A stretch of 64,000 bases of DNA from Eremomyces bilateralis CBS 781.70 (lineage: Eukaryota), in NCBI GenBank assembly GCA_010015585.1, contig ML975157.1. One strand, given 5' to 3'. Shown here one piece after another: positions 1 to 64,000 of the stretch. The position numbers and the translations under genes were made by a program. The notes beneath the pieces were generated by a model, which saw nothing but the letters and a program-made list of their open reading frames with translations, was not told the DNA's origin and made no database searches. The number at the start of each line of letters is the position of its first letter. Within the stretch, counting starts at the first letter, position 1.

Positions 1-242
1 GCCACCTTCCGCTCTCGCGATGCATCCTGGATACTTGGGTCCTGCAGGAACTTCGTAGCTTGGTCCCGGAGACTGGCTTCGGCGGATGCGGCATCCACAT
101 CCCCAACTGCAACTTCTGCAGTTTTCTTTTCCGGAGAATCGCCCTTTGGTGAAGATGCCACAGCTGCTTCACCATCGGAATGCCCAGGTTGGGCACGCTG
201 CCATGACGGAATACCGGCGGCGTCTTTCTTGGAGAATGCCAT
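1..242 (-). CDS. Peroxin Pex14/17 (Pex33)-like, 5' part; gene runs off the window start
   Basis: Not in the ORF track. Hand translation from ATG 242 gives MAFSKKDAAGIPSWQ...LRDQATKFLQDPSIQDASRERKVA, a Pex14 N-terminal-domain pattern preceded by the IPSWQ motif I associate with fungal Pex14/17. Confidence 0.75.
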   Translation of the reverse strand, partial: MAFSKKDAAGIPSWQRAQPGHSDGEAAVASSPKGDSPEKKTAEVAVGDVDAASAEASLRDQATKFLQDPSIQDASRERKV

Positions 243-423
243 GTCGATTATGTCTAGAATTTCTCAACAACTCTGAACTCTGGAAATGTCTGACTGGTTA
301 TAAGAAATAATCATTCAATTGAAAAGGTCTAGGATGAGCAAATGCATGTGCAGTGGACGTCAGAGTACGTTTCCCTTGAACCCTTCGGGACCTGAGGCTT
401 GTGAGACGGGAGGCGATGGATTG

Positions 424-429
424 CCTCGG
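424..429. promoter_or_regulatory. CCTCGG motif (FarA/FarB-type fatty-acid/peroxisome response element)
   Basis: Exact CCTCGG in the 433-bp gap between two divergent peroxin genes. A 6-mer can occur by chance. Confidence 0.45.
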
Positions 430-675
430 CTTGTGGTTCGGTGATTCCTTCCTCCCGTAAGATCCGATGTCACTGGACCGCTGCACCACTGGCGGCAACC
501 ACGTTCACTGCACCTGCCACTCCACTTCCACCTCCACCTCCATGCACACCTCCCGCGAATCCTCATTCCTCCGCGTCCAACACCTTCACTTCGGAATGCC
601 GACAAAGGAGTAAAGACCAACTCACCACCATCGGCCTATAACATGGATCCGGGATAATGCTCGCGTACACTGACA

Positions 676-2137
676 ATGACCTCCGAGATTGATTCCTCTC
701 CCACTGCATCAAACGGCGCCATGCCTGGATACGCGAACCACTACCCTCCCGCTGACGACCTGTCGTCCTCCCGTATGCTCTCCACCTCCGTCGGCTCCCT
801 CTCCTCCTCCCGACATCAGCAGTCGCAGATCGCGAAGACCTATCGCCAAGCCGCTCAGCTGTTCCTGACTCGACGTCTGCCGGAAGCGTTGTCGACCATC
901 GAACCCGTCATCACACCTCAGCTTCCCGAGGGCTCGGCCGATGTCCCGTTCGATACACATGAGGACTCGCAGAAGCCGAGGGCGGTGGCTCCCATTGCGT
1001 CGGCCTCGCGTGGGACTCGTATCAAAGTATGGAGCTTCTATCTGACCTTCCTCAATGCGGTCGTGGAGCTGGGACACGAGGAGGGGAAGCATGCGTTCGG
1101 CAGTAGCAAATGGCGCGCATTGGTCGCCAAGGCGCGAGATGGCAGCGTATGGGAAGAGGTGGTGCAGAATGGATATGGGGGAAGTGAAAGCGATGTTGAT
1201 CCGGATGTGGTCATCAATCTGTAATGCCCCCGAACTGTACTCATATGCGGCGTTTGACTGACCCTTCTGCAGTGCGACCCTTCTCTTGACACATTGCCCG
1301 GCTCAGACCCTCAACCAACAACGGTTGGAGACATATCTCTCCGCAACAGCAAATCCCACCTTCGACATCACCTCCCGATTATCCTCGTCACAGGGCCTCC
1401 ACCACATCCCCAAGCGATACTCTCCCCCAACCCCCGGCGGAGGCACATCGACGCCCCGAGACCTCAACACCCGGTTAAAGTTGCTCGAACTGTACACCCT
1501 CCACGTCCTCCCGCGCAACGGCGAATGGGAGTATTCCCGCGAATTCATCATGATGAGCGAGGTCCTCGACGACGAACGCAAGGAAGCCTTCCTCGCGGCG
1601 CTCCACTCCCTCAAGGAAGAACGGGAGCAAGCCGAGGAACGGGAGCGCGAGCTCGAGCAATCCCGGGAAGAAGAGATGGAAGCCCGTCGCCGCGAAACCG
1701 AGAAGGAGGCCGACGAGGAGAGAAAGCGGCTGCAGCAGCTGGAGAAGGACGAGCAGCGACGGCGGCAGGATGAGAAGAGACGACGAGCGCCCGTGCAGCC
1801 GGACGCGGTCAGGCCGGAGAGCAGACCCAATCCAATATCAAGATCATCGGGTGCCGCAAGGGAAGATCGACCGGCGCGAAGACCGAGGAAGGCACCACCG
1901 AGTCTCTATAAGCGATTCGGCGCCATGTTTGGTGCGCTCCAGACGCTTCTCCTCAACACCGCGCAAGGACTACGAGCCCGACCGCTGGCTCTGCTGCAGA
2001 CCTTACTGCTCCTGTTGGCGTTCGCGCTGGCCGTTGGCAATCGGGAGATTCGGGAGCGGGTGAAGCGGATTGTGTCGAACGCGTGGCAGCGACTCCGCCA
2101 GACCGTCGGGATGGGGGTCAAGGTTAGCTATATCTAA
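676..2137 (+). CDS. PEX26: Peroxin Pex26 (2 exons: 676-1220, 1273-2137)
   Basis: [41 protein letters not shown], coiled coil, C-terminal TM segment and GMGVKVSYI tail. Intron GTAATG...CTGAC...CAG joins the frames (INL/ATLLLTH). Confidence 0.88.
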
Positions 2138-2519
2138 CGCACAGCCTGATTCACTGTATGCTATGTACTCGCGTAACTGTGGGATAGTGATGGACTAATG
2201 GACATATTAAGCTTCATTTGGGAGCCCCTGAGACCCTGATTGTGATCCGTTTCGTCATAGCGACACTGGTGGGCACTCTTATAGCGTATGCTAGGCATGT
2301 GCTCAGAAGCGGAGATCCCTTCTACTCTGCCTCAGGTTTGTTTCCTCAATGTGAGGCTATCTCCACAACCTCATCCCCCTGCTCATCATCTACCGTCTTG
2401 CTCAGTTCCTTCCCGCATCTAGCTCGATTTAGTTCGCGTCCACACCCGTATTCTCAGCGTATATTTCCCTCGGCCGTCTATTTTTGATCCAATTTGCCGA
2501 TCAGAGTTACGTATTCATA

Positions 2520-3389
2520 ATGTCACGCCCCGATTCAAGTCGGAGGGAGTCGAGCAAGCGCTCCTCGAGAAGCTCCACTATACCATCCGGCTGAAGCAGT
2601 GCGCCCTGGTGGAGGTGGATCAGTTCGCCAAAGGAGAGACGGACGCGAAGAGGAGGAAAGAACGTGCGCAGCGTAAGGCGGACCGGATGGCACAGGGCGA
2701 AGTAGGAATATCCCCCGTCCTCGAGCACGGCTACGGTAAACTGACTGGCTACCATAGGAGAGGATCCGTGCCGAGATAGACGATTTGGACATGGACACTG
2801 AGATCGAGATCATCCATAATCGAGAACTAAAGTCGACTCCGCCCTCTTTGTTTTAGCCGATCACCATGGAGATCATGGAAAATCGACAACCGCAGTCGAC
2901 CCATCATCCACTCTTCAAGCGACCACCATCTAGAGCGGCGACCTACCCCCATCGTCGCCGGAGACGCCGCCGGTGGACACCCAAGCGGCGTCCCCTCCGC
3001 AGCAGATCACCATGCGCTGCGGCACCGGGCTATCCTACATGAACAGCTCCGTCAAAGTCAAAGGCTGCTACGACCCCGAATATGTCCTCGACTATCCCCC
3101 TACCATCATCACCAAAGACCTCTACCAGGAACTGCGCTGCCCTGAATGTCAAGTCAACGCGCGCTATTTCAACGGCGAGATGATTCGGTATATAAAATGG
3201 TGCGTGGGCATGGCGACGTACTTAAGGAAGATGCGTGCCAATAAGTTTGAGTACATGAATATGAAGCATGTGGTAATGATCACAGGGACGCCGTTGTCGG
3301 TGGAGACGATGAAGGCGCTGTGGGAGGCGCTGAGGACGGGGGAGAGGTCGAAGTTTAAGGTGGAGGTGAGCTATACTAGTAAGTACTGA
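2520..3389 (+). pseudogene. Disrupted paralog of the 4342-5287 orphan gene
   Basis: Exon 1 (EQALLEKLHYTIRLKQCALVEVDQFAKGETDAKRRKERAQRKADRMAQGE), intron 2702-2757 and C-terminal RCPEC...EALRTG all match the neighbour. ATG 2520 is out of frame with the coiled coil, and TAG stops occur at 2854-2856 and 2931-2933. Confidence 0.6.
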
Positions 3390-3865
3390 TAGAGGGCAGT
3401 AGGACGTCCAGTTCATGTTCTGGTATTCGTTAGCTTGTCAGTTGCACGACGAGGGAGTGGGAACACGAGCTATGAGCGATGTAGATATGGATTTAATACT
3501 AAACAATTACTATGATGTGATCAAGGTCATCGAGACCACCTAGGTATCTTGCCGTGCCTAAGCATTATATGCTTTCTAATCGTCGTTATTCCGGGAATTG
3601 GAGTCTACCTTATAGTTAAAGATCATGTAACTATCATTCCGCCAGTCCAAGACCACACCGTAATATTCTTCAACGTATAAACAACAGAGTAAGACCACTC
3701 AAGCGGCCGACTACTGATAGCTACTTCATAGGACGATCATCTCGTCGGCATGTGTCGCTCGATCGCCGTGGGACACAGCGATCTGTGTTATTACTCAAAA
3801 CTCAACACCTGGGCATCAGTCTGTATTGGCCTTATCACCATCCCTCTGATATAAAGCCTTGCCGA

Positions 3866-4021
3866 GTTTTGTTTACTTCTTCCAGTTTTGCTGACTGCCT
3901 TTTCCTCCTCTTCCTGTTTTGTTGACTCCCTTTTCCTCTTCCAGTTTTGTTGACTCCCTTTCCTCCTCCTGTTTTGTTGACTCCCTTTTCCTCCTCTTCC
4001 CGTTTTGTTGATTCCTTTCCC
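3866..4021. repeat. Minisatellite, about 6 units mostly 27-31 bp (GTTTTGTTGACTCCCTTTTCCTCCTCTTCC)
   Basis: Units start at 3866, 3885, 3916, 3944, 3971 and 4002; the first and last are truncated. Confidence 0.9.
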
Positions 4022-4341
4022 ACAGTCAACTTCCGCATCTCACCAAGTATTCACCCCATGAATGCAAGGTGGAACCTTTCCATGGACCTTCATCAAGGAC
4101 CTTACTTTGTCCAGTGAGTATTTAGCACTCCTCTCTTTCATCTCGAAGTCGCTCAGTCGTTTTTCAGCACCGGAACCCAAAGTCATCCCAGGACTGAATT
4201 TTACAAGACTAAAGGGACTCACAAATACAAACCAGCAACAAGTCTGAGGTGTTTACCTCTAGCCATAGAAAGCCACGTCTAGGTGCTGACTTCTGATTTC
4301 GCGGCAGAAAAAGAAACCTGAAAACATCAACTGCATCAACG

Positions 4342-5287
4342 ATGGCATCTCACGATGTAAGCCGGATGGAAGGCCACCGACGCGTGCAAGGACAGCTCCA
4401 GGCCGCAGTTGAGGCGAGATTGTTGGCCCTGAGTGAGATCAGTCGATACGCCGAGGAAGAGCGAGTGGCAAGAGTGAAGAGGGAGAGAGCCCAGCAGACG
4501 GTGGAACAGATGGCAGAACTCGAGGTATGTAAGACATATACTTGCGGTGAAAAGCCACTGACCGGTGATACAATAACAGGACATACTTCGCGCTGAGATG
4601 GGAGCCTTGTCCATGGCTATTCAATCTGGCACCGATGTTTACCAGTACGGTGATCGGGAGTCTACCGTGGGAACCCATCTGGACCACAACAATATCGATC
4701 ACAATGATCTCGCTTCAAATGCGGCCCTGACCGACCGATCTTCTTCCTCTGGGCATACGTTCAACCTCCCCCAGAACGATGGATCTGGCGTAATCTTCGA
4801 GCACGTTGCTCCATGGTCTGAATCCAGTGGGAGCGCCAGCACCTCTTCGAGAGCCCCTTCTTCTAGAGCCCCCTCATCCGGGGACCTGTCATCTGCGGCC
4901 CCATCATCGAGAGCCTCCCCTGAGCTTCTTGGCGAAAAAGCTCGTACTGCCCCGGAATACCTCGAGGACTGGCCATGCATTGTCAAGGAAGATGGCGTCT
5001 ACTACGAGGTTCGTTGTCCGGAATGCGGAGCCAACGCCGGACACTGTGCAAGGTTGAATGGTGCTCTCCGACATTTCCGAGGCTGTAACGGGATGGCTAC
5101 GCATATGCGACTGATGCATCGCGACAAGTACCAAAAGCCGGATTGGAAAACGGCGTTCAAGGTCGGGGCGCACCCGTTGCCAGCGGATCAGGTGGTGGCT
5201 CTGGAGGAGGCCCTGCGCACTGGGGATGTGTCGAGGTTCCATGTGGATTTGGTTTGGGTCCCGAAGACCGCCAGATCCAAGTCCTAG
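4342..5287 (+). CDS. Hypothetical protein: N-terminal coiled coil, Ser-rich linker, C-terminal CxxC...HxxxxH zinc-finger-like domain (exons 4342-4524, 4580-5287)
   Basis: Phase-0 intron GTATGT...CTGAC...CAG joins the ORFs (ELE/DILRAEMGAL). Motif RCPECGANA...GMATHMRLMH. Confidence 0.75.
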
Positions 5288-5701
5288 ATCATAGATGAGA
5301 AGGTCATGGTCCCTAGCCGATGATCTTCATTTTGGTCAGCCACAAGAGGGTCGACGTTGATGATACGGAGCATGCTGTTTTGAAATGGACCGGGTTGGAA
5401 CATTGGTGTAAGATAATGGGTTGGTGCTGATAGGTATTGGACTGTACGATGCTGTACGATGTCGCTGTCGTTTGTGTGGAGAGGGAACTGCAAGGGCCAA
5501 GGGTGGAGGACATGGAGCTCCAGCCGTGGTTCACTCCGGGGATTCGGACGTCACGGTTCACTCTTCATAATTGTAACTCACGATCCTCATAAATCGAAAC
5601 TGTACGATATAAATGATGCTCGCTGCTGGAATAATCGGAATCTGCGTCCATGAATAATGGAGGATACATGACATTGCCATGCGACATCCCCACCTTCCAC
5701 C

Positions 5702-8700
5702 ATGCTCAATGCATTCACAGCTCGACCGATTGTCGAGCTCAAGCAGCGCGATAAGTCCAAAATCGAATCGATATTAACCTATGGTTCGGATTATGCTTTG
5801 GATATGCTAGCTCTAACTAACCATCTGAAGGTGACCGCCTCCTTGTCGGCCTAAATACAGGCTGTCTCCGCATCTACCGCGTTAATGATGCCGGTCCCGA
5901 GAATGTCCCTACCACCACGAACTCCGAAGCCAACGAGCCGGATACTGCTCATCCAACTCCTCGAGCCGTCGATCTCCTTCGCGAGGAAGAGAAATTCTCC
6001 CGCAAGCCCGTGCAACAGCTCGCGATCATCAAAGAGGCGAACATCCTAGTCTCCCTCTCGGAGAGCTACGTCTCCATCTACGACCTCCAGACATACACGC
6101 TTTCCGAGCGGCTAGAGCGCACCAAAGGCGCCAGCTGCTTCGCGGTGACATCGAACATTGTCAAGGATCCAAACACGGGAATTCCAAGCATCGTGTCGAA
6201 GCTCGCGGTAGCGGTAAAGAGGCAGCTATTGGTCTGGATATGGCAGGACATGGAACTTGAAGCAGAGGTGGTGGAGATAACGCTAAGGAATGCGATCAAG
6301 AGCTTGACGTGGGCGACAGGGTCAAAGATGATTGCGGGTATGGATGCGGGGTTCGTGTTGATTAATGTCGAGTCGATGGAAATCCTGGATATTATCAAGG
6401 GAAGCAATGCGCTCGCGACCGGTGAAGTACAAGAGGGTGTGCGGTTTGGCGGCATCAGCTCTTCTGGAATGGGCTATATGACAATGAGTAGCTGGGTGCC
6501 CAAGCCTCTGGCGACGAAGCTTGGGGAAGGGCAGCTACTGTTGTCGAAGGATGTGAATACGCTTTTCATCGACGAAACCGGGAAAGATCTGGAAAAGCGA
6601 CAAGTGCCCTGGGCGTACGCACCCGAAGCCATCGGCTACTCATACCCGTATCTCCTCGCTCTGCAGAGCCCTTCTAAAGGAATCATGGAGGTTCGAAACC
6701 CCGATACGCTGTCCCTCTTACAGTCGGTCCAGGTTCCCAGTGCATCGACTCTGCACGTACCGCAACCGAATATCAGCTTGGCACACGCGGGGAAGGGGTT
6801 CCTCGTGAGCAGCGACCGGACAATTTGGCGGATGAGCGCGCTCAGCTACGACACCCAAATCGACGAGCTCGCGAGCCAAGGACGATATGACGAGGCCATC
6901 AGCCTACTGGGCATGCTTGAAGAGACGCTGCTCAAGGATAAGGAGGGTCGGATCCGCGAATTTAAAATACTGAAGGCCCAAGGGCTATTCAACCGGCGCA
7001 AGTACCGCGAAGCATTTGAGCTGTTCGGCGAGGCGGCTGCTCCTCCGCAGCGAGTGATCGCGCCGTTTCCCAAGTCTATTGCTGCGGACCTCGCTGAAGA
7101 GGAACCCGAAGGTAGCGACGAAGCAGATGGGGGGTCTGTTACCATTGATGGTAGTTCGGAGCCGACCCAAGTTGCCGCAAAGGCAGTACCCAGTCAAACA
7201 CCGTCATCTTCTACCAACAAATCCATGTTAGGGCGGCTGCAACGGAAACCCGACTCCTCTGACACCAGCTCAGTCAAATCCATGGCCAGCGAATCTCCTT
7301 ACAAGAGCAAAGGATCTCCCACCGATAAGTCCCTCGAAGGCAAGGACCTCGTCGTGGCAGTAAAGGAACTCTGTCGCTTCCTTGTCGGCATTCACGGCCA
7401 ACTAATTACCAAATATTTACACACGAACGGCACGCTGCGGCGCGAAAATGGCGAATCCCCGGCGGATTTCGTGAGTCGCCGCCCCCCCTTCCGTCACCTA
7501 CTCCTTGAATTCGACCAGCTCGAACCATCCGAGTACGAAAGCAAGCTTCACGAGACGGCGATCTTGGTCGATACGACTCTCTTCCGCGGGTACATGCTTG
7601 CCAGCCCCAGCCTCGCCGGGTCGCTATTCCGGCTGCCCAACTGGTGCGATCCCGCCGTGGTCAAGGAGAAGCTATACGAGAGCGGACGGTACGGGGACCT
7701 CATCGACTTTCTCCACGGCAAGCGCCTCCATCGCGAGGCGTTGGAGCTGCTCGAGAAATTCGGCAAAGACGAGGCCGACGAGGCGGTCAACCCGGCGCTC
7801 AAAGGGCCGCACCGCACTGTCGCATATCTGCAGCAGCTCCCGCCATCCATGATCGATTTGATCCTCGAGTTTGCGGAATGGCCCATCCGTGCGGACGAAA
7901 AGCTCGGGATGGAAGTTTTCCTCGCGGATTCAGAGAACGCCGAGACGCTTCCGCGAGATCGAGTGGTGGAGTTCTTGAAGGGGATCACGACGAGCCTCGC
8001 GGTGCGGTATCTGGAACATGTGATCCATGAGCTGGACGACCAAACCAGCCAGTTCCACCAGCAGCTGATCGATTTGTATTTGAAGAGGCTGCAGGCGAAA
8101 GATGGGGAGGGCCAGGAGGAATTTGCGTCGCAGGAGGAGAGGACGGAGTGGGTGGAACGGTTGCAGGTGTTCCTCAGAACAAGTACGCAATATAGCAAGG
8201 CACGGGTGTTCAAACATTTGCCGACGGATGGTAAGTGTGATTCTGATGTTGAGAAATGTTCGTTTCTCTGACGTGTACAGATCCGGAATTCTTTGAATGC
8301 CGCGCGATAGTCCTCAGCAAGATGGGACAGCATAAGCAGGCCCTCCAGATTTACGTCTTCCAGATGCAAGACCACGACAGAGCTGAGGAGTAAGTCGTCC
8401 ACCGTATCTCTTCCTCAACGCTGGCTAACCCACCCTCAGATACTGCAACCAGACCTTCCTTTCCCGTCAAGCCGATCCCAGCGACCATCCTTCCAAACCC
8501 CTCATCCCCAGCACCGAAGCCGACAACCCCGAAATATCGATCTACCACGTCCTCCTTGCCCTCTACCTCACCCCTCCCCCGCCGCACAAACCCAACTTTG
8601 GCCCCGCCCTCGCGCTGGTCTCCAAACACGGCGCGCGGCTCCCCGCGGCGTCGACCATCGACCTCATCCCCTCCTCCCTACCGGTCAACGAGCTCGAATC

Positions 8701-8986
8701 TTATTTCCGCGGCCGCATCCGGTCGGATACGTCGCTGGCGAACGAAGAGCGGGTGGCGGCGCGGTTGCGCGGCGTGCAGAAGGTCGCGGTGGACGATCGG
8801 TTGCTGTTGGGGGAGCGGAATCGGCGGGTGGTGATCCAGGAGGAGCGATTGTGTAGTGTCTGCCATAAGCGGTTTGGCAGCAGTGCGATTCGGGTGTATC
8901 CGAACAATACGGTGGTGCATTATGGCTGTTCGGGGGCGGCAGCGGCGAGGGTGGGTGGAGAGCGGGGGCAGCGGTGGGGATTATAA
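5702..8986 (+). CDS. VPS39: HOPS subunit Vps39/Vam6 (4 exons; introns about 5784-5830, 8231-8280, 8390-8439)
   Basis: Start MLNAFTARPIVELKQRDKSKIESIL, CNH-like domain, SLFRLPNWCDP, C-terminal CSVCHKRFG...VHYGC zinc motif. Confidence 0.93.
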
Positions 8987-9109
8987 TGCTGTAGAGAACC
9001 GAGAATACCATGCACGATTCCTTGTACATGTGGTGCTCCTTGATAGAAAGAAATGACACGTGAAGGGACAGTGACACGACCTCCGCTGCCTTCGATCACT
9101 GGAGGTCTT

Positions 9110-9376
9110 CTATCCTTCATCTTCAACATTCTCCTCCCCATAAAGATCCTCCTCCTTCGCATCGACCGTCACGCCTTTTGCAGCCTCGTCCGCCATCTTC
9201 TGCGTCAGGAACGTGTTGATTTGGTCCTGAAGATTGCCGATTTCACGGCGTGCCGCTTGGAGATAGTCGGAGAGCTCGGCGGATCCTTCCTGACCGTCTG
9301 GCATCGTGAGAAGCGGCGCGGAGAAGTCCTTGGCCTCGGACGGGCCGGAGTAGGTGGCTGTGACCTTGGAGGGCAT
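9110..9376 (-). CDS. GON7: EKC/KEOPS complex subunit Gon7
   Basis: 88 aa with YL..AR...GNLQDQINTFLTQKM and an EEDLYGEE acidic tail typical of fungal Gon7. Confidence 0.85.
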   Translation of the reverse strand: MPSKVTATYSGPSEAKDFSAPLLTMPDGQEGSAELSDYLQAARREIGNLQDQINTFLTQKMADEAAKGVTVDAKEEDLYGEENVEDEG

Positions 9377-9393
9377 GATTGGGGAACGGACAC

Positions 9394-9420
9394 TGATGGA
9401 CTTGATGGACTTGATGGACT
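9394..9420. repeat. (TGATGGACT)x3 tandem repeat just upstream of GON7
   Basis: Three consecutive 9-bp copies read directly. Confidence 0.8.
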
Positions 9421-9765
9421 TTGATTGTGATGAAACGATATATAAGAGTGGTAAGAGTAATCTGTGACGTTGACGATGGAATTATTGATGGATCCTATGG
9501 ATACATCATTCCGGTCCACTCTTCACTGTGGCATTTCCCTAGCGGATTGCGGGGCCTGGTATTTACACGACGTCCTTCATCTCACTCTTGTGTTCGTCCA
9601 TGTTTCAGCATCATATAATACATTTGATCCGATATATTGATACCATACATTGATACCATGATGAAGTACCTAATTGTACATGGATGTGGACGCGGTTGTA
9701 AGTGATCCTGATAGTAGGGTTCCTGTGGTATTATTAGCATCAAACAGACCACGAGTTGTACAATC

Positions 9766-12309
9766 ATGTCCTCTCCTCCTTCACCTCCGCGCCCTCCTCC
9801 TCCCCCTCCTCATCCTTCTTCCCGTCGTCGAAATCACAATCCCTCCTCCTTCTCCTCCGAGTCCGGATCCGATACTTCTCACCTCATTCCTACTCCTCTC
9901 CAACAGCCACCAAGACGCCGTGAAGTGTCCGCTACCTCGAGCCCTCGCCTCCATCCCGCATCCCGCCACCCTCCTCCTCCATCGTCCATCTATCTCGATG
10001 ACCCTCCGTCGCAACGTCGCTCGCCTGCCCTCGACAAGGACCGCTCCCATTGGCAAACGCACCGTCCCCGACAACACTCGCAAGGCTTCTTCGAGCCATC
10101 TCTACCCACCGCTTCCTCCACTCTCACGTCCCCTCAAATGGCGCCTCCTACAAATCTAACGGCATCGCAAATTGCCGCAAAGGCTGCCATGCATGTGCAG
10201 AACCCCCAGCATATGCGCAAACGATCCCAGACCATTCCAGACCCGTCCGCCTCGGGGAATCAATCTGGGAGCAGGAACCCGCCGCCACCTGTTCCAGCGC
10301 TCCAGATCCCGCGAAACGCACCTTCGATCTATACGGGCTCAACGACAACTCAGCGCGGAACGGCTGCCACGGCTGCGAATCTTGCGTTCCCCCGAAGCCC
10401 GGGATATTGCGCTCCTCATCCGCCGGGATCGGCAACCGAGCAACATGGCTCGCCTACCGTTCCGGAGAAGGAGTACCGGCCGAGCAAGGAACGGTCGAAG
10501 ATGAAGTTGTTCTCCAAGCCGAAGAGCATTGGAATCATCAAGGATAAGGATCTGGACAAGCGGCTGCCCGCCCTGCCGTCTCCCGGCAAGGCGCCTGTAA
10601 ACTTCTCGAAGCTAGTGAACCAATCTACCACGAGTTTGGTCGACCCATCGATATCCAGCAGCTCGGCATCCTTGTATTCGTCGGCAAACGCGTCAACTTC
10701 GACGCTCGTGCCGACAGACAGGTCGACAGCGTTCGATATTGGAAGGGAGAAGGAGAAACATAAGCACCATTTCTTGTCTCGACAGAAGCACAAGCTGAAG
10801 GAAAAGGATGATCATCATGGTCTGGCACTGTCATCTGCGAACAGCAACTCCCGACCGACCGATCCAAGTGCTCCGCAGCCGCTCTATTCCTTCGCGGTGC
10901 CTCCCTCTCCATCCCACTCGAGCAGTTTTGCGAAGTCGGTATCTGGCCTCGACTTGCGCCACGGCGGAAAGGCTTTGCGAGAAAAGCGAAAAGAAGGGAA
11001 AGCCGCGGCAGCATCGCTGATGACCTTGGTCAATAGCAGCACCACCACTTTGGAGCCGCCATTCCGTGGTCGGGAAGACTCCTTGAGCTCCGAGAGACCG
11101 GACCTCTGGCAAAGCACCACCACAGTCAGCACCTACCATGGCCCCTCTTCCATCTCTCAGACCGTATCCTTCGGCTCTGACCTTTCCATCCCCCAATCCG
11201 GCATGAACGCCCTTGCCGCTGCCTTCGGCCTTCCCGGCATGACGTCTGATGACGCTTGGCCGCTCCTCAAAGCGCGCCTCCTATATATTTTCGAAGGCGA
11301 GGAGCCCCGCACGCCCATCGAGGACTTCAACGCGCTGGTTTCGGTACATATGCGGCGTTGTATTCAGGGGCGTGCTCCCTCCGTTCTCGTCGAAGATCTC
11401 ACCGAGTTCTTGCAGACCGGCTTTGCATCCCTCGACCAAACTCTCAGAGCCGTGCCTGACGAGCGTCTCGTTCCCAGTCTCGTCGACATGTGGCTTGTGG
11501 TCTTCCAGCGCATCTTGCCCTTCATGCAAGCCGCGTTCCTACCACTCGACCTGGAGTTCAAAGGGCGCGGCCCGCTTATGACACCGCAGGATGCGGCTGA
11601 GTTCTGGGGTGCCATGCTACCCGAGTCCCAGGGCGGCCCGAAGTCGTCCGAAGTGCTCAACAGCAACATTCCCACCCTCGGCGAGGAACTCGATGTCCGC
11701 CGTGTGACGCTGTTGACATTTCGCGACACGGTCATCTTACCGCGACACAATGCCCTCATGGCCATCTTCTCCCGCCTGTCCCTCGAAAACATCAACGCCT
11801 ACATCGCCGAGACCCCCCCGGACCTTCCCCCACTCCAACCACCCCCAGCGCTCGGCCCCGTCGCTCGCCCCGGCACCGCCAGCTCGCTCGACCCGAAGTT
11901 CTCTTCCTTCAACTCCCAAGGCTCCAGCCACCTCGAGTCCGCGAGCTCCTCGGGCGGCTTCGGCGCGCGCTCGCGCGCCACCTCTAACACGTCCGCGGGC
12001 TCCTTCGCCAGCAGCATGCAGTCGCCCGCGCCCAACACGCCGCAGCAATCGCAGCCGACGCCGCCGCCGCCGATGGACTCGACACAGGTGACGGAGATGG
12101 TGGGGCGAATGCTGCAGTGCGTGAGCGTGCTGGCGAGCGTGCAGAGTGGGGATGACAGCCAGGAGAAGATGGAGCGGCTGACGAAGGAGTTGAAGCATAA
12201 TTGGCTGGGGAGGGGCCGGACGGGGAGGAATCGGAGAGGGTTCGTGGGGACGAGGAGAGCGAGGCCGGGGGTGGAGGGACAGCCGAAAGCAGTGGCCGTT
12301 GGTTCTTGA
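9766..12309 (+). CDS. HbrB-domain protein (Bit61/Protor-like TORC2-associated)
   Basis: 847-aa single ORF: disordered N-terminus, DDAWPLLKARLLYIFEGE...ILPFMQAAFLPLDLEF, C-terminal LKHNWLGRGRTGRNRRGFVG. Confidence 0.8.
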   Translation: MSSPPSPPRPPPPPPHPSSRRRNHNPSSFSSESGSDTSHLIPTPLQQPPRRREVSATSSPRLHPASRHPPPPSSIYLDDPPSQRRSPALDKDRSHWQTHRPRQHSQGFFEPSLPTASSTLTSPQMAPPTNLTASQIAAKAAMHVQNPQHMRKRSQTIPDPSASGNQSGSRNPPPPVPALQIPRNAPSIYTGSTTTQRGTAATAANLAFPRSPGYCAPHPPGSATEQHGSPTVPEKEYRPSKERSKMKLFSKPKSIGIIKDKDLDKRLPALPSPGKAPVNFSKLVNQSTTSLVDPSISSSSASLYSSANASTSTLVPTDRSTAFDIGREKEKHKHHFLSRQKHKLKEKDDHHGLALSSANSNSRPTDPSAPQPLYSFAVPPSPSHSSSFAKSVSGLDLRHGGKALREKRKEGKAAAASLMTLVNSSTTTLEPPFRGREDSLSSERPDLWQSTTTVSTYHGPSSISQTVSFGSDLSIPQSGMNALAAAFGLPGMTSDDAWPLLKARLLYIFEGEEPRTPIEDFNALVSVHMRRCIQGRAPSVLVEDLTEFLQTGFASLDQTLRAVPDERLVPSLVDMWLVVFQRILPFMQAAFLPLDLEFKGRGPLMTPQDAAEFWGAMLPESQGGPKSSEVLNSNIPTLGEELDVRRVTLLTFRDTVILPRHNALMAIFSRLSLENINAYIAETPPDLPPLQPPPALGPVARPGTASSLDPKFSSFNSQGSSHLESASSSGGFGARSRATSNTSAGSFASSMQSPAPNTPQQSQPTPPPPMDSTQVTEMVGRMLQCVSVLASVQSGDDSQEKMERLTKELKHNWLGRGRTGRNRRGFVGTRRARPGVEGQPKAVAVGS

Positions 12310-12569
12310 AGCGGGCCCTTTATTATCTTGGATTGGCTCCCAATTTTCAGGGGCTAAGTGGCATAGAGCAAACTGATTCACAAGTTGAAGAGTGGTGGGG
12401 GTTGTCGTTGGGAGCTTTGTTTATGATTTTATGCCGAAATGATTGTCTGCGAGATACCCTTCACGCATAGCTATTCCAACAAATTTAGTCCAAATAACAG
12501 TGTCGGACCCCCCTCACCAATAGGCCAATTCAATTCCCTGAAATCGTATCCTGACCAAGATATCCCAAT

Positions 12570-15500
12570 CTAGATGGAAACGAAAAAGCTCTTCTCGCCC
12601 TCCTCCGCGTTGACCATACTCCTCTTCACAATCGGATCCGCACAGCTAACCCTGATCCTCTCCACCGTCGCCGGACTCCTCAAACTCAGCACCTCCTCCT
12701 CCCCAAACTGCTTCCTCGCCGCCGTCAACGCCTCCCGAATCGCAAAGAACACCGCGCTCCCCATAAACAGTGGCGGTTCCCCGACCCCCCGACTCCGCTG
12801 GATCGTCCGCAGATTCTCCCATTCGACGTCCTTGAGTAGCGACACATTGAACTCCTGCGGAATGTCGCGGAAGCCCGGGATCTTATACGCGCCGGGTCCC
12901 CGCGTGAAAATCTGCCCGCTCCCCCGATGCCAGAGCATCTCCTCAGTCGTGAACAGCCCCTGCCCCTGCACGAAGGCGCCCTCGATCTGGCCGTAGTCGA
13001 CGGCCGGGTTGATCGAGCGCCCGACGTCCATCTTGATATCCGCGCGTAGGCACGTCCAGTCGCCCGTCAGCGTGTCGATCTCCACCTCCGCCGCCGCCAC
13101 GCCCTGCGTGAAGTAGAAGAACATCTGCCCGGTGTTCGGGCCCCAGACGTAGCCGATATCCGGGGTGCGGTAGAAGCCTTGCGCGGACAGGTTCACGCGG
13201 TCGAAGTACGCGGCGTGCGCGAGCTCCTTCATCGTCGCAGTCGGTCCGAGTTTCTGGCGATACGGCTCCAGGCGCTCGTTCAGTTGCTCGCAGGCGTTCC
13301 AGATGGCATAGCCGTTCAGGTCGGACGAGGCGGACGCGGCGGTCGAGGAAGTGTTGGCGACGGTGTTGGTGGCCGTCTCGGCGACGAAGACGGCGTCTTG
13401 TGGGACTTTGAGCGCCTCCGCTGCCACCATGATCATCTTGGTGTGCAGGCCTTGGCCCATCTCGGTGCCGCCGTGGGCGAGGAGGATGGAACCGTCATGG
13501 TAGATGTGGACGAGCGCGCCGGCTTGATTGAGGAAGAGGGCGGTGAAGGAGATGCCGAACTTGGTGGGGATGAGAGCCAGCCCGCGCTTGTTCCATTTGT
13601 GAGTCTTGTTAAACTCCTCGACGGCTTTTTTGCGGCGCCAGTAGTCCGACTCTTCCTGTACTTGCTGGTACATGAGCGGTACATACCAGTCTTTGAGCTC
13701 CTGGTTGAAGTGTGTGGCATCGCCACGCTTGTACATGTTGATTTCCCGCAGCTTCTCCACTGGCATCTTGAGATGGTCCGCGACCTCGGACATGTAGGAC
13801 TCCGCGATGAACAGGCCCTGAGGTCCGCCGAAGCCGCGGAAGGCGGTGTTTGAGACGGTGTTCGTCTTCGCGACACGGCCTCGCACGTAGACGTTGGGGA
13901 TTTTGTAGACGCCATCACTGTGCGAGAGAGCTCTGTCGACGACAGCACCGCTGAGATCTTGGCTCCAGCCACCATTGGAAAATACGTCGGCATCAAACGC
14001 CTGGAGTTTGCCGTCATTGTTCACGGCGACTTTCCATCGCGCAAGGAACGGATGGCGTTGGCCAGAGGTCACTATGTCTTCATCACGGTTTAGCATGCAT
14101 CGGACCGGTCGGTTGGCCTTCTTCGCAGCAGCAGCACAGATTCCCGCCAGTTGGATCGATCTTGTCTCCTTGCCTCCGAAGCCGCCACCCATTCGTTTGA
14201 TTCTTGTCACGATCTTGTTGGCATCGACGCCAGTGACTTGGGCAACATAGGTTTGACTGTATCGCAGTTAGTACAGGGTAGAATACCTAGCGCTGTTCAC
14301 TTACGTCTCCGCCGGATTCTGGGTGCTACTGAAGACTTCCATCTCCCCATCTTCAGGCTTCGGCACAACAACGCAAGCATTGGTTTCGAGGTAGAAATGC
14401 TCTTGACCACCCATCCGTACAACACCCGTGAAAACATGATCCGCCGCAGCAAACGCCTTATTCACGTCTCCCTTATTAATATATCGGTAATGGTCGAAGT
14501 AGCTTTCCTTCTCAATTGCCTCCTCGATCGTGAAGATGGCAGGAAGGTCTTCATACTCGATCTGGACCGCCCGGGCCGCGTGTTCGGCTCGTTTCGCGCT
14601 GTCTGCGAGGATGACACCGATCGGCTGACCGGCAGTGAAGACCTCGTCGACGGCGAAGAAGACTTCGTCGCAGTTGGGCGCACCCCACCAGTTGGCTTCG
14701 GGGTTCGGCAAATCGTTATGGTCCACCCAGGCGTACACTCCGGGTAAATCAAGAGCATGAGAAGGGTCAACCTTGAGTAATTTGGCATGAGCCTTGGTGG
14801 AGAGCACCAAGCAGCCATAGAGCTCGTTCTTTTGCACTGGGATGTCATCGGTGTATTGTGCTTCGCCTGTACTTTGTTTCATCGCCGCAACATGCGTCCG
14901 CTCCTTTCCGAGATGTGTCTGCTCATAGGCGATACTTGATTTGTGGTCTTTTTGTCCGGTCGATATCATCCGTTCAATTTCTCCAATCGCCTCCTTATCG
15001 ACTTCCGCTTCTTGATCCTTCAGCTCATTCATGACCTCATGATAAAACTTGTAGAAGAAGCTTAGCGCAAGCGTCTTGCGGTAGGTTGCCATGCCTCCAG
15101 GTACACCAAAGCGAAGGTCGAAGTCTTGCTCTAAAGCATTCATGACCCCTTCGAGGGTAGCAGGATCCGTCCATTCCTTGCCAGTGAGGAACTCCTTCGC
15201 ATTCTTCGCAGCGACAGTGGTCGGGGCCATACCACCGTAGACCAAGTCAACGCTGTCAACAACATATGCATCATTGATCGTGACGCGTAGGGCGGCGTTG
15301 ACAATGGCGATATCGTCATCTTTCCTCTTGGCCTGCTTGTATGCGAGTAGGTACTCGCCCTTCTCTTGCGCAGCGGGTATTCTAATGCTCGCAATGACGG
15401 CATCAGGTGCAAGTGCGGTTACACGATAGCCTTTGAAGAATTCGGACATGGGGATTTCAACCGTCTTGTCCAACGACTTCGCGACGAGAATCGCGTTCGA

Positions 15501-16798
15501 TGCGACGAACACTGGGTTGAGGTCAGAGATGGGTGACGCAGTCGCGAGGTTGCCCGCGGGTGTTCCAACATTTCGGATCTGTCTTCCAGCAAAGTACCGC
15601 AGTTGCTTGAGGATGGCAGCAAATGGTTGGGCTCTTGCTTCGCCGTAATGCTTCATCGCCTCCTTTGCAATATCCTCAAGGTCAGTCAGGATGACATTGC
15701 CGCCAATCTCCAAATAGTCTTTTTCGAGTGAGTACTGTCTCAACTCGGGGATATCTCCAACAAACACTGACACTGAATAGTCCATCGCTTTGAACTTCAC
15801 CTCGATCTGTGTCTCAGTGCTTCCACCGATGATCTTTGCGGAGGGATATACGCTCTTGATCTCGAGAAGCTCCTGCAATGTGCCCGGTCGGTACCATCGC
15901 TTCCGCTTGTTGCCAAAGGCCAGGGCTTTGAATTCGTGTTTACGGAGGGCCGGAGGGAAGATGAGTTCGGTTTCTGGGTTGTATTCGACGAAGCCAGGGG
16001 GTGTAAATCTCTTCTTCGGTTCGCTGTCTCCGTTGATGCCATCGGCGCCATCTGCTCTGCAGCAACCCCCTGAGCCTCCTTTCTCCATGCAGCACCCACT
16101 TCCTCCTTTGGCACTAGACTTGCCACAAGCACTGAAGGTTTGAGCGGCGTCAAGGATGGGTCTGTATCCGGTGCATCGGCACAAGTTGCCGTCGAAAGCT
16201 TCTTCCACATCGTGCTCAGTCGGATCAGTGTGGTTTCGAAGCAAAGCATAGAGACTCTATCCGGCTGTTAGTCTTCATAATCCATATCTTCGCACGGGTT
16301 ACGCACCATAACAATGCCAGGGGTACAGAAACCACATTGGCTGCCATTGAACTTTGCAATGCGCTCTTGGGCGGGGTGAGGCCTTTTCACGCTGCCGATG
16401 CCTTCGACGGTGATGACATGCTTGCCATCTACGCTCACCAGCGGAGCTAGGCAAGCATTGACTGAGGCGTGGTATATCTTCTTGGTGGTGGGGTTGTATT
16501 GTGAGATCACCTTCCCTTCCATCAGTAATTGTTTCTTCACCCCCAATTTTCACCACCCACTTACCACCGTGCAAGCCCCGCAGCCCCCCTCAGCACATCC
16601 CAGCTTCGTTCCTGTAAGCCCAATCCCCCTCAGGTACTCCAGCAGGGTAACCTCCGGGTCCGCATCGTCCAGGACCACCTTAGTCCCATTCAGGTAGAAT
16701 CGCAGGGTGTCGTCATACTTGCCCGTCACGGTGGACAAGCTACGTGCTACGTCTTGCTGCACGGCAGGATCTGGTTCTATCACGATGCCCGGGGCCAT
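12570..16798 (-). CDS. hxA: Xanthine dehydrogenase (4 exons)
   Basis: [24 protein letters not shown] and [11 protein letters not shown] (2Fe-2S); FAD domain; [18 protein letters not shown] and GVGEPP (Moco domain). ATG at 16798 (MAPG). Confidence 0.96.
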
Positions 16799-16914
16799 AA
16801 TGAAGCGATAGAAGGAAGGTGAAGAATTCCCGATCAATCTGGAGGAGGCGGCACCATCTTATTATTCCAAAAGTTCAATATGGGCTCGGTTTGGACTTCA
16901 TGGCTGTCTTTAGC

Positions 16915-16996
16915 CTTATCTGTGCCGTCTCTAGCGGCGGTGGGATGGATTGGCGACATCATCATTGGATGGAGGCGATCTCGATCTCCAGTTATC
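16915..16996. promoter_or_regulatory. GATA sites upstream of xanthine dehydrogenase (possible AreA-type nitrogen control)
   Basis: CTTATC at 16915-16920 and GTTATC at 16991-16996. Short motifs; plausible from known hxA regulation. Confidence 0.3.
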
Positions 16997-17286
16997 AGCC
17001 GTCAGGTGCAACGTCACATCAATAATAGCTACATAGCAGCAGAAGTCCGCATGTGGATAGTAACGTACATGGATAGTACCGTATTATTGTGATCCTGTAA
17101 GGAAACATTCGTAGTGCTAGATATCTCAACCTTGGAATTGTTCAGTCGCTTTTCAACTGCAAGTCTTTATTCACCCTACAGCTGCCTTTCCACGACCTTT
17201 CCAGATAATACGGACTTAGGTTTCGCACACCGGAGAGTAGTTTCTTTTCCATTCCCCTCTCATTTGATGCTTCAGCAGTAACGAAA

Positions 17287-19310
17287 ATGCCATGTCGAAT
17301 CTGTCACGATCTCACAGTAGAATCCCCATCCGACGTGCTCCGCCTTGACAATATTTTATTTACAGGGCTGCAAAGTTCCGTCTTGCTTGGCTGTCAGGCC
17401 TGTTTCTTAATCGAAAGTGGTATTAATTCGTTCAAACATGTAGCCAATATCGTGGACCTGGACATCTCGTCTTCGGTTGAGAGGCATCAGGAGGAGAGAC
17501 TCGGAGAACGATTGCTATTGCGTGTCACAACAAGAGATATCAATGGTGATGACACAAACCTGGAATTCTATAGTACAGATGGTATGCTTCGTTAGCAATT
17601 TCGTCTGTTACATCATGTTTCCGTGGGTGTGAGGCTGATGACCCCCAAGTTAGAATAACTCATCGTTGGCCGCTCATCCCCATAGCTTCCCATATCTCTA
17701 CCGACTCCTCTTCACCCGGATGTCTCCATCAAGCTCGGAAGTGGCTGGACCATTGCATTCAGAACCACGGTCTCCAACTGTGTCGATCAGGGACCAGGTC
17801 CAAACTCCCTACCCGGGTCATTAAAGTCGGCGACGCTTCTACCCGTCCTTACTTGCACGAATCAGCTCCTGGGGAAACTGGCTGTTACGCGACTCTTAGT
17901 TACTGCTGGGGAGCGGCAAGAACATTTATCACGACGATTTCCTCGTATTCCCAAAGAAAGACGGGATTTTCCATCGAAGAACTCCCCAAAACATGTCACG
18001 ATGCCGTCCTCGTCGCCCGAGCTTTATCGATTCCTAATCTTTGGATCGACTCCTTATGTATCCTCCAAGATTCCACCCCGGATTGGGAGTTTGAAGCTGC
18101 GAACATGTGTGATATATATGAGAATGCATTGGTCACGTTTGCCGCCGTGGATTCGCCGAGCAGTGATAGTGGGTTGTTCACGTCGCCCGCTTTCAGACGA
18201 ACTGTGGAAATGAATGTGCAGTTGCAAGACCACTCGAATGCTCATGTGTACGTTCGAGAAACAAGATTACGCGGCAGGTTAGGCTTAGGCTTCATACACG
18301 GCTACCCGTCTAATTATGACATTCTCCCGAATGATGGCATACTCCAAACTCGAGGCTGGACTCTGCAGGAGCTAACCCTCTCCACCAGAGTGCTATGGTT
18401 TACATCGAGCGAGCTTGGATGGACTTGTTGGAAAAGCTGTGCATGCGAATGCAACCCCCTGGAACGCGAATCCTTCATGGAACCGACGGTATGTCTTTCC
18501 TCTTCAGCAGAACATGACTCGTCTGAATGGATGAGAACCTGGCGAGAAATCATCCACCAGTTCACTAAAAGGGATCTGTCCTATCAAAAAGACCGTCTTC
18601 CGGCATTGTCTGGTTTAGCTAAGGCGTTCAACCATCATGTAGGAGGTGAATACCTTGCTGGCATGTGGGAAAGCAATCTTACCGCCCACCTACTTTGGTC
18701 CAGTTCTTGGGAAGTCAACCACGGACCTTCATCGCAGGCCTCGACGTCCATGACTCCATACAAGTTAGGAGATCACTATGCTCCATCTTGGTCATGGGCA
18801 TCCGTTTTCGGTGCGGTCATGTACTTAGGAGTTGACCTACATCGTAACTTTCGGTGGTTCTGGAGGGTGGTGGATGCGAAATTCCATCCCAGTGGAACCA
18901 ATCTATACGGGCCTGGCAGCGGTTGGCTTGTCATCGAAGGGAACATAATTCCACTTCGTGTCTCCGGGGGCTCATTCTTTTACTCAAGCGGAGGCTACGA
19001 CGATGAATCTCTCCAATGCCCAATCCACCAATCTTCAGTTCTTCTTGATCCAAGGGTCGACTATGTTGATGACTGGAGTCACATGGATGGCAAGAGGATA
19101 TTCTTCGTTTTCGCTGGATCGATGGCCAAGAAATCGGAATCAGGAGCTGAGATCCATAAGACATTTTGCGGTCTGGTCATCGAGGATCTGGACGGAGATA
19201 AATTCAGACGGCTTGGATACTTGGAATCCCCTTTTGGAGAAGCTGGCATCAAGGGTGGCTGGGACAGTTGGGAAACACTCACGAAACGAAAGAGGATCTG
19301 CTTAGTTTGA
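17287..19310 (+). CDS. HET-domain (heterokaryon incompatibility) protein (exons 17287-17581, 17650-19310)
   Basis: LPTRVI, YATLSYCWG, LWIDSLCILQD, MCDIY, LQTRGWTLQE, DRLPALSGLA, APSWSWAS. Confidence 0.92.
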
Positions 19311-19884
19311 GTACAGAATATGGCAATCCCGCATGCTGTAAAAATATATCCAGCGCTGTGTCGGTATGTTTACTGACACCAGATTGTTGCTCCTCAGGGA
19401 CGAGATATCCTGCGGTATCTGGATGTTGGACGGGCGGTTTTTAAAACAAATCGTGACCAATCTCAGGGGCATATCGAATTATGTAAGAATAGGATTGCGG
19501 TATTTCAACAAACGGTGGCTTATGTAAAGTAGATATACGGTAACCAATCCAAAAATACACAACTCCAGGAGCAGAGCAACTGACGCAACAACGGCAGGGA
19601 CCTCAAACTAGGCAAAGAAGCGCAGTGGGGACAAGTCTGGAATGCGGCGATGCCCGCAAAGCAGCGCGGGAGACGTTTGGCTGTGAAGATCGACCTTGCA
19701 TCTGACATGGGAGTATCACCAATCTCGTACCTATCCCCTGTCAAACAAAGTCGATATCCCCCTCAGCATCTCGATTCTGTGATATTTCCAACCAACTAAG
19801 AAAGAAGATGCAACCATAAAGCGCCAACTCAATATGCGATAACATCCATTCTCTCCTAACCCCAATGCCTCCCCCCCGCGCACG

Positions 19885-20820
19885 ATGCATCTTGTCGTCC
19901 GCTTCTCCGCCTCCATCCCCGACCTCCCCCTAACCATCCCCTTCCCGCACTCCACCTCCGGCCTCGCCCTAAAGCGCCTCGTCCGCTCCCATCTACCGCC
20001 TCTGCTCGCCCACAACCGCATCCGATTGATCCATGCCGGCCGCGTCCTCTCCGACACCGCGCCACTCGCCTCCTCGCTTCCCGCGCCGCCGCCGAACGAT
20101 CGGGTTCTAGGGCGGAGGGCAGACCACGGGGGGAAGGGGAAGGCGCCCGTTCGCGATGTACATCTGGATGTATTATCGGATCCGTTCGGTTCGGGTTCGG
20201 GTTCATCGCATGATGTAGCGAGGGTGTACATTCATTGCTCCGTGGGCGATGTACTATCCGTCTCCGAGCTCGCCGCGGAAGCCACGAACGAGGCGACTGC
20301 CCAAGCCGCCCTTACCGCCGCCTCCCACTCCAAATCCACTCGCGATGACTCAGAGGGCTCCTCCGCTGCGGCAGCCGCGACCCCTACAACAGCCACACCG
20401 GGGGATATCACCACCTCCCCGCCGCAGGGCTTCGACCGTCTCCTCACCGCCGGCTTCTCCCCCACCGAAGTCGCTTCCCTCCGCTCACAGTTCCAGACCA
20501 TCCTCTCGCACACCCACACGCCCGACACTATGCCCACCGGCAACGCGCTGAGATCCCTAGAGGACCGATGGCTGGACACGGACTCGTTCGGGCGCGGCGC
20601 GGCGGGGGCAGGGGGCGCGACGACAGAGGTACCGGGCGAAGAGGAGGGCGGGGGTTTGGACGATCTGCTGCGAGGGACGGTGATGGGGTGCGTGTGGCCG
20701 ATGGGGGCGCTGGTGTGGGGCTTTCGGGAGGAGGGGGTATGGACGCAGCGGAAGCGGATTGCGGTGTTTACGGGGATTATGATCAATTTGGCGTTTGGCT
20801 TTGTGAAGCTTACGAGTTGA
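19885..20820 (+). CDS. DSC3: DSC E3 ubiquitin ligase complex subunit 3 (DUF2407 family)
   Basis: Ubiquitin-like N-terminus (VVRFSASIPDL...IRLIHAGRVL...YIHCSVGD), PQGFDRLLTAGFS...LRSQF, two C-terminal TM segments. Confidence 0.85.
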   Translation: MHLVVRFSASIPDLPLTIPFPHSTSGLALKRLVRSHLPPLLAHNRIRLIHAGRVLSDTAPLASSLPAPPPNDRVLGRRADHGGKGKAPVRDVHLDVLSDPFGSGSGSSHDVARVYIHCSVGDVLSVSELAAEATNEATAQAALTAASHSKSTRDDSEGSSAAAAATPTTATPGDITTSPPQGFDRLLTAGFSPTEVASLRSQFQTILSHTHTPDTMPTGNALRSLEDRWLDTDSFGRGAAGAGGATTEVPGEEEGGGLDDLLRGTVMGCVWPMGALVWGFREEGVWTQRKRIAVFTGIMINLAFGFVKLTS

Positions 20821-21029
20821 GTGGCGTGGGCGATGGGTGTGGGTATGTATTATAGCAAGGTGTTACGGTCGTGCGGGAATCGAGTGGGATTCCAGCATCG
20901 GAGTAAGATGACTTCATGTATTATGGCATCGCTGGGCATAAAGCACCATTTAATCAAACCTGCTATCCCGGCAAAATATCCCGACCAAATCATCCCGTCC
21001 CAGAACGCCATGCAGCCATTTCCACCCGT

Positions 21030-21863
21030 CTACCGAAACTTGCTGGCAATAACGGCAATAATCAAAAGCACCAGCACCGTGATGATCGCAATCGTAATCA
21101 CCCGATTCGTAGCCATCCTATCGTAACGTTAGCATCCAAACCCCTCCTCGTAATTAGGGAACCAAGGTCCATTACCTACGCGCCATCGACCTCAACGTCT
21201 TGATACTCCGGTCTGTATACCCCTCACTCTCCCCCAGCGTATCCCGCGTGTGCATAATCGTATCCCGCTGCCGATTCAAATCTGCCAACGTGTTCGCCCC
21301 GATCTCCTCCGTCTGCAGCGCCACCCGCTGCGAGTCCCGCAGCCGCCCGCTGCTCCGCTCCAGCCGGTCCGTCCCCGACAGCAGCTGCTGCCGCTGCTCC
21401 ACGTGCGCGTCGCCCGTCGGGTCGTCCGTGTACCGGTCGCCGAACAGCGCTTGCCGGTCGGAGGACGCCCGCTTGAGCCGCGCGCCCAGCCCGTCGATGT
21501 CGGTTTGGTAGTTGCGGAAGCGGGTGTTCACTTTCGTCTTTGCGGGCGCGGGGATGTTTTGCTTCTCGATGCGCATTTGGTCGAGCTGGGTGCGTCACGT
21601 TAGCATGCCGGGTTGTCCTGGGCATTTCACAGACGTCGACCGGCCCGGGTTAGTGCCCGGCCAGCAGAGAAGGAGAGACTCACGATTTCCTTCGCTTCCT
21701 CTAGCGACCGCTCCGCATGGGAGATGGCGGCTTTGCGTGGCTCGCCCGCCAGCTCCGGGATCTGGTCGAGTTTCTGGTTCAGGTCGGCTTGGACCAGCTT
21801 GAGTTCGGCTTCATAGCTGGCGAACAGCTCGGAACCGGCTTCGGAGTCGATGAGGCCTGACAT
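21030..21863 (-). CDS. VTI1: Qb-SNARE Vti1 (3 exons)
   Basis: SELFASYEAELKLV, SNARE motif EQRQQLLSGTDRLERSSGRL, last exon MATNRVITIAIITVLVLLIIAVIASKFR* (TM anchor). Confidence 0.92.
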
Positions 21864-22803
21864 TATGAGGATCTGCTCGGTTTAGTTCGGTAGAGAGGCG
21901 TCTGGGGAAGGTGGATGCTGTCCGAGGGAGGAGAGGTTGCCTGGCTCGGGGAATGCGGGAGATCGGGGTTGGTCGAGGGTGGTACAGGTGTGTCGAGAGC
22001 TGGTGTTATATAAGGCCTTCAAGTGGCATTTATACAATATTCTCTCTCCGATAACTTAAATGTGATTGTGATTCTGGGTCTTGGAATGATCAAGTTGGGG
22101 AACAGGCACATGCGATGGATCATGTTGACCGATTATGTTGCGGAGGTTGGGCTCAGGGCTTGGCGCAGCCAATCAAAGGCATGGATCCCCCGACTGAAAG
22201 CGGAAGCATAAACGTCACTACAATAAGGGTTTCGCTGCCAACGCGTCTTCTCCAGGTAAATCCTCTTACTTTATTACAGGTATGATTTTATAGGTATGTA
22301 GTAGGTAGGCAGGTATACTGAGAGGGAGCGGTATGGAATTATAGTATTAAAACTACCTCGAATGACCCTGTAAATCGTCACTATTCGCAGCTATATTGCA
22401 TGGCTGGAACCTCCTCATCAAGGGAGGTAAGAGATACCTATCTCTACGAAGTCACGCACCGAATCGACGAACATGATGAACAGTATGACAGGTGCTGAAA
22501 GCGAATTCCAGTTTCATAGTACTTAATACCGTTACCTAGAGGACAATATCATGATAAAAGCCCGGTGACAATAGTATCGGCGATATGTGCTTAAAACAGA
22601 AGGCTTGGGATTCGATGGGCAGACCATAGAAGCAATGGACGCATCATTTGTGCAAGCATACTACTATAGAAAACGCCAGGCTAGACAAACTTGGGAATAG
22701 CGAAGTCATCGCTTCTGCATTGGATTTGTACCGTCCACCCCATTTGCCTGTCTGAACTCTGACGCCGTTCGCTCAAATAACGGACACTCTCGACGCTTCC
22801 TTC

Positions 22804-24065
22804 CTACGCCACCTCCTCCACCATACGCGAACTCAAACCTCTCACCCCCCTCCCACTCGGACCCGTAAAGACCCTCCCCACAGGCGCTTCTAACCACTCA
22901 TCCGGCGCCGCCACCGCTGTCCCCGTCGCGCTCTGCACGAAGCGCGCGTACAGCGGCGGTGCGCGGACGACGTACTCGCCCCCCTCCTCGGCGGCCTCGG
23001 CGGCGATCTCGGCGGCGGACTTGTTGCGGCGCTTGGGGGCCTGCTTCTTGAGGAGGCGGTTGATCGTGTCCATCTTCTCCTCCTCGTTGCGTTTCTCGCT
23101 GAGGTTCTTGCGGCGGCGGGCCATTTCGACGCGGCGCATGGCGTGCTCCTCGGCGGTGAGATGTTTTTTCTTTTGGGCTTCTGGGGGGGGTGTGAGAGGC
23201 GGGGGTGTGGGATGGGGTAGGGGCGGAACTTACCGTTGGATAGGGCCATTAAAACGCCGTCGGGGATCAAAGCGGCCCGTTGTCGACGTGTCAACTTGGT
23301 CAGATCTGGGGTATTGCTCCTACTCTTCGATGCCGGCGTTCGGCCGTCCGAATCGAGGTCGTCGTCGTCTTCACCCTCGACATCTTCTTCGGCTAGATCC
23401 TCATCGCCTTCAGCTTCCTCACCCTCCGCGTCGTCCTCCTCCTCGTCATCCTCTTCCTCCAGATCTTCTTGGGAGTCTAACTCGGAAAGCTCGTCCTCGT
23501 CATCGTCATCATCAGGCACGACCCGTGAATTCGGAACTGCACTTTTCGCGTCCGGTGGAGTGACCTTCACCGTCGGTTTGGCTGGGGGAGCTCGAGATCG
23601 TGCGGATGGGGGTGGCCGGGGTGGAAGGTCATCCATGTCCACGTCGTCTCCGTCTGCATCATCCTCGGCATCCTCGCCCTCCGCGTCCTCCATATCCTCA
23701 TCGTCGTCGTCGGGAGTTTTCTCCTCGATGTCGTCCGCATCGTCCTCATCGCCGTCTTCGCCGCCGTAGACATCGGTCGGCTGCTCGCTGTCCATTTCTT
23801 CGTCCGACGACTCGACGATCGCTTTCCGACGTCCGTTACGGACGGGCCGGTTGATGGGCCCGGCGTCGACGTCCCCGCCATTGATGACCTGTCTTAACTT
23901 GCTCGGGGGAGCTTTGACGGTTAGCCTGATGGATTGACGAGAGGTGTCGGATGATGGGTTGGTTCGCTCGATGCTTGCTGACGGACCTGCTACACCACGT
24001 CGGGGACGGCTGGATGTTGCACTTGAGGTTAGCTCAGGACGGGAACGAAGCTGTCGAGACGACAT
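22804..24065 (-). CDS. IES2: INO80 complex subunit Ies2 (PAPA-1 domain; intron 23181-23233)
   Basis: Acidic tract, TPDLTKLTRRQR, then spliced SNEAQKKKHLTAEEHAMRRVEMARRRKNLSEKRNEEEKMDTINRLLKKQ. Confidence 0.88.
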
Positions 24066-24991
24066 TTGTCTGGATGCGTGGTCTAAGAGCTCCAAATGAA
24101 GAGAGGGCTGTGCATAGACTGTAGAATGAGACGAGAGCTGTTTGCGACGGAGAAGAAGTGCAACGGAAATCGCTATCTTTATGGGTGGGTGAGATTTTGC
24201 AAAGTGACCAAAGTCAGGAAGTGGTGAATGGAGCCGCTGGGCGAAGTGAAGTTCAAGGCAAGCGATACGATCGGGGTGTTTGAAAGATGTGGGAGGGGAG
24301 TGGGCAGCCATGCGATTCCCAATGAAACCAGAGACAATCAGGTTGCTGATGCAGGTACCGTATACAGGTGACGGGATACAAGGACACACACACGGCTAGC
24401 TGGTGACACCCTCCATAATCCCTAGCCACTCACCTGCTTTGCTCCAGGAATGAATGCGATGAATCGGAGCTATCGCCGTCAGATTCTCCAGCATTGCTGT
24501 GTCTCGCCCTCTTAATTGGACGGGCATCGTGGGAATCCATGGCCGAGAATCTGAAATGTTCAGAGCCTTAAGAGAGAAGATGTAAGACTAAAACTAGAGC
24601 CGACGCTGCAAGCCTCCCGCGATAATAGGACAAGGAATGTTTGGAGATGGAGACCAACTGAACTGAACTTGCTAATATGAGCAATAATATCCCCATGCCC
24701 CAGACGTGAGACGGTATCTAACAGCTGCCGTGCTGACATAATATGCTGAATTACTGCCTTACTGCCTAAGGCAAAAGATTCCCTAGTCACGTGCACTCAA
24801 TCCTCCATGGACAAAGAAAGAAATGGCAAATGCGCGCAACGAATTCAATGTTTTTTGGCCCTCCTGAATTCTTGCTACCTGTCTAAAACGCGACGTCCCG
24901 AGCCTGTTTAATATACTCTGCCTGGGCTATCCTCCGATGTTATCTCCAATTGGCAGATTATAAGGCGCCCCTTGCCCCTCCACGGTGCCGA

Positions 24992-27900
24992 ATGCCTACC
25001 CTCGCGCCGCGACCTCTGGTCCCGATAGCACTTCACCATGTCCGAACCGTCATATACCCCCGTCGATCATTCTCAAGATTGTCATCATGGAGAGCGGCTA
25101 CACCTAGCCCGGGCGAACCGCGTAGCTCAGCAGTCGACCAAACGGAGTCAGAACCGAAATCAGGATCTCCGAACAGCGAGGCAGCACCGGAAAGCACACC
25201 AGCGGATACCTCAGAAAGAGAAGGACCCAGTCCATTGGAGAGGAATGGACCTGCGAGGCGTGGAGTTCGAGTGCACGGCTCGGCTCTAAGGCGGTCCCTC
25301 CGAAACGATGAGTGGGCCCAGGAGGTGTCGAAGGTGGAGTTTCCGGAATGGTTCTGGAAGCGGAACGTCACATTACGGGAAGACAACGATCCTATACGGC
25401 GCCAGGATGCACGATTAGGCGTTCTAACCGTTGGCCATAATTTGAACGAGCCGGGACTCATGCTCTCCCAGATGCCTATTCGGGTGTCCAAAAACATGCT
25501 GAAGGAAGAGGACGCTCCGCTCAGTGACGATCGTATATATCCGGAAACGTCTGGTGTCTATGAATGGCCTGGAGATTTTAGGGAACATTGGCAACCTCCG
25601 GCGATTGTCGAGGCCTTGGAGCTACGCACGGCCATGGAAGGCTCCTTTGCTATCGCCCGGAGAGAGAACGGAAGGTACAAAGAGGACGTCAGAGCTCACG
25701 TTATTGCACAATTCCCCCATCCAGGTGGGGGATGGTTCTTGGAACAGGAGATCACGGATGCTGCCTGTATCCTCGGCGCAGATATGATTCGTTTGGATGC
25801 GCTGGACCTTTCCCAAATGGCCAGGATGTTCCTCGACCCCAATGACACCCGCTCGATCGCCGCGGCTCAAAACTTGGGATATGATACTTACTCGGCTTCG
25901 CGGCTCCTGGAGGAGGAGGAGGAAGAAACCGAGGATTTGGAGGACGATCAAGAATCGGACGAGTCCTCGGACCCAAGGCTTGCCCGCGACGACACAACCG
26001 GACAATCTCGATCGAATCGAAGAGCGCAATCCCCATTTGGATCGGTGATGCCCACTTTCGCGACCATTTCTGCTGCATCTATTGCCGACTTGGGCAAGAA
26101 ACTGCAGTCTGGCCTATTCTCTGGCCAGGGACCCAAAGCACTCGGTGTGCCAAAGCAGTTTGATATGAACCAAAGAAGTGCCGACCTCCGACTGACGGCG
26201 TTCATTGAGGCGATGCTAGACGGGGCGGCCGAGAAGCGATCGAAGCGGAAAACCCCCCCCGCAACCGAGAATACCTTTTTCTCTAGCAAAACAGTGCAAT
26301 CTTCTAACGGCATTCCACGGCCAACAGTTTTTCACCAACGTGTAGTGAAACATGGAGGCAATAAGGTTGAACTGGGACTATCATTTATCACCGATCGACA
26401 AGGCCTCGATTCCCTCCGTCCGTCGCTGGATAAGCGCGGTCCGCGCACCGTCATCTGTGTCCGAGACATCAAAGAACTTGCCATGACCGAACTCGGCGAA
26501 CAGTTTGTCACCAAGCTGGTGGACGTGGTGGAAAGACGGAGACAGGAAGGCCACCAGATCCTGATCGTCGGAACCTCATGCTTCAAAGGACCTGTCCAGG
26601 GCGATATGAAAGCCACGGTTCGAAACTTGGATTCCCCGACTGAAGACGTGCGGTTCGGACTTTTTAGGCAGATGCTACTGACTCCTCACCATGTCAGCTC
26701 CGAGACCCGATGGAGCAACGAGGAAGCCAGCGGCAGTCCACAGAGCGACAATACTTCGAAACCATGGCCCAATAAGACGGAAACAGGGCCTACAGAGCTT
26801 CCAAAGCCCACAGCGGCAGAGGAACAGAATCAGAAACAAATTAAGTCGACCCTGGCGACCCCGGAAAGCGAAACCGGTGGGAGAATAGGCATTCGTGGTC
26901 AAGAGAGCCTGTGGGATAATCATGAGGCCGATCGGATTCTGGATCTAAATCTACGACATCTGCACCAGTCGCTCGAACATTTGGCAACCAATTCGGAATT
27001 GACGGATCGAGTGGAATGGGCAAAGGGACTTAATCCGTCATTACCTATGGATGTTCGGATACTTCAACATCGCATGCTCTCGGCGGATGAGGTACAACAG
27101 ATCCTCATCACTGCTTTGGGCATCTGCGGAACATCCTCCATCACAACAGACAAGGTACAAATAAGCCATGTCCTAGCGGCCGTGACTCTCCTCAAGGAGT
27201 CCGAAGTGGAGAAAGTTGCATGGATGACACAATTTGCCAGCGAGCAAAACGCGAAGCCAGTTTTGCAATCGAGAAGTCAGCCAGATGGTGCCAACAAGAT
27301 CAACAATGCGAAGCTTGAACGGATCAAGCAGACCGCTAACCGATATGAAAAGAAGCTCATGGCTGGCGTCGTTGAGCCCGACCGCATTCATACAACCTTC
27401 AACGATGTCCATGCGCCCAGCGAGACGAAGGATGCCTTGCGCACCATCACCTCGCTTCAACTTACCCGACCCGACGCCTTCCAATATGGTGTGCTCGCTC
27501 ACAACCAACTAAGCGGCCTGCTTCTCTACGGCCCTCCAGGGACCGGCAAGACCCTCTTCGCGAAAGCCGTCGCGAAAGAGAGCGGGGCCACCGTCCTGGA
27601 AGTGAGCGGAAGTAGCGTGAACGAAATGTACGTCGGCGAAAGCGAGAAGAACGTCGGGGCGATCTTTTCCCTCGCGCGTAAGCTGTCCCCCTGCATCGTC
27701 TTTATTGACGAGGCGGACGCGATCTTCGCCTCGCGCTCCGGCGGTCGGCATCGCGTGAGCCACCGCGAGATCATCAATCAGTTTCTGAAGGAGTGGGACG
27801 GCATGGAGGGGGCGAACGTGTTCGTCATGGTGGCGACGAACCGTCCGTTCGATATGGACGACGCGGTGATGCGGCGGCTCCCGCGGAAGATGCTCATGGA

Positions 27901-28282
27901 CCTGCCAACCGAGGAGGGCCGCGAGCAGATTCTTCGGATCCTCCTCAAAAATGAAGCGTTGGATGACTCCGTCTCGCTCACGGAGTTCGCGTCCAAGACG
28001 GCGTTCTACTCCGGGTCGGATCTGAAGAACCTCTGCGTCGCGGCGGCGATGGCGTGCGTCAAGCAGGAACCGGAGACCTCGGAGAAGCGCGTGCTGAAGA
28101 AGGGGCATTTCGAGACGGCGATCGCGGAGATCAGCGCGAGTGTCAGCGAGGACATGTCCAGCGTGCAGGCGATTCGGAAGTTCGACGAACAATATGGGGA
28201 CCGGAGAGGGAGGAGGCAGAAGACGTCGTTAGGATTTATGGGGGATGCTCCTACGGAGAGTTCGGTGCGAATCAGGGGTTGA
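24992..28282 (+). CDS. Large, probably mitochondrial AAA+ ATPase (Msp1/spastin-like C-terminal module)
   Basis: Walker A GPPGTGKT, Walker B IVFIDEAD, SRH VATNRPFDMDDAVMRR; Arg/Ser-rich presequence-like N-terminus. First ATG at 24992. Confidence 0.88.
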   Translation: MPTLAPRPLVPIALHHVRTVIYPRRSFSRLSSWRAATPSPGEPRSSAVDQTESEPKSGSPNSEAAPESTPADTSEREGPSPLERNGPARRGVRVHGSALRRSLRNDEWAQEVSKVEFPEWFWKRNVTLREDNDPIRRQDARLGVLTVGHNLNEPGLMLSQMPIRVSKNMLKEEDAPLSDDRIYPETSGVYEWPGDFREHWQPPAIVEALELRTAMEGSFAIARRENGRYKEDVRAHVIAQFPHPGGGWFLEQEITDAACILGADMIRLDALDLSQMARMFLDPNDTRSIAAAQNLGYDTYSASRLLEEEEEETEDLEDDQESDESSDPRLARDDTTGQSRSNRRAQSPFGSVMPTFATISAASIADLGKKLQSGLFSGQGPKALGVPKQFDMNQRSADLRLTAFIEAMLDGAAEKRSKRKTPPATENTFFSSKTVQSSNGIPRPTVFHQRVVKHGGNKVELGLSFITDRQGLDSLRPSLDKRGPRTVICVRDIKELAMTELGEQFVTKLVDVVERRRQEGHQILIVGTSCFKGPVQGDMKATVRNLDSPTEDVRFGLFRQMLLTPHHVSSETRWSNEEASGSPQSDNTSKPWPNKTETGPTELPKPTAAEEQNQKQIKSTLATPESETGGRIGIRGQESLWDNHEADRILDLNLRHLHQSLEHLATNSELTDRVEWAKGLNPSLPMDVRILQHRMLSADEVQQILITALGICGTSSITTDKVQISHVLAAVTLLKESEVEKVAWMTQFASEQNAKPVLQSRSQPDGANKINNAKLERIKQTANRYEKKLMAGVVEPDRIHTTFNDVHAPSETKDALRTITSLQLTRPDAFQYGVLAHNQLSGLLLYGPPGTGKTLFAKAVAKESGATVLEVSGSSVNEMYVGESEKNVGAIFSLARKLSPCIVFIDEADAIFASRSGGRHRVSHREIINQFLKEWDGMEGANVFVMVATNRPFDMDDAVMRRLPRKMLMDLPTEEGREQILRILLKNEALDDSVSLTEFASKTAFYSGSDLKNLCVAAAMACVKQEPETSEKRVLKKGHFETAIAEISASVSEDMSSVQAIRKFDEQYGDRRGRRQKTSLGFMGDAPTESSVRIRG

Positions 28283-28763
28283 TGGACTAGACGTGCGGCA
28301 TTTGCAAGGTGTTACGAGTTCTGTACAACAATTCCATTGGGATGGCTCCCTTTAACATATCCTGTACTGAGCGTAGTTTGTCTCGAAATGAAGCAGCCAT
28401 AAACTGAGAGACAACTGTCGATAGTCTAACATGGCGAATATCTAGACTCAAACCCATTTTTCCGTTCACTTCGTAGAAATCGTGACGTAGGCTCATTCAA
28501 CCTAAGCTTCCTCCTCCTTGTATTCTTCGTCTTCTTCTCCTTCCATGCGGGCCTCCACGAAGCTTGTAGCTAACCGTTAGACACTCCTCCGAGGTTCGTA
28601 TTGTGACCTGCGCATTGTCAGGCGATTCCGACAGACCACCAGGCGCACAGGTCGAAGTTCTTATGCGCTCTCGCTCCCTTAGGAGTGATCTGGCCCGAAA
28701 ACACGCCGCTTCTTAATTCCTAAAGAGGATAATCTGGCTCATAACCGCGCCGCATCCCTTCCC

Positions 28764-29148
28764 CTAATGATTTCTAAAATTCTTCTTCTGATAGAACAGA
28801 TCCGTTCGCGAGCTCCCCAGATTGATGATCTTCGGGCACCCGTCCCGATCCTTCTCCAGACGCGTGCACTCGAAGCAGTAGAAGGCGTCGGAGATACCCT
28901 CACCGCCGCACACAACGCACTTGTTCTGGTAGTTGCCGAAGGAGCACTCGTCGCAGATGCGGACGAGAGTGGTGGGGCGGACGTAGCTGTCGCAGACGGG
29001 GCATTTACCGTCGCATTTATCGCAGAGGCGGCCGATGGCGATTCCGGGCTGCTTGCGGCACATGACGAGGTCGCTAGGAGTTTCGTGTTAATGATCTGCT
29101 GGATATATCGGAGGATGAGAGAGCAGCTTACGGATGATGGCGAGACAT
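28764..29148 (-). CDS. RDS3: SF3b subunit Rds3/PHF5A/Ini1 (intron 29074-29131)
   Basis: [39 protein letters not shown]...[16 protein letters not shown]. Confidence 0.97.
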
Positions 29149-29485
29149 GGTGAAGCGGAGAAGGATGCCCTGACGTCCGCGCGCGGGAGCTTTCAAGTGC
29201 GAAAAAGATGTTTCGTAACACTATGTCCTTCTTCAAAGGATATAGAGGAATACAAGAATTGCCAAGTGTATGTTCGTGAAGAGACAAGCGAAGTAGAATA
29301 GAATGTAGAAAAAGTGCCACCGCACGTGCTGGGGACTCAGCCCTGCAGGAGTCCGTCGTGGCAACTTTCGAGCTTCAACCCAAACCCTGATATTTCATTA
29401 TTTCCGTACCTAAACATTCTCGAATTTTCCAAACGCCTGCAGCAGCCCAATCGCTACATCTCGATTCTCGGGCCAGCTAGTCAGT

Positions 29486-30660
29486 ATGGCAGACGACATG
29501 CCGTAAGTCCCCATCACTCGGCGATTGCTCAATCCTCCTGAAACCGCCTCCGCATTCTAACCATCCTCCCAGCCTACTGGCCTCTGCCGTCATTGTCCCC
29601 GACGCCCCCAACCACCTCGACACACCGAAGTCCGAACCTCCATGTTCTCCAACCCTCAAACGACGCCAATCATCCATCTCCGATACCTCATCGAAGCGTC
29701 CACGACTGTCCGTTGACGGCGACGCCGGTCCACGTCGCAATGGGCGGGACGGATCCGAAGCCGCGAACGGGCTGCCGACGCCAACAGATGAACCCGACGA
29801 CAACCGGCTAAATCGACGAAGATCCGGGTTAGAGGCAGAGAAAGGGCGCGGGAAACGGCTGTTTGGAGCCTTGCTAGGGACATTGTCGCAAAACTCAGCA
29901 TCGGCGGCGCAACGACGACGGGCGGATATCGACAAGAAGCAGCAAGCCAAGCTTCGGCAGCAAGCTGCGGATTTCGACCAGAGGCGGAAAGAACGGTTGG
30001 GGGACATACTGGAGGCGCGCAAGCGGGAGCAGGGGAAGTTCGAAGAGCAATCGGTAAGCTCTTGGGCACGCTGGTCTATCATGATTGGGTGGGACATGCA
30101 GAAGAGGCGCTAATTTCTACGTTGAAGATGAGGGTACGGCATTCGAATATGCTTGCGATGGCACACTTTTTGCAGACAAAGACGGAACCGAGGCTGGTAG
30201 GTCATTCAACTTCCACGGCTGTCACAGTATCTGACTAGAACAGTATTACAAGCCATGGGAACTGAGCGCGGAGGAGGAGGACATAATCGCGTCGCAAGTT
30301 GCCGAAGTGGAAGTCACCATTGACCGGGAGCTGGAGGAGTTTGAGGCCCGTCGACCTGCTGAAGATGAACCACAGAACGGGTCACACCAGGATGGCGTTC
30401 CCGGAACAAAGGCAGAGGCCGATTTAGAAACCGAAGAGCCAGGTCAGCAGAATGGTCACCCTTTAACTGGCGCAGACCACGATAGTGCCGAGAAGCCAAA
30501 CGACGAGGGTGCTGAAGCGGACTCAGGGGAGCACGTGGAGTTCGACACGCAGCAGCCGCAGCAAGTTGAGCTGGAGGCTGTCGTTGAGACAGAGACGAAA
30601 CACGAGCATGACGACGATGAGGAGATAATGGAAGGTGAAGAAGATACCGTACTATACTAA
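29486..30660 (+). CDS. Pinin/SDK/memA-domain protein (4 exons)
   Basis: RGKRLFGALLGTLSQ, MRVRHSNMLAMAHFLQTKTEPRL/YYKPWEL, EGEEDTVLY tail. Confidence 0.82.
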
Positions 30661-31334
30661 TAGATACCCCAGCATCGGCCGGCTTTATATCGCAGGGGGA
30701 TGGTCCATTTGGAGATTCTTGTAGCATACCTAGTTCTAGCAGCTTAGGGGCGGGCTAATGGTGGACGCTACATTGAGCCGGCGAACCCGAAAGGCCAAAA
30801 GCAATATCAATACCTCACTCGCGTTACAGAGTTTACAACCACACGCTTTTATCAAAGTACTTTAGATTCTGATAGCGATACCTATGACCTTGGGGTCTGG
30901 AACAGTCGGATTCCCCCGGACACGGAGTCAACCAGACCCAGCTAACCCCACATAGCCCGAGGTACCGGTAGGATCACGATGTTCACAGTGCATATCTACG
31001 TAGCTCTCTTCGAGGCAGTTGGAGAGCTTCGTATTTCGTCCGTGCAAGAGAATCAGGCCAAACGATGCGGTTAACTGCTCGTCCGAATCACAAGGGAAAG
31101 TGTCAAGATATTTGTAATCTCCCTCGACATCTCCAATGCCCCGCAATACTTAAAAGGTAACCGACCTCGGTTGCAGCTATTGCGGTGATCACCAAGATTT
31201 AGAAGACCACCGAATCGCTGTTGTAGAAAGCTAAGTTCTTAGTGCCCGATTTATCAATTAATCGGAACAAGTCGAGTTTGAATCGACTGCGTGACGTGCA
31301 TCGAAAGCCAGCAAGTTCATTGAAGTTCCACATC

Positions 31335-32838
31335 ATGAGCGTGAAGCCGATTGATCCGTTCTCGGACCCGCGCATTACCCATGAATATGCGCAGCTGAAC
31401 GGGCAGAGGTATCACTATCTGTATGGAGTGCCAAAGTCGGGGAAATGGCATAGGACTATTTTTCTGGTATGTGGAATGGCCCATTGTGCAATAACCTCAG
31501 GCTCCTGTCCGTGGAAAAGACGATAATATATTGATTGGCGAACCAGATCCATGGCTTCCCGGATATTTCTATGGGATGGCGATATCAGATTCCGGTCCTG
31601 CTTGAATTGGGGCTGCGCGTTGTTGCGCCAGGTTAGACCAACCTCAGTAACGTGCTCCCGCGACACCTAGACTAATACCAGTGATTCAGATATGATGGGC
31701 TACGGTGGAACCGATGCTCCCCAGGTTCCTCCCAATCTAGATAAATATACGTACAAACGAGCCGCAGATGATTTGGCCGAATTGGCGCGGCAATTGAGAG
31801 AAACCCAGATCATTCTTGGAGGTCATGATTGGTATGTCTTCTGCCTGTGATGAACCCCTGGAGAAAACAACAGGACTAACCGACCATCAGGGGTGGAATG
31901 GTTAGTTTAGCCTTTCGCAGGTATCAAGAGAGGCGTAAGTAATCGAGATTGACAAATTGTCCTTCAGATCGTGTACCGCTTTGCGAACTGGTATCCAAAC
32001 CTCATCTCGCATCTTTTCTCGGTTTGTACCCCCTACCAGCGTCCCAACAAGACGTTCTGGTCGACGGAAGAGTTCGTGAAGGGACCCCTCCCGCAGTTTG
32101 GCTACCAGCTCCATCTCGCCTCTGGAGAGATCGAAAAGAACATCAATACGCCCGAGGGCATCCGCCAATTCTTGAATGGCATGTACGGTGCTCGTGGGCC
32201 GAACCGCGAGTCGACGTTTGACCCTGTCACCGGAGTTTCGTTCGAAAACCTTCCCAAGGTTGGGAAGACGAAGCTGCTCACGGACCGAGTGAGTTATAGA
32301 TCGATGATGAAAGCATGGTGGGCTAATGTGATATCAGGAAATGGACTACTACACGCAAGAGTACTCCAAACATGGGCTCAATGGTCCTGTGAGCTGGTAT
32401 AGGTGAGTTGGAGATAGCTCATCATCAGGAAGAAAATGATATCTGACACATGCATTGAAAGGACGCGGGAACCAAACTGGAGAGACGAATTGTCGTAAGT
32501 TTGCGGCGACTCGGATGAAGAAGCTAAGGTAACTCTGAATTCGCTGACATCTCGGAAGCATGGAAAAAGCTACACTGGACATGCCTATTCTATTCATTAG
32601 TGCGACACAGTAAGTGGCTCATGGAACAACCATCGTACTGCAGGCTGCTGAAAACCGCGTTAGGGATGCCGTCCTCACACCGGCCATGGCGAAGAACATG
32701 TCCAGGAGTTTAACGAACCTCACTATGCGGGAGGTCAAGGCCCAGCACTGGGCGTTGTGGCAGAAGGCGGATGAATGCAATGCTCATATCAAGCAATGGA
32801 TCCAGGAGGTCGTGCTCGGGAAGCAAAGTAGGCTCTAG
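31335..32838 (+). CDS. Alpha/beta-fold epoxide hydrolase, about 9 exons, C-terminal SRL (PTS1)
   Basis: HGFPD, APDMMGYGGT, GGHDWGG nucleophile motif, HWALWQ; ends ...GKQSRL*. Confidence 0.88.
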
Positions 32839-33424
32839 GATAGGAGCCCATCTCGGGCCGGGGATATCGTAGATACTCTTGTCTCCCCGTGCAAATGCAG
32901 CGTGCCAATACAGATATCTCCGTGATCTGCATTTGTCATAATATCCGTCCAAATCCGTGTCGGAAGCTTCCCATTGCACCAATGGTTGAACCCGGACCAC
33001 TTGGATTGAGAGCTAAACTTCCCAACAAAGCTGTTGAAATTGTTGAGGTCGATGTTGGAAGGATGCCGGTCGGCCTGATTTGTATAACCCACGATGAGCA
33101 TAATTCTGCTCCAACCTCTTTCATTCGTGTGGCAGTTATGGTTCCCGGCTTCCGCCGGTGGTGCACAGATTGCCATAGACACGCGCACGTCCGGTGGACC
33201 ACGAGAAACGAAGCGGTGACGGTGAGCTTTTGTGGTCGGGGGTAATCATCTCCATCTCCGTGACGTCAATAGAGAGCGAGATGATCGGCTTGAGTAGAGT
33301 TCTAACGGTCTTAATCTGCGGTAGGATGCGGTGGACTGTGGACCCCTTCGACTTTCGGGGGCTCGTAAGAGCGAATGGCATGTGCCAATGCAGGATACTC
33401 ACCAAGCTAGGGACAGACCTTGAC

Positions 33425-33462
33425 AGCTTCAGAGCTTCAGAGCTTCAGAGCTTCAGAGCTTC
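33425..33462. repeat. (AGCTTCAG)n tandem repeat, 4.75 copies
   Basis: Read directly from the sequence. Confidence 0.9.
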
Positions 33463-36314
33463 CAGTCAAACAGGGAGGCCTGCGGTCCGACGACCAGGTA
33501 CCGCTACTTTATTCCTGTGCCCTGTGGTACCAAGGAAACGGACGGTGTGTTGGCTTTCCACGTGGTCGTATCGAATGACCGTGCTGTACTGCGATGTCGG
33601 GTTAATAGGGGGCTAGGAGCGAGGCTCGAGAATATAGTAGAATAATGGTACCTCATGGTAGAAGTCCGACAGCTGATTGGAGCTCAAACATTCTGTAGTA
33701 GATCATGATTCACCGTTGGTTCGCTCTGAAGGATAATGTTCGTGAAGAATGAAGCTTAGCGAAGCTGGGGCATGTACCTTAGGCGGCATCATAGATTTCC
33801 TCAGGGGTTAGAAAACATGCTCAAAAAGGATCTGGGAGCGGTCTGGGAGCACTCGAATACATTCCGTAGCGGTCAATCTTTCGGAGAGGATCGTGGTTTA
33901 GCGCTTGGCAGTCCCTTAGCTTAAGAAAGGCAGCGATTGACGCATGCCGATGCAAATGCATGCGAGACTTGCGGAAGAATGGTCGCTAGGTCTTTTTTTA
34001 TGTCGTGGTGCCGCGAAGCTAAGTCGACATCATGATCGTATCTGACGCCAGGCTGTCCGACAGGTACTCTCCTCTGTTGAGGATGGAATGACAAACGGAG
34101 CCCCGTTGCCCTCATCGCTGCGGAATGTCGATAGATGAAGTGAAGAAGTATAACTTGATATTGACGATCTTCCTCTAGAGCAGTATCAAACAGTGGGACA
34201 GCTCCCATGCCTCGGCGGCATACCTTAATTCATGTTGCTGAGATTCGAGATCAAACGGGAAGCACTGGACGGAATGACGATGGTGCAATATCAGCTTTTT
34301 AGCTTGCCATTCCAACGCAGGCAAGGCTCGAAACAGTTCGAATTCGCATCACTCGGAGCGGTCTTCCGTTTCGCGTACCTGGCAACAGGGTTATTGAGGT
34401 TATGCAACTTCTGGAAGCTTTGTTGCAAGGGATGCCCTGATACGGAATATTGGAGTCCCCCTGTCCAGATTGGTCCGGGTAATTTCGAAACCACATGTGG
34501 AGCCGTTCTCTTTGGCAGCCTCGTTTGACATTATTGCCAGCAGTTCGGAGTCGCCGTTCATTGGGCGGAAAATCATCCATTATACTCCCGAGTCCTGAGC
34601 ATCTAGTTTCGCAATCCGTAGTGAGCGCCATGCTCTGGGATAGAAAGTGGATTCTGTGTCAGAGTCCACCGTTTGTTCCCCAGCGATCCCTCTCCGCCAT
34701 CTCACCGAGCCTTATCGACAAGGTCATTGATGGGTCACGATGTATTACTGCGCTATCTCCCAATCGCAGAGGAAAGATCTGACGTTTCCAATGCTAAGGG
34801 TCCAATTGCGGATTCATGGCGGCATCCTGTACTCCAATCCTGCAGGTTTACACGGGCAGATGGGAATCACGGCCCGGCTCTCAGCCACTCGATGTTCTTA
34901 TAGCCGCAGTAGGCACGGTAGTAATTAGGTACTTTGTGCGCCAGATTCACATGAAATCGAACCGTGGACTAAATCTGATTCGGGTCAACCTGTAGCTCGA
35001 GGCAAGTGGTTCTCTGTACAGAGTACACAGCAGCCAGTAGTAAGACCTTGTGGATGTTCTTGTGTAGCGGGTTTCGACATGGGGGGTTTGCTACCGTGGC
35101 TTCTGCATGTCTCCCGATAACCTGGTCCATCAACTGGGGTTTTCTGATTTGATGATAAGGTCGAAGCGTTGACTGTCGACAACTGACTTTGCTGAGTGTT
35201 GTCTCTGCCAAATCAGACTTCGATGTTTCTAATTAGGGAGCTACTCGCCTCTGGTTTGAGCCTTGGAGGGCCTCGGCAATCGGTTTCTCATCAGTTACTT
35301 CAGCACCCAAGACAAAGCCAAATGGTCTCGAACATGACCATTTTAAGTCCCTGTCGTGAGGCCGAAGGAACCCATCTTAGCATTCCCTAGCGCATAATGC
35401 GTTTCACTTATATGTCGGTTTCTAGACGTGTATCGATGGGAACATTACTGTAGACGCAACGAATCGAAACACCGCCGATAGCAGGACCGAGTTCCCGGCG
35501 GGTGTTACCGGTTGAACCGTCGAACGGCCGAAGCCTCGAAGACGCTAAAAGGCGGTCGGTTTCCACTAATTGAGTGGGCTTTGATCGTCATCGTAGTGAC
35601 ACGGACACTCTAAGAGTTCCACCATCGAAATATTGGTGGCATTCATGGAAGATCCGTTATTTTTCTCTTGTATGGTGGAGGAACTATCAGGCCAATAGAG
35701 TTAGCCTTCGCTTCGTTTATGCTGCTCCCGAAAGCGCTGTCCAATGCAACACTACCTTATCGCTGTTTCACAAAGAACACTGATAGACAAGTGCAAGTGA
35801 GGGCCGAAACCACCGAGAAGTCCCTGTAGTTAGCCACCTTCTGCCGGGTCTGCCCTCGTCGGATGTACAATGCATGCTACTACCAAAACAACAAGGTCAG
35901 CTCAGATCCTCGCCAACGTGGAAAGCTTGTCGATTTCATTCCCAGAGCAGCGGACAGAGACCAGCATCGGGCCAATACTGAGCCCGCTTACATCCTGTAG
36001 CGTTCCAGCCTGCCAGGGAGCTTGGATGGACCATGTAGATTTGCGCGAACGCTGGTCCTCGTCTGCAATCCCGCTATCCTCCCGAAGTCCCGAAGGCTCA
36101 TCGAAGCAAGGAAAGGGGAATGAGAAATGGAGTTCAGAATGAAGGCTCGCACGGTGTCATTGCGTTGAGCCCAACAGGAATTTATATCATCTGCTCCCAC
36201 GCCCTCCGTGGGGTTTGGACGTCGTAAGTCGAATTCAACCTCTTGTATTCCGCATTACCTCTTTTCTTTTTGCGGCCCGCTCCTTCTAGTCGCTTAGGCG
36301 TGGTTCGATTCAGA

Positions 36315-37695
36315 ATGGCTCCCACAGCTCTCGCTGACCTGTATCCAATCCCAGCCCGGCATTACAACAAAAATCAAGTCCAAGCGTCGGTGCTAAGTGG
36401 TCCAAAACAATTGTCGCTGGTATGTATTACCCCATCGTGAACATTCGTCTTCCAATCCCATGCATCGATCTCGTGGGGGTTTGTCATGTGTACCTGCGTC
36501 AACCTTGCTCATTCTCCACGTTAGGAAACACGAACTATATCCGATCCCGCACCCCACGAACTCCAGGTCCAGATCAAGGCTACTGGCCTCTGTGGAAGTG
36601 ATTGCTCCTATTATAGCAAGTTCCGCAACGGAGACCTGCAGGCCCATGAACCCTTGACTCTTGGCCATGAATCGAGTGGTGTCGTCGTTTCCATCGGGAG
36701 CGCCGTCTCGGGCTTCCAGATCGGTGACAGAGTAGCACTTGAAGTGGGAGTGCCGTGCGACAACTGTCGGTCATGTCAGCGTGGTCGATATAATCTCTGC
36801 CCATCGATGCGATTTCGAAGCAGTGCTAAGTCATTTCCACACTATCAAGGAACGCTCCAGGACCGGATAAATCACCCGGCGAAATGGTGTCACCGGTACG
36901 GTATCCCCTTGAATATTGCAATGCAAAGCTAATCCCGTCAGTGTCCCTCCACACGTCTCCGACGAAGCTGCCGCTCTGCTAGAACCTCTGTCTGTTGCGA
37001 TCCATGCAACAAGAAGAGCCACCATCGAACCTGGAGATACGATTGTGGTTTTCGGAGCGGGCACGATCGGACTCCTCGTCTCAGCAATGGCTAAGCTAGG
37101 TGGCGCCGATGTAGTCATTGCAGATATCGACAGTGGTCGTGTTGCATACGCGCTCATGAAGGGGTTCGCGTCGAAAGGCGTCGTCGTGAATCAGTACAGC
37201 GATGCATGCCATCTATCAGAGCAGCTCCAAGCGGCCAAACACGTTTCAGACGAGGTCTTGCGAATTGCGTCATCGGGCGAAATGGACTTTGAGGGGGCTG
37301 ATGTGACTTTTGATTGTACCGGAAAGGAGATATGCATGCAAGCCGGGCTACATGTAAGCGCGACGATACCGACATGTCAAAGACCAAGCTAACGACTTCA
37401 GACGACTCGTCCAGGAGGACAGCTTGTGATGGTTGGTATGGGTACACCCATCCAAACGCTCCCAATGTCCGCTGCGCACCTCAAGGAGGTGGATATCATT
37501 GGGATTTTCCGATATGCCAACACCTATCCCACCGGTATCAAGCTACTCTCAAGCGGCCAAATCCCTTGTCTTGACGACTTGGTGACTCATCGGTTCGAAG
37601 GGCTGAATACCGTGAAAGAGGCATTTGAGCTGGCTGGGAGAACGTCGGACGACCAAGGTCGACTGGTTCTGAAGGTTGTCGTAAAGACGGTTTAA
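36315..37695 (+). CDS. Zinc-dependent polyol (sorbitol/xylitol-type) dehydrogenase (4 exons)
   Basis: GLCGSD, LGHESSG, CDNCRSCQRGRYNLC, VFGAGTIG, GIFRYANTYP. Confidence 0.92.
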
Positions 37696-38074
37696 TGACA
37701 GAAGTTGCGGGGATTGAGCTTCAATCAACAAAGACTAGATCAAGGAATAGACTCGAACAAATAGATGGAACTGGGTTTACGGAATAAGGGAGCATTATGC
37801 TGAAGGGAAAGAAATTGGACATTTCGGTTTACAAAAAAGGAAACAGACTGGTGCGCTACATGGAGTGAGGTGGAACATGACAGGAATGGCATGACCATAC
37901 GATTTTTGGGTCATGGATAAATCCACGGTTCCTACATCAAAGGGGAGCACTATTAGTCTTTAAATCACCTAAATCCACCATCGTCTGGCAACGAGTGTGC
38001 AGAAGTTGAAGTTGCTGTGCTGTGAAATTGGTGTGAATTTGGTGGGGGCTGAGAGAGCTAATAGAACAATTTGA

Positions 38075-38103
38075 TAACTAACTTAGTTAACTTAAGTTAA
38101 CTA
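38075..38103. repeat. Left TA-punctuated array (putative stacked excision footprints; last TA is the target-site duplication)
   Basis: Parses as TA-AC-TA-ACT-TA-GT-TA-ACT-TA-AGT-TA-AC-TA directly abutting the TIR. Confidence 0.75.
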
Positions 38104-39949
38104 ACGTAATCCACCAGCGAGTCGCCCAAACCACCGAGTCGCCCACTTCATCTCCGTAACAGCGATCATCACGATTTTTTCGCAATGTCTCAACAACAGA
38201 GCCCTCAATTACCTTCAAATGAAGCTAGAATGAACCTAGCCATCCAGACTATCGAACAAGACCAAGTTCAATCAATTCGAGAAGCTGCAAAAGCTTACAA
38301 CGTCCCGTGGAGTACCTTACGTGACCGCCGCAACGGAATGACTGCACGAAGCGATTGTGTCCCGAATTCGAAAAAGCTCTCAAATATGGAAGAAAGGGTG
38401 ATTATCGACTACTGCCTCGATGTCGACGCGCGCGGATTTCAGCTCAATTACGATATGTTGCGAGATATAGCCAACAAGCTACTCAGCGATCGCGGTCAGG
38501 CTCACGTTGGTATCAATTGGCCGTCAAGATTCGTACAACGCGTTCCAGAGCTCAAAACACGTGTTAATCGAAAGTACGACTATAAAAGAGCCCTGAACGA
38601 AGATCCAGAGATTATTGGCGCGTGGTTTCGCCTCGTACGCAACGTGAAGGCAAAATACGGTATCCTGGATGAAGATACATACAACTTTGATGAAGTTGGC
38701 TTTCAAATGGGCGTAATCGGGACGCGCATGGTCATCACGGGTACCGAACGACGTCAGACTCCAAAAACCTTGCAGCCAGGCAATACAGAATGGGTGACAT
38801 CGATCATTGCTGCCAGCGCGCAAGGTTGGATTGTCCCACCCTTCATCATCTTCAAAAGCGCTCGACATTACAATACCTGGTACGAGGCGATTGCGGATAG
38901 GCCTGATTGGGTTCTATCAGTTAGCGAGAAGGGCTGGACGTCCCTTGAGCATGGATTTGAGTGGTTAAAGCATTTTAATCGCTTCACAGAAGACCGTACG
39001 ACTGGCGCCTATCGGCTTCTGATTATGGATGGCCATAACAGCCATGACACTATCCAATTCCAGGATTTCTGCAAGGACCAGAAGATTATTACTCTCTGCA
39101 TGCCTTCGCATTCATCTCATTTGCTACAACCCCTCGACGTTGGCTGTTTTGGGCCATTAAAGCGCGCGTATAGCAAGGAGATTGAGGACTTTATCCGGTG
39201 CCGCATCAACCACATCACGAAAGAGGACTTTTTACCTGCTTTCAAGACCGCCTTCGAAAAAGCAATTGCTACGGAGAATATCCAGGGCGCCTTCAAAGGC
39301 GCAGGATTAGTGCCTTTCGATCCAGAAGCTGTTATTTCAAAGCTTGATGTCCGATTACAGACCCCGACGCCATTACCAGAGATCACTCAATGGGAGTCGC
39401 AAACACCACGCAACGTCGCTGAAATAAGGTCCCAAACAGAGTACATACGACAGCGCCTTCAAAGAGATCAAAATACCTCCCCAACACCGCTTTTAGAAAG
39501 CTTTTCAAGCCTTGAAAAGGGTGTTCAAATGGTCGCGCACGGAGCTTCAATCATGGAGGTCGAGATAGGAAAGCTTCGGAAGGCAAACGAGACGCTATCA
39601 AAGCGCAAACAACGCAAAAAAAAGGTGCTTAAGGGCGCTAATACGCGCTCAATTACTGATGGGCTTGAATTAGCTGTACAACGTCGGGATCAAGATATAA
39701 TCAGTGAAAATGGTACTTCTAATGACGTTCCCGCAAGGCGCCAGCGACGTTGCGGACGCTGTCGCGAGCCAGGACATCGCGTTGAGACCTGTACAATGCC
39801 TCAATTAGCTATACCAGAAAACGTAGATCCTAGCCTACTTCCTAATTAATAAATTGCTTCAGTAGTTGTTGAGATATTCAGGTTACGGTAGTGGGCCACG
39901 GTTGAGGTGGGCGACTCGGTGGTTTGGGCGACTCGCTGGTGGATTACGT
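38104..39949 (+). mobile_element. Fot1/pogo-family (Tc1/mariner superfamily) DNA transposon, full length, 1846 bp
   Basis: TIR of about 47 bp (ACGTAATCCACCAGCGAGTCGCCCAAACCACCGAGTCGCCCAC, 43 bp perfect) with internal GAGTCGCCCA direct repeat; TA on both sides; intact transposase ORF. Confidence 0.97.
38185..39849 (+). CDS. Fot1/pogo transposase (HTH_psq, CENP-B HTH, DDD domain, C-terminal zinc knuckle)
   Basis: SIREAAKAYNVPWSTLRDR, YNFDEVGF, LLIMDGHNSH, LQPLDVGCFGPLK, CGRCREPGHRVETC. Confidence 0.96.
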   Translation: MSQQQSPQLPSNEARMNLAIQTIEQDQVQSIREAAKAYNVPWSTLRDRRNGMTARSDCVPNSKKLSNMEERVIIDYCLDVDARGFQLNYDMLRDIANKLLSDRGQAHVGINWPSRFVQRVPELKTRVNRKYDYKRALNEDPEIIGAWFRLVRNVKAKYGILDEDTYNFDEVGFQMGVIGTRMVITGTERRQTPKTLQPGNTEWVTSIIAASAQGWIVPPFIIFKSARHYNTWYEAIADRPDWVLSVSEKGWTSLEHGFEWLKHFNRFTEDRTTGAYRLLIMDGHNSHDTIQFQDFCKDQKIITLCMPSHSSHLLQPLDVGCFGPLKRAYSKEIEDFIRCRINHITKEDFLPAFKTAFEKAIATENIQGAFKGAGLVPFDPEAVISKLDVRLQTPTPLPEITQWESQTPRNVAEIRSQTEYIRQRLQRDQNTSPTPLLESFSSLEKGVQMVAHGASIMEVEIGKLRKANETLSKRKQRKKKVLKGANTRSITDGLELAVQRRDQDIISENGTSNDVPARRQRRCGRCREPGHRVETCTMPQLAIPENVDPSLLPN

Positions 39950-39981
39950 TAGTTAACTTAACTAAGTTAGTTAGTTAACTA
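39950..39981. repeat. Right TA-punctuated array (putative stacked excision footprints)
   Basis: Parses as TA-GT-TA-ACT-TA-AC-TA-AGT-TA-GT-TA-GT-TA-AC-TA. Confidence 0.75.
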
Positions 39982-40151
39982 ATTTGATATTAGCCTTATA
40001 TCCATATGCCTGAGGCCACAATATCTGGTTCAACCTCCAACTGAACGCAAGCTCTCTGACAGTCTCTCCAGGCAAGCAGTAATAAACAAAAGATGGGCAT
40101 GAACCATTCATTCTATTAGAAGGCCACGACTCCGGCCGACGTACACCCATC

Positions 40152-41464
40152 ATGCAGACCGAATCCCCGAATCCTCTAATACACAATGCTCCAGCATCGG
40201 ATACCAGTCCCCGCGTCCAGCTCCATCCTCTTGTCCTCCTCACGATTTCCGACACCATCACCCGGCACAATCTCCGCGACAGCGAGGAGCTAAGCGTGGG
40301 AATCATCCTTGGCCAGCAGAATGGCCGTGAAGTCACCATGGAAGCTGCGTTTGAGTGTAAGACGGTTACCACAGAGGGCACGGTCTTGTTCGACGAGGAG
40401 TATCTCAGGGTGCGGCTCGATCACTGTAAGTGACCGGATACTCTGGACAGATAGGAACCATGACTAATTCAACATGAAGTGAGAGAAGTCTATCCGTCTC
40501 CGCAGCTCGATTTGGTGGGCTGGTTCGGCCTCGGGCTCCCATCTGGACCCGCGTTGTATCACTCCGTGATCCAGGATCAATTCCAGCACCGACTGGGACA
40601 CGACAATGCGTTACTGCTCCTCTTTCACCCTACCGCGGTCGGCGAACCCGAATTGGCTATGGGGAAGCTCCCAGTTTCGGTATATGAAGGCGTCGTTATC
40701 AACGAACCGAACGCCATGGATGTCGACGGCGGTGATCGAGCGAAGGGCCTGAGATTTAGGGGGTTGGAGTGTGCGATCGAGACGAGCGAGGCGGAAATGA
40801 TCGCGATCGACTTCGTAGCTAAGGGTGGAGGGAATGCCACGGCTGTGGAACGGCCCAACGAGCCGGCGAGTGAGTCGAGCGGGAAAGGCAAGGGGAAAGC
40901 GCTCTCCGTAGACGACTTGGTAAACGGAGCAGAACAGGCACCGGAAGTCCAGCTTTCTCCCGCGGAAGAAGATCGTATGGCTGGTCTTGGCTCCGAACTT
41001 GAGATTCCCGAGGCTAACACAGCACAGTCATCTCGTCCCTTACCGCAAAGCTCAACGCGAGCAAGATGCTCCACCAACGCATTTCTCTCCTCGGATCGTA
41101 CGTCTCGTCTCTACCACCCTCCTACCTCACCGATCCCTCGCTTCCGATCCAAACCTCCTCCGACCCCGAAACCGACCAGACGCTCCCAAACCATCAAATC
41201 CTCCGCTCCATCTCGGGCCTCATCCGCCGCCTGCCCATCCTCCCGCCACCATCCACCGTGGAATTCCAGCGCGAAGTATCCGAGCAGCGCACAGACGTGA
41301 CGCTACTCGACCTGCTCGCGAAGGTGACCGAGTCGATCAATGAGAGCCGCGAAATGGGCAAGAAAGTGGCGGCGGTGGAAATTGGTCGGTCGTTTGGACG
41401 GAAGGGGTCGGGGATGCAGGGTCTACAGGAACTGCCGTCCACGGCATTCGACAGTCCGACGTGA
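40152..41464 (+). CDS. CSN6: COP9 signalosome subunit 6 (3 exons)
   Basis: MPN domain VQLHPLVLLTISDTITRH...GIILGQQNGREVTME, LDLVGWF, ETSEAEMIAIDFVAKGGGNA. Confidence 0.9.
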
Positions 41465-42270
41465 AGGGAGCATGACTCACATGACGTTGACGAATAATGA
41501 TGGGAATTCATGAGTTGCTCGTCGTTGAGAGGTTCTACCAGCGAGCATTCTGCCTAGTATTGCAGGCGTAACATTCTTATAGAATCGAACGTGGTCCTGA
41601 AGACCAACGGTCTGCTCTGTAGAAGGGAATAAAGATGCACTTCAAATCGCACTCCCCAATGAATGAGCGTCCATGGTGATATGATGGTAGTATATATGAG
41701 CTGATAAGCGGCACGATAAAGCAGTATGTGCCCTGATCCGTACATCATAACCCCTGGGTCTAATGCACGAATCCTCCGAAACTCTCGCTAGTGTATTTTC
41801 ATAGGTGTCAACCCGAGGGAATCGAAAGTTTGGGTTGTGAAACAAATGAGTCATCAAAGTGGCTACGATACTATAAAAATCGAACCAAGAACGACGCCCT
41901 GAGGAACTTGTGATCGATTGAACATGACAACACTATCGCGAAATCCATCCCTCAACTGCTCCGCCGAGAACCGCTAACGTCGACGCCCTTCCAATAGTTT
42001 CCTTCTCCAACGAGTTGGCGTTGATAGGGGAAAGCCGCCTGTGTCTCAAACTCAATATCATCAGATCCCGCAAGTGTTCCGCAAGATGCCCTTGGTGAAA
42101 GCAATACTCATCACATCAGGATCCCTCGAGCCAGCATCTGTCAAATCAGCATCTGTCAAATCAGTATATATCACAAGAGGACGCACCAATTGGGCATCCA
42201 TCAAGGTTAGCCTCCGTAAAGTTGCATGCATCGAGGGAGCATATAAGCAACAATGTCAAGCCACAACTCC

Positions 42271-42864
42271 TCACATCATTGCCCGGCGAGCCGCTCGGTG
42301 AGCCTCCTTCGCCAGTTTGAGGTCCCAGTCTTCATCCTCCGCCACCGGCCTGAATCCATTGAATTCTTCGAATTCTTTGACCGGTTCCGGCTCTGGCAGG
42401 TCCTCAGGGGTAACCTCATTACGCAACGGAGACGGCTTGCCAGGTTCGAAATCGTAGGAACCGGTGGCATATCCACGCTTCTTTTCCTTGGTCCAGAACT
42501 CGCCCTCGACCTTCCAGAGTTCGCAGAGGTTGCACTTGAATTCTGGAGCGTTGAACCCGAGGAGCTTGAACTGGGTGGTGCCTTTTGCGAGGCGGGGGTC
42601 GTCTTTCATAGCCGCAATGGTATTCGCTTCCGCATCTAGATCCTCGAGTGTCTTGGTGTGATCATTGTGAACTTGGTTCCAAAAGTCGAACCAGTCCTCC
42701 CTGAGGCAAGGGCCGCATTTGGTTTGGAAGAGGATCTCTAGTGGGTCATCCCAACCGCGACAAGGACCATACCCTTTCTGGCTGTAGCCATGGTCGAGGC
42801 AGTAGGAGATGCGATGCCGGACGATGTGGTTGCAGGAGTAGATGTGCCAGCGGTATTTGCACAT
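42271..42864 (-). CDS. Hypothetical protein with N-terminal Cys/His cluster
   Basis: 197-aa ORF starting MCKY...YSCNH...YC...PC...KCGPC, a common start pattern in fungal orphan proteins. Confidence 0.7.
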   Translation of the reverse strand: MCKYRWHIYSCNHIVRHRISYCLDHGYSQKGYGPCRGWDDPLEILFQTKCGPCLREDWFDFWNQVHNDHTKTLEDLDAEANTIAAMKDDPRLAKGTTQFKLLGFNAPEFKCNLCELWKVEGEFWTKEKKRGYATGSYDFEPGKPSPLRNEVTPEDLPEPEPVKEFEEFNGFRPVAEDEDWDLKLAKEAHRAARRAMM

Positions 42865-44751
42865 CGCGATGGGCTCTTGGGACTATGGTGCCTTGTTTGA
42901 AAGGGGGTTGGTTAGACGGTTGGGAAGCTTAACTGATAATCAGCACTGAGTCACCACCAATCTTGTGAGATGTGGCCTCAACTCACTCTCAAGGCACTTG
43001 ATGAAGTCAAACGGGTTACGAACTGAATCCAGTTGTCCCTCTGTAGCTCCAATTATGTATTGCTTCTCGTATTGGCCCTAGGGGTTGTGAGCAACTTACT
43101 GGCGATTCAAGGCCTAATCCGAGGTACACTGCTCTGACTAAAGGTTTGCGATGAAGGCGTGTGAGCAAACCCGATTAGTGTGTGGAACGCGGATCGCATA
43201 TGATTGTGCGGGAATTTTAGTCTGCAGGAGCAAGTACACTAGACGAGGATGAGAACGCTGAACGCCGAATTGAAGCGCTGTGAAGAAAAGAAAAGGCAGA
43301 ACGAGTATCAGAAGTAAAGTGAAGAGAGTACAAATGAAATTTAGGAAGCAAAGGACGAAGAAAAGCGAACACTTAAGCAGTGAAGTGCAGGATGAAGAAA
43401 GTGAGGTTGGTGATTCTTGATCACTTGCGATGAAGGCGAAACGGAGAGGAAGATGAGGGCAACCAGGAAGATTTCACTGCGTGGAAGGGGTTCGGGGAGA
43501 CAAGGCTCTGATAAAGGCTTTCATAAAGTAATTGTATCGATCATTCTCTCGTTCACTTGCACTGGGGGCTTAGTTACTGCCTGGCTCCGTCACGAGCAAG
43601 ATGCCACCCAGGAAGTGTGACTTGCAGATATAGAGGGGGAGGTCTCACCGGGCCAATAGCAATGGCATGGAAGCAAGTAACCAAGAATCCATGTAAAGGA
43701 TTCACATAGGAAGAGGAACCGAAGGCTGTATATCTATGCCGAGCGTAATGCGAGGGAGATAATATGAGGTGAAGTGTGTAAAAACGTGGAAAGGGCACTG
43801 ACACTACAAAGTCCGTGTCTTGGAGACCTTGGATCCCATCACGTGTTTGATGGAGACTCTGCTCCGTGAGAGCCTGTCATGGCCGGGTACGACATGAACT
43901 GCTAAGGAAGGGAGTCGCAGTCGGGATGGAAATTCTCGGCAAGAGGCAGGCAGCAAGAGGAACCTCTCCTCAGTCACTCAGGTCTCCTGTCATTTGACAT
44001 GTGACGGAATCAGTGTATGGAAACTGAATCAACGTCCGGTGACCACGAGAATGATGATGACTGCGTGGAATGATGACCGAGCAATGGCGACATCCGCTAG
44101 CCAGCAAACATGACTCAGATATGGAGATGGTGAATGAAGAGTAAGGTGGCGTAGGGTATGGCATAGGGACCGAGAGGACAGCTTGCTCGCGAAAGTGAGG
44201 ATCAATAATCACACAAGCTCCCACTGGTTGTATCCAACCGAAGTATACATCACGATCTCTTCCTGGAAGGGAGGCTGGAGTCGAGGACGGTATCTATTGC
44301 GGAGATAAGGTATCTATCTGCTAAATTCGTTGGCAGTAAATATTCAACGATCAATCCAGTCAGGTGATGGGGGAAAAACATCGATGACCAAGTCGTTCAA
44401 CGATGATGATAGCCCCTGAGAGAAAATGGGATCTGGCAGAGTCTGCCTACGCAAGAGCCAGTAGATTCCTCACGAAAATGGACCATTCCATTCCCCTGGC
44501 GCCCACACCTTGTCCAGGCCGGAAGGTATTCCCGAAATCCTCAATTGCAGTTGTTCCTTGAGTACGCCCCGTGACACCAGGCGATGAGCCGATTCCTCTG
44601 CATTGACGCCAGCGTAGAAACACATGAAAATATCCGACGATAAATGATAACCCAACCCAGATCGTGGGCGGTAGAGCACGCGTTTCGGTCGAGAGGGGGA
44701 AACGACGCCTCTCGGTCAGCCTCCGATCCATCCGTCCGCCGACAGCAGCAA

Positions 44752-46806
44752 TTAGAACTTCACCACCGGAGCCTCCGCTCCCTGGCCACGACTCCCGTCC
44801 CCATCTCCCTCGCCATGTCCCCGCTTCCGCCGCCCGCCCAGGCTTAGCATGCTGAACATCTTCTTCAACCCGCCCTCCCTGCCCTTCGCGGTGGTCGGTC
44901 GCGTCCCGTCCGCCCGCAGCGGGGGCAGCGCCGTGATATCCAGCGTGGTGGGCGAACGGATACCGAACCCGAGGTTCGGCCGGCGCAGAAGGTCACCTTC
45001 GGACTTGCGGCCCGGGGGAACGGGGTTGGGGGTGAAGGATCGGGGTTTTTGGTGGACGGTGCGATGGACTTGCTCCTTGGGTTGGAGGGTGTATTTGTGG
45101 GGCGACGGGGGGAATTTGGGGGACTTGTGGCGGTCGATGGGAGAGGAGGTGAGGGAGACCGGCTCCATGCGCGTGCCGGGGTTCGGGCGTGAGAGTAGTA
45201 GGGGGACGGGAACGGTGCCGTTGCGGTGGGCGATAGAGGACTTGCGGACGGGGAAGGGGGAGGCATCGCGGTGGGTGGTCGGGAGAGATGAGACAGATTC
45301 GGGAAGAGGTGCGATGGAGGCGGAGGAGTCGTCGGCGGTAGCGTTGGTATACTGCGTCGAATGCGAGCTCGATTTCGAATGTGAGTAACGGCCTCTTGGG
45401 CGGGATTCCACGTCGGTGATGGGTGAGGCATCCTCGGTGTCAGACGTGCGATTGTGCGGTTCTGGCTTGGCATCACCGGACCTGTGATTTGACGGAGAAG
45501 TATCGAGTCTGCCCTTCGAGTCCACGTTCGGCTGCATGAGATTTGCGATGTGGAGCCCCATGGCCTTCTTTTTATTCTCTTCCTTTTTCTTCTCTTCCCG
45601 ATCCCATTGATCCAAGCCTGGGAGGGGTGGCAGTTTACGGTTCAGGTTGATCTCCTTCTTCGCCGTCTCGCGATCACGGGGTTCGTTGTGCTCGCGAGCG
45701 CTCGCCGGTCGGCTTCCCGCTAGGCTGCTAGTGCTGGATTTGCGCTGCAGACTCCAGCTCCGCCAACCTTGGGCAGAGCCTGGGCGATCGATTTCGGTGG
45801 AGGCCCCGCGGGTGCGTGATTGAGAACGCGCACGACCAGAGCTACGGGACTCAGGGCGGCTCTCACCACGTGGTCGGATGTATTCTTTAATCTCATCCCT
45901 AATGGTACGAACACGGCTGGTTGATCGGCTCGGCGGAGGCTGCTTGGTCTGCTTCGGATCCGCTGTATCTGGCATCAACTCTAGCAGCTTTAACCGTCTC
46001 TTCTCCAGCTCTTGCTGCATCCATTCCGTCGCCGCGGCATCGGCTTTCGACGTGGCGTTCGGGTCCGTGGGCTTTTGCTCCGAACCACGATTCGAACTTC
46101 TGGCCGGCGTTATCGCCAACGACGTGATTGCTGTGGAAACGTTTTTGGTCGAGCCACTCGCCGGCGTCGCATAGCTATCTTCGCTCGACTCTATGGCGGC
46201 CGTAGGCGCCGTCTTTGGCCGTATGGGTGGAGCAGCGCCGGATGGCTGCGGCCTTGAGAGTTTCGATGTTGGTGGAACTTGGGCCTGTTGTGGCCCGTTC
46301 TCCTTCTCCGGCGGGGGTTCGATTCCGAAAGTACGGAGATTGGCAGTCCCCTTGTTTACTTCTTCTAAGAGATCTTTCGCAGATGGACCTGGTTTGGCTG
46401 CCGATTTGGTCGGCTTAGGTCCCGCGTTGGGGAAAATGGCTAATGGTGCGGGAGGGTGGTTTGATAGCTGCGGTTCGGAGGAAGACAACCCGTTCTTGTC
46501 TCGCACAATCTTCGTGTAAGCTTCGAGATCACGTAGAACTTGGTTGTCAATGTCGTCGGGCTCATAGTTCTTCGCGATAGCAGCGCAGGCCGCTCGCAGC
46601 TCCTGTTCTGTTTGTGGATCGAGCAATCGGGGAATATATATAATAGGACTAATAGGTGAGTGTTCGTCGGCCTTGGAAACGACCTTAGGGTTCTTGCGAT
46701 CGGAGACTTTCTACAGAACAAAGATCAGCGGTCGCGTTCTAGCAACCAGTACAGAAATCGATGCTCTTACAAGGCCCGGAAGGCTCAACCCCAATTTTTT
46801 TCCCAT
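44752..46806 (-). CDS. Hypothetical disordered Ser/Pro/Arg-rich protein (2 exons)
   Basis: Exon 1 MGKKLGLSLPGL (ATG 46806) splices in frame to an acceptor at 46711; then LLDPQTEQELRAAC, ADAAATEWMQQELEKRR, INLNRKLPPLPGLDQW. Confidence 0.8.
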
Positions 46807-49320
46807 TTTAAGCGTCGAGGAATGGACTAAATCGGTTTCGAGGTAGAGAGAAGCGAGAAGATTAGAAACGAAATCTAAAGGCCCAAAACCAGCATGAGCA
46901 ACAGGATCGACAGCGCGGAGAGGGCACCGGATCAACCAGGTTACGATATAGCTCGAATCAATCGAACCCGACGAGTGCGATACCAAAACGAATGGCAACT
47001 GATCTTCAAACGAAAGGCTAGTTACGATTATCAACAGGTAACTATAGACAACAATAATCTGAGTACGAAGGTGGTGTAGAGAGCAGTGGACATGAGCAAA
47101 GCCTGGGGAGCTGGGGAGATAGTATCTCCAGTTCTATTCTCCACGACAATGCCCGAGTGCCTGACAAACCGCCCGCCTAGATGTGTGGGAACGTGTTGGA
47201 GAGGACCACCAAAAAACAGGAGGCTTGTCGCACCTTGGTGATGAGTGTGCAACTTTCCCAGGGGCCTTGGTCTTGGATGGGCTTTTTTTCTGGCCTGATG
47301 GCCCATCAGATGCAAGGAAACAAGGATGATCTTGCTGGGAATAGCTAGTCACCTCCGACTTCCCAGTTGTCACTAGCACTACGCCGAGCAGGCCACTCCT
47401 AAGTTTTAGGGGCTCCCTCGAATTTGCAATATGTATTATGATTTATGATCTTTCTGGTACCATATCGTTGAGCTTGGTAGGATCCTAATCCCCATCGTTA
47501 CTGCCCTGCAGCTTCATTAAGCGGTGCTTGATTCAACCTGTCTATATTGGAGTTCGAATATAATTGTATACACCCAGTTGATGAAAGAGCCATGGACATG
47601 GTCAGCTAGGAAGTCCGGCACCACAACTCCCTCCACGCCCCTCTTTGTCTCTTTTCTCCGCAAGGGCAGTTCTACCGTGTACAATGTCCAGTCAGAATGT
47701 CAGATTCATCTGTAGGATTGGATCAACCACTGCATGATGATCGCGAAAATGCAAGCATGGATGAGACCAGAGTCCACCACAAGGGAGATCCCCAAAGTCC
47801 CAAATCACTGGTGGAACACAATTCCACACCTAATATTTTACAATTTGCACAAAGAACAATCCGTCCCCTTCTAGTGACCAGACTTTGTCCGACAATACTG
47901 GGTACCCAATCAAAGGATTATAAGAGAGAACGCTGAGGCCATTGGCAGCTTCGGAATGTTCAGATTGCTGGGTCCGCGTCGTACCATATGGCGAACAGGA
48001 AACGGAACGATGAAACGCGCTATGACCGATGTGCCAGACTTATGCCCAATGCGCTGATCGTTCCTATCCTCGAGCCGGTTTTGTCTGATCACTTTGATGA
48101 AGTTATGGGCGTGTCTCGCGAGGCGGCGTGGAGATAGTTTGACGCGTACAGAGGATTCCGTAAACGGCTCCGAAGTGGTAGCACTAATAATAATTTTGGG
48201 TTTGGTGCTACTCCTAAGTTCTCGGTCGACGACGAAACCCAGTACGCACTGCATTGGACCGTTGGACATGTGCCTTGCACCACATCGCACCTACACGAGA
48301 CTCCAATATCAAAATACCATTGTCCCAGACAGGATAAGACTTCGGGGCAAGGCGAACTGTGGAAGGAGTTCTACTCCCTTGAAGTTCAAGTTCAACGTCC
48401 ACGCCGCATCAACAATTCGACTGACGAATTCGGATGCCAGTAATAAATGTAATTACAGTGACAGTGGAGAAACTAGAGCATCGACGGGACGCCTGCTCAT
48501 CAAACATAGCGCAAACGTCAAACCCCAGGCGTTGGACGCCATTTCTCTCACGCACTGAACCACTGATTTTCCGCCACACCAATAAAAGCGGGAGGATTTA
48601 GGAAATGGAGGCCAAAGCGTGCATGGAATCTGCGCTTGCATCGGGATTCGGGAGAGCCATCTCGCTTGGAGCAAATGGGAAATTGATCGGCTTTGGCATA
48701 TGATTCGATTTTCCCAGGCCTCCCCACCCCCCAGTCCCCAGTAAAGATCCAAGGTTACCACATTCCCTGAGGAACTTAAGTAATAATATTGTAACATCAA
48801 TATTGAATCAAAAGCAGCTCAGCACTAAGTACAGCAGTCAACATCGCGAAGCAACTCAAGCAAGGACTTAAACATCTCAAGGTCCCAACCGGGTTACATA
48901 GGTGATGGGATGCTTGGAAAATGGAGTCCCTAAAGGCGTAAATGTATTTTCTTCAATCCATCATCCATGCGACCACTGCATTTCCCCCTTGAAGGAATCC
49001 AGGTCCCGAGGCTCGGTCGACAACCATGCCCGGAGCGATTAGGTAGTACCTTACTCCGTAGGCCTCACCGTAATACGGCATTGGGGAAAAGGAGCAAGGT
49101 CCGAGAACTGGAGATGTCTTCTGCTGGTTAAACGGTTAATGTGACTCTTATCCTGATCAGGCTGATCTACTCCGCCAGTTTCCGTCTTCATGGATGCTCG
49201 CAAACAGGCGAACGCCCAATCGTCTCACCACTCATGGCACAGGGAAAGGAGACACCACAGGACATTCGAAATTGGGCTTCGAGATTCGGTATGTAACCAG
49301 TCTCGTATATTCCCTTGGCC

Positions 49321-51315
49321 TCATCCAGTGCATCGCTCTTCAGGTGGTATATAATCCAATTCCAGCGCGTCAAACACCCTCTTCTCCGCATCCAGCCATC
49401 CCAAGCCATCCGGAACTCCTTCTGGTCCCTCTGCTCGGATTACGGCGCCGTTCTCTCGGCTCCGTATGCCACTGGAGTCAAACTTCCAGTGCTTCTTGCT
49501 CTTGGCGTATCGCCGGAGGTCGCGTTCAAAGGTCGTGTCGGCCGACCATCCCAGAACCGCGCATCCGACCGTCCGCCAAGGCGAGATGATGATATCGACT
49601 CGACGGTGGGGGTTTTTTATAACTTTCTCGTCCGCCGATTCCACGACTCTTTCGTCTCTTTCGCCTTCCTCACGTGCAGCATGCGGATCCTGCCAAACGA
49701 CCAACGCTTTGTCAAGGGTATCAAATCCTATACCAGTTCCCAGTGGGCCGCTGGTGCCACGGTTTCCTCGAAATGGGAGCGTCGATTGGCCTCTGGAGGT
49801 ATTATGTTCGCTTAGAACCAACGTATGTGTCACGTAACCGGACTCCTCGAGACTGGCGAGCACGTCTGTAACAAGGCCAGCGGTAACGTCGAGCTTTCGG
49901 TGGGTCAGAATGATATCCACGTCCATGACGTCCGGTTTCCGCTTGCGATACCCCCCGACCACGATGGCCTCCACTCCCTCATCCCTCACTCTCTTCGCAT
50001 GCTCCAAAACCACGGCCGTGATCCGCTCCACCTCTTCATACGGAATGGGAATCAAGAACTCGTCATAGAACTTCACTCCGATCTGCTGCGCTCTAGTCAA
50101 CGTGCTCCATCCGTACTCCACTACATCATCCAAGTCTCTCCAGCCTCTCGCATAGAACTGCCTCGCTGTCGTTGAGCCCACCCCCCAAATGTCATAGAAG
50201 AGCCTCACTACCTTCATCTCTTCGTCTTTCTCGAACTCTTGCACCGCCTGCAAGCTCCCAGTATCATGCCACTCCTGCCACAAGGCGGAGATTTTCCCAT
50301 CGCACCCAGGCAACCGCGCAACCTCCGCCGTCCGCCGCATGACATGCGGATAGGCGCACATGGACGCAATCGCCGTGCTATAGGCGCGCACGCCGATCTC
50401 GTCGGATGTGAGGATCCGTGCGAGCTTGATCCGCTTGAGGAGGGCGATGAACTCGGTGTTCGGCGGGCTGCGTGGATGGCGCCGCTGGCAGGCGTAGATG
50501 AGCTTCTCCCTGACCCAGTCAGGGGCGGGAGGAAGGGCTGCTTCGTCATCGGAGCCAGTGGTGGATTGAGTGAGTGAGAGAGGGGGGGCAGGACGCTTTT
50601 GTGATATAGTAGGTTTGGTTCGGGAGTGAAAATGTCCGCCACGATAGGGGCATTGATGCTCTCTCCCAGAAGCGGTTGGGGCGTCATCCCGAGCACGTAT
50701 TAGTATCGATTGCGTCGCATGCTTTGGTGCGGGTTTTAAAGAAGATGATCCAGCAACAATATCGTGCTCAGCGGCCCGTCCAATGCGTCCTGCCAATATC
50801 TGGTAAGGCTCAAACGCTTCAAGTCGCTGGGCAGCGAGAGAATCTTTCAACCAATCGACTCTCAGCACTTGGGCATAGTCGTCCTGATTGGATTCAACAC
50901 CTTCGTCCACCTCGCTCTGGTCCACAGAGAGCTGAGATAGCGTCGCCTGAGAATCTAACTTCGTCCGCTTTTTGGGCGGCTCATCGTGCGCTATTTCTGC
51001 TGACTCGATATAAACTCCACGGGATCGAAGCTCCAGTTCTACTCGGCGTTTGGATCGAATTTTGGTGAGGAATATTCTCGTCTCAGAAGGATCGTAGGTC
51101 AGCGGCGCGTTGCATTCGAGCAATTTGTCTTCCAGATCATGTAATTCCAGGGTCGTGGTATGGGTATGAAGAACGTGGATAGACCGTAATTCGCTCAAAT
51201 CAAGCTCCGCGTGTTTCCATTCCGCATCACCGCCTAGTATTGATTCGCTTTCTATTCTTAGTAGTGACGACGGTTCTGCTATAGTGGATGGTGTTTCTGG
51301 AATCGGTGACGACAT
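49321..51315 (-). CDS. Family X DNA polymerase (Pol4/pol mu/TdT-like) with BRCT-like N-terminus
   Basis: YACQR, LPGCDGKI HhH, IWGVG, GGYR...DVD, RRVDII, GWS...FERDLRRYA, YIPPEERCTG. Confidence 0.93.
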   Translation of the reverse strand: MSSPIPETPSTIAEPSSLLRIESESILGGDAEWKHAELDLSELRSIHVLHTHTTTLELHDLEDKLLECNAPLTYDPSETRIFLTKIRSKRRVELELRSRGVYIESAEIAHDEPPKKRTKLDSQATLSQLSVDQSEVDEGVESNQDDYAQVLRVDWLKDSLAAQRLEAFEPYQILAGRIGRAAEHDIVAGSSSLKPAPKHATQSILIRARDDAPTASGREHQCPYRGGHFHSRTKPTISQKRPAPPLSLTQSTTGSDDEAALPPAPDWVREKLIYACQRRHPRSPPNTEFIALLKRIKLARILTSDEIGVRAYSTAIASMCAYPHVMRRTAEVARLPGCDGKISALWQEWHDTGSLQAVQEFEKDEEMKVVRLFYDIWGVGSTTARQFYARGWRDLDDVVEYGWSTLTRAQQIGVKFYDEFLIPIPYEEVERITAVVLEHAKRVRDEGVEAIVVGGYRKRKPDVMDVDIILTHRKLDVTAGLVTDVLASLEESGYVTHTLVLSEHNTSRGQSTLPFRGNRGTSGPLGTGIGFDTLDKALVVWQDPHAAREEGERDERVVESADEKVIKNPHRRVDIIISPWRTVGCAVLGWSADTTFERDLRRYAKSKKHWKFDSSGIRSRENGAVIRAEGPEGVPDGLGWLDAEKRVFDALELDYIPPEERCTG

Positions 51316-51714
51316 GGTCTGACCTGCTGTGGCCAGCTTTGTTGTAGTGAAACGACTAATCGCATATTACCGAAAGGGTTTCAGTTGATAAGTGTGGGAG
51401 AGGATATCCAAAGTCCGTCAGATCATTGTCATTTATGAACACTAAGATATCGGTAGGAAGAAACACATGCTGCGTTAATCGACAAAGAGACGTGGCCAAC
51501 ACGTGGAAAGGTTGATGATGTCTTCGCAGATATACGTCACATAAATCTTGGCATACTAGTACATGAGAGTTCGGCCAAAGTACAAGGAGATTCATCTCTC
51601 CGTACATTTAAGTAAATATATGTACATTTCTCGTGTAGTTGCATTGAAAATCCGGGCGTGACTTCCAAGTCTACCTGCCAGTACATGACCCTCATGTCTT
51701 TCGGTAAGTGACAT

Positions 51715-53085
51715 CTACGCGGCAACAGGCTCCGCACCCGGAGGCGGCCTATACCATGGGCTCTGATCCTTCAACGGCTTTCCGAACGGACATCCATGTG
51801 CCTGACTTCCGCCCGTCATCGCATACTTCCTCAACTCCTCAGCTTGCTTCAGCGCAGGCTCCCTAGACTTCTCCTCAAACTCCAATGGCCCCAACTCCTC
51901 CGGCGAAAACCCATTGCTCTTGAACTGTGGACCAGGGAGGTTCTTTGACGCGAATGGAAGGTAGGAGAGGATTTTCGTGAGCATTGTCTCCGGGACATAC
52001 CATGGCTCAAACAGGAACTTCTTTCGATATATGCGTCCGTTCTTTTCCTCCATGACTTCAGCGATGATGTCGTGCGTTCGAACCAGCAAAAAGTTCCTGG
52101 TCAGGAAACGGCGGATGGCAAAGACCCCATCCGTAGCAGCCTCAATCCATTTCGGGGGGTCGGGCATGCCGAGCATAGGGCGGACATGCGGTTGGATGAA
52201 AGTGGCGGTAAACTTCTTGAAGAAGGAATGCATCCCGAGAGAGGCACCAGGTATCGCCCGCAGGAAAAGCGCCCAGGTTGCGTCAACGCATTGCTTGTTC
52301 GATTCATCATAGAACATGTTCTTTGGCTCCCACTCATCCATCCATTCTTGGAGGCCCTCGATGGTCTCCGGAACGTCGTGGGCACCCATGCGGTGGACGA
52401 GTTCCCGCCAGTAAACGAAGATGGCTACTTTCTCAACATAACTCAGTGGTCGCCACTCTTTCTCCTCGATGAATCGGATCGGTTCTAGGACAAACAGGCC
52501 CATAGTGTGGATTGTGTCGCCATTTGTGATCTTAGTGCCGTACCGTTGATGAAGCCAGTTCATCTTGGCATTCGCTTTCAGCGCCCGGTCGCTGTCCAAA
52601 CCGTTCGCTATCAATTCGCCGATGATTGCGCCAGTGTCTTCTGCCCGCTTTCCAGCGGTTGCCGGGCACGCGAGAAGACCGGTCTTGACGAGGAGTTTGG
52701 TCCCGGCAGGCACGGCATACGATTTGACCAGGGCCCATTGCGTGCCGAAGCCGGCGCTGAAGGGGAATTCCTGGAAGAAGACGCGCTTCAAAATCGGATG
52801 GGCATTCTTATAGTTCATTTTCTGGTAGATGTCGCCTTCGAATTGGGCGTCTTCCTTCTGAAACCGTTGGAGCTGGCGTGCACGAAGCCATCGCGCAATG
52901 AACACCCAGCTTACCCCAACCAAGGCGGCAATCCCAAATGCGCCTGCGCGCAACACTAACGGATCGACAGACTTGGAGAGCAACTCTAGCTCAGTAAAGA
53001 CAGGGCTGCTGATCTGGAGAGCTTTGGACCGAGAAATAGAATAAAGCGAGTGGAGAGACTCGATATATGGATGGGTTACCTCCAT
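51715..53085 (-). CDS. ER-bound oxygenase MpaB-like (DUF2236/rubber-oxygenase fold) protein
   Basis: N-terminal TM segment; EFPF...ALVKSYAVP...KRAEDT...MNWLHQRY...ITNGD...YWRELVHRMG, EPWYV. Confidence 0.8.
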   Translation of the reverse strand: MEVTHPYIESLHSLYSISRSKALQISSPVFTELELLSKSVDPLVLRAGAFGIAALVGVSWVFIARWLRARQLQRFQKEDAQFEGDIYQKMNYKNAHPILKRVFFQEFPFSAGFGTQWALVKSYAVPAGTKLLVKTGLLACPATAGKRAEDTGAIIGELIANGLDSDRALKANAKMNWLHQRYGTKITNGDTIHTMGLFVLEPIRFIEEKEWRPLSYVEKVAIFVYWRELVHRMGAHDVPETIEGLQEWMDEWEPKNMFYDESNKQCVDATWALFLRAIPGASLGMHSFFKKFTATFIQPHVRPMLGMPDPPKWIEAATDGVFAIRRFLTRNFLLVRTHDIIAEVMEEKNGRIYRKKFLFEPWYVPETMLTKILSYLPFASKNLPGPQFKSNGFSPEELGPLEFEEKSREPALKQAEELRKYAMTGGSQAHGCPFGKPLKDQSPWYRPPPGAEPVAA

Positions 53086-53827
53086 GTTATTTTACCAGCT
53101 AAGCACGAGGCAGACCAATACATTGGGTATGTACTGTACAGAAGGAAAGGGCATCAAGAGGACATATTCCAAAGATAGCCGGGCGTAAATCTAAAGATTA
53201 AGTGTAACAAGAAAATATTCAATACGAAGTCCGCTCAATTGCTTCAAACTCAGAGCAGTATTATAAGCACTCGACTCGGGTCTCGGAACCAAGGAACTCA
53301 GAGCTTCCGGTGCGAGGAGGCCAGATACTTACTATGCTTGCAGCTTGCTTCACAGGGGCCGCAGGGACGGTATTCCCTCGTTCGCGCCTCTCGGCCCTTC
53401 AAGGGTGCATCACATGGCCATTACGGGGCACTGCGATATCGAATGGCCTTTGTCCATTCCTGTAGTAACTGGTAAGGTACTCCCAATCTAGCCTCGGGTA
53501 TCCATAAGGTGTTGTCCAGCCGCCAAGTGCTACTACAGCGTATTGGGCTTGAGAAGTTAAAGGCTGATTGGGAATTGAATTGGAACATGAAAGTCGACGA
53601 GTCAGAGAGATCCAGAAATCGAGACTCAAGAACGCGGAGTGATGGACCCTGAGGTGGCTGGGGGGTTGCGAACTGCGGAGACCCCACAGTTCGCATCAGT
53701 CTGATATCACGATCGTATCGTATCTACTATCAAACCCCAAGGGCTAAGGGGGTGACTCCATTCCCGATTGACTTCTCGTACGTTTCTAGATCCAGTGTGC
53801 CCAAGTTATGTTGCTATGAGGTGATAA

Positions 53828-54937
53828 ATGCGCCATCAAATTTGGGTTACTCTCATACCATCCTTTTCAGCTCGTTGTTTTCTACCAAATAGCCTGAAGC
53901 CGTTCTTCGTTCGACGACTGGACACGATGACCAAAGGAAGGCATCGTAACAAGGGGAGAGGAGGCGGGCACATCTCCAAACCCAAAAAAGAACCGTTTAC
54001 ACATTTCCTTTGCGTTCCCCTGATCACCGAGTCTTCAAGACCCCAGCTTGTCAAATCTCTAAATCTATTTCGAGAGCAAACCCAGCGGTCATGTGAGAGG
54101 GCCGACACGGATATCAGCAGCGATGTTCAGCAAAATGAGTCGAATGAATCCCCGAAAGGGTGGACGCAAATTCCCTCAGAAGCAATTCGACCCGTTGATA
54201 CCTTGCACCTCACGCTGGGAATGATGACCCTAAAGGACGATGAGCAAATTTCTGAAGCGAAGAACTTCCTGGACGGCTTTCCAATTGGCCATCTATGGTC
54301 CGATCTATTTGGGTCCGCCGAACGTTCAGCATCCGAAGCAGAAGCAAATAGCCCGCCCAATTCTGGAGGGGACCCTCCGTTGGTGGTATCACTTCGCGGA
54401 TTACATGCTATGCAGAAACCGAATGCCACTACAGTCCTCTACGCAGCTCCGTATGACCCAGCGGACCGCCTATATAGATACTGCCAGGCCATCCAAAAGA
54501 AAATGATGGAAGCAGGCCGGATAGCCAACGAAAACCGTCCCTTGAAGTTGCACGCAACGGTGGTCAATACCATTTATGCTCGCAACGGTGGTCGAGCGGG
54601 TGGCAAAGTAGCTTCTCAGGATAGAAGCACAGGCGGGCCAATGGCCAGCAAGAATGAGGATGAAGAACCCGAATCCTCCGCGGAAGTCGATGGGAAACCA
54701 CTAGTGAACACGCAGAAAGACAGCGGGACTCCCAAGTCACGGCACAATCGCCCGATCCAGTTGGATGCAACTGGGTGGATAGAACGATACAAAGACCACG
54801 TGTGGGTGGAAGATATCAGCTTACAGAAGCTCTCCGTCTACAAAATGGGAGCTACAAAAGTTCGTGATGAGGCCGGAAATATTACTCGAGAGTATTACGA
54901 AGAGCTAGCATCGATATCATTGTATCAAGGCCTATGA
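53828..54937 (+). CDS. AKAP7/ASCC1-like 2H phosphoesterase
   Basis: THFLCVPL plus two HxT motifs (TLHLTLG, KLHATVVNT). Start may be the later MTKGR. Confidence 0.85.
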   Translation: MRHQIWVTLIPSFSARCFLPNSLKPFFVRRLDTMTKGRHRNKGRGGGHISKPKKEPFTHFLCVPLITESSRPQLVKSLNLFREQTQRSCERADTDISSDVQQNESNESPKGWTQIPSEAIRPVDTLHLTLGMMTLKDDEQISEAKNFLDGFPIGHLWSDLFGSAERSASEAEANSPPNSGGDPPLVVSLRGLHAMQKPNATTVLYAAPYDPADRLYRYCQAIQKKMMEAGRIANENRPLKLHATVVNTIYARNGGRAGGKVASQDRSTGGPMASKNEDEEPESSAEVDGKPLVNTQKDSGTPKSRHNRPIQLDATGWIERYKDHVWVEDISLQKLSVYKMGATKVRDEAGNITREYYEELASISLYQGL

Positions 54938-55344
54938 GAGTATCCTTTTTGAGCTTGGCCGTGGCTCTCTGATGGACGCATTGGACAGGTACTTTGGTAG
55001 ACCCAACATCCATGAGAATTCGCCATGGCAGCGGGTACGGGATTTGGCTAAGTACCTAGGCAATTCGCGTAAACATACTAGAGGGGAATAGTCCAGTTAG
55101 GCGAACTCATCGAAGTTAATAAGCACTATGTCAGATGGATATGGACCAGAGAATTTTGAATAAGGTTAGTGAATGGTCATGTGGTATTATATCGTAGCTC
55201 CGGATTCTGATATCAAAAACTCTACCGATGGCATGGAGAAGCCGGTTCCTCGATAACGCCATGCTCCCATCCGATGCATCTAATACCCATGTCGCCCGCT
55301 TATGCTCTACGTTTCAGCTAGATCTTCGTACTCAAGGCCCGGAC

Positions 55345-56803
55345 CTAGGCTCTCGCAGCTATGAAGCTTAATAAGCTCCCTGCAGTGAGTCCTCCAACCA
55401 AGCACATGCCCATAAACCCACCCGCGGCCTCCCTCTCTTCCACATCAACCCACTCGTTCGCACCAATCATGGAAGATGCTCCGAGGAGGCCATTTGTGAA
55501 CCCAAACGGCAGCTGGATTATCAGCAGGTAGAACGCATCGCTAGCGATCCACGCGCCTCGTCCGTTGATGTTACAGCTTACATACAGCGGAATAAAGACG
55601 ACTCGAGCCAGGGCCAAGACGAAGAGCATGTATGGCCTCGTCACCAGTGGTGTGCGGAGGGCAGTGAACCCGGATGATACGCGGCCAAGGAAATCGCCGA
55701 TATTCCAGACCAAGAAGCCAAGGGGGATGAAAACAGCATTCTGTAATAGCGGGCCGGCTTTTGCTGGATCGGTAACGGAGAATATTTGCTGGGTAAACAC
55801 GGGGAAACACATGGTGATGAGGAAGGTCGTGAAGACCGCGAGGGCCAGCGGCAGAAGCTTTCGGAAGAGCCGGGAGAGAGGAACGTATCTTCGGGACATG
55901 ACCGAAGATGCCATTATGGAGGACGAAAGAGGGTCATGCTCTTCGATCGAGAGGTCATCTCTATCTTCGGAGTGCCGGGTCTGATGTTTACGGTAACGCC
56001 GTAGGTGTTTAATTCTGTGGTGTCGTTTTTGTAAATATCCGAATGCGATCAGCGTGACCAACGAAACACCGGTTGCCGTTAGGAAGTAGGCGAAAGCAGC
56101 GGATGAGGAGCCAGTTCCGACGGTTTCATCCGCATCATCATCTGGAACGGACAATGTAAGAATGATCTGGGCAATCGAGGGAAGCAGTCCCGCAACCCCC
56201 TGCCCCGTCATGATGGCTTGCATGTATTCGTCCCGACCGAAGCTCGAGGCAAATGCAAACGCTCCGTTCTGGCAGAACCCGGAGGCCAGGCTTGCGAAAA
56301 ACACCATGACGATCAGGACACCGAAGTATGCCGACGGGGATATGTTGAGGAACAGCTTCGTCGAGAACGCGAGGAGGGTGAAGACGAGCATGTTGATGAG
56401 GAGGGAGATGACGATACGTCGAGGATATGAGGCTTTCGATTGTATTTTCGAAAGGATGATCATCGTTCCTAAGTTCGTGGCTGTAGACACAGTGAGTTCG
56501 CCCGATTGAAAGTTGGTCAATAGCCAGTCGTTGTCGGCGAAGCGGACTTGCAAGTATGGCCCGGCGGCGAGGAACATGTTCCTATGGAAGTTAGTCCTTG
56601 TTGTGCGGACCTTGGAAATGAGTGCCTCACCAGGCCCATAGCATAGCGATTCCAAGCAAGAAGAATATACTGTAGTCCACCCACGAAAACGGATCTAGAC
56701 CCGTATCGTCTTCATCCACGGACGTGTCCAACACCTCCGACTGACTCCCCATCAGCGGCTCGTACGACTTCCGCCGAGATAGAGCATCATTTAATCGATT
56801 CAT
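55345..56803 (-). CDS. Equilibrative nucleoside transporter (Fun26-like, 2 exons)
   Basis: FFLLGIAMLWAW/NMFLAAGPY, AIMTGQGVAG, WNIGDFLGR, FGFTNG; multiple TM segments. Confidence 0.92.
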
Positions 56804-57470
56804 GATGCTCCTATATGCTCCAGGCTCCCGATCCGGCATCACAACAGTTGTGGGAAGTCCGGGGAGCCCGAACCTTAATATGACGATCCGATTGATGGGG
56901 GGTGGGGATCGAACGGGTGCGTCAAGATAAGGCCCAGTGTCTTGACCACTTAGGGTTTAGGTGATCATGTCTCAGACATGCGCCTTGCGCCGTGGGCACG
57001 CGGGACAGGCTGCGGGATAGAATGGTGGGTGCGATACGTATGGCTTGCGTTGGTGTTGATTAGATGTAGTTGTGACTGGACTTTGGAGCGTTGAACACGC
57101 GACGCAGGTGGAGTGACGTTCCGGTGCAGGCGCCCCCACAGATTTCATCCCTGTATTAGCGGCCCTTAGGCATTGGATTGGCGGTCTTAGTGATGAACGA
57201 AGATACGGTATCAGCTATCATGGGATGCTTTGGATAAATCAATCGAGTAAAATGGTAGATGCTGTATTGGTACTACTGGGTTTCTATCTTCATATACTAT
57301 AATCTATCCAAAAGAACAAAGCTATTTAACCTTCAAGAGTCCAAAGTTTACCCAAACGCCAGGATATGCCTGATATGCCTCTGCCTATGTAACGCCGAAT
57401 TGATGCATTAAGTTTAAAAAGGTTCGTGGATAGCCTTTTAGCTGACCGTAGCTGGTGGCTCCAACAGCCG

Positions 57471-59388
57471 TCAGGCTGGGCGTCGGAACGGATGAGCCTC
57501 AGTATTACTGTTGCAAATTGTTAGAAAGAAGCAGGACTCCCACCCGTTGGCGGTTAACTCACAAGACAAACTCATCAAGGCTGACAATGCTGGGCTCGCT
57601 GAAGATGAGGAAGAAGTACTTCAATGTCTCCGCTGTCCAGAACGACTCGCATGTATCGAGCCGTTCGGGATCATTCACGGTGACGTCCGCAATGGCAGCA
57701 TACGATATGGGAGTCCTCGCAGCCTTTTCGATGGCCTGGAACATCTGCCATGCTTTGTCTTGGAGCCTGCGATCTCCTGTGATTCGGTAAAGGATGAAGA
57801 TCGACTCAATCGCTTCCGGCCTATGACGTATTAGCAAGTCCGAGGATTTGAAAAGGGAGAGGAAGAAGAAAACGCGGTCTCACCTAAGAATGTACCTCTT
57901 GTCCATAACCTCCGTGAATCCTTGGCTGAGTTTGGCCTGAACGACCCAATTCTCGGCGAATGCGACCTTATTTTCGTCATCCTTAGGACCAGCAGCCTTA
58001 TGATTCATATCAAAGATGCCTTTCAGCCACGCCTCCCTTGACCACTCGCAGTCATGCGGATCTTTACAAGGCATGACTCGGAACGTTTCCGGCATGATTC
58101 CAGAGGGCATCGACTCATACGCCCAGATACAACCGTCCACCAACTGGCGAGCAGTGGTGAGCTCCTCAGGCCGAGAGAAGATCTTGGCACCAAGAGCAAC
58201 CATGCCACCCACGAAGCAGGTGAGGTGCTGGCCCTGGGGATCTTGCTTTAGAGCACCGAACGAGCTCTTCCTCACACTTCCGGAGATCAAGATGTCTTGG
58301 TTCCCCGGGGTGAGCGGACGGAAGAAAAGATGCTCTTTCGCGGCCTCGATCGCGAACTCATACATCTGCGCATATTGCTGCGTGGTTCCACCGAGAAGGA
58401 GGTGCTCTTTCGGCAGATATTCGTACAAACTATCTGCCATGCCACCAAGGGTGAAGCTGCGGTCTTCGGTGAATCGTAACTTCTTGGCGTTCAGCGCCAC
58501 GGGCCAAAGTCCAGGGATATGGGTGTCGTTTTGCTGCTCTGCAAGTGCGTCGGTAATCCGCTGTACCGCGTCGTAGTACTTCGGTTCCCCGGTGAGCTGG
58601 GACAAGCGTGTAAATTCGAGGGATAGAGACCCAAGTTCCGCAGCAAGTATGTGTGATTGCGCCGTTTGACCATGGTATCGCTGACCCGCTGCCCAGTCCC
58701 AGCGAGCGAGGGGCATTCGATTGGGCGTATCGAAAGCTCCGTACAAGATGTCGCCCAACTGCCGGGCTTTGTCCAGCAGCAGCGAATATTGCCCTCCGCT
58801 GAGATCATACGCGCTCAAAAGCCCACCAAGATAGCGGATGGTGGTCTCGAAAACATTAAGCGTAGCCAGATTCGATGCGGAAAAATCGATTGTTATCAAC
58901 GCCCGAAGAGAACGCACAAACTCTTCGTGCAAGCCCATGATATATAATGTATCCAGGCTGTCGACTAACGTGGCGCCCCAGCCCCCGAAATCGTTTTTAT
59001 ATTCGCCGGAAAGGGGGCCAACCTCATCTTGCAGCCACGCATGAGCCTTGTAACCCTTCCATGAATGCAAGAAGGCCTTCTTGACCGCGCCCAACCTCTT
59101 TAAACGCTCTTTCGACTGACTTGCCGTCTCCGGTTCGAAATCGTGCTGAATTTTAGGGATCGGAGAGGGCGTGGACGTTGGTAGCTGTATGAGTGACGAC
59201 ACTGGATAGACCTCCGGAAACGTTTGGAAGTGAATTCGCGGTTCTGCTCGCTCGGGGGCCTGTGGCTCTGTTTGCCAAAGACTGCTTGAGAGATCCCATT
59301 GGTCCAAGCGGACAAGCTGGGAGAAGATAAGGAGTCCTGAAACGACAATGAAAAAGACAGCAGCACGCCGACGACCGAAGGGTAGCAT
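57471..59388 (-). CDS. Class I alpha-1,2-mannosidase, GH47 (3 exons)
   Basis: N-terminal anchor; GWGATLVDSLDTL, VFETTIRYLGGLLSAY, ADSLYEYL, LRPEAIES, ESFWTAETLKY, NTEAHPF. Confidence 0.95.
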
Positions 59389-60256
59389 CTTGGTTCAACG
59401 CCTCGTGTGACCCAAGAATTGCGTAAGATACCTACGTTATACACATAGATTGGAATGAAAGGAACCACTTCTATTGTAGGCCGTCCATTCGGAGCTCTGA
59501 CCGGAGCGATCCCGAGGCAATGGGAGCAAGAGCGACAAGGAACGGAAAGAAATAAGGGGTGACCATCAAGGCTAATACGAAGAACTCAGGAAATCTCGAC
59601 AATATGATATCAATGCGAACTGAAGCAAGGAAAGGTAAATCAATGCTTAAAAATGGCGACTTTGGATAAACTTGAACCGAACCACAAAGGAAGATGGATG
59701 AAACAGGCACAAATAACTGGAGAAATCCTACACCCGCATTGACAGAATTGTGGTGATATTTGTTGATGGGCGTGGCGTCGATAAAGTTGAAAGCACAATG
59801 AGGCAAGGATCCACATGTCACTGACGTACAACTGCCAACTCGAAATACGAAGCGGCAGCAGATGGGGAAAGCCCCGCCCCCTGACTAAATCTAGTTAGGA
59901 TCAGCGTAGGAACACCAACCCTACGTTCTGCCAATCCATCATCACACAATTTATACTAAGGTCGAAAACCAAGTTCTCAAAACATCCAGTGTGCACTGCA
60001 TCGAGTCAAGAGGAGGATGGTCCCGAGACTCCGAGAGCACAGCATATCGAATTGGGATCTTGAGAGCCGAAGTACAGTTTAGTACACAACGCAATCACCG
60101 ACTCGAGAAGCCTCCAGCGATTTAGCAATTCAGCGATTCAGCGTTCTGCGGATCCACGGAAATGGAACACGATTTAAATGTGAGGTAGTTCGAAATTCGC
60201 ATCGTGACATCGGGTGTGTGGGGAGTCTTTGTCGGGCAGCTTGCCTACGGTAGTCG

Positions 60257-61070
60257 ATGGCGGCAATATTGTGAGAGATGAGATACCGCTGGATCTGACC
60301 ATCCTCTAATAAACGCCAGAGTTCTACATTTGCCCGACACTGTAGAGTCGAACCGGCTACAGACAGTCACCGACGCTCTCGTGACCCGTAATGCAACCCC
60401 TACTGGAGCCTGGCATCTGCAACAGTATCTCTTTCGGCGTATACGGAATCCAGCCGATGATCAAAATGCTCGAGTACAGCATATCGTTTCCATGAGCCAC
60501 TTTCCGGATCAAGCGTTCATCTGCATCTCCAGACCGCATCTTGCACAGAATGGCGAAGACAGTGAGGTTGGTACCTTTACCCCGTTGGATCCAGCTTATG
60601 TCAATTCCGCGGCTGTTTTCCTTCCGACACCGCAGATGGACTCTTATATCGGTATGATCAGGCGGCAGTTCGGGCTTCTTTGGGACGCGGGTCCACGTCT
60701 GGCGCTCGCGAATGGATCGACCTGGGAGCTCGACGATTTTACGATTCGGGTCGGAGACCTTCGCCAGACGGCACGCGGATCGAATCAAGAGCATGGTCGA
60801 GGACTGTTGGTTGAGATTTGCCTGTACTCGGAGACCATTGAAGATCGCGAACCTGATCGGAGTATTCCAGCGAATTCGATCATCGAGATACTACGTCATC
60901 AACCGGCCCGTGAGATGACACACCATCAGTTTGCTGCATTGAGGACGGTTGATGAATTCTGGGATTCCTTGGGCATCGCAGGAGCGAGGAAGGCTGGTGG
61001 GATCGCATTAGATGCTCGAGGATACGACGAAATCAGGTTGCTCTGTGATATCTTGCGACTGAGAAGCTGA
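60257..61070 (+). CDS. Mediator subunit Med20/Srb2-like (exons 60257-60270, 60320-61070)
   Basis: NGSTWELDDFTIRVGDLRQ...GRGLLVEI matches the Med20 core as I recall it; short first exon MAAIL splices in frame. Divergent sequence. Confidence 0.65.
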
Positions 61071-61403
61071 GGCGAAGACCATGTTTATTATACTATGAGC
61101 AATCGGAATATATAGTACTCAAATCCAGAAATGCGAATAATAATCCTCTCTCATTTCATTCGAATATTCGGTTGAGTACCTGTATGATAGTTAGCTCATG
61201 TAGTTTCCGCTGGGTCATCCTCCATACTCCGGCAGGGGTTTCCGCTCCGCACTGTCGGGGGTGGGGCGGAACACGCTTTGAGCTCCGAATTTATTTCAAC
61301 CCAGCACGACAACATTTGAGCTTCCACCATACCTCCATGAAGTCGAATATACTTTCACTCTGAGAAGTCCATCTGCCATTTTCTTTCTCAGAACACACAG
61401 ATA

Positions 61404-63171
61404 ATGTCGCTCACCATACCAAATGCTCCCAATGCTGGGCTATTCAAGCCCGGCTACCAGAAGTACAAGGCAACAGAAAGCGGCTCGAATATCGACGGAA
61501 GGCTAACCGTTCTAATAGTTACGACGCCGAAGATGGCGCCGTCATCCGAAACATAGACGCATGCAGAACGATTGCATCAACGGTGCAAACCTCGCTAGGT
61601 CCCTATGGACGGAATAAAATTGTCATCAACCACCTCGCGAAGATGATCCTCACATCCGATGCGGCGACTATATTGCGGGAACTGGAGGTTGTGCACCCAG
61701 CAGCAAAGCTTCTGGTCATGGCAAGCCAGCAGCAAGAGGCGGAGATGGGTGATGCCACTAATATGGTCATTGTATTGGCTGGCGAGCTGTTGAAGAAAGC
61801 CGAAGAACTGATTCGGATGGGTTTGAAAACGAGCGACATTGTTCAAGGATACGAGAAGGCACAGAACCAGGCCTTGAAAATCCTCGAAGGTGAGCGCATC
61901 ATCGTCCGTTGATACCCAGGAACGTCGCTAATATACTGGAAGATCTTGAAATCGACAAGGTAACCGACCTCCGATCCCAAGAGGAGCTCAGCAAAGCCAT
62001 CCGAACCGTTATTGCATCCAAGCAGTCCGGAAACGAAGACCTGCTCGCCGATTTGGTTGCGGAGGCCGTACTTGCCGTCCTGCCCAAGGATCCCATAAAT
62101 TTCAACGTTGACAACGTCCGTGTTGTGAAGATCATGGGAGGGAGTCTCGAACAAAGCAGGGTCGTCAAAGGCATGGTATTCGGTCGTGAACCCGAGGGCA
62201 ATGTCAAGAAGGCCAAGAAGGCCAAAGTCGGAGTCTACACTTGTCCTGTTGACATCAGCCAGACCGAGACAAAGGGGACCGTGTTGCTGCACAACTCAAA
62301 AGAACTCTTGGATTTCACCAAGGGCGAGGAGACGCAGGTTGAAGCCATTGTCAAGGAGCTCTACGATTCCGGTATTCGCGTCGTTATTGCCGGCTCTACG
62401 GTCGGCGAACTTGCGATGCACTACCTGAACCGCTTCGGCATTTTGATCATCAAAATCCTGTCCAAGTTCGAGCTCCGGCGCCTCTGCCGGGTGGTTGGAG
62501 CGACCCCGTTGGCCCGTCTTGGGGCCCCCATGCCTGATGAGATGGGGAGCATCGACATTGTCGAAACCCTCGAGATTGGTGGCGATCGGGTGACGGTCTT
62601 CCGCCAAGAAAACGACCTGACACGAACCGCTACCCTGATCCTTCGTGGTGCGACCCAAAACCATCTCGACGACGTCGAACGCGCGGTCGATGATGGTGTC
62701 AATGTGGTGAAGGCTATCACGAAAGATCCTCGCTTGGTGCCTGGCGCGGGAGCTACAGAAATGCAGCTTGCTGAGAGAATAGGAGCCATTGGCGAGAAAA
62801 CTCCGGGACTGGCTCAGTATGCGATCAAAAAGTATGCTGAAGCATTCGAGGTCATTCCACGGACGCTTGCGGAAAGTGCGGGCTTGGATGCTACGGAGGT
62901 CCTCAGTCGGTTGTACTCTGCCCACGCCTCCAAGGCCGAGGAGGACGACGAAGACTGGACCGTCGGTGTCGATATCGAGAACGAAGATGGAACGGGAACG
63001 CTTGATGCCGCCGATGAGGGCATCTTGGATTTGCTTGTGGCGAAGAGTTGGGCCATCAAGCTTGCGACCGAGGCCGCGCGGACTGTCTTGAGCGTCGACC
63101 AGATCATCGTCGCCAGACAGGCTGGTGGACCTAAGCCGCCGGGACCCAACGCGAATTGGGATGAGGACTAG
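61404..63171 (+). CDS. CCT8: Chaperonin CCT subunit theta (3 exons)
   Basis: MSLTIPNAPNAGLFK, TSLGPYGRNKIVINHL, EMGDATN, SKFELRRLCR, VDQIIVARQAGGPKPP. Confidence 0.96.
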
Positions 63172-63317
63172 ATTGCAGATATGTTCAAGGCATCATCATA
63201 GAGGCGAAAAGGGCGTATACCCACCAACACACTTGGAGTTTATATGGATTGATAGAGCCAATGTATCATGATTTGAGCATACGTCTGGCACGTGCATTTC
63301 CGCCTTAAGATACTGTC

Positions 63318-64000
63318 TCATCCGAACTTGAACGCTACCCCTTCTTTCTTGACCGTGTTCTTTCCTCCACCTGCGTAACCCGTGCCCTCGCTTCTAATCA
63401 GCACAAGACCCGGTTTTCGACCCTTGTCCTTTTTCCGACCCTTTCCATCTTTCCCCTTCTTGCCTTCCTGCTGCTGGCTACTCAGGTCCGCGTCGCAAAC
63501 GTAGCACCTCAGAAGTCCTCCTGATTCACCATTGTGATCCCAGAGGTCCCGCGCCTCCTTGCCCGTCGGATCTACAAACTTTTCGACGCAGGGCTTGCAC
63601 ACAACATGACCACATGGAATGGCTATCATCGCCTTCGCAGCGTTACTGAGCCGCTTCTTACAGCTCGGACACGATGGCGCCGCCTCTCTATCGTTCGATG
63701 TACCGGATTGTGCTTTATCCCTATCGTCCGTTTGGAAATGGACAGGCGTGAGCGTCTTGAGGGAGAACTCATGTTTGGCGTTCGATGCCGAAGCTGGGCA
63801 TATTGCGTGCCATTTACGATCTTTAGTGTCTGGAGCGGCTTCATGTTCGCCACCTCGCACTCGATCGAGCTCATCCGGCGTCTGTGACGGCACCCAGAAG
63901 CTGGGTAGTTGGCTTTTGGCGTTCTTGGCTCGCTTCTCCGCTCTCATCCCCTCCTGTATCCGATTCTGATCTTCTTTTGCGATCCGCAAGAGCTCCGACT
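63318..64000 (-). CDS. NOSIP-like RING-finger protein, 3' part (5' end outside the window)
   Basis: [16 protein letters not shown]...SLKTL..VHF, CPSCKK.LSN...[10 protein letters not shown]...[14 protein letters not shown]. Confidence 0.85.

What the first reader, a model, noticed from the sequence alone, without database searches (positions are those of the whole stretch)
38075..39981. Transposon 'tally record': about 13 stacked excision footprints around an intact Fot1/pogo element
Seen: both flanks decompose with no leftover base into TA separated by only four spacers. Left: AC, ACT, GT, ACT, AGT, AC. Right: GT, ACT, AC, AGT, GT, GT, AC. The element ends are 5'-ACGT...ACGT-3', so each spacer can be built from terminal bases (AC left end, GT right end, AC+T, A+GT). 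Collapsing everything to one TA gives ...caatttgaTAatttgatattag... Established: Tc1/mariner/pogo elements insert at TA and leave TA + 2-3 terminal nt + TA on excision. Inference: the site was hit and vacated about 13 times, with each footprint making a preferred target. That would be a self-propagating landing pad that also records transposition history.
Basis: partly seen in the sequence, partly recalled or inferred. Interest (0 to 1): 0.85.

Follow-up and report, generated by a model that had tools for sequence, protein, structure and literature searches.

The report
Footprint-like TA arrays around fungal transposon
An intact cut-and-paste transposon in a fungal genome is flanked on both sides by strings of the short scars such elements leave when they jump out, but parts of the same strings recur at other places in the genome, so they are not a simple count of visits to this one site.

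Summary
An intact 1846-bp Fot1/pogo element (38104-39949, ACGT ends, 554-aa transposase) sits between two arrays of TA separated only by AC, GT, ACT or AGT, with 6 spacers on the left and 7 on the right. No comparable array lies elsewhere in the 64 kb, and chance gives none. The spacers are what end-joining should leave after a 2-nt staggered cut of an ACGT-ended element. There is no slippage signature.

The inference of 13 visits to this site is not supported. Contigs of the probable source sample show that other ends of this multi-copy element share the 3 inner units on the left. Other loci, at least some without the element, share the first 5 to 7 units on the right. This is far more than independent stacking predicts. 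In 48 distant relatives from metagenomes the flanks are unique right after TA.

Best reading (about 45%): the units began as excision footprints beside resident copies, but the arrays are copied between loci. How they are copied is not shown. A 9-nt direct repeat brackets the whole block and is unexplained. The evidence on other copies comes from one truncated table, so the full assembly is needed.

The parts
38068..38076 (.). Left copy of the 9-nt direct repeat AATTTGATA that brackets the whole block. Its last two bases are the first TA of the left array.
   Evidence: Read. A 7-mer is identical at this spacing at 7 of 62,080 positions of the window.
38075..38103 (.). Left array: 7 TA separated by AC, ACT, GT, ACT, AGT, AC.
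   Evidence: It is one of only two arrays of 2 or more units in the window. Its inner 16 nt (38088-38103) plus the TIR are matched by 4 other contigs in X1 and 3 in X2 (table 7).
38104..39949 (+). Fot1/pogo-type DNA transposon, 1846 bp, with ACGT at both ends. It is the only copy in the window.
   Evidence: Inverted repeat I1. The TIR pattern matches only at these two ends. Summed contig depth is about 16 to 31 times that of the flanks in X1, which shows the element is repeated; the tool warns that this is not a copy number.
38104..38150 (+). Left terminal inverted repeat, about 47 nt inside the element, with two 16-17-nt direct subrepeats at 38113-38145.
   Evidence: I1: 59-nt arms, 98% complementary, of which 12 nt lie outside the ACGT end; also I4 and I5. 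(period 17, 1.9 copies).
38185..39849 (+). Transposase ORF of 554 aa, uninterrupted. It has N-terminal HTH domains, a DDE_1 catalytic domain and a C-terminal CCHC knuckle.
   Evidence: DDE_1 E = 3.9e-28; HTH_psq E = 4e-5; HTH_Tnp_Tc5 scores 20.7 bits, below its cut-off of 22.2; full-length alignment with 19 relatives; D169 and D318 are invariant, D282 is at least 90% conserved, and C523, C526, H531 and C536 are invariant.
39903..39949 (-). Right terminal inverted repeat, with subrepeats at 39908-39940.
39950..39981 (.). Right array: 8 TA separated by GT, ACT, AC, AGT, GT, GT, AC.
   Evidence: Other contigs match it up to 39973 (2 in X1), up to 39977 (1 in X1, 1 in X3) and beyond 39982 (1 in X2). 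Two contigs start to match it at 39950 with no element before it (table 7).
39981..39989 (.). Right copy of the 9-nt direct repeat AATTTGATA.

Best explanation
The element is an intact, recently active Fot1/pogo transposon that inserts at TA.

The units of the arrays (TA plus AC, GT, ACT or AGT) began as excision footprints of this family. A 2-nt staggered cut leaves AC on one donor end and GT on the other. Joining them with a 2-nt or a 1-nt mismatched overlap, resolved either way, gives AC or GT, or ACT or AGT.

The scars pile up beside resident copies because the TA next to an element end, and the AT-rich palindromic scar tract itself, are hit again.

The array at this locus is not a private tally. 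Its inner units are shared with other loci, so arrays are copied between loci. Two routes are likely. (a) Two copies sitting in one array move together from their outer ends and carry the scars between them. (b) An excision gap is repaired from another array-flanked copy, with the scars serving as short homology.

Shown: the anatomy, the TA rule, the rarity by chance, and the sharing among loci. Inferred: the footprint origin of the units, re-targeting of the scar tract, and the copying route.
For: 1. Anatomy and grammar.
2. Chance is excluded.
3. Relatives end at ACGT. In 48 of 79 metagenomic loci an ACGT..ACGT pair with complementary ends was found, and 87 of 87 readable flanks start with TA. 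Only 3 of 87 carry even one unit. Only one array of 2 units lies in 247,674 nt of those loci. Long arrays are therefore not an ancestral part of the ends.
4. Unit use is balanced (AC 4, GT 4, ACT 3, AGT 2) and 1 of 11 neighbours are identical, so there is no slippage pattern.
5. [quoted passage not shown] Footprints are 2-4 bp (PMC7913693, passage).
6. Sharing among loci. The unique flank contigs stop at 38117 (38116 in X2) and start at 39944. In X1, 4 contigs start to match at 38088 and 2 at 38100. Two stop matching at 39973 and one at 39977. One in X2 goes beyond 39982. Element-less contigs match from 39950. A single-copy contig carries a variant array (table 4). Rough chance of such sharing is at most 0.02 (left) and at most 0.001 (right).
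7. An element-less array with the flank tag CATAGAAG occurs in X1 and X3. It has different letters between its two matching pieces in the two samples and has CGT where the element would sit (tables 5c, 7, 8).
8. Relatives cluster at each other's ends. 12 of 87 flanks have another TA-ACGT end within 60 nt, against 2.3 expected. L021 reads element-TA-GT-TA-element-TA-element, and L065 reads element-TA-element.
9. With the element removed, the occupied TA lies in a 22-nt perfect palindrome. The DNA fold energy is -14.0 against -2.6 +/- 1.5 kcal/mol for 300 shuffles. A Tc1/mariner element is reported to prefer palindromic AT repeats (PMC7913693, passage).
Against: - All knowledge of other copies comes from one call whose table shows 14 loose ends and hides 44. 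I saw consensus tails, not the contigs. Matches were accepted from 88% likeness, and one matched piece in X3 has 2 differences in 34 nt. Exact unit orders at other loci are therefore partly inferred.
- It is not known whether the contigs that stop at 39973 carry the element. They may be the same two contigs that start at 39950 without it.
- The number of arrays in the genome is unknown, which weakens the chance estimates.
- No tandem or composite copy of this family was seen, and no repair tract. The copying route is pure inference.
- No excision has been observed for this element. The 2-nt stagger is borrowed from Tc1/Tc3 (recalled; Plasterk 1991 and van Luenen 1994, which I saw only in the reference list of PMC2874221).
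- The 9-nt direct repeat around the block is not explained by any TA-duplicating step.
- Mirror likeness of the two arrays is only weakly significant (P about 0.01-0.05).
Confidence: 0.45

Rival explanations
1. Site tally. All 13 spacers were laid down here by about 13 successive insertions and excisions, with each scar adding a TA target.
For: The grammar is perfect and the count fits: 13 spacers and 15 TA equals n+2. There is no slippage signature. Relatives have unique flanks. Arrays without the element exist. The outer units (left AC, ACT, GT; right the last AC) were not seen shared in the rows shown.
Against: The inner 3 left units and the first 5 to 7 right units recur in contigs with unrelated flanks. 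Independent stacks would rarely do so. The 9-nt bracket is not produced by TA events.
Confidence: 0.15
2. Extended ends. In this subfamily the TA-rich tract is a real part of the terminal inverted repeats. Differences in length between copies come from small indels.
For: The inverted repeat runs 12 nt beyond ACGT (I1), and the two arrays are loosely mirror images (longest common subsequence of 5 units). Summed contig depth over the right array is far above the flank: 798 against 165 in X1 (table 2). Several copies share the inner units.
Against: The points where other contigs stop matching vary: 38088, 38100, 39973, 39977 and beyond 39982. A fixed end would give a single point. 48 relatives end at ACGT with TA and unique flanks. 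Arrays occur without the element. Every unit can be built from the element's four terminal bases, which an arbitrary TIR extension need not allow.
Confidence: 0.12
3. Pre-existing dispersed repeat. A short TA-rich palindromic repeat, perhaps a tiny mobile element that makes an 8-9-nt duplication, is scattered in the genome. The transposon prefers its central TA. The likeness of the units to footprints is secondary.
For: The 9-nt direct repeat lies exactly around the block. Element-less copies of the same 24-34 nt are seen at other loci. The occupied TA lies in a 22-nt perfect palindrome.
Against: The left sides of the element-less arrays do not match the left array here, so there is no fixed repeat unit (tables 5c and 7). 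The units are exactly the predicted footprints of an ACGT-ended element. No second case of a 9-nt bracket could be examined.
Confidence: 0.13
4. Plain microsatellite growth by replication slippage in an AT-rich target.
For: Tandem Repeats Finder reports period 10 (left) and period 17 (right).
Against: Random arrays of the same grammar reach those scores in 48% and 25% of 400 simulations each. Four unit types are mixed, with 1 of 11 identical neighbours. No such array lies elsewhere in the 64 kb.
Confidence: 0.03

Closest known systems
Fot1 / Pot2-type pogo elements of filamentous fungi (Tc1/mariner-pogo superfamily)
   Same: It has a DDE_1 transposase with N-terminal HTH domains. It is about 1.85 kb long with TIRs of about 47 nt that hold direct subrepeats. 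TA lies on both sides. Relatives named transposase occur in Verticillium, Pyrenophora and Stemphylium. Subrepeats in the TIRs of Pot2, Fot1 and similar elements are mentioned in a figure legend of PMC2836289.
   Different: The best protein match is only 79% identical, so this is a family not yet on record. The long scar-like arrays on both flanks are not seen in 48 metagenomic relatives.
Excision footprints of Tc1/mariner elements (Tc1, Sleeping Beauty, ZB)
   Same: Each unit is TA, a few terminal bases, TA. The size range of 2-3 nt fits the reported 2-4 bp (PMC7913693) and the general scheme (PMC2874221).
   Different: Known footprints are single scars at an emptied site. Here 6 and 7 units (more at another locus) are stacked beside an element that is still present, and parts of the stacks recur at other loci. 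My searches of the held library found no report of stacked footprints.
Composite or macro-transposition from the outer ends of two nearby copies (bacterial composite transposons; Ac/Ds macrotransposons; recalled, not from a call)
   Same: It would carry the DNA between two copies to a new site. This would explain shared inner units with variable outer limits. Tandem relatives sharing one TA are seen in metagenomes (L021, L065).
   Different: No tandem pair of this family was seen, and no such event is shown here.
Foldback-type elements with terminal repeats made of variable numbers of short units and 9-bp duplications (recalled, not from a call)
   Same: The ends are repetitive, variable in length and roughly mirror-image. 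A 9-nt direct repeat brackets the block.
   Different: The enzyme here is a pogo-type DDE_1 transposase whose relatives end at ACGT next to TA. The units are not tandem copies of one sequence.

Membership tests
Fot1/pogo DNA transposon | Transposase with a DDE_1 (pogo/CENP-B-like) catalytic domain and N-terminal HTH DNA-binding domains | tested here: met
   DDE_1 E = 3.9e-28 (98.7 bits, cut-off 22) and HTH_psq 23.7 bits (cut-off 20.4). HTH_Tnp_Tc5 scores 20.7 bits, just under its cut-off of 22.2.
Fot1/pogo DNA transposon | Catalytic acidic triad present | tested here: inconclusive
   D169 and D318 are invariant and D282 is at least 90% conserved in 20 aligned sequences. Their motifs (NFDE, DGH, LQPLD) are intact in the ORF. 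That these three residues are the catalytic triad is recalled, not tested.
Fot1/pogo DNA transposon | Terminal inverted repeats | tested here: met
   I1: 59-nt arms, 98% complementary, of which 47 nt lie inside the ACGT ends.
Fot1/pogo DNA transposon | TA target-site duplication | tested here: met
   TA lies directly outside both ACGT ends. The same holds in 87 of 87 readable flanks of 48 relatives.
Fot1/pogo DNA transposon | Several near-identical copies in the genome | tested here: met
   summed contig depth over the element is 16-31 times the flank depth in X1, with about 28 variable positions. The tool warns that this is not a copy number. Only one copy lies in the window.
Tc1/mariner-type excision footprints | TA, a few terminal bases of the element, TA | tested here: met
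   All 13 spacers are AC, GT, ACT or AGT, and each can be built from the ACGT termini.
Tc1/mariner-type excision footprints | Found at sites from which the element is gone | tested here: inconclusive
   Element-less arrays are indicated by contigs that start to match at 39950 and by the CATAGAAG locus, which has CGT in place of the element. I saw only pieces and consensus tails.
Tc1/mariner-type excision footprints | Produced by observed excision of this element | not testable with these tools
   This needs an excision assay.
Site-specific tally (each unit is one local visit) | Unit order is private to the locus | tested here: not met
   the inner 3 left units and the first 5-7 right units recur in contigs with unrelated flanks; the rough chance is at most 0.02 and at most 0.001.
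Extended TIR (tract is part of the element) | Same tract with one fixed outer boundary on all copies | tested here: not met
   the points where matching stops vary (38088, 38100, 39973, 39977, beyond 39982). Only 14 of 58 loose ends were shown.
Microsatellite | Tandem copies of one short unit | tested here: not met
   1 of 11 neighbouring units are identical. The Tandem Repeats Finder scores are matched by random arrays in 25-48% of simulations.

The most novel reading that the evidence does not exclude
Scar tracts are self-propagating cassettes. Footprints accumulate next to resident copies because the flanking TA and the palindromic scar tract are preferred targets. Tracts occupied by two copies then move as composites, or serve as homology arms for gap repair. 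Either way the scars are seeded at new loci together with the element, and each new tract is again a landing pad. The array would then be a heritable record of the element lineage's history rather than of one site, and a way for a cut-and-paste element to build its own safe harbours.
Probability: 0.25. Interest if true: 0.8.

Novelty: new variant of a known kind. Interest (0 to 1): 0.55.

Why it matters
Excision footprints are normally single, scattered scars. Here they seem to form long arrays tied to an apparently active element, and the arrays vary between samples.

If the arrays are re-targeted and copied with the element, three things follow. They would show how a cut-and-paste transposon can shape its own target landscape. 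They would give a readable trace of past transposition in a wild fungus. They would also offer a natural test bed for end-joining outcomes, since the unit spectrum reads out how mismatched 2-nt overhangs are joined.

For genome annotation there is a warning. Flanks that look like a site history can be carried between loci.

Tried and rejected
- No whole genome is held for the window, so the decisive table of all copies' flanks could not be made.
- TIR pattern scans of viral contigs and genome contigs gave 0 matches.
- Earlier findings of this scan gave nothing by place, sequence or words.
- The metagenome scan returned only 44-54% identical relatives.
- Run X4 (same species label) laid nothing, and X3 gave no cover of the unique flanks. 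Neither is evidence of absence.
- Higher-order periodicity in the arrays is rejected as evidence, because random arrays do as well.
- Mirror symmetry of the arrays is weak (P 0.01-0.05). Relatives show no general mirror symmetry beyond TA.
- Preference of relatives for an AC-TA-GT target is not evident from the base counts.
- A protein search with the 1131-aa ORF found nothing at E <= 1e-50.
- Literature: searches found no report of stacked or multiple footprints or of Fot1 footprint sequences. One search found nothing on transposons of this species. PMC5033516 uses 'footprint' in another sense. Plasterk 1991 (PMC452867) is not held.
- Reading the 9-nt bracket as a product of the pogo transposase is rejected, since the family duplicates 2 bp.
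Full report
1. THE OBSERVATION

- Positions 38075-38103 read TA AC TA ACT TA GT TA ACT TA AGT TA AC TA.
- Positions 38104-39949 are an element that begins and ends with ACGT.
- Positions 39950-39981 read TA GT TA ACT TA AC TA AGT TA GT TA GT TA AC TA.

These are the only arrays of two or more such units in the 64 kb. In 200 first-order Markov simulations of the window the mean was 0.055 arrays of two or more units, and none had three or more. Single units are at chance level: 14 seen against 11.7 expected.

Contigs built independently from two runs of one sample (X1, X2) cross both junctions without a difference (table 8). That sample may be the one the window was assembled from.

2. THE ELEMENT

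- It is 1846 bp long. The inverted repeat found by the tool has arms of 59 nt at 98% complementarity. Of each arm, 47 nt lie inside the ACGT ends and 12 nt lie outside, in the arrays (I1).
- Each TIR holds two 16-17-nt direct subrepeats.
- One ORF of 554 aa (38185-39849) matches DDE_1 (E = 3.9e-28) and HTH_psq. It matches HTH_Tnp_Tc5 just below that family's cut-off.
- It aligns end to end with 19 relatives. D169 and D318 are invariant, D282 is nearly invariant, and the C-terminal CCHC residues are invariant. That these three aspartates form the catalytic triad is recalled.
- The best protein match in the large collection is 79% identical. Named matches are fungal, and some are called transposase.
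- The TIR occurs only at these two places in the window.

A neighbouring glycosidase ORF is 100% identical to a protein of Eremomyces bilateralis CBS 781.70, and the next hits are at 53-62%. The window is therefore from that Dothideomycete. Neighbouring ORFs are ordinary fungal genes.

3. THE ENDS IN THE WIDER CLADE

A metagenome scan with an alignment of the transposase returned 79 loci whose products are 44-54% identical.
- In 48 of the 79 loci I found an ACGT...ACGT pair 1700-2300 nt apart with at least 22 of 30 terminal bases complementary. The other 31 had no such pair within the DNA held, and many of them are cut by contig ends.
- All 87 flanks long enough to read start with TA.
- Only 3 of 87 carry even one unit: L078 on both sides and L021 on the left.
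- The 247,674 nt of these loci hold a single array of two units.

So ACGT next to TA is the ancestral terminus, and long arrays are not a general feature of these elements.

The same loci show that related elements land at each other's ends. 12 of 87 flanks have another TA-ACGT end within 60 nt, against 2.3 expected from the rest of the same loci. L065 reads element-TA-element, and L021 reads element-TA-GT-TA-element-TA-element.

4. ARE THE UNITS FOOTPRINTS?

This part is inference. [quoted passage not shown]

For ACGT ends cut with a 2-nt stagger, as recalled for Tc1 and Tc3, the donor ends carry AC and the complement of GT.
- A 2-nt mismatched overlap resolved either way gives AC or GT.
- A 1-nt overlap with a C-C mismatch gives ACT or AGT.

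These are exactly the four spacers. They are used evenly (AC 4, GT 4, ACT 3, AGT 2), and only 1 of 11 neighbours are identical. This argues against slippage. Tandem Repeats Finder reports periods of 10 and 17, but random arrays of the same grammar score as high in 48% and 25% of 400 simulations. I give that result no weight.

5. OTHER COPIES IN THE SAME GENOME

No whole genome was available. All evidence here comes from laying Logan contigs of four runs on 37000-41000.
- Summed depth over the element is 16-31 times that of the flanks in X1, so the element is repeated. The tool warns that this is not a copy number.
- The unique left contig stops at 38117 (38116 in X2) and the unique right contig starts at 39944. 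This fits 31-letter words being shared with other loci from 38088 onward and up to about 39973.
- The table of loose ends shows 14 rows and hides 44. Among those shown, 4 contigs in X1 (3 in X2) start to match at 38088 with mutually unlike sequence before it. They share TA ACT TA AGT TA AC TA plus the TIR.
- 2 contigs start to match at 38100.
- On the right, 2 contigs stop matching at 39973 (five units), 1 at 39977 (six units; seen in X1 and X3 with the same continuation, CATAGAAG...), and 1 in X2 runs past 39982 and continues in array-like letters.
- 2 contigs start to match at 39950 with non-element sequence before them. They may be the same two that stop at 39973, which would make them element-less arrays.
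- One single-copy contig carries a variant of the right array with two small insertions (table 4).
- Several single-copy contigs join pieces of array to array (table 5c).

In X3, a run under another organism label, the element is covered from 38117 to 39932 with 0-4 differences per piece. A 219-nt contig there consists almost wholly of units of the same grammar, plus one CGT unit at the place where the element's last six bases are matched. In X1 the letters between the two matching pieces are 4, and in X3 they are 23. If this is one locus, its array differs in length between the samples. One of the X3 pieces has 2 differences in 34 nt, so I do not give exact unit orders for it.

6. WHAT THE SHARING MEANS

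If each locus stacked its own scars at random, then among 34-62 element ends the expected number sharing three given units is 0.5-1.0, so P(at least 4) is 0.002-0.017. For five units the expected number is 0.03-0.06. Allowing two mismatches in 24 nt raises this to 0.23-0.42, so P(at least 4) is 0.0001-0.001.

These figures are rough, because the number of arrays in the genome is unknown and I could not see the contigs. They still make a purely local tally unlikely for the inner units.

The stop points vary, and some ends share only 4 nt. The tract is therefore not a fixed extension of the TIR either. The two arrays at this locus resemble each other in mirror image, with a longest common subsequence of 5 units, but P is only 0.01-0.05.

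7. THE BRACKET

The block 38077-39980 lies exactly between two copies of AATTTGATA. Equivalently, the collapsed site is a tandem 8-nt duplication. A 7-mer is identical at that spacing at 7 of 62,080 positions of the window.

A transposase that duplicates TA cannot make this. Three possibilities remain:
- an older visit by an element that makes 8-9-nt duplications, followed by its excision;
- a templated insertion during one of the repairs;
- capture of the whole block at a staggered break.

I could not test any of them, and this remains unexplained.

8. MOST LIKELY MECHANISM

- The units are scars of this family.
- They accumulate beside resident copies because the TA at an element's end is hit again. 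The scar tract is also AT-rich and palindromic. With the element removed, the occupied TA lies in a 22-nt perfect palindrome, and the tract folds at -14.0 kcal/mol against -2.6 +/- 1.5 for shuffles. A Tc1/mariner element is reported to prefer palindromic AT repeats (PMC7913693).
- Arrays are then copied between loci.

There are two candidate routes for the copying.
- Composite movement from the outer ends of two copies sitting in one tract. This would carry a variable inner part of the tract.
- Repair of the excision gap from another array-flanked copy. Homologous repair that restores a copy is established for this superfamily (PMC2874221). If the repair is out of register, it would both homogenise and lengthen the tracts.

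Neither route is shown. I put the overall reading at about 0.45. The rivals are the pure site tally at 0.15, an extended TIR at 0.12, a pre-existing dispersed repeat at 0.13, and slippage at 0.03.

9. COMPARISON WITH WHAT IS KNOWN, AND NOVELTY

The element meets the tested criteria of a Fot1/pogo transposon and is a new family member, at most 79% identical to anything on record.

Single footprints are textbook knowledge. My searches of the held library found no report of stacked footprint arrays, of arrays beside a resident copy, or of their recurrence at several loci. Most of the older Fot1 literature is not in that library.

I rate the finding as a new variant of a known kind. It is of moderate to fairly high interest, and it depends on the full-genome flank table.

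Noticed in passing
window 38068-38076 and 39981-39989: A 9-nt direct repeat, AATTTGATA, brackets the whole array-element-array block. With the block collapsed to one TA, the site is a tandem 8-nt duplication. No TA-duplicating step explains this.
   Followed up: partly
window 49324-51366 (-): An ORF with the fingers, palm and thumb domains of family X DNA polymerases (lambda/beta type), the kind of enzyme that fills gaps in end-joining. It lies 10 kb from the arrays, and no link is implied.
   Followed up: no
L021 (about 360-2260) and L065 (about 400-2270): Metagenomic relatives sit head to tail and share a single TA. L021 has three elements in a row, with one GT unit between the first two.
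   Followed up: partly
L078 121-1998: A distant relative (48% identical) has one unit on each side in mirror image (AGTAACTA | element | TAGTTACT). Its target would have been a 14-nt palindrome.
   Followed up: no
window 39647-39800: Contigs in X1 and X2 skip 152 nt here and carry 10-19 other differences. This is a diverged copy with an internal deletion in the end of the transposase gene (tables 5 and 8).
   Followed up: no
window 38021-38044: A small tandem repeat, TGTGAAATTGG x 2.2, lies 30 nt upstream of the left array.
   Followed up: no
window 28300-38000: About 10 kb upstream of the element has no stop-free frame of 250 aa or more. GC falls to 0.46 around the element, against 0.53 for the window.
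   Followed up: no
window 17574-19307 (+) and 12573-16256 (-): A HET-domain ORF, and two adjacent ORFs that together look like a xanthine dehydrogenase split by an intron or a frame change.
   Followed up: no
run X3: A run under a different organism label holds the element almost unchanged (0-4 differences per piece) at low depth, and shares one array flank with X1. It may hold the same or a very close fungus.
   Followed up: no
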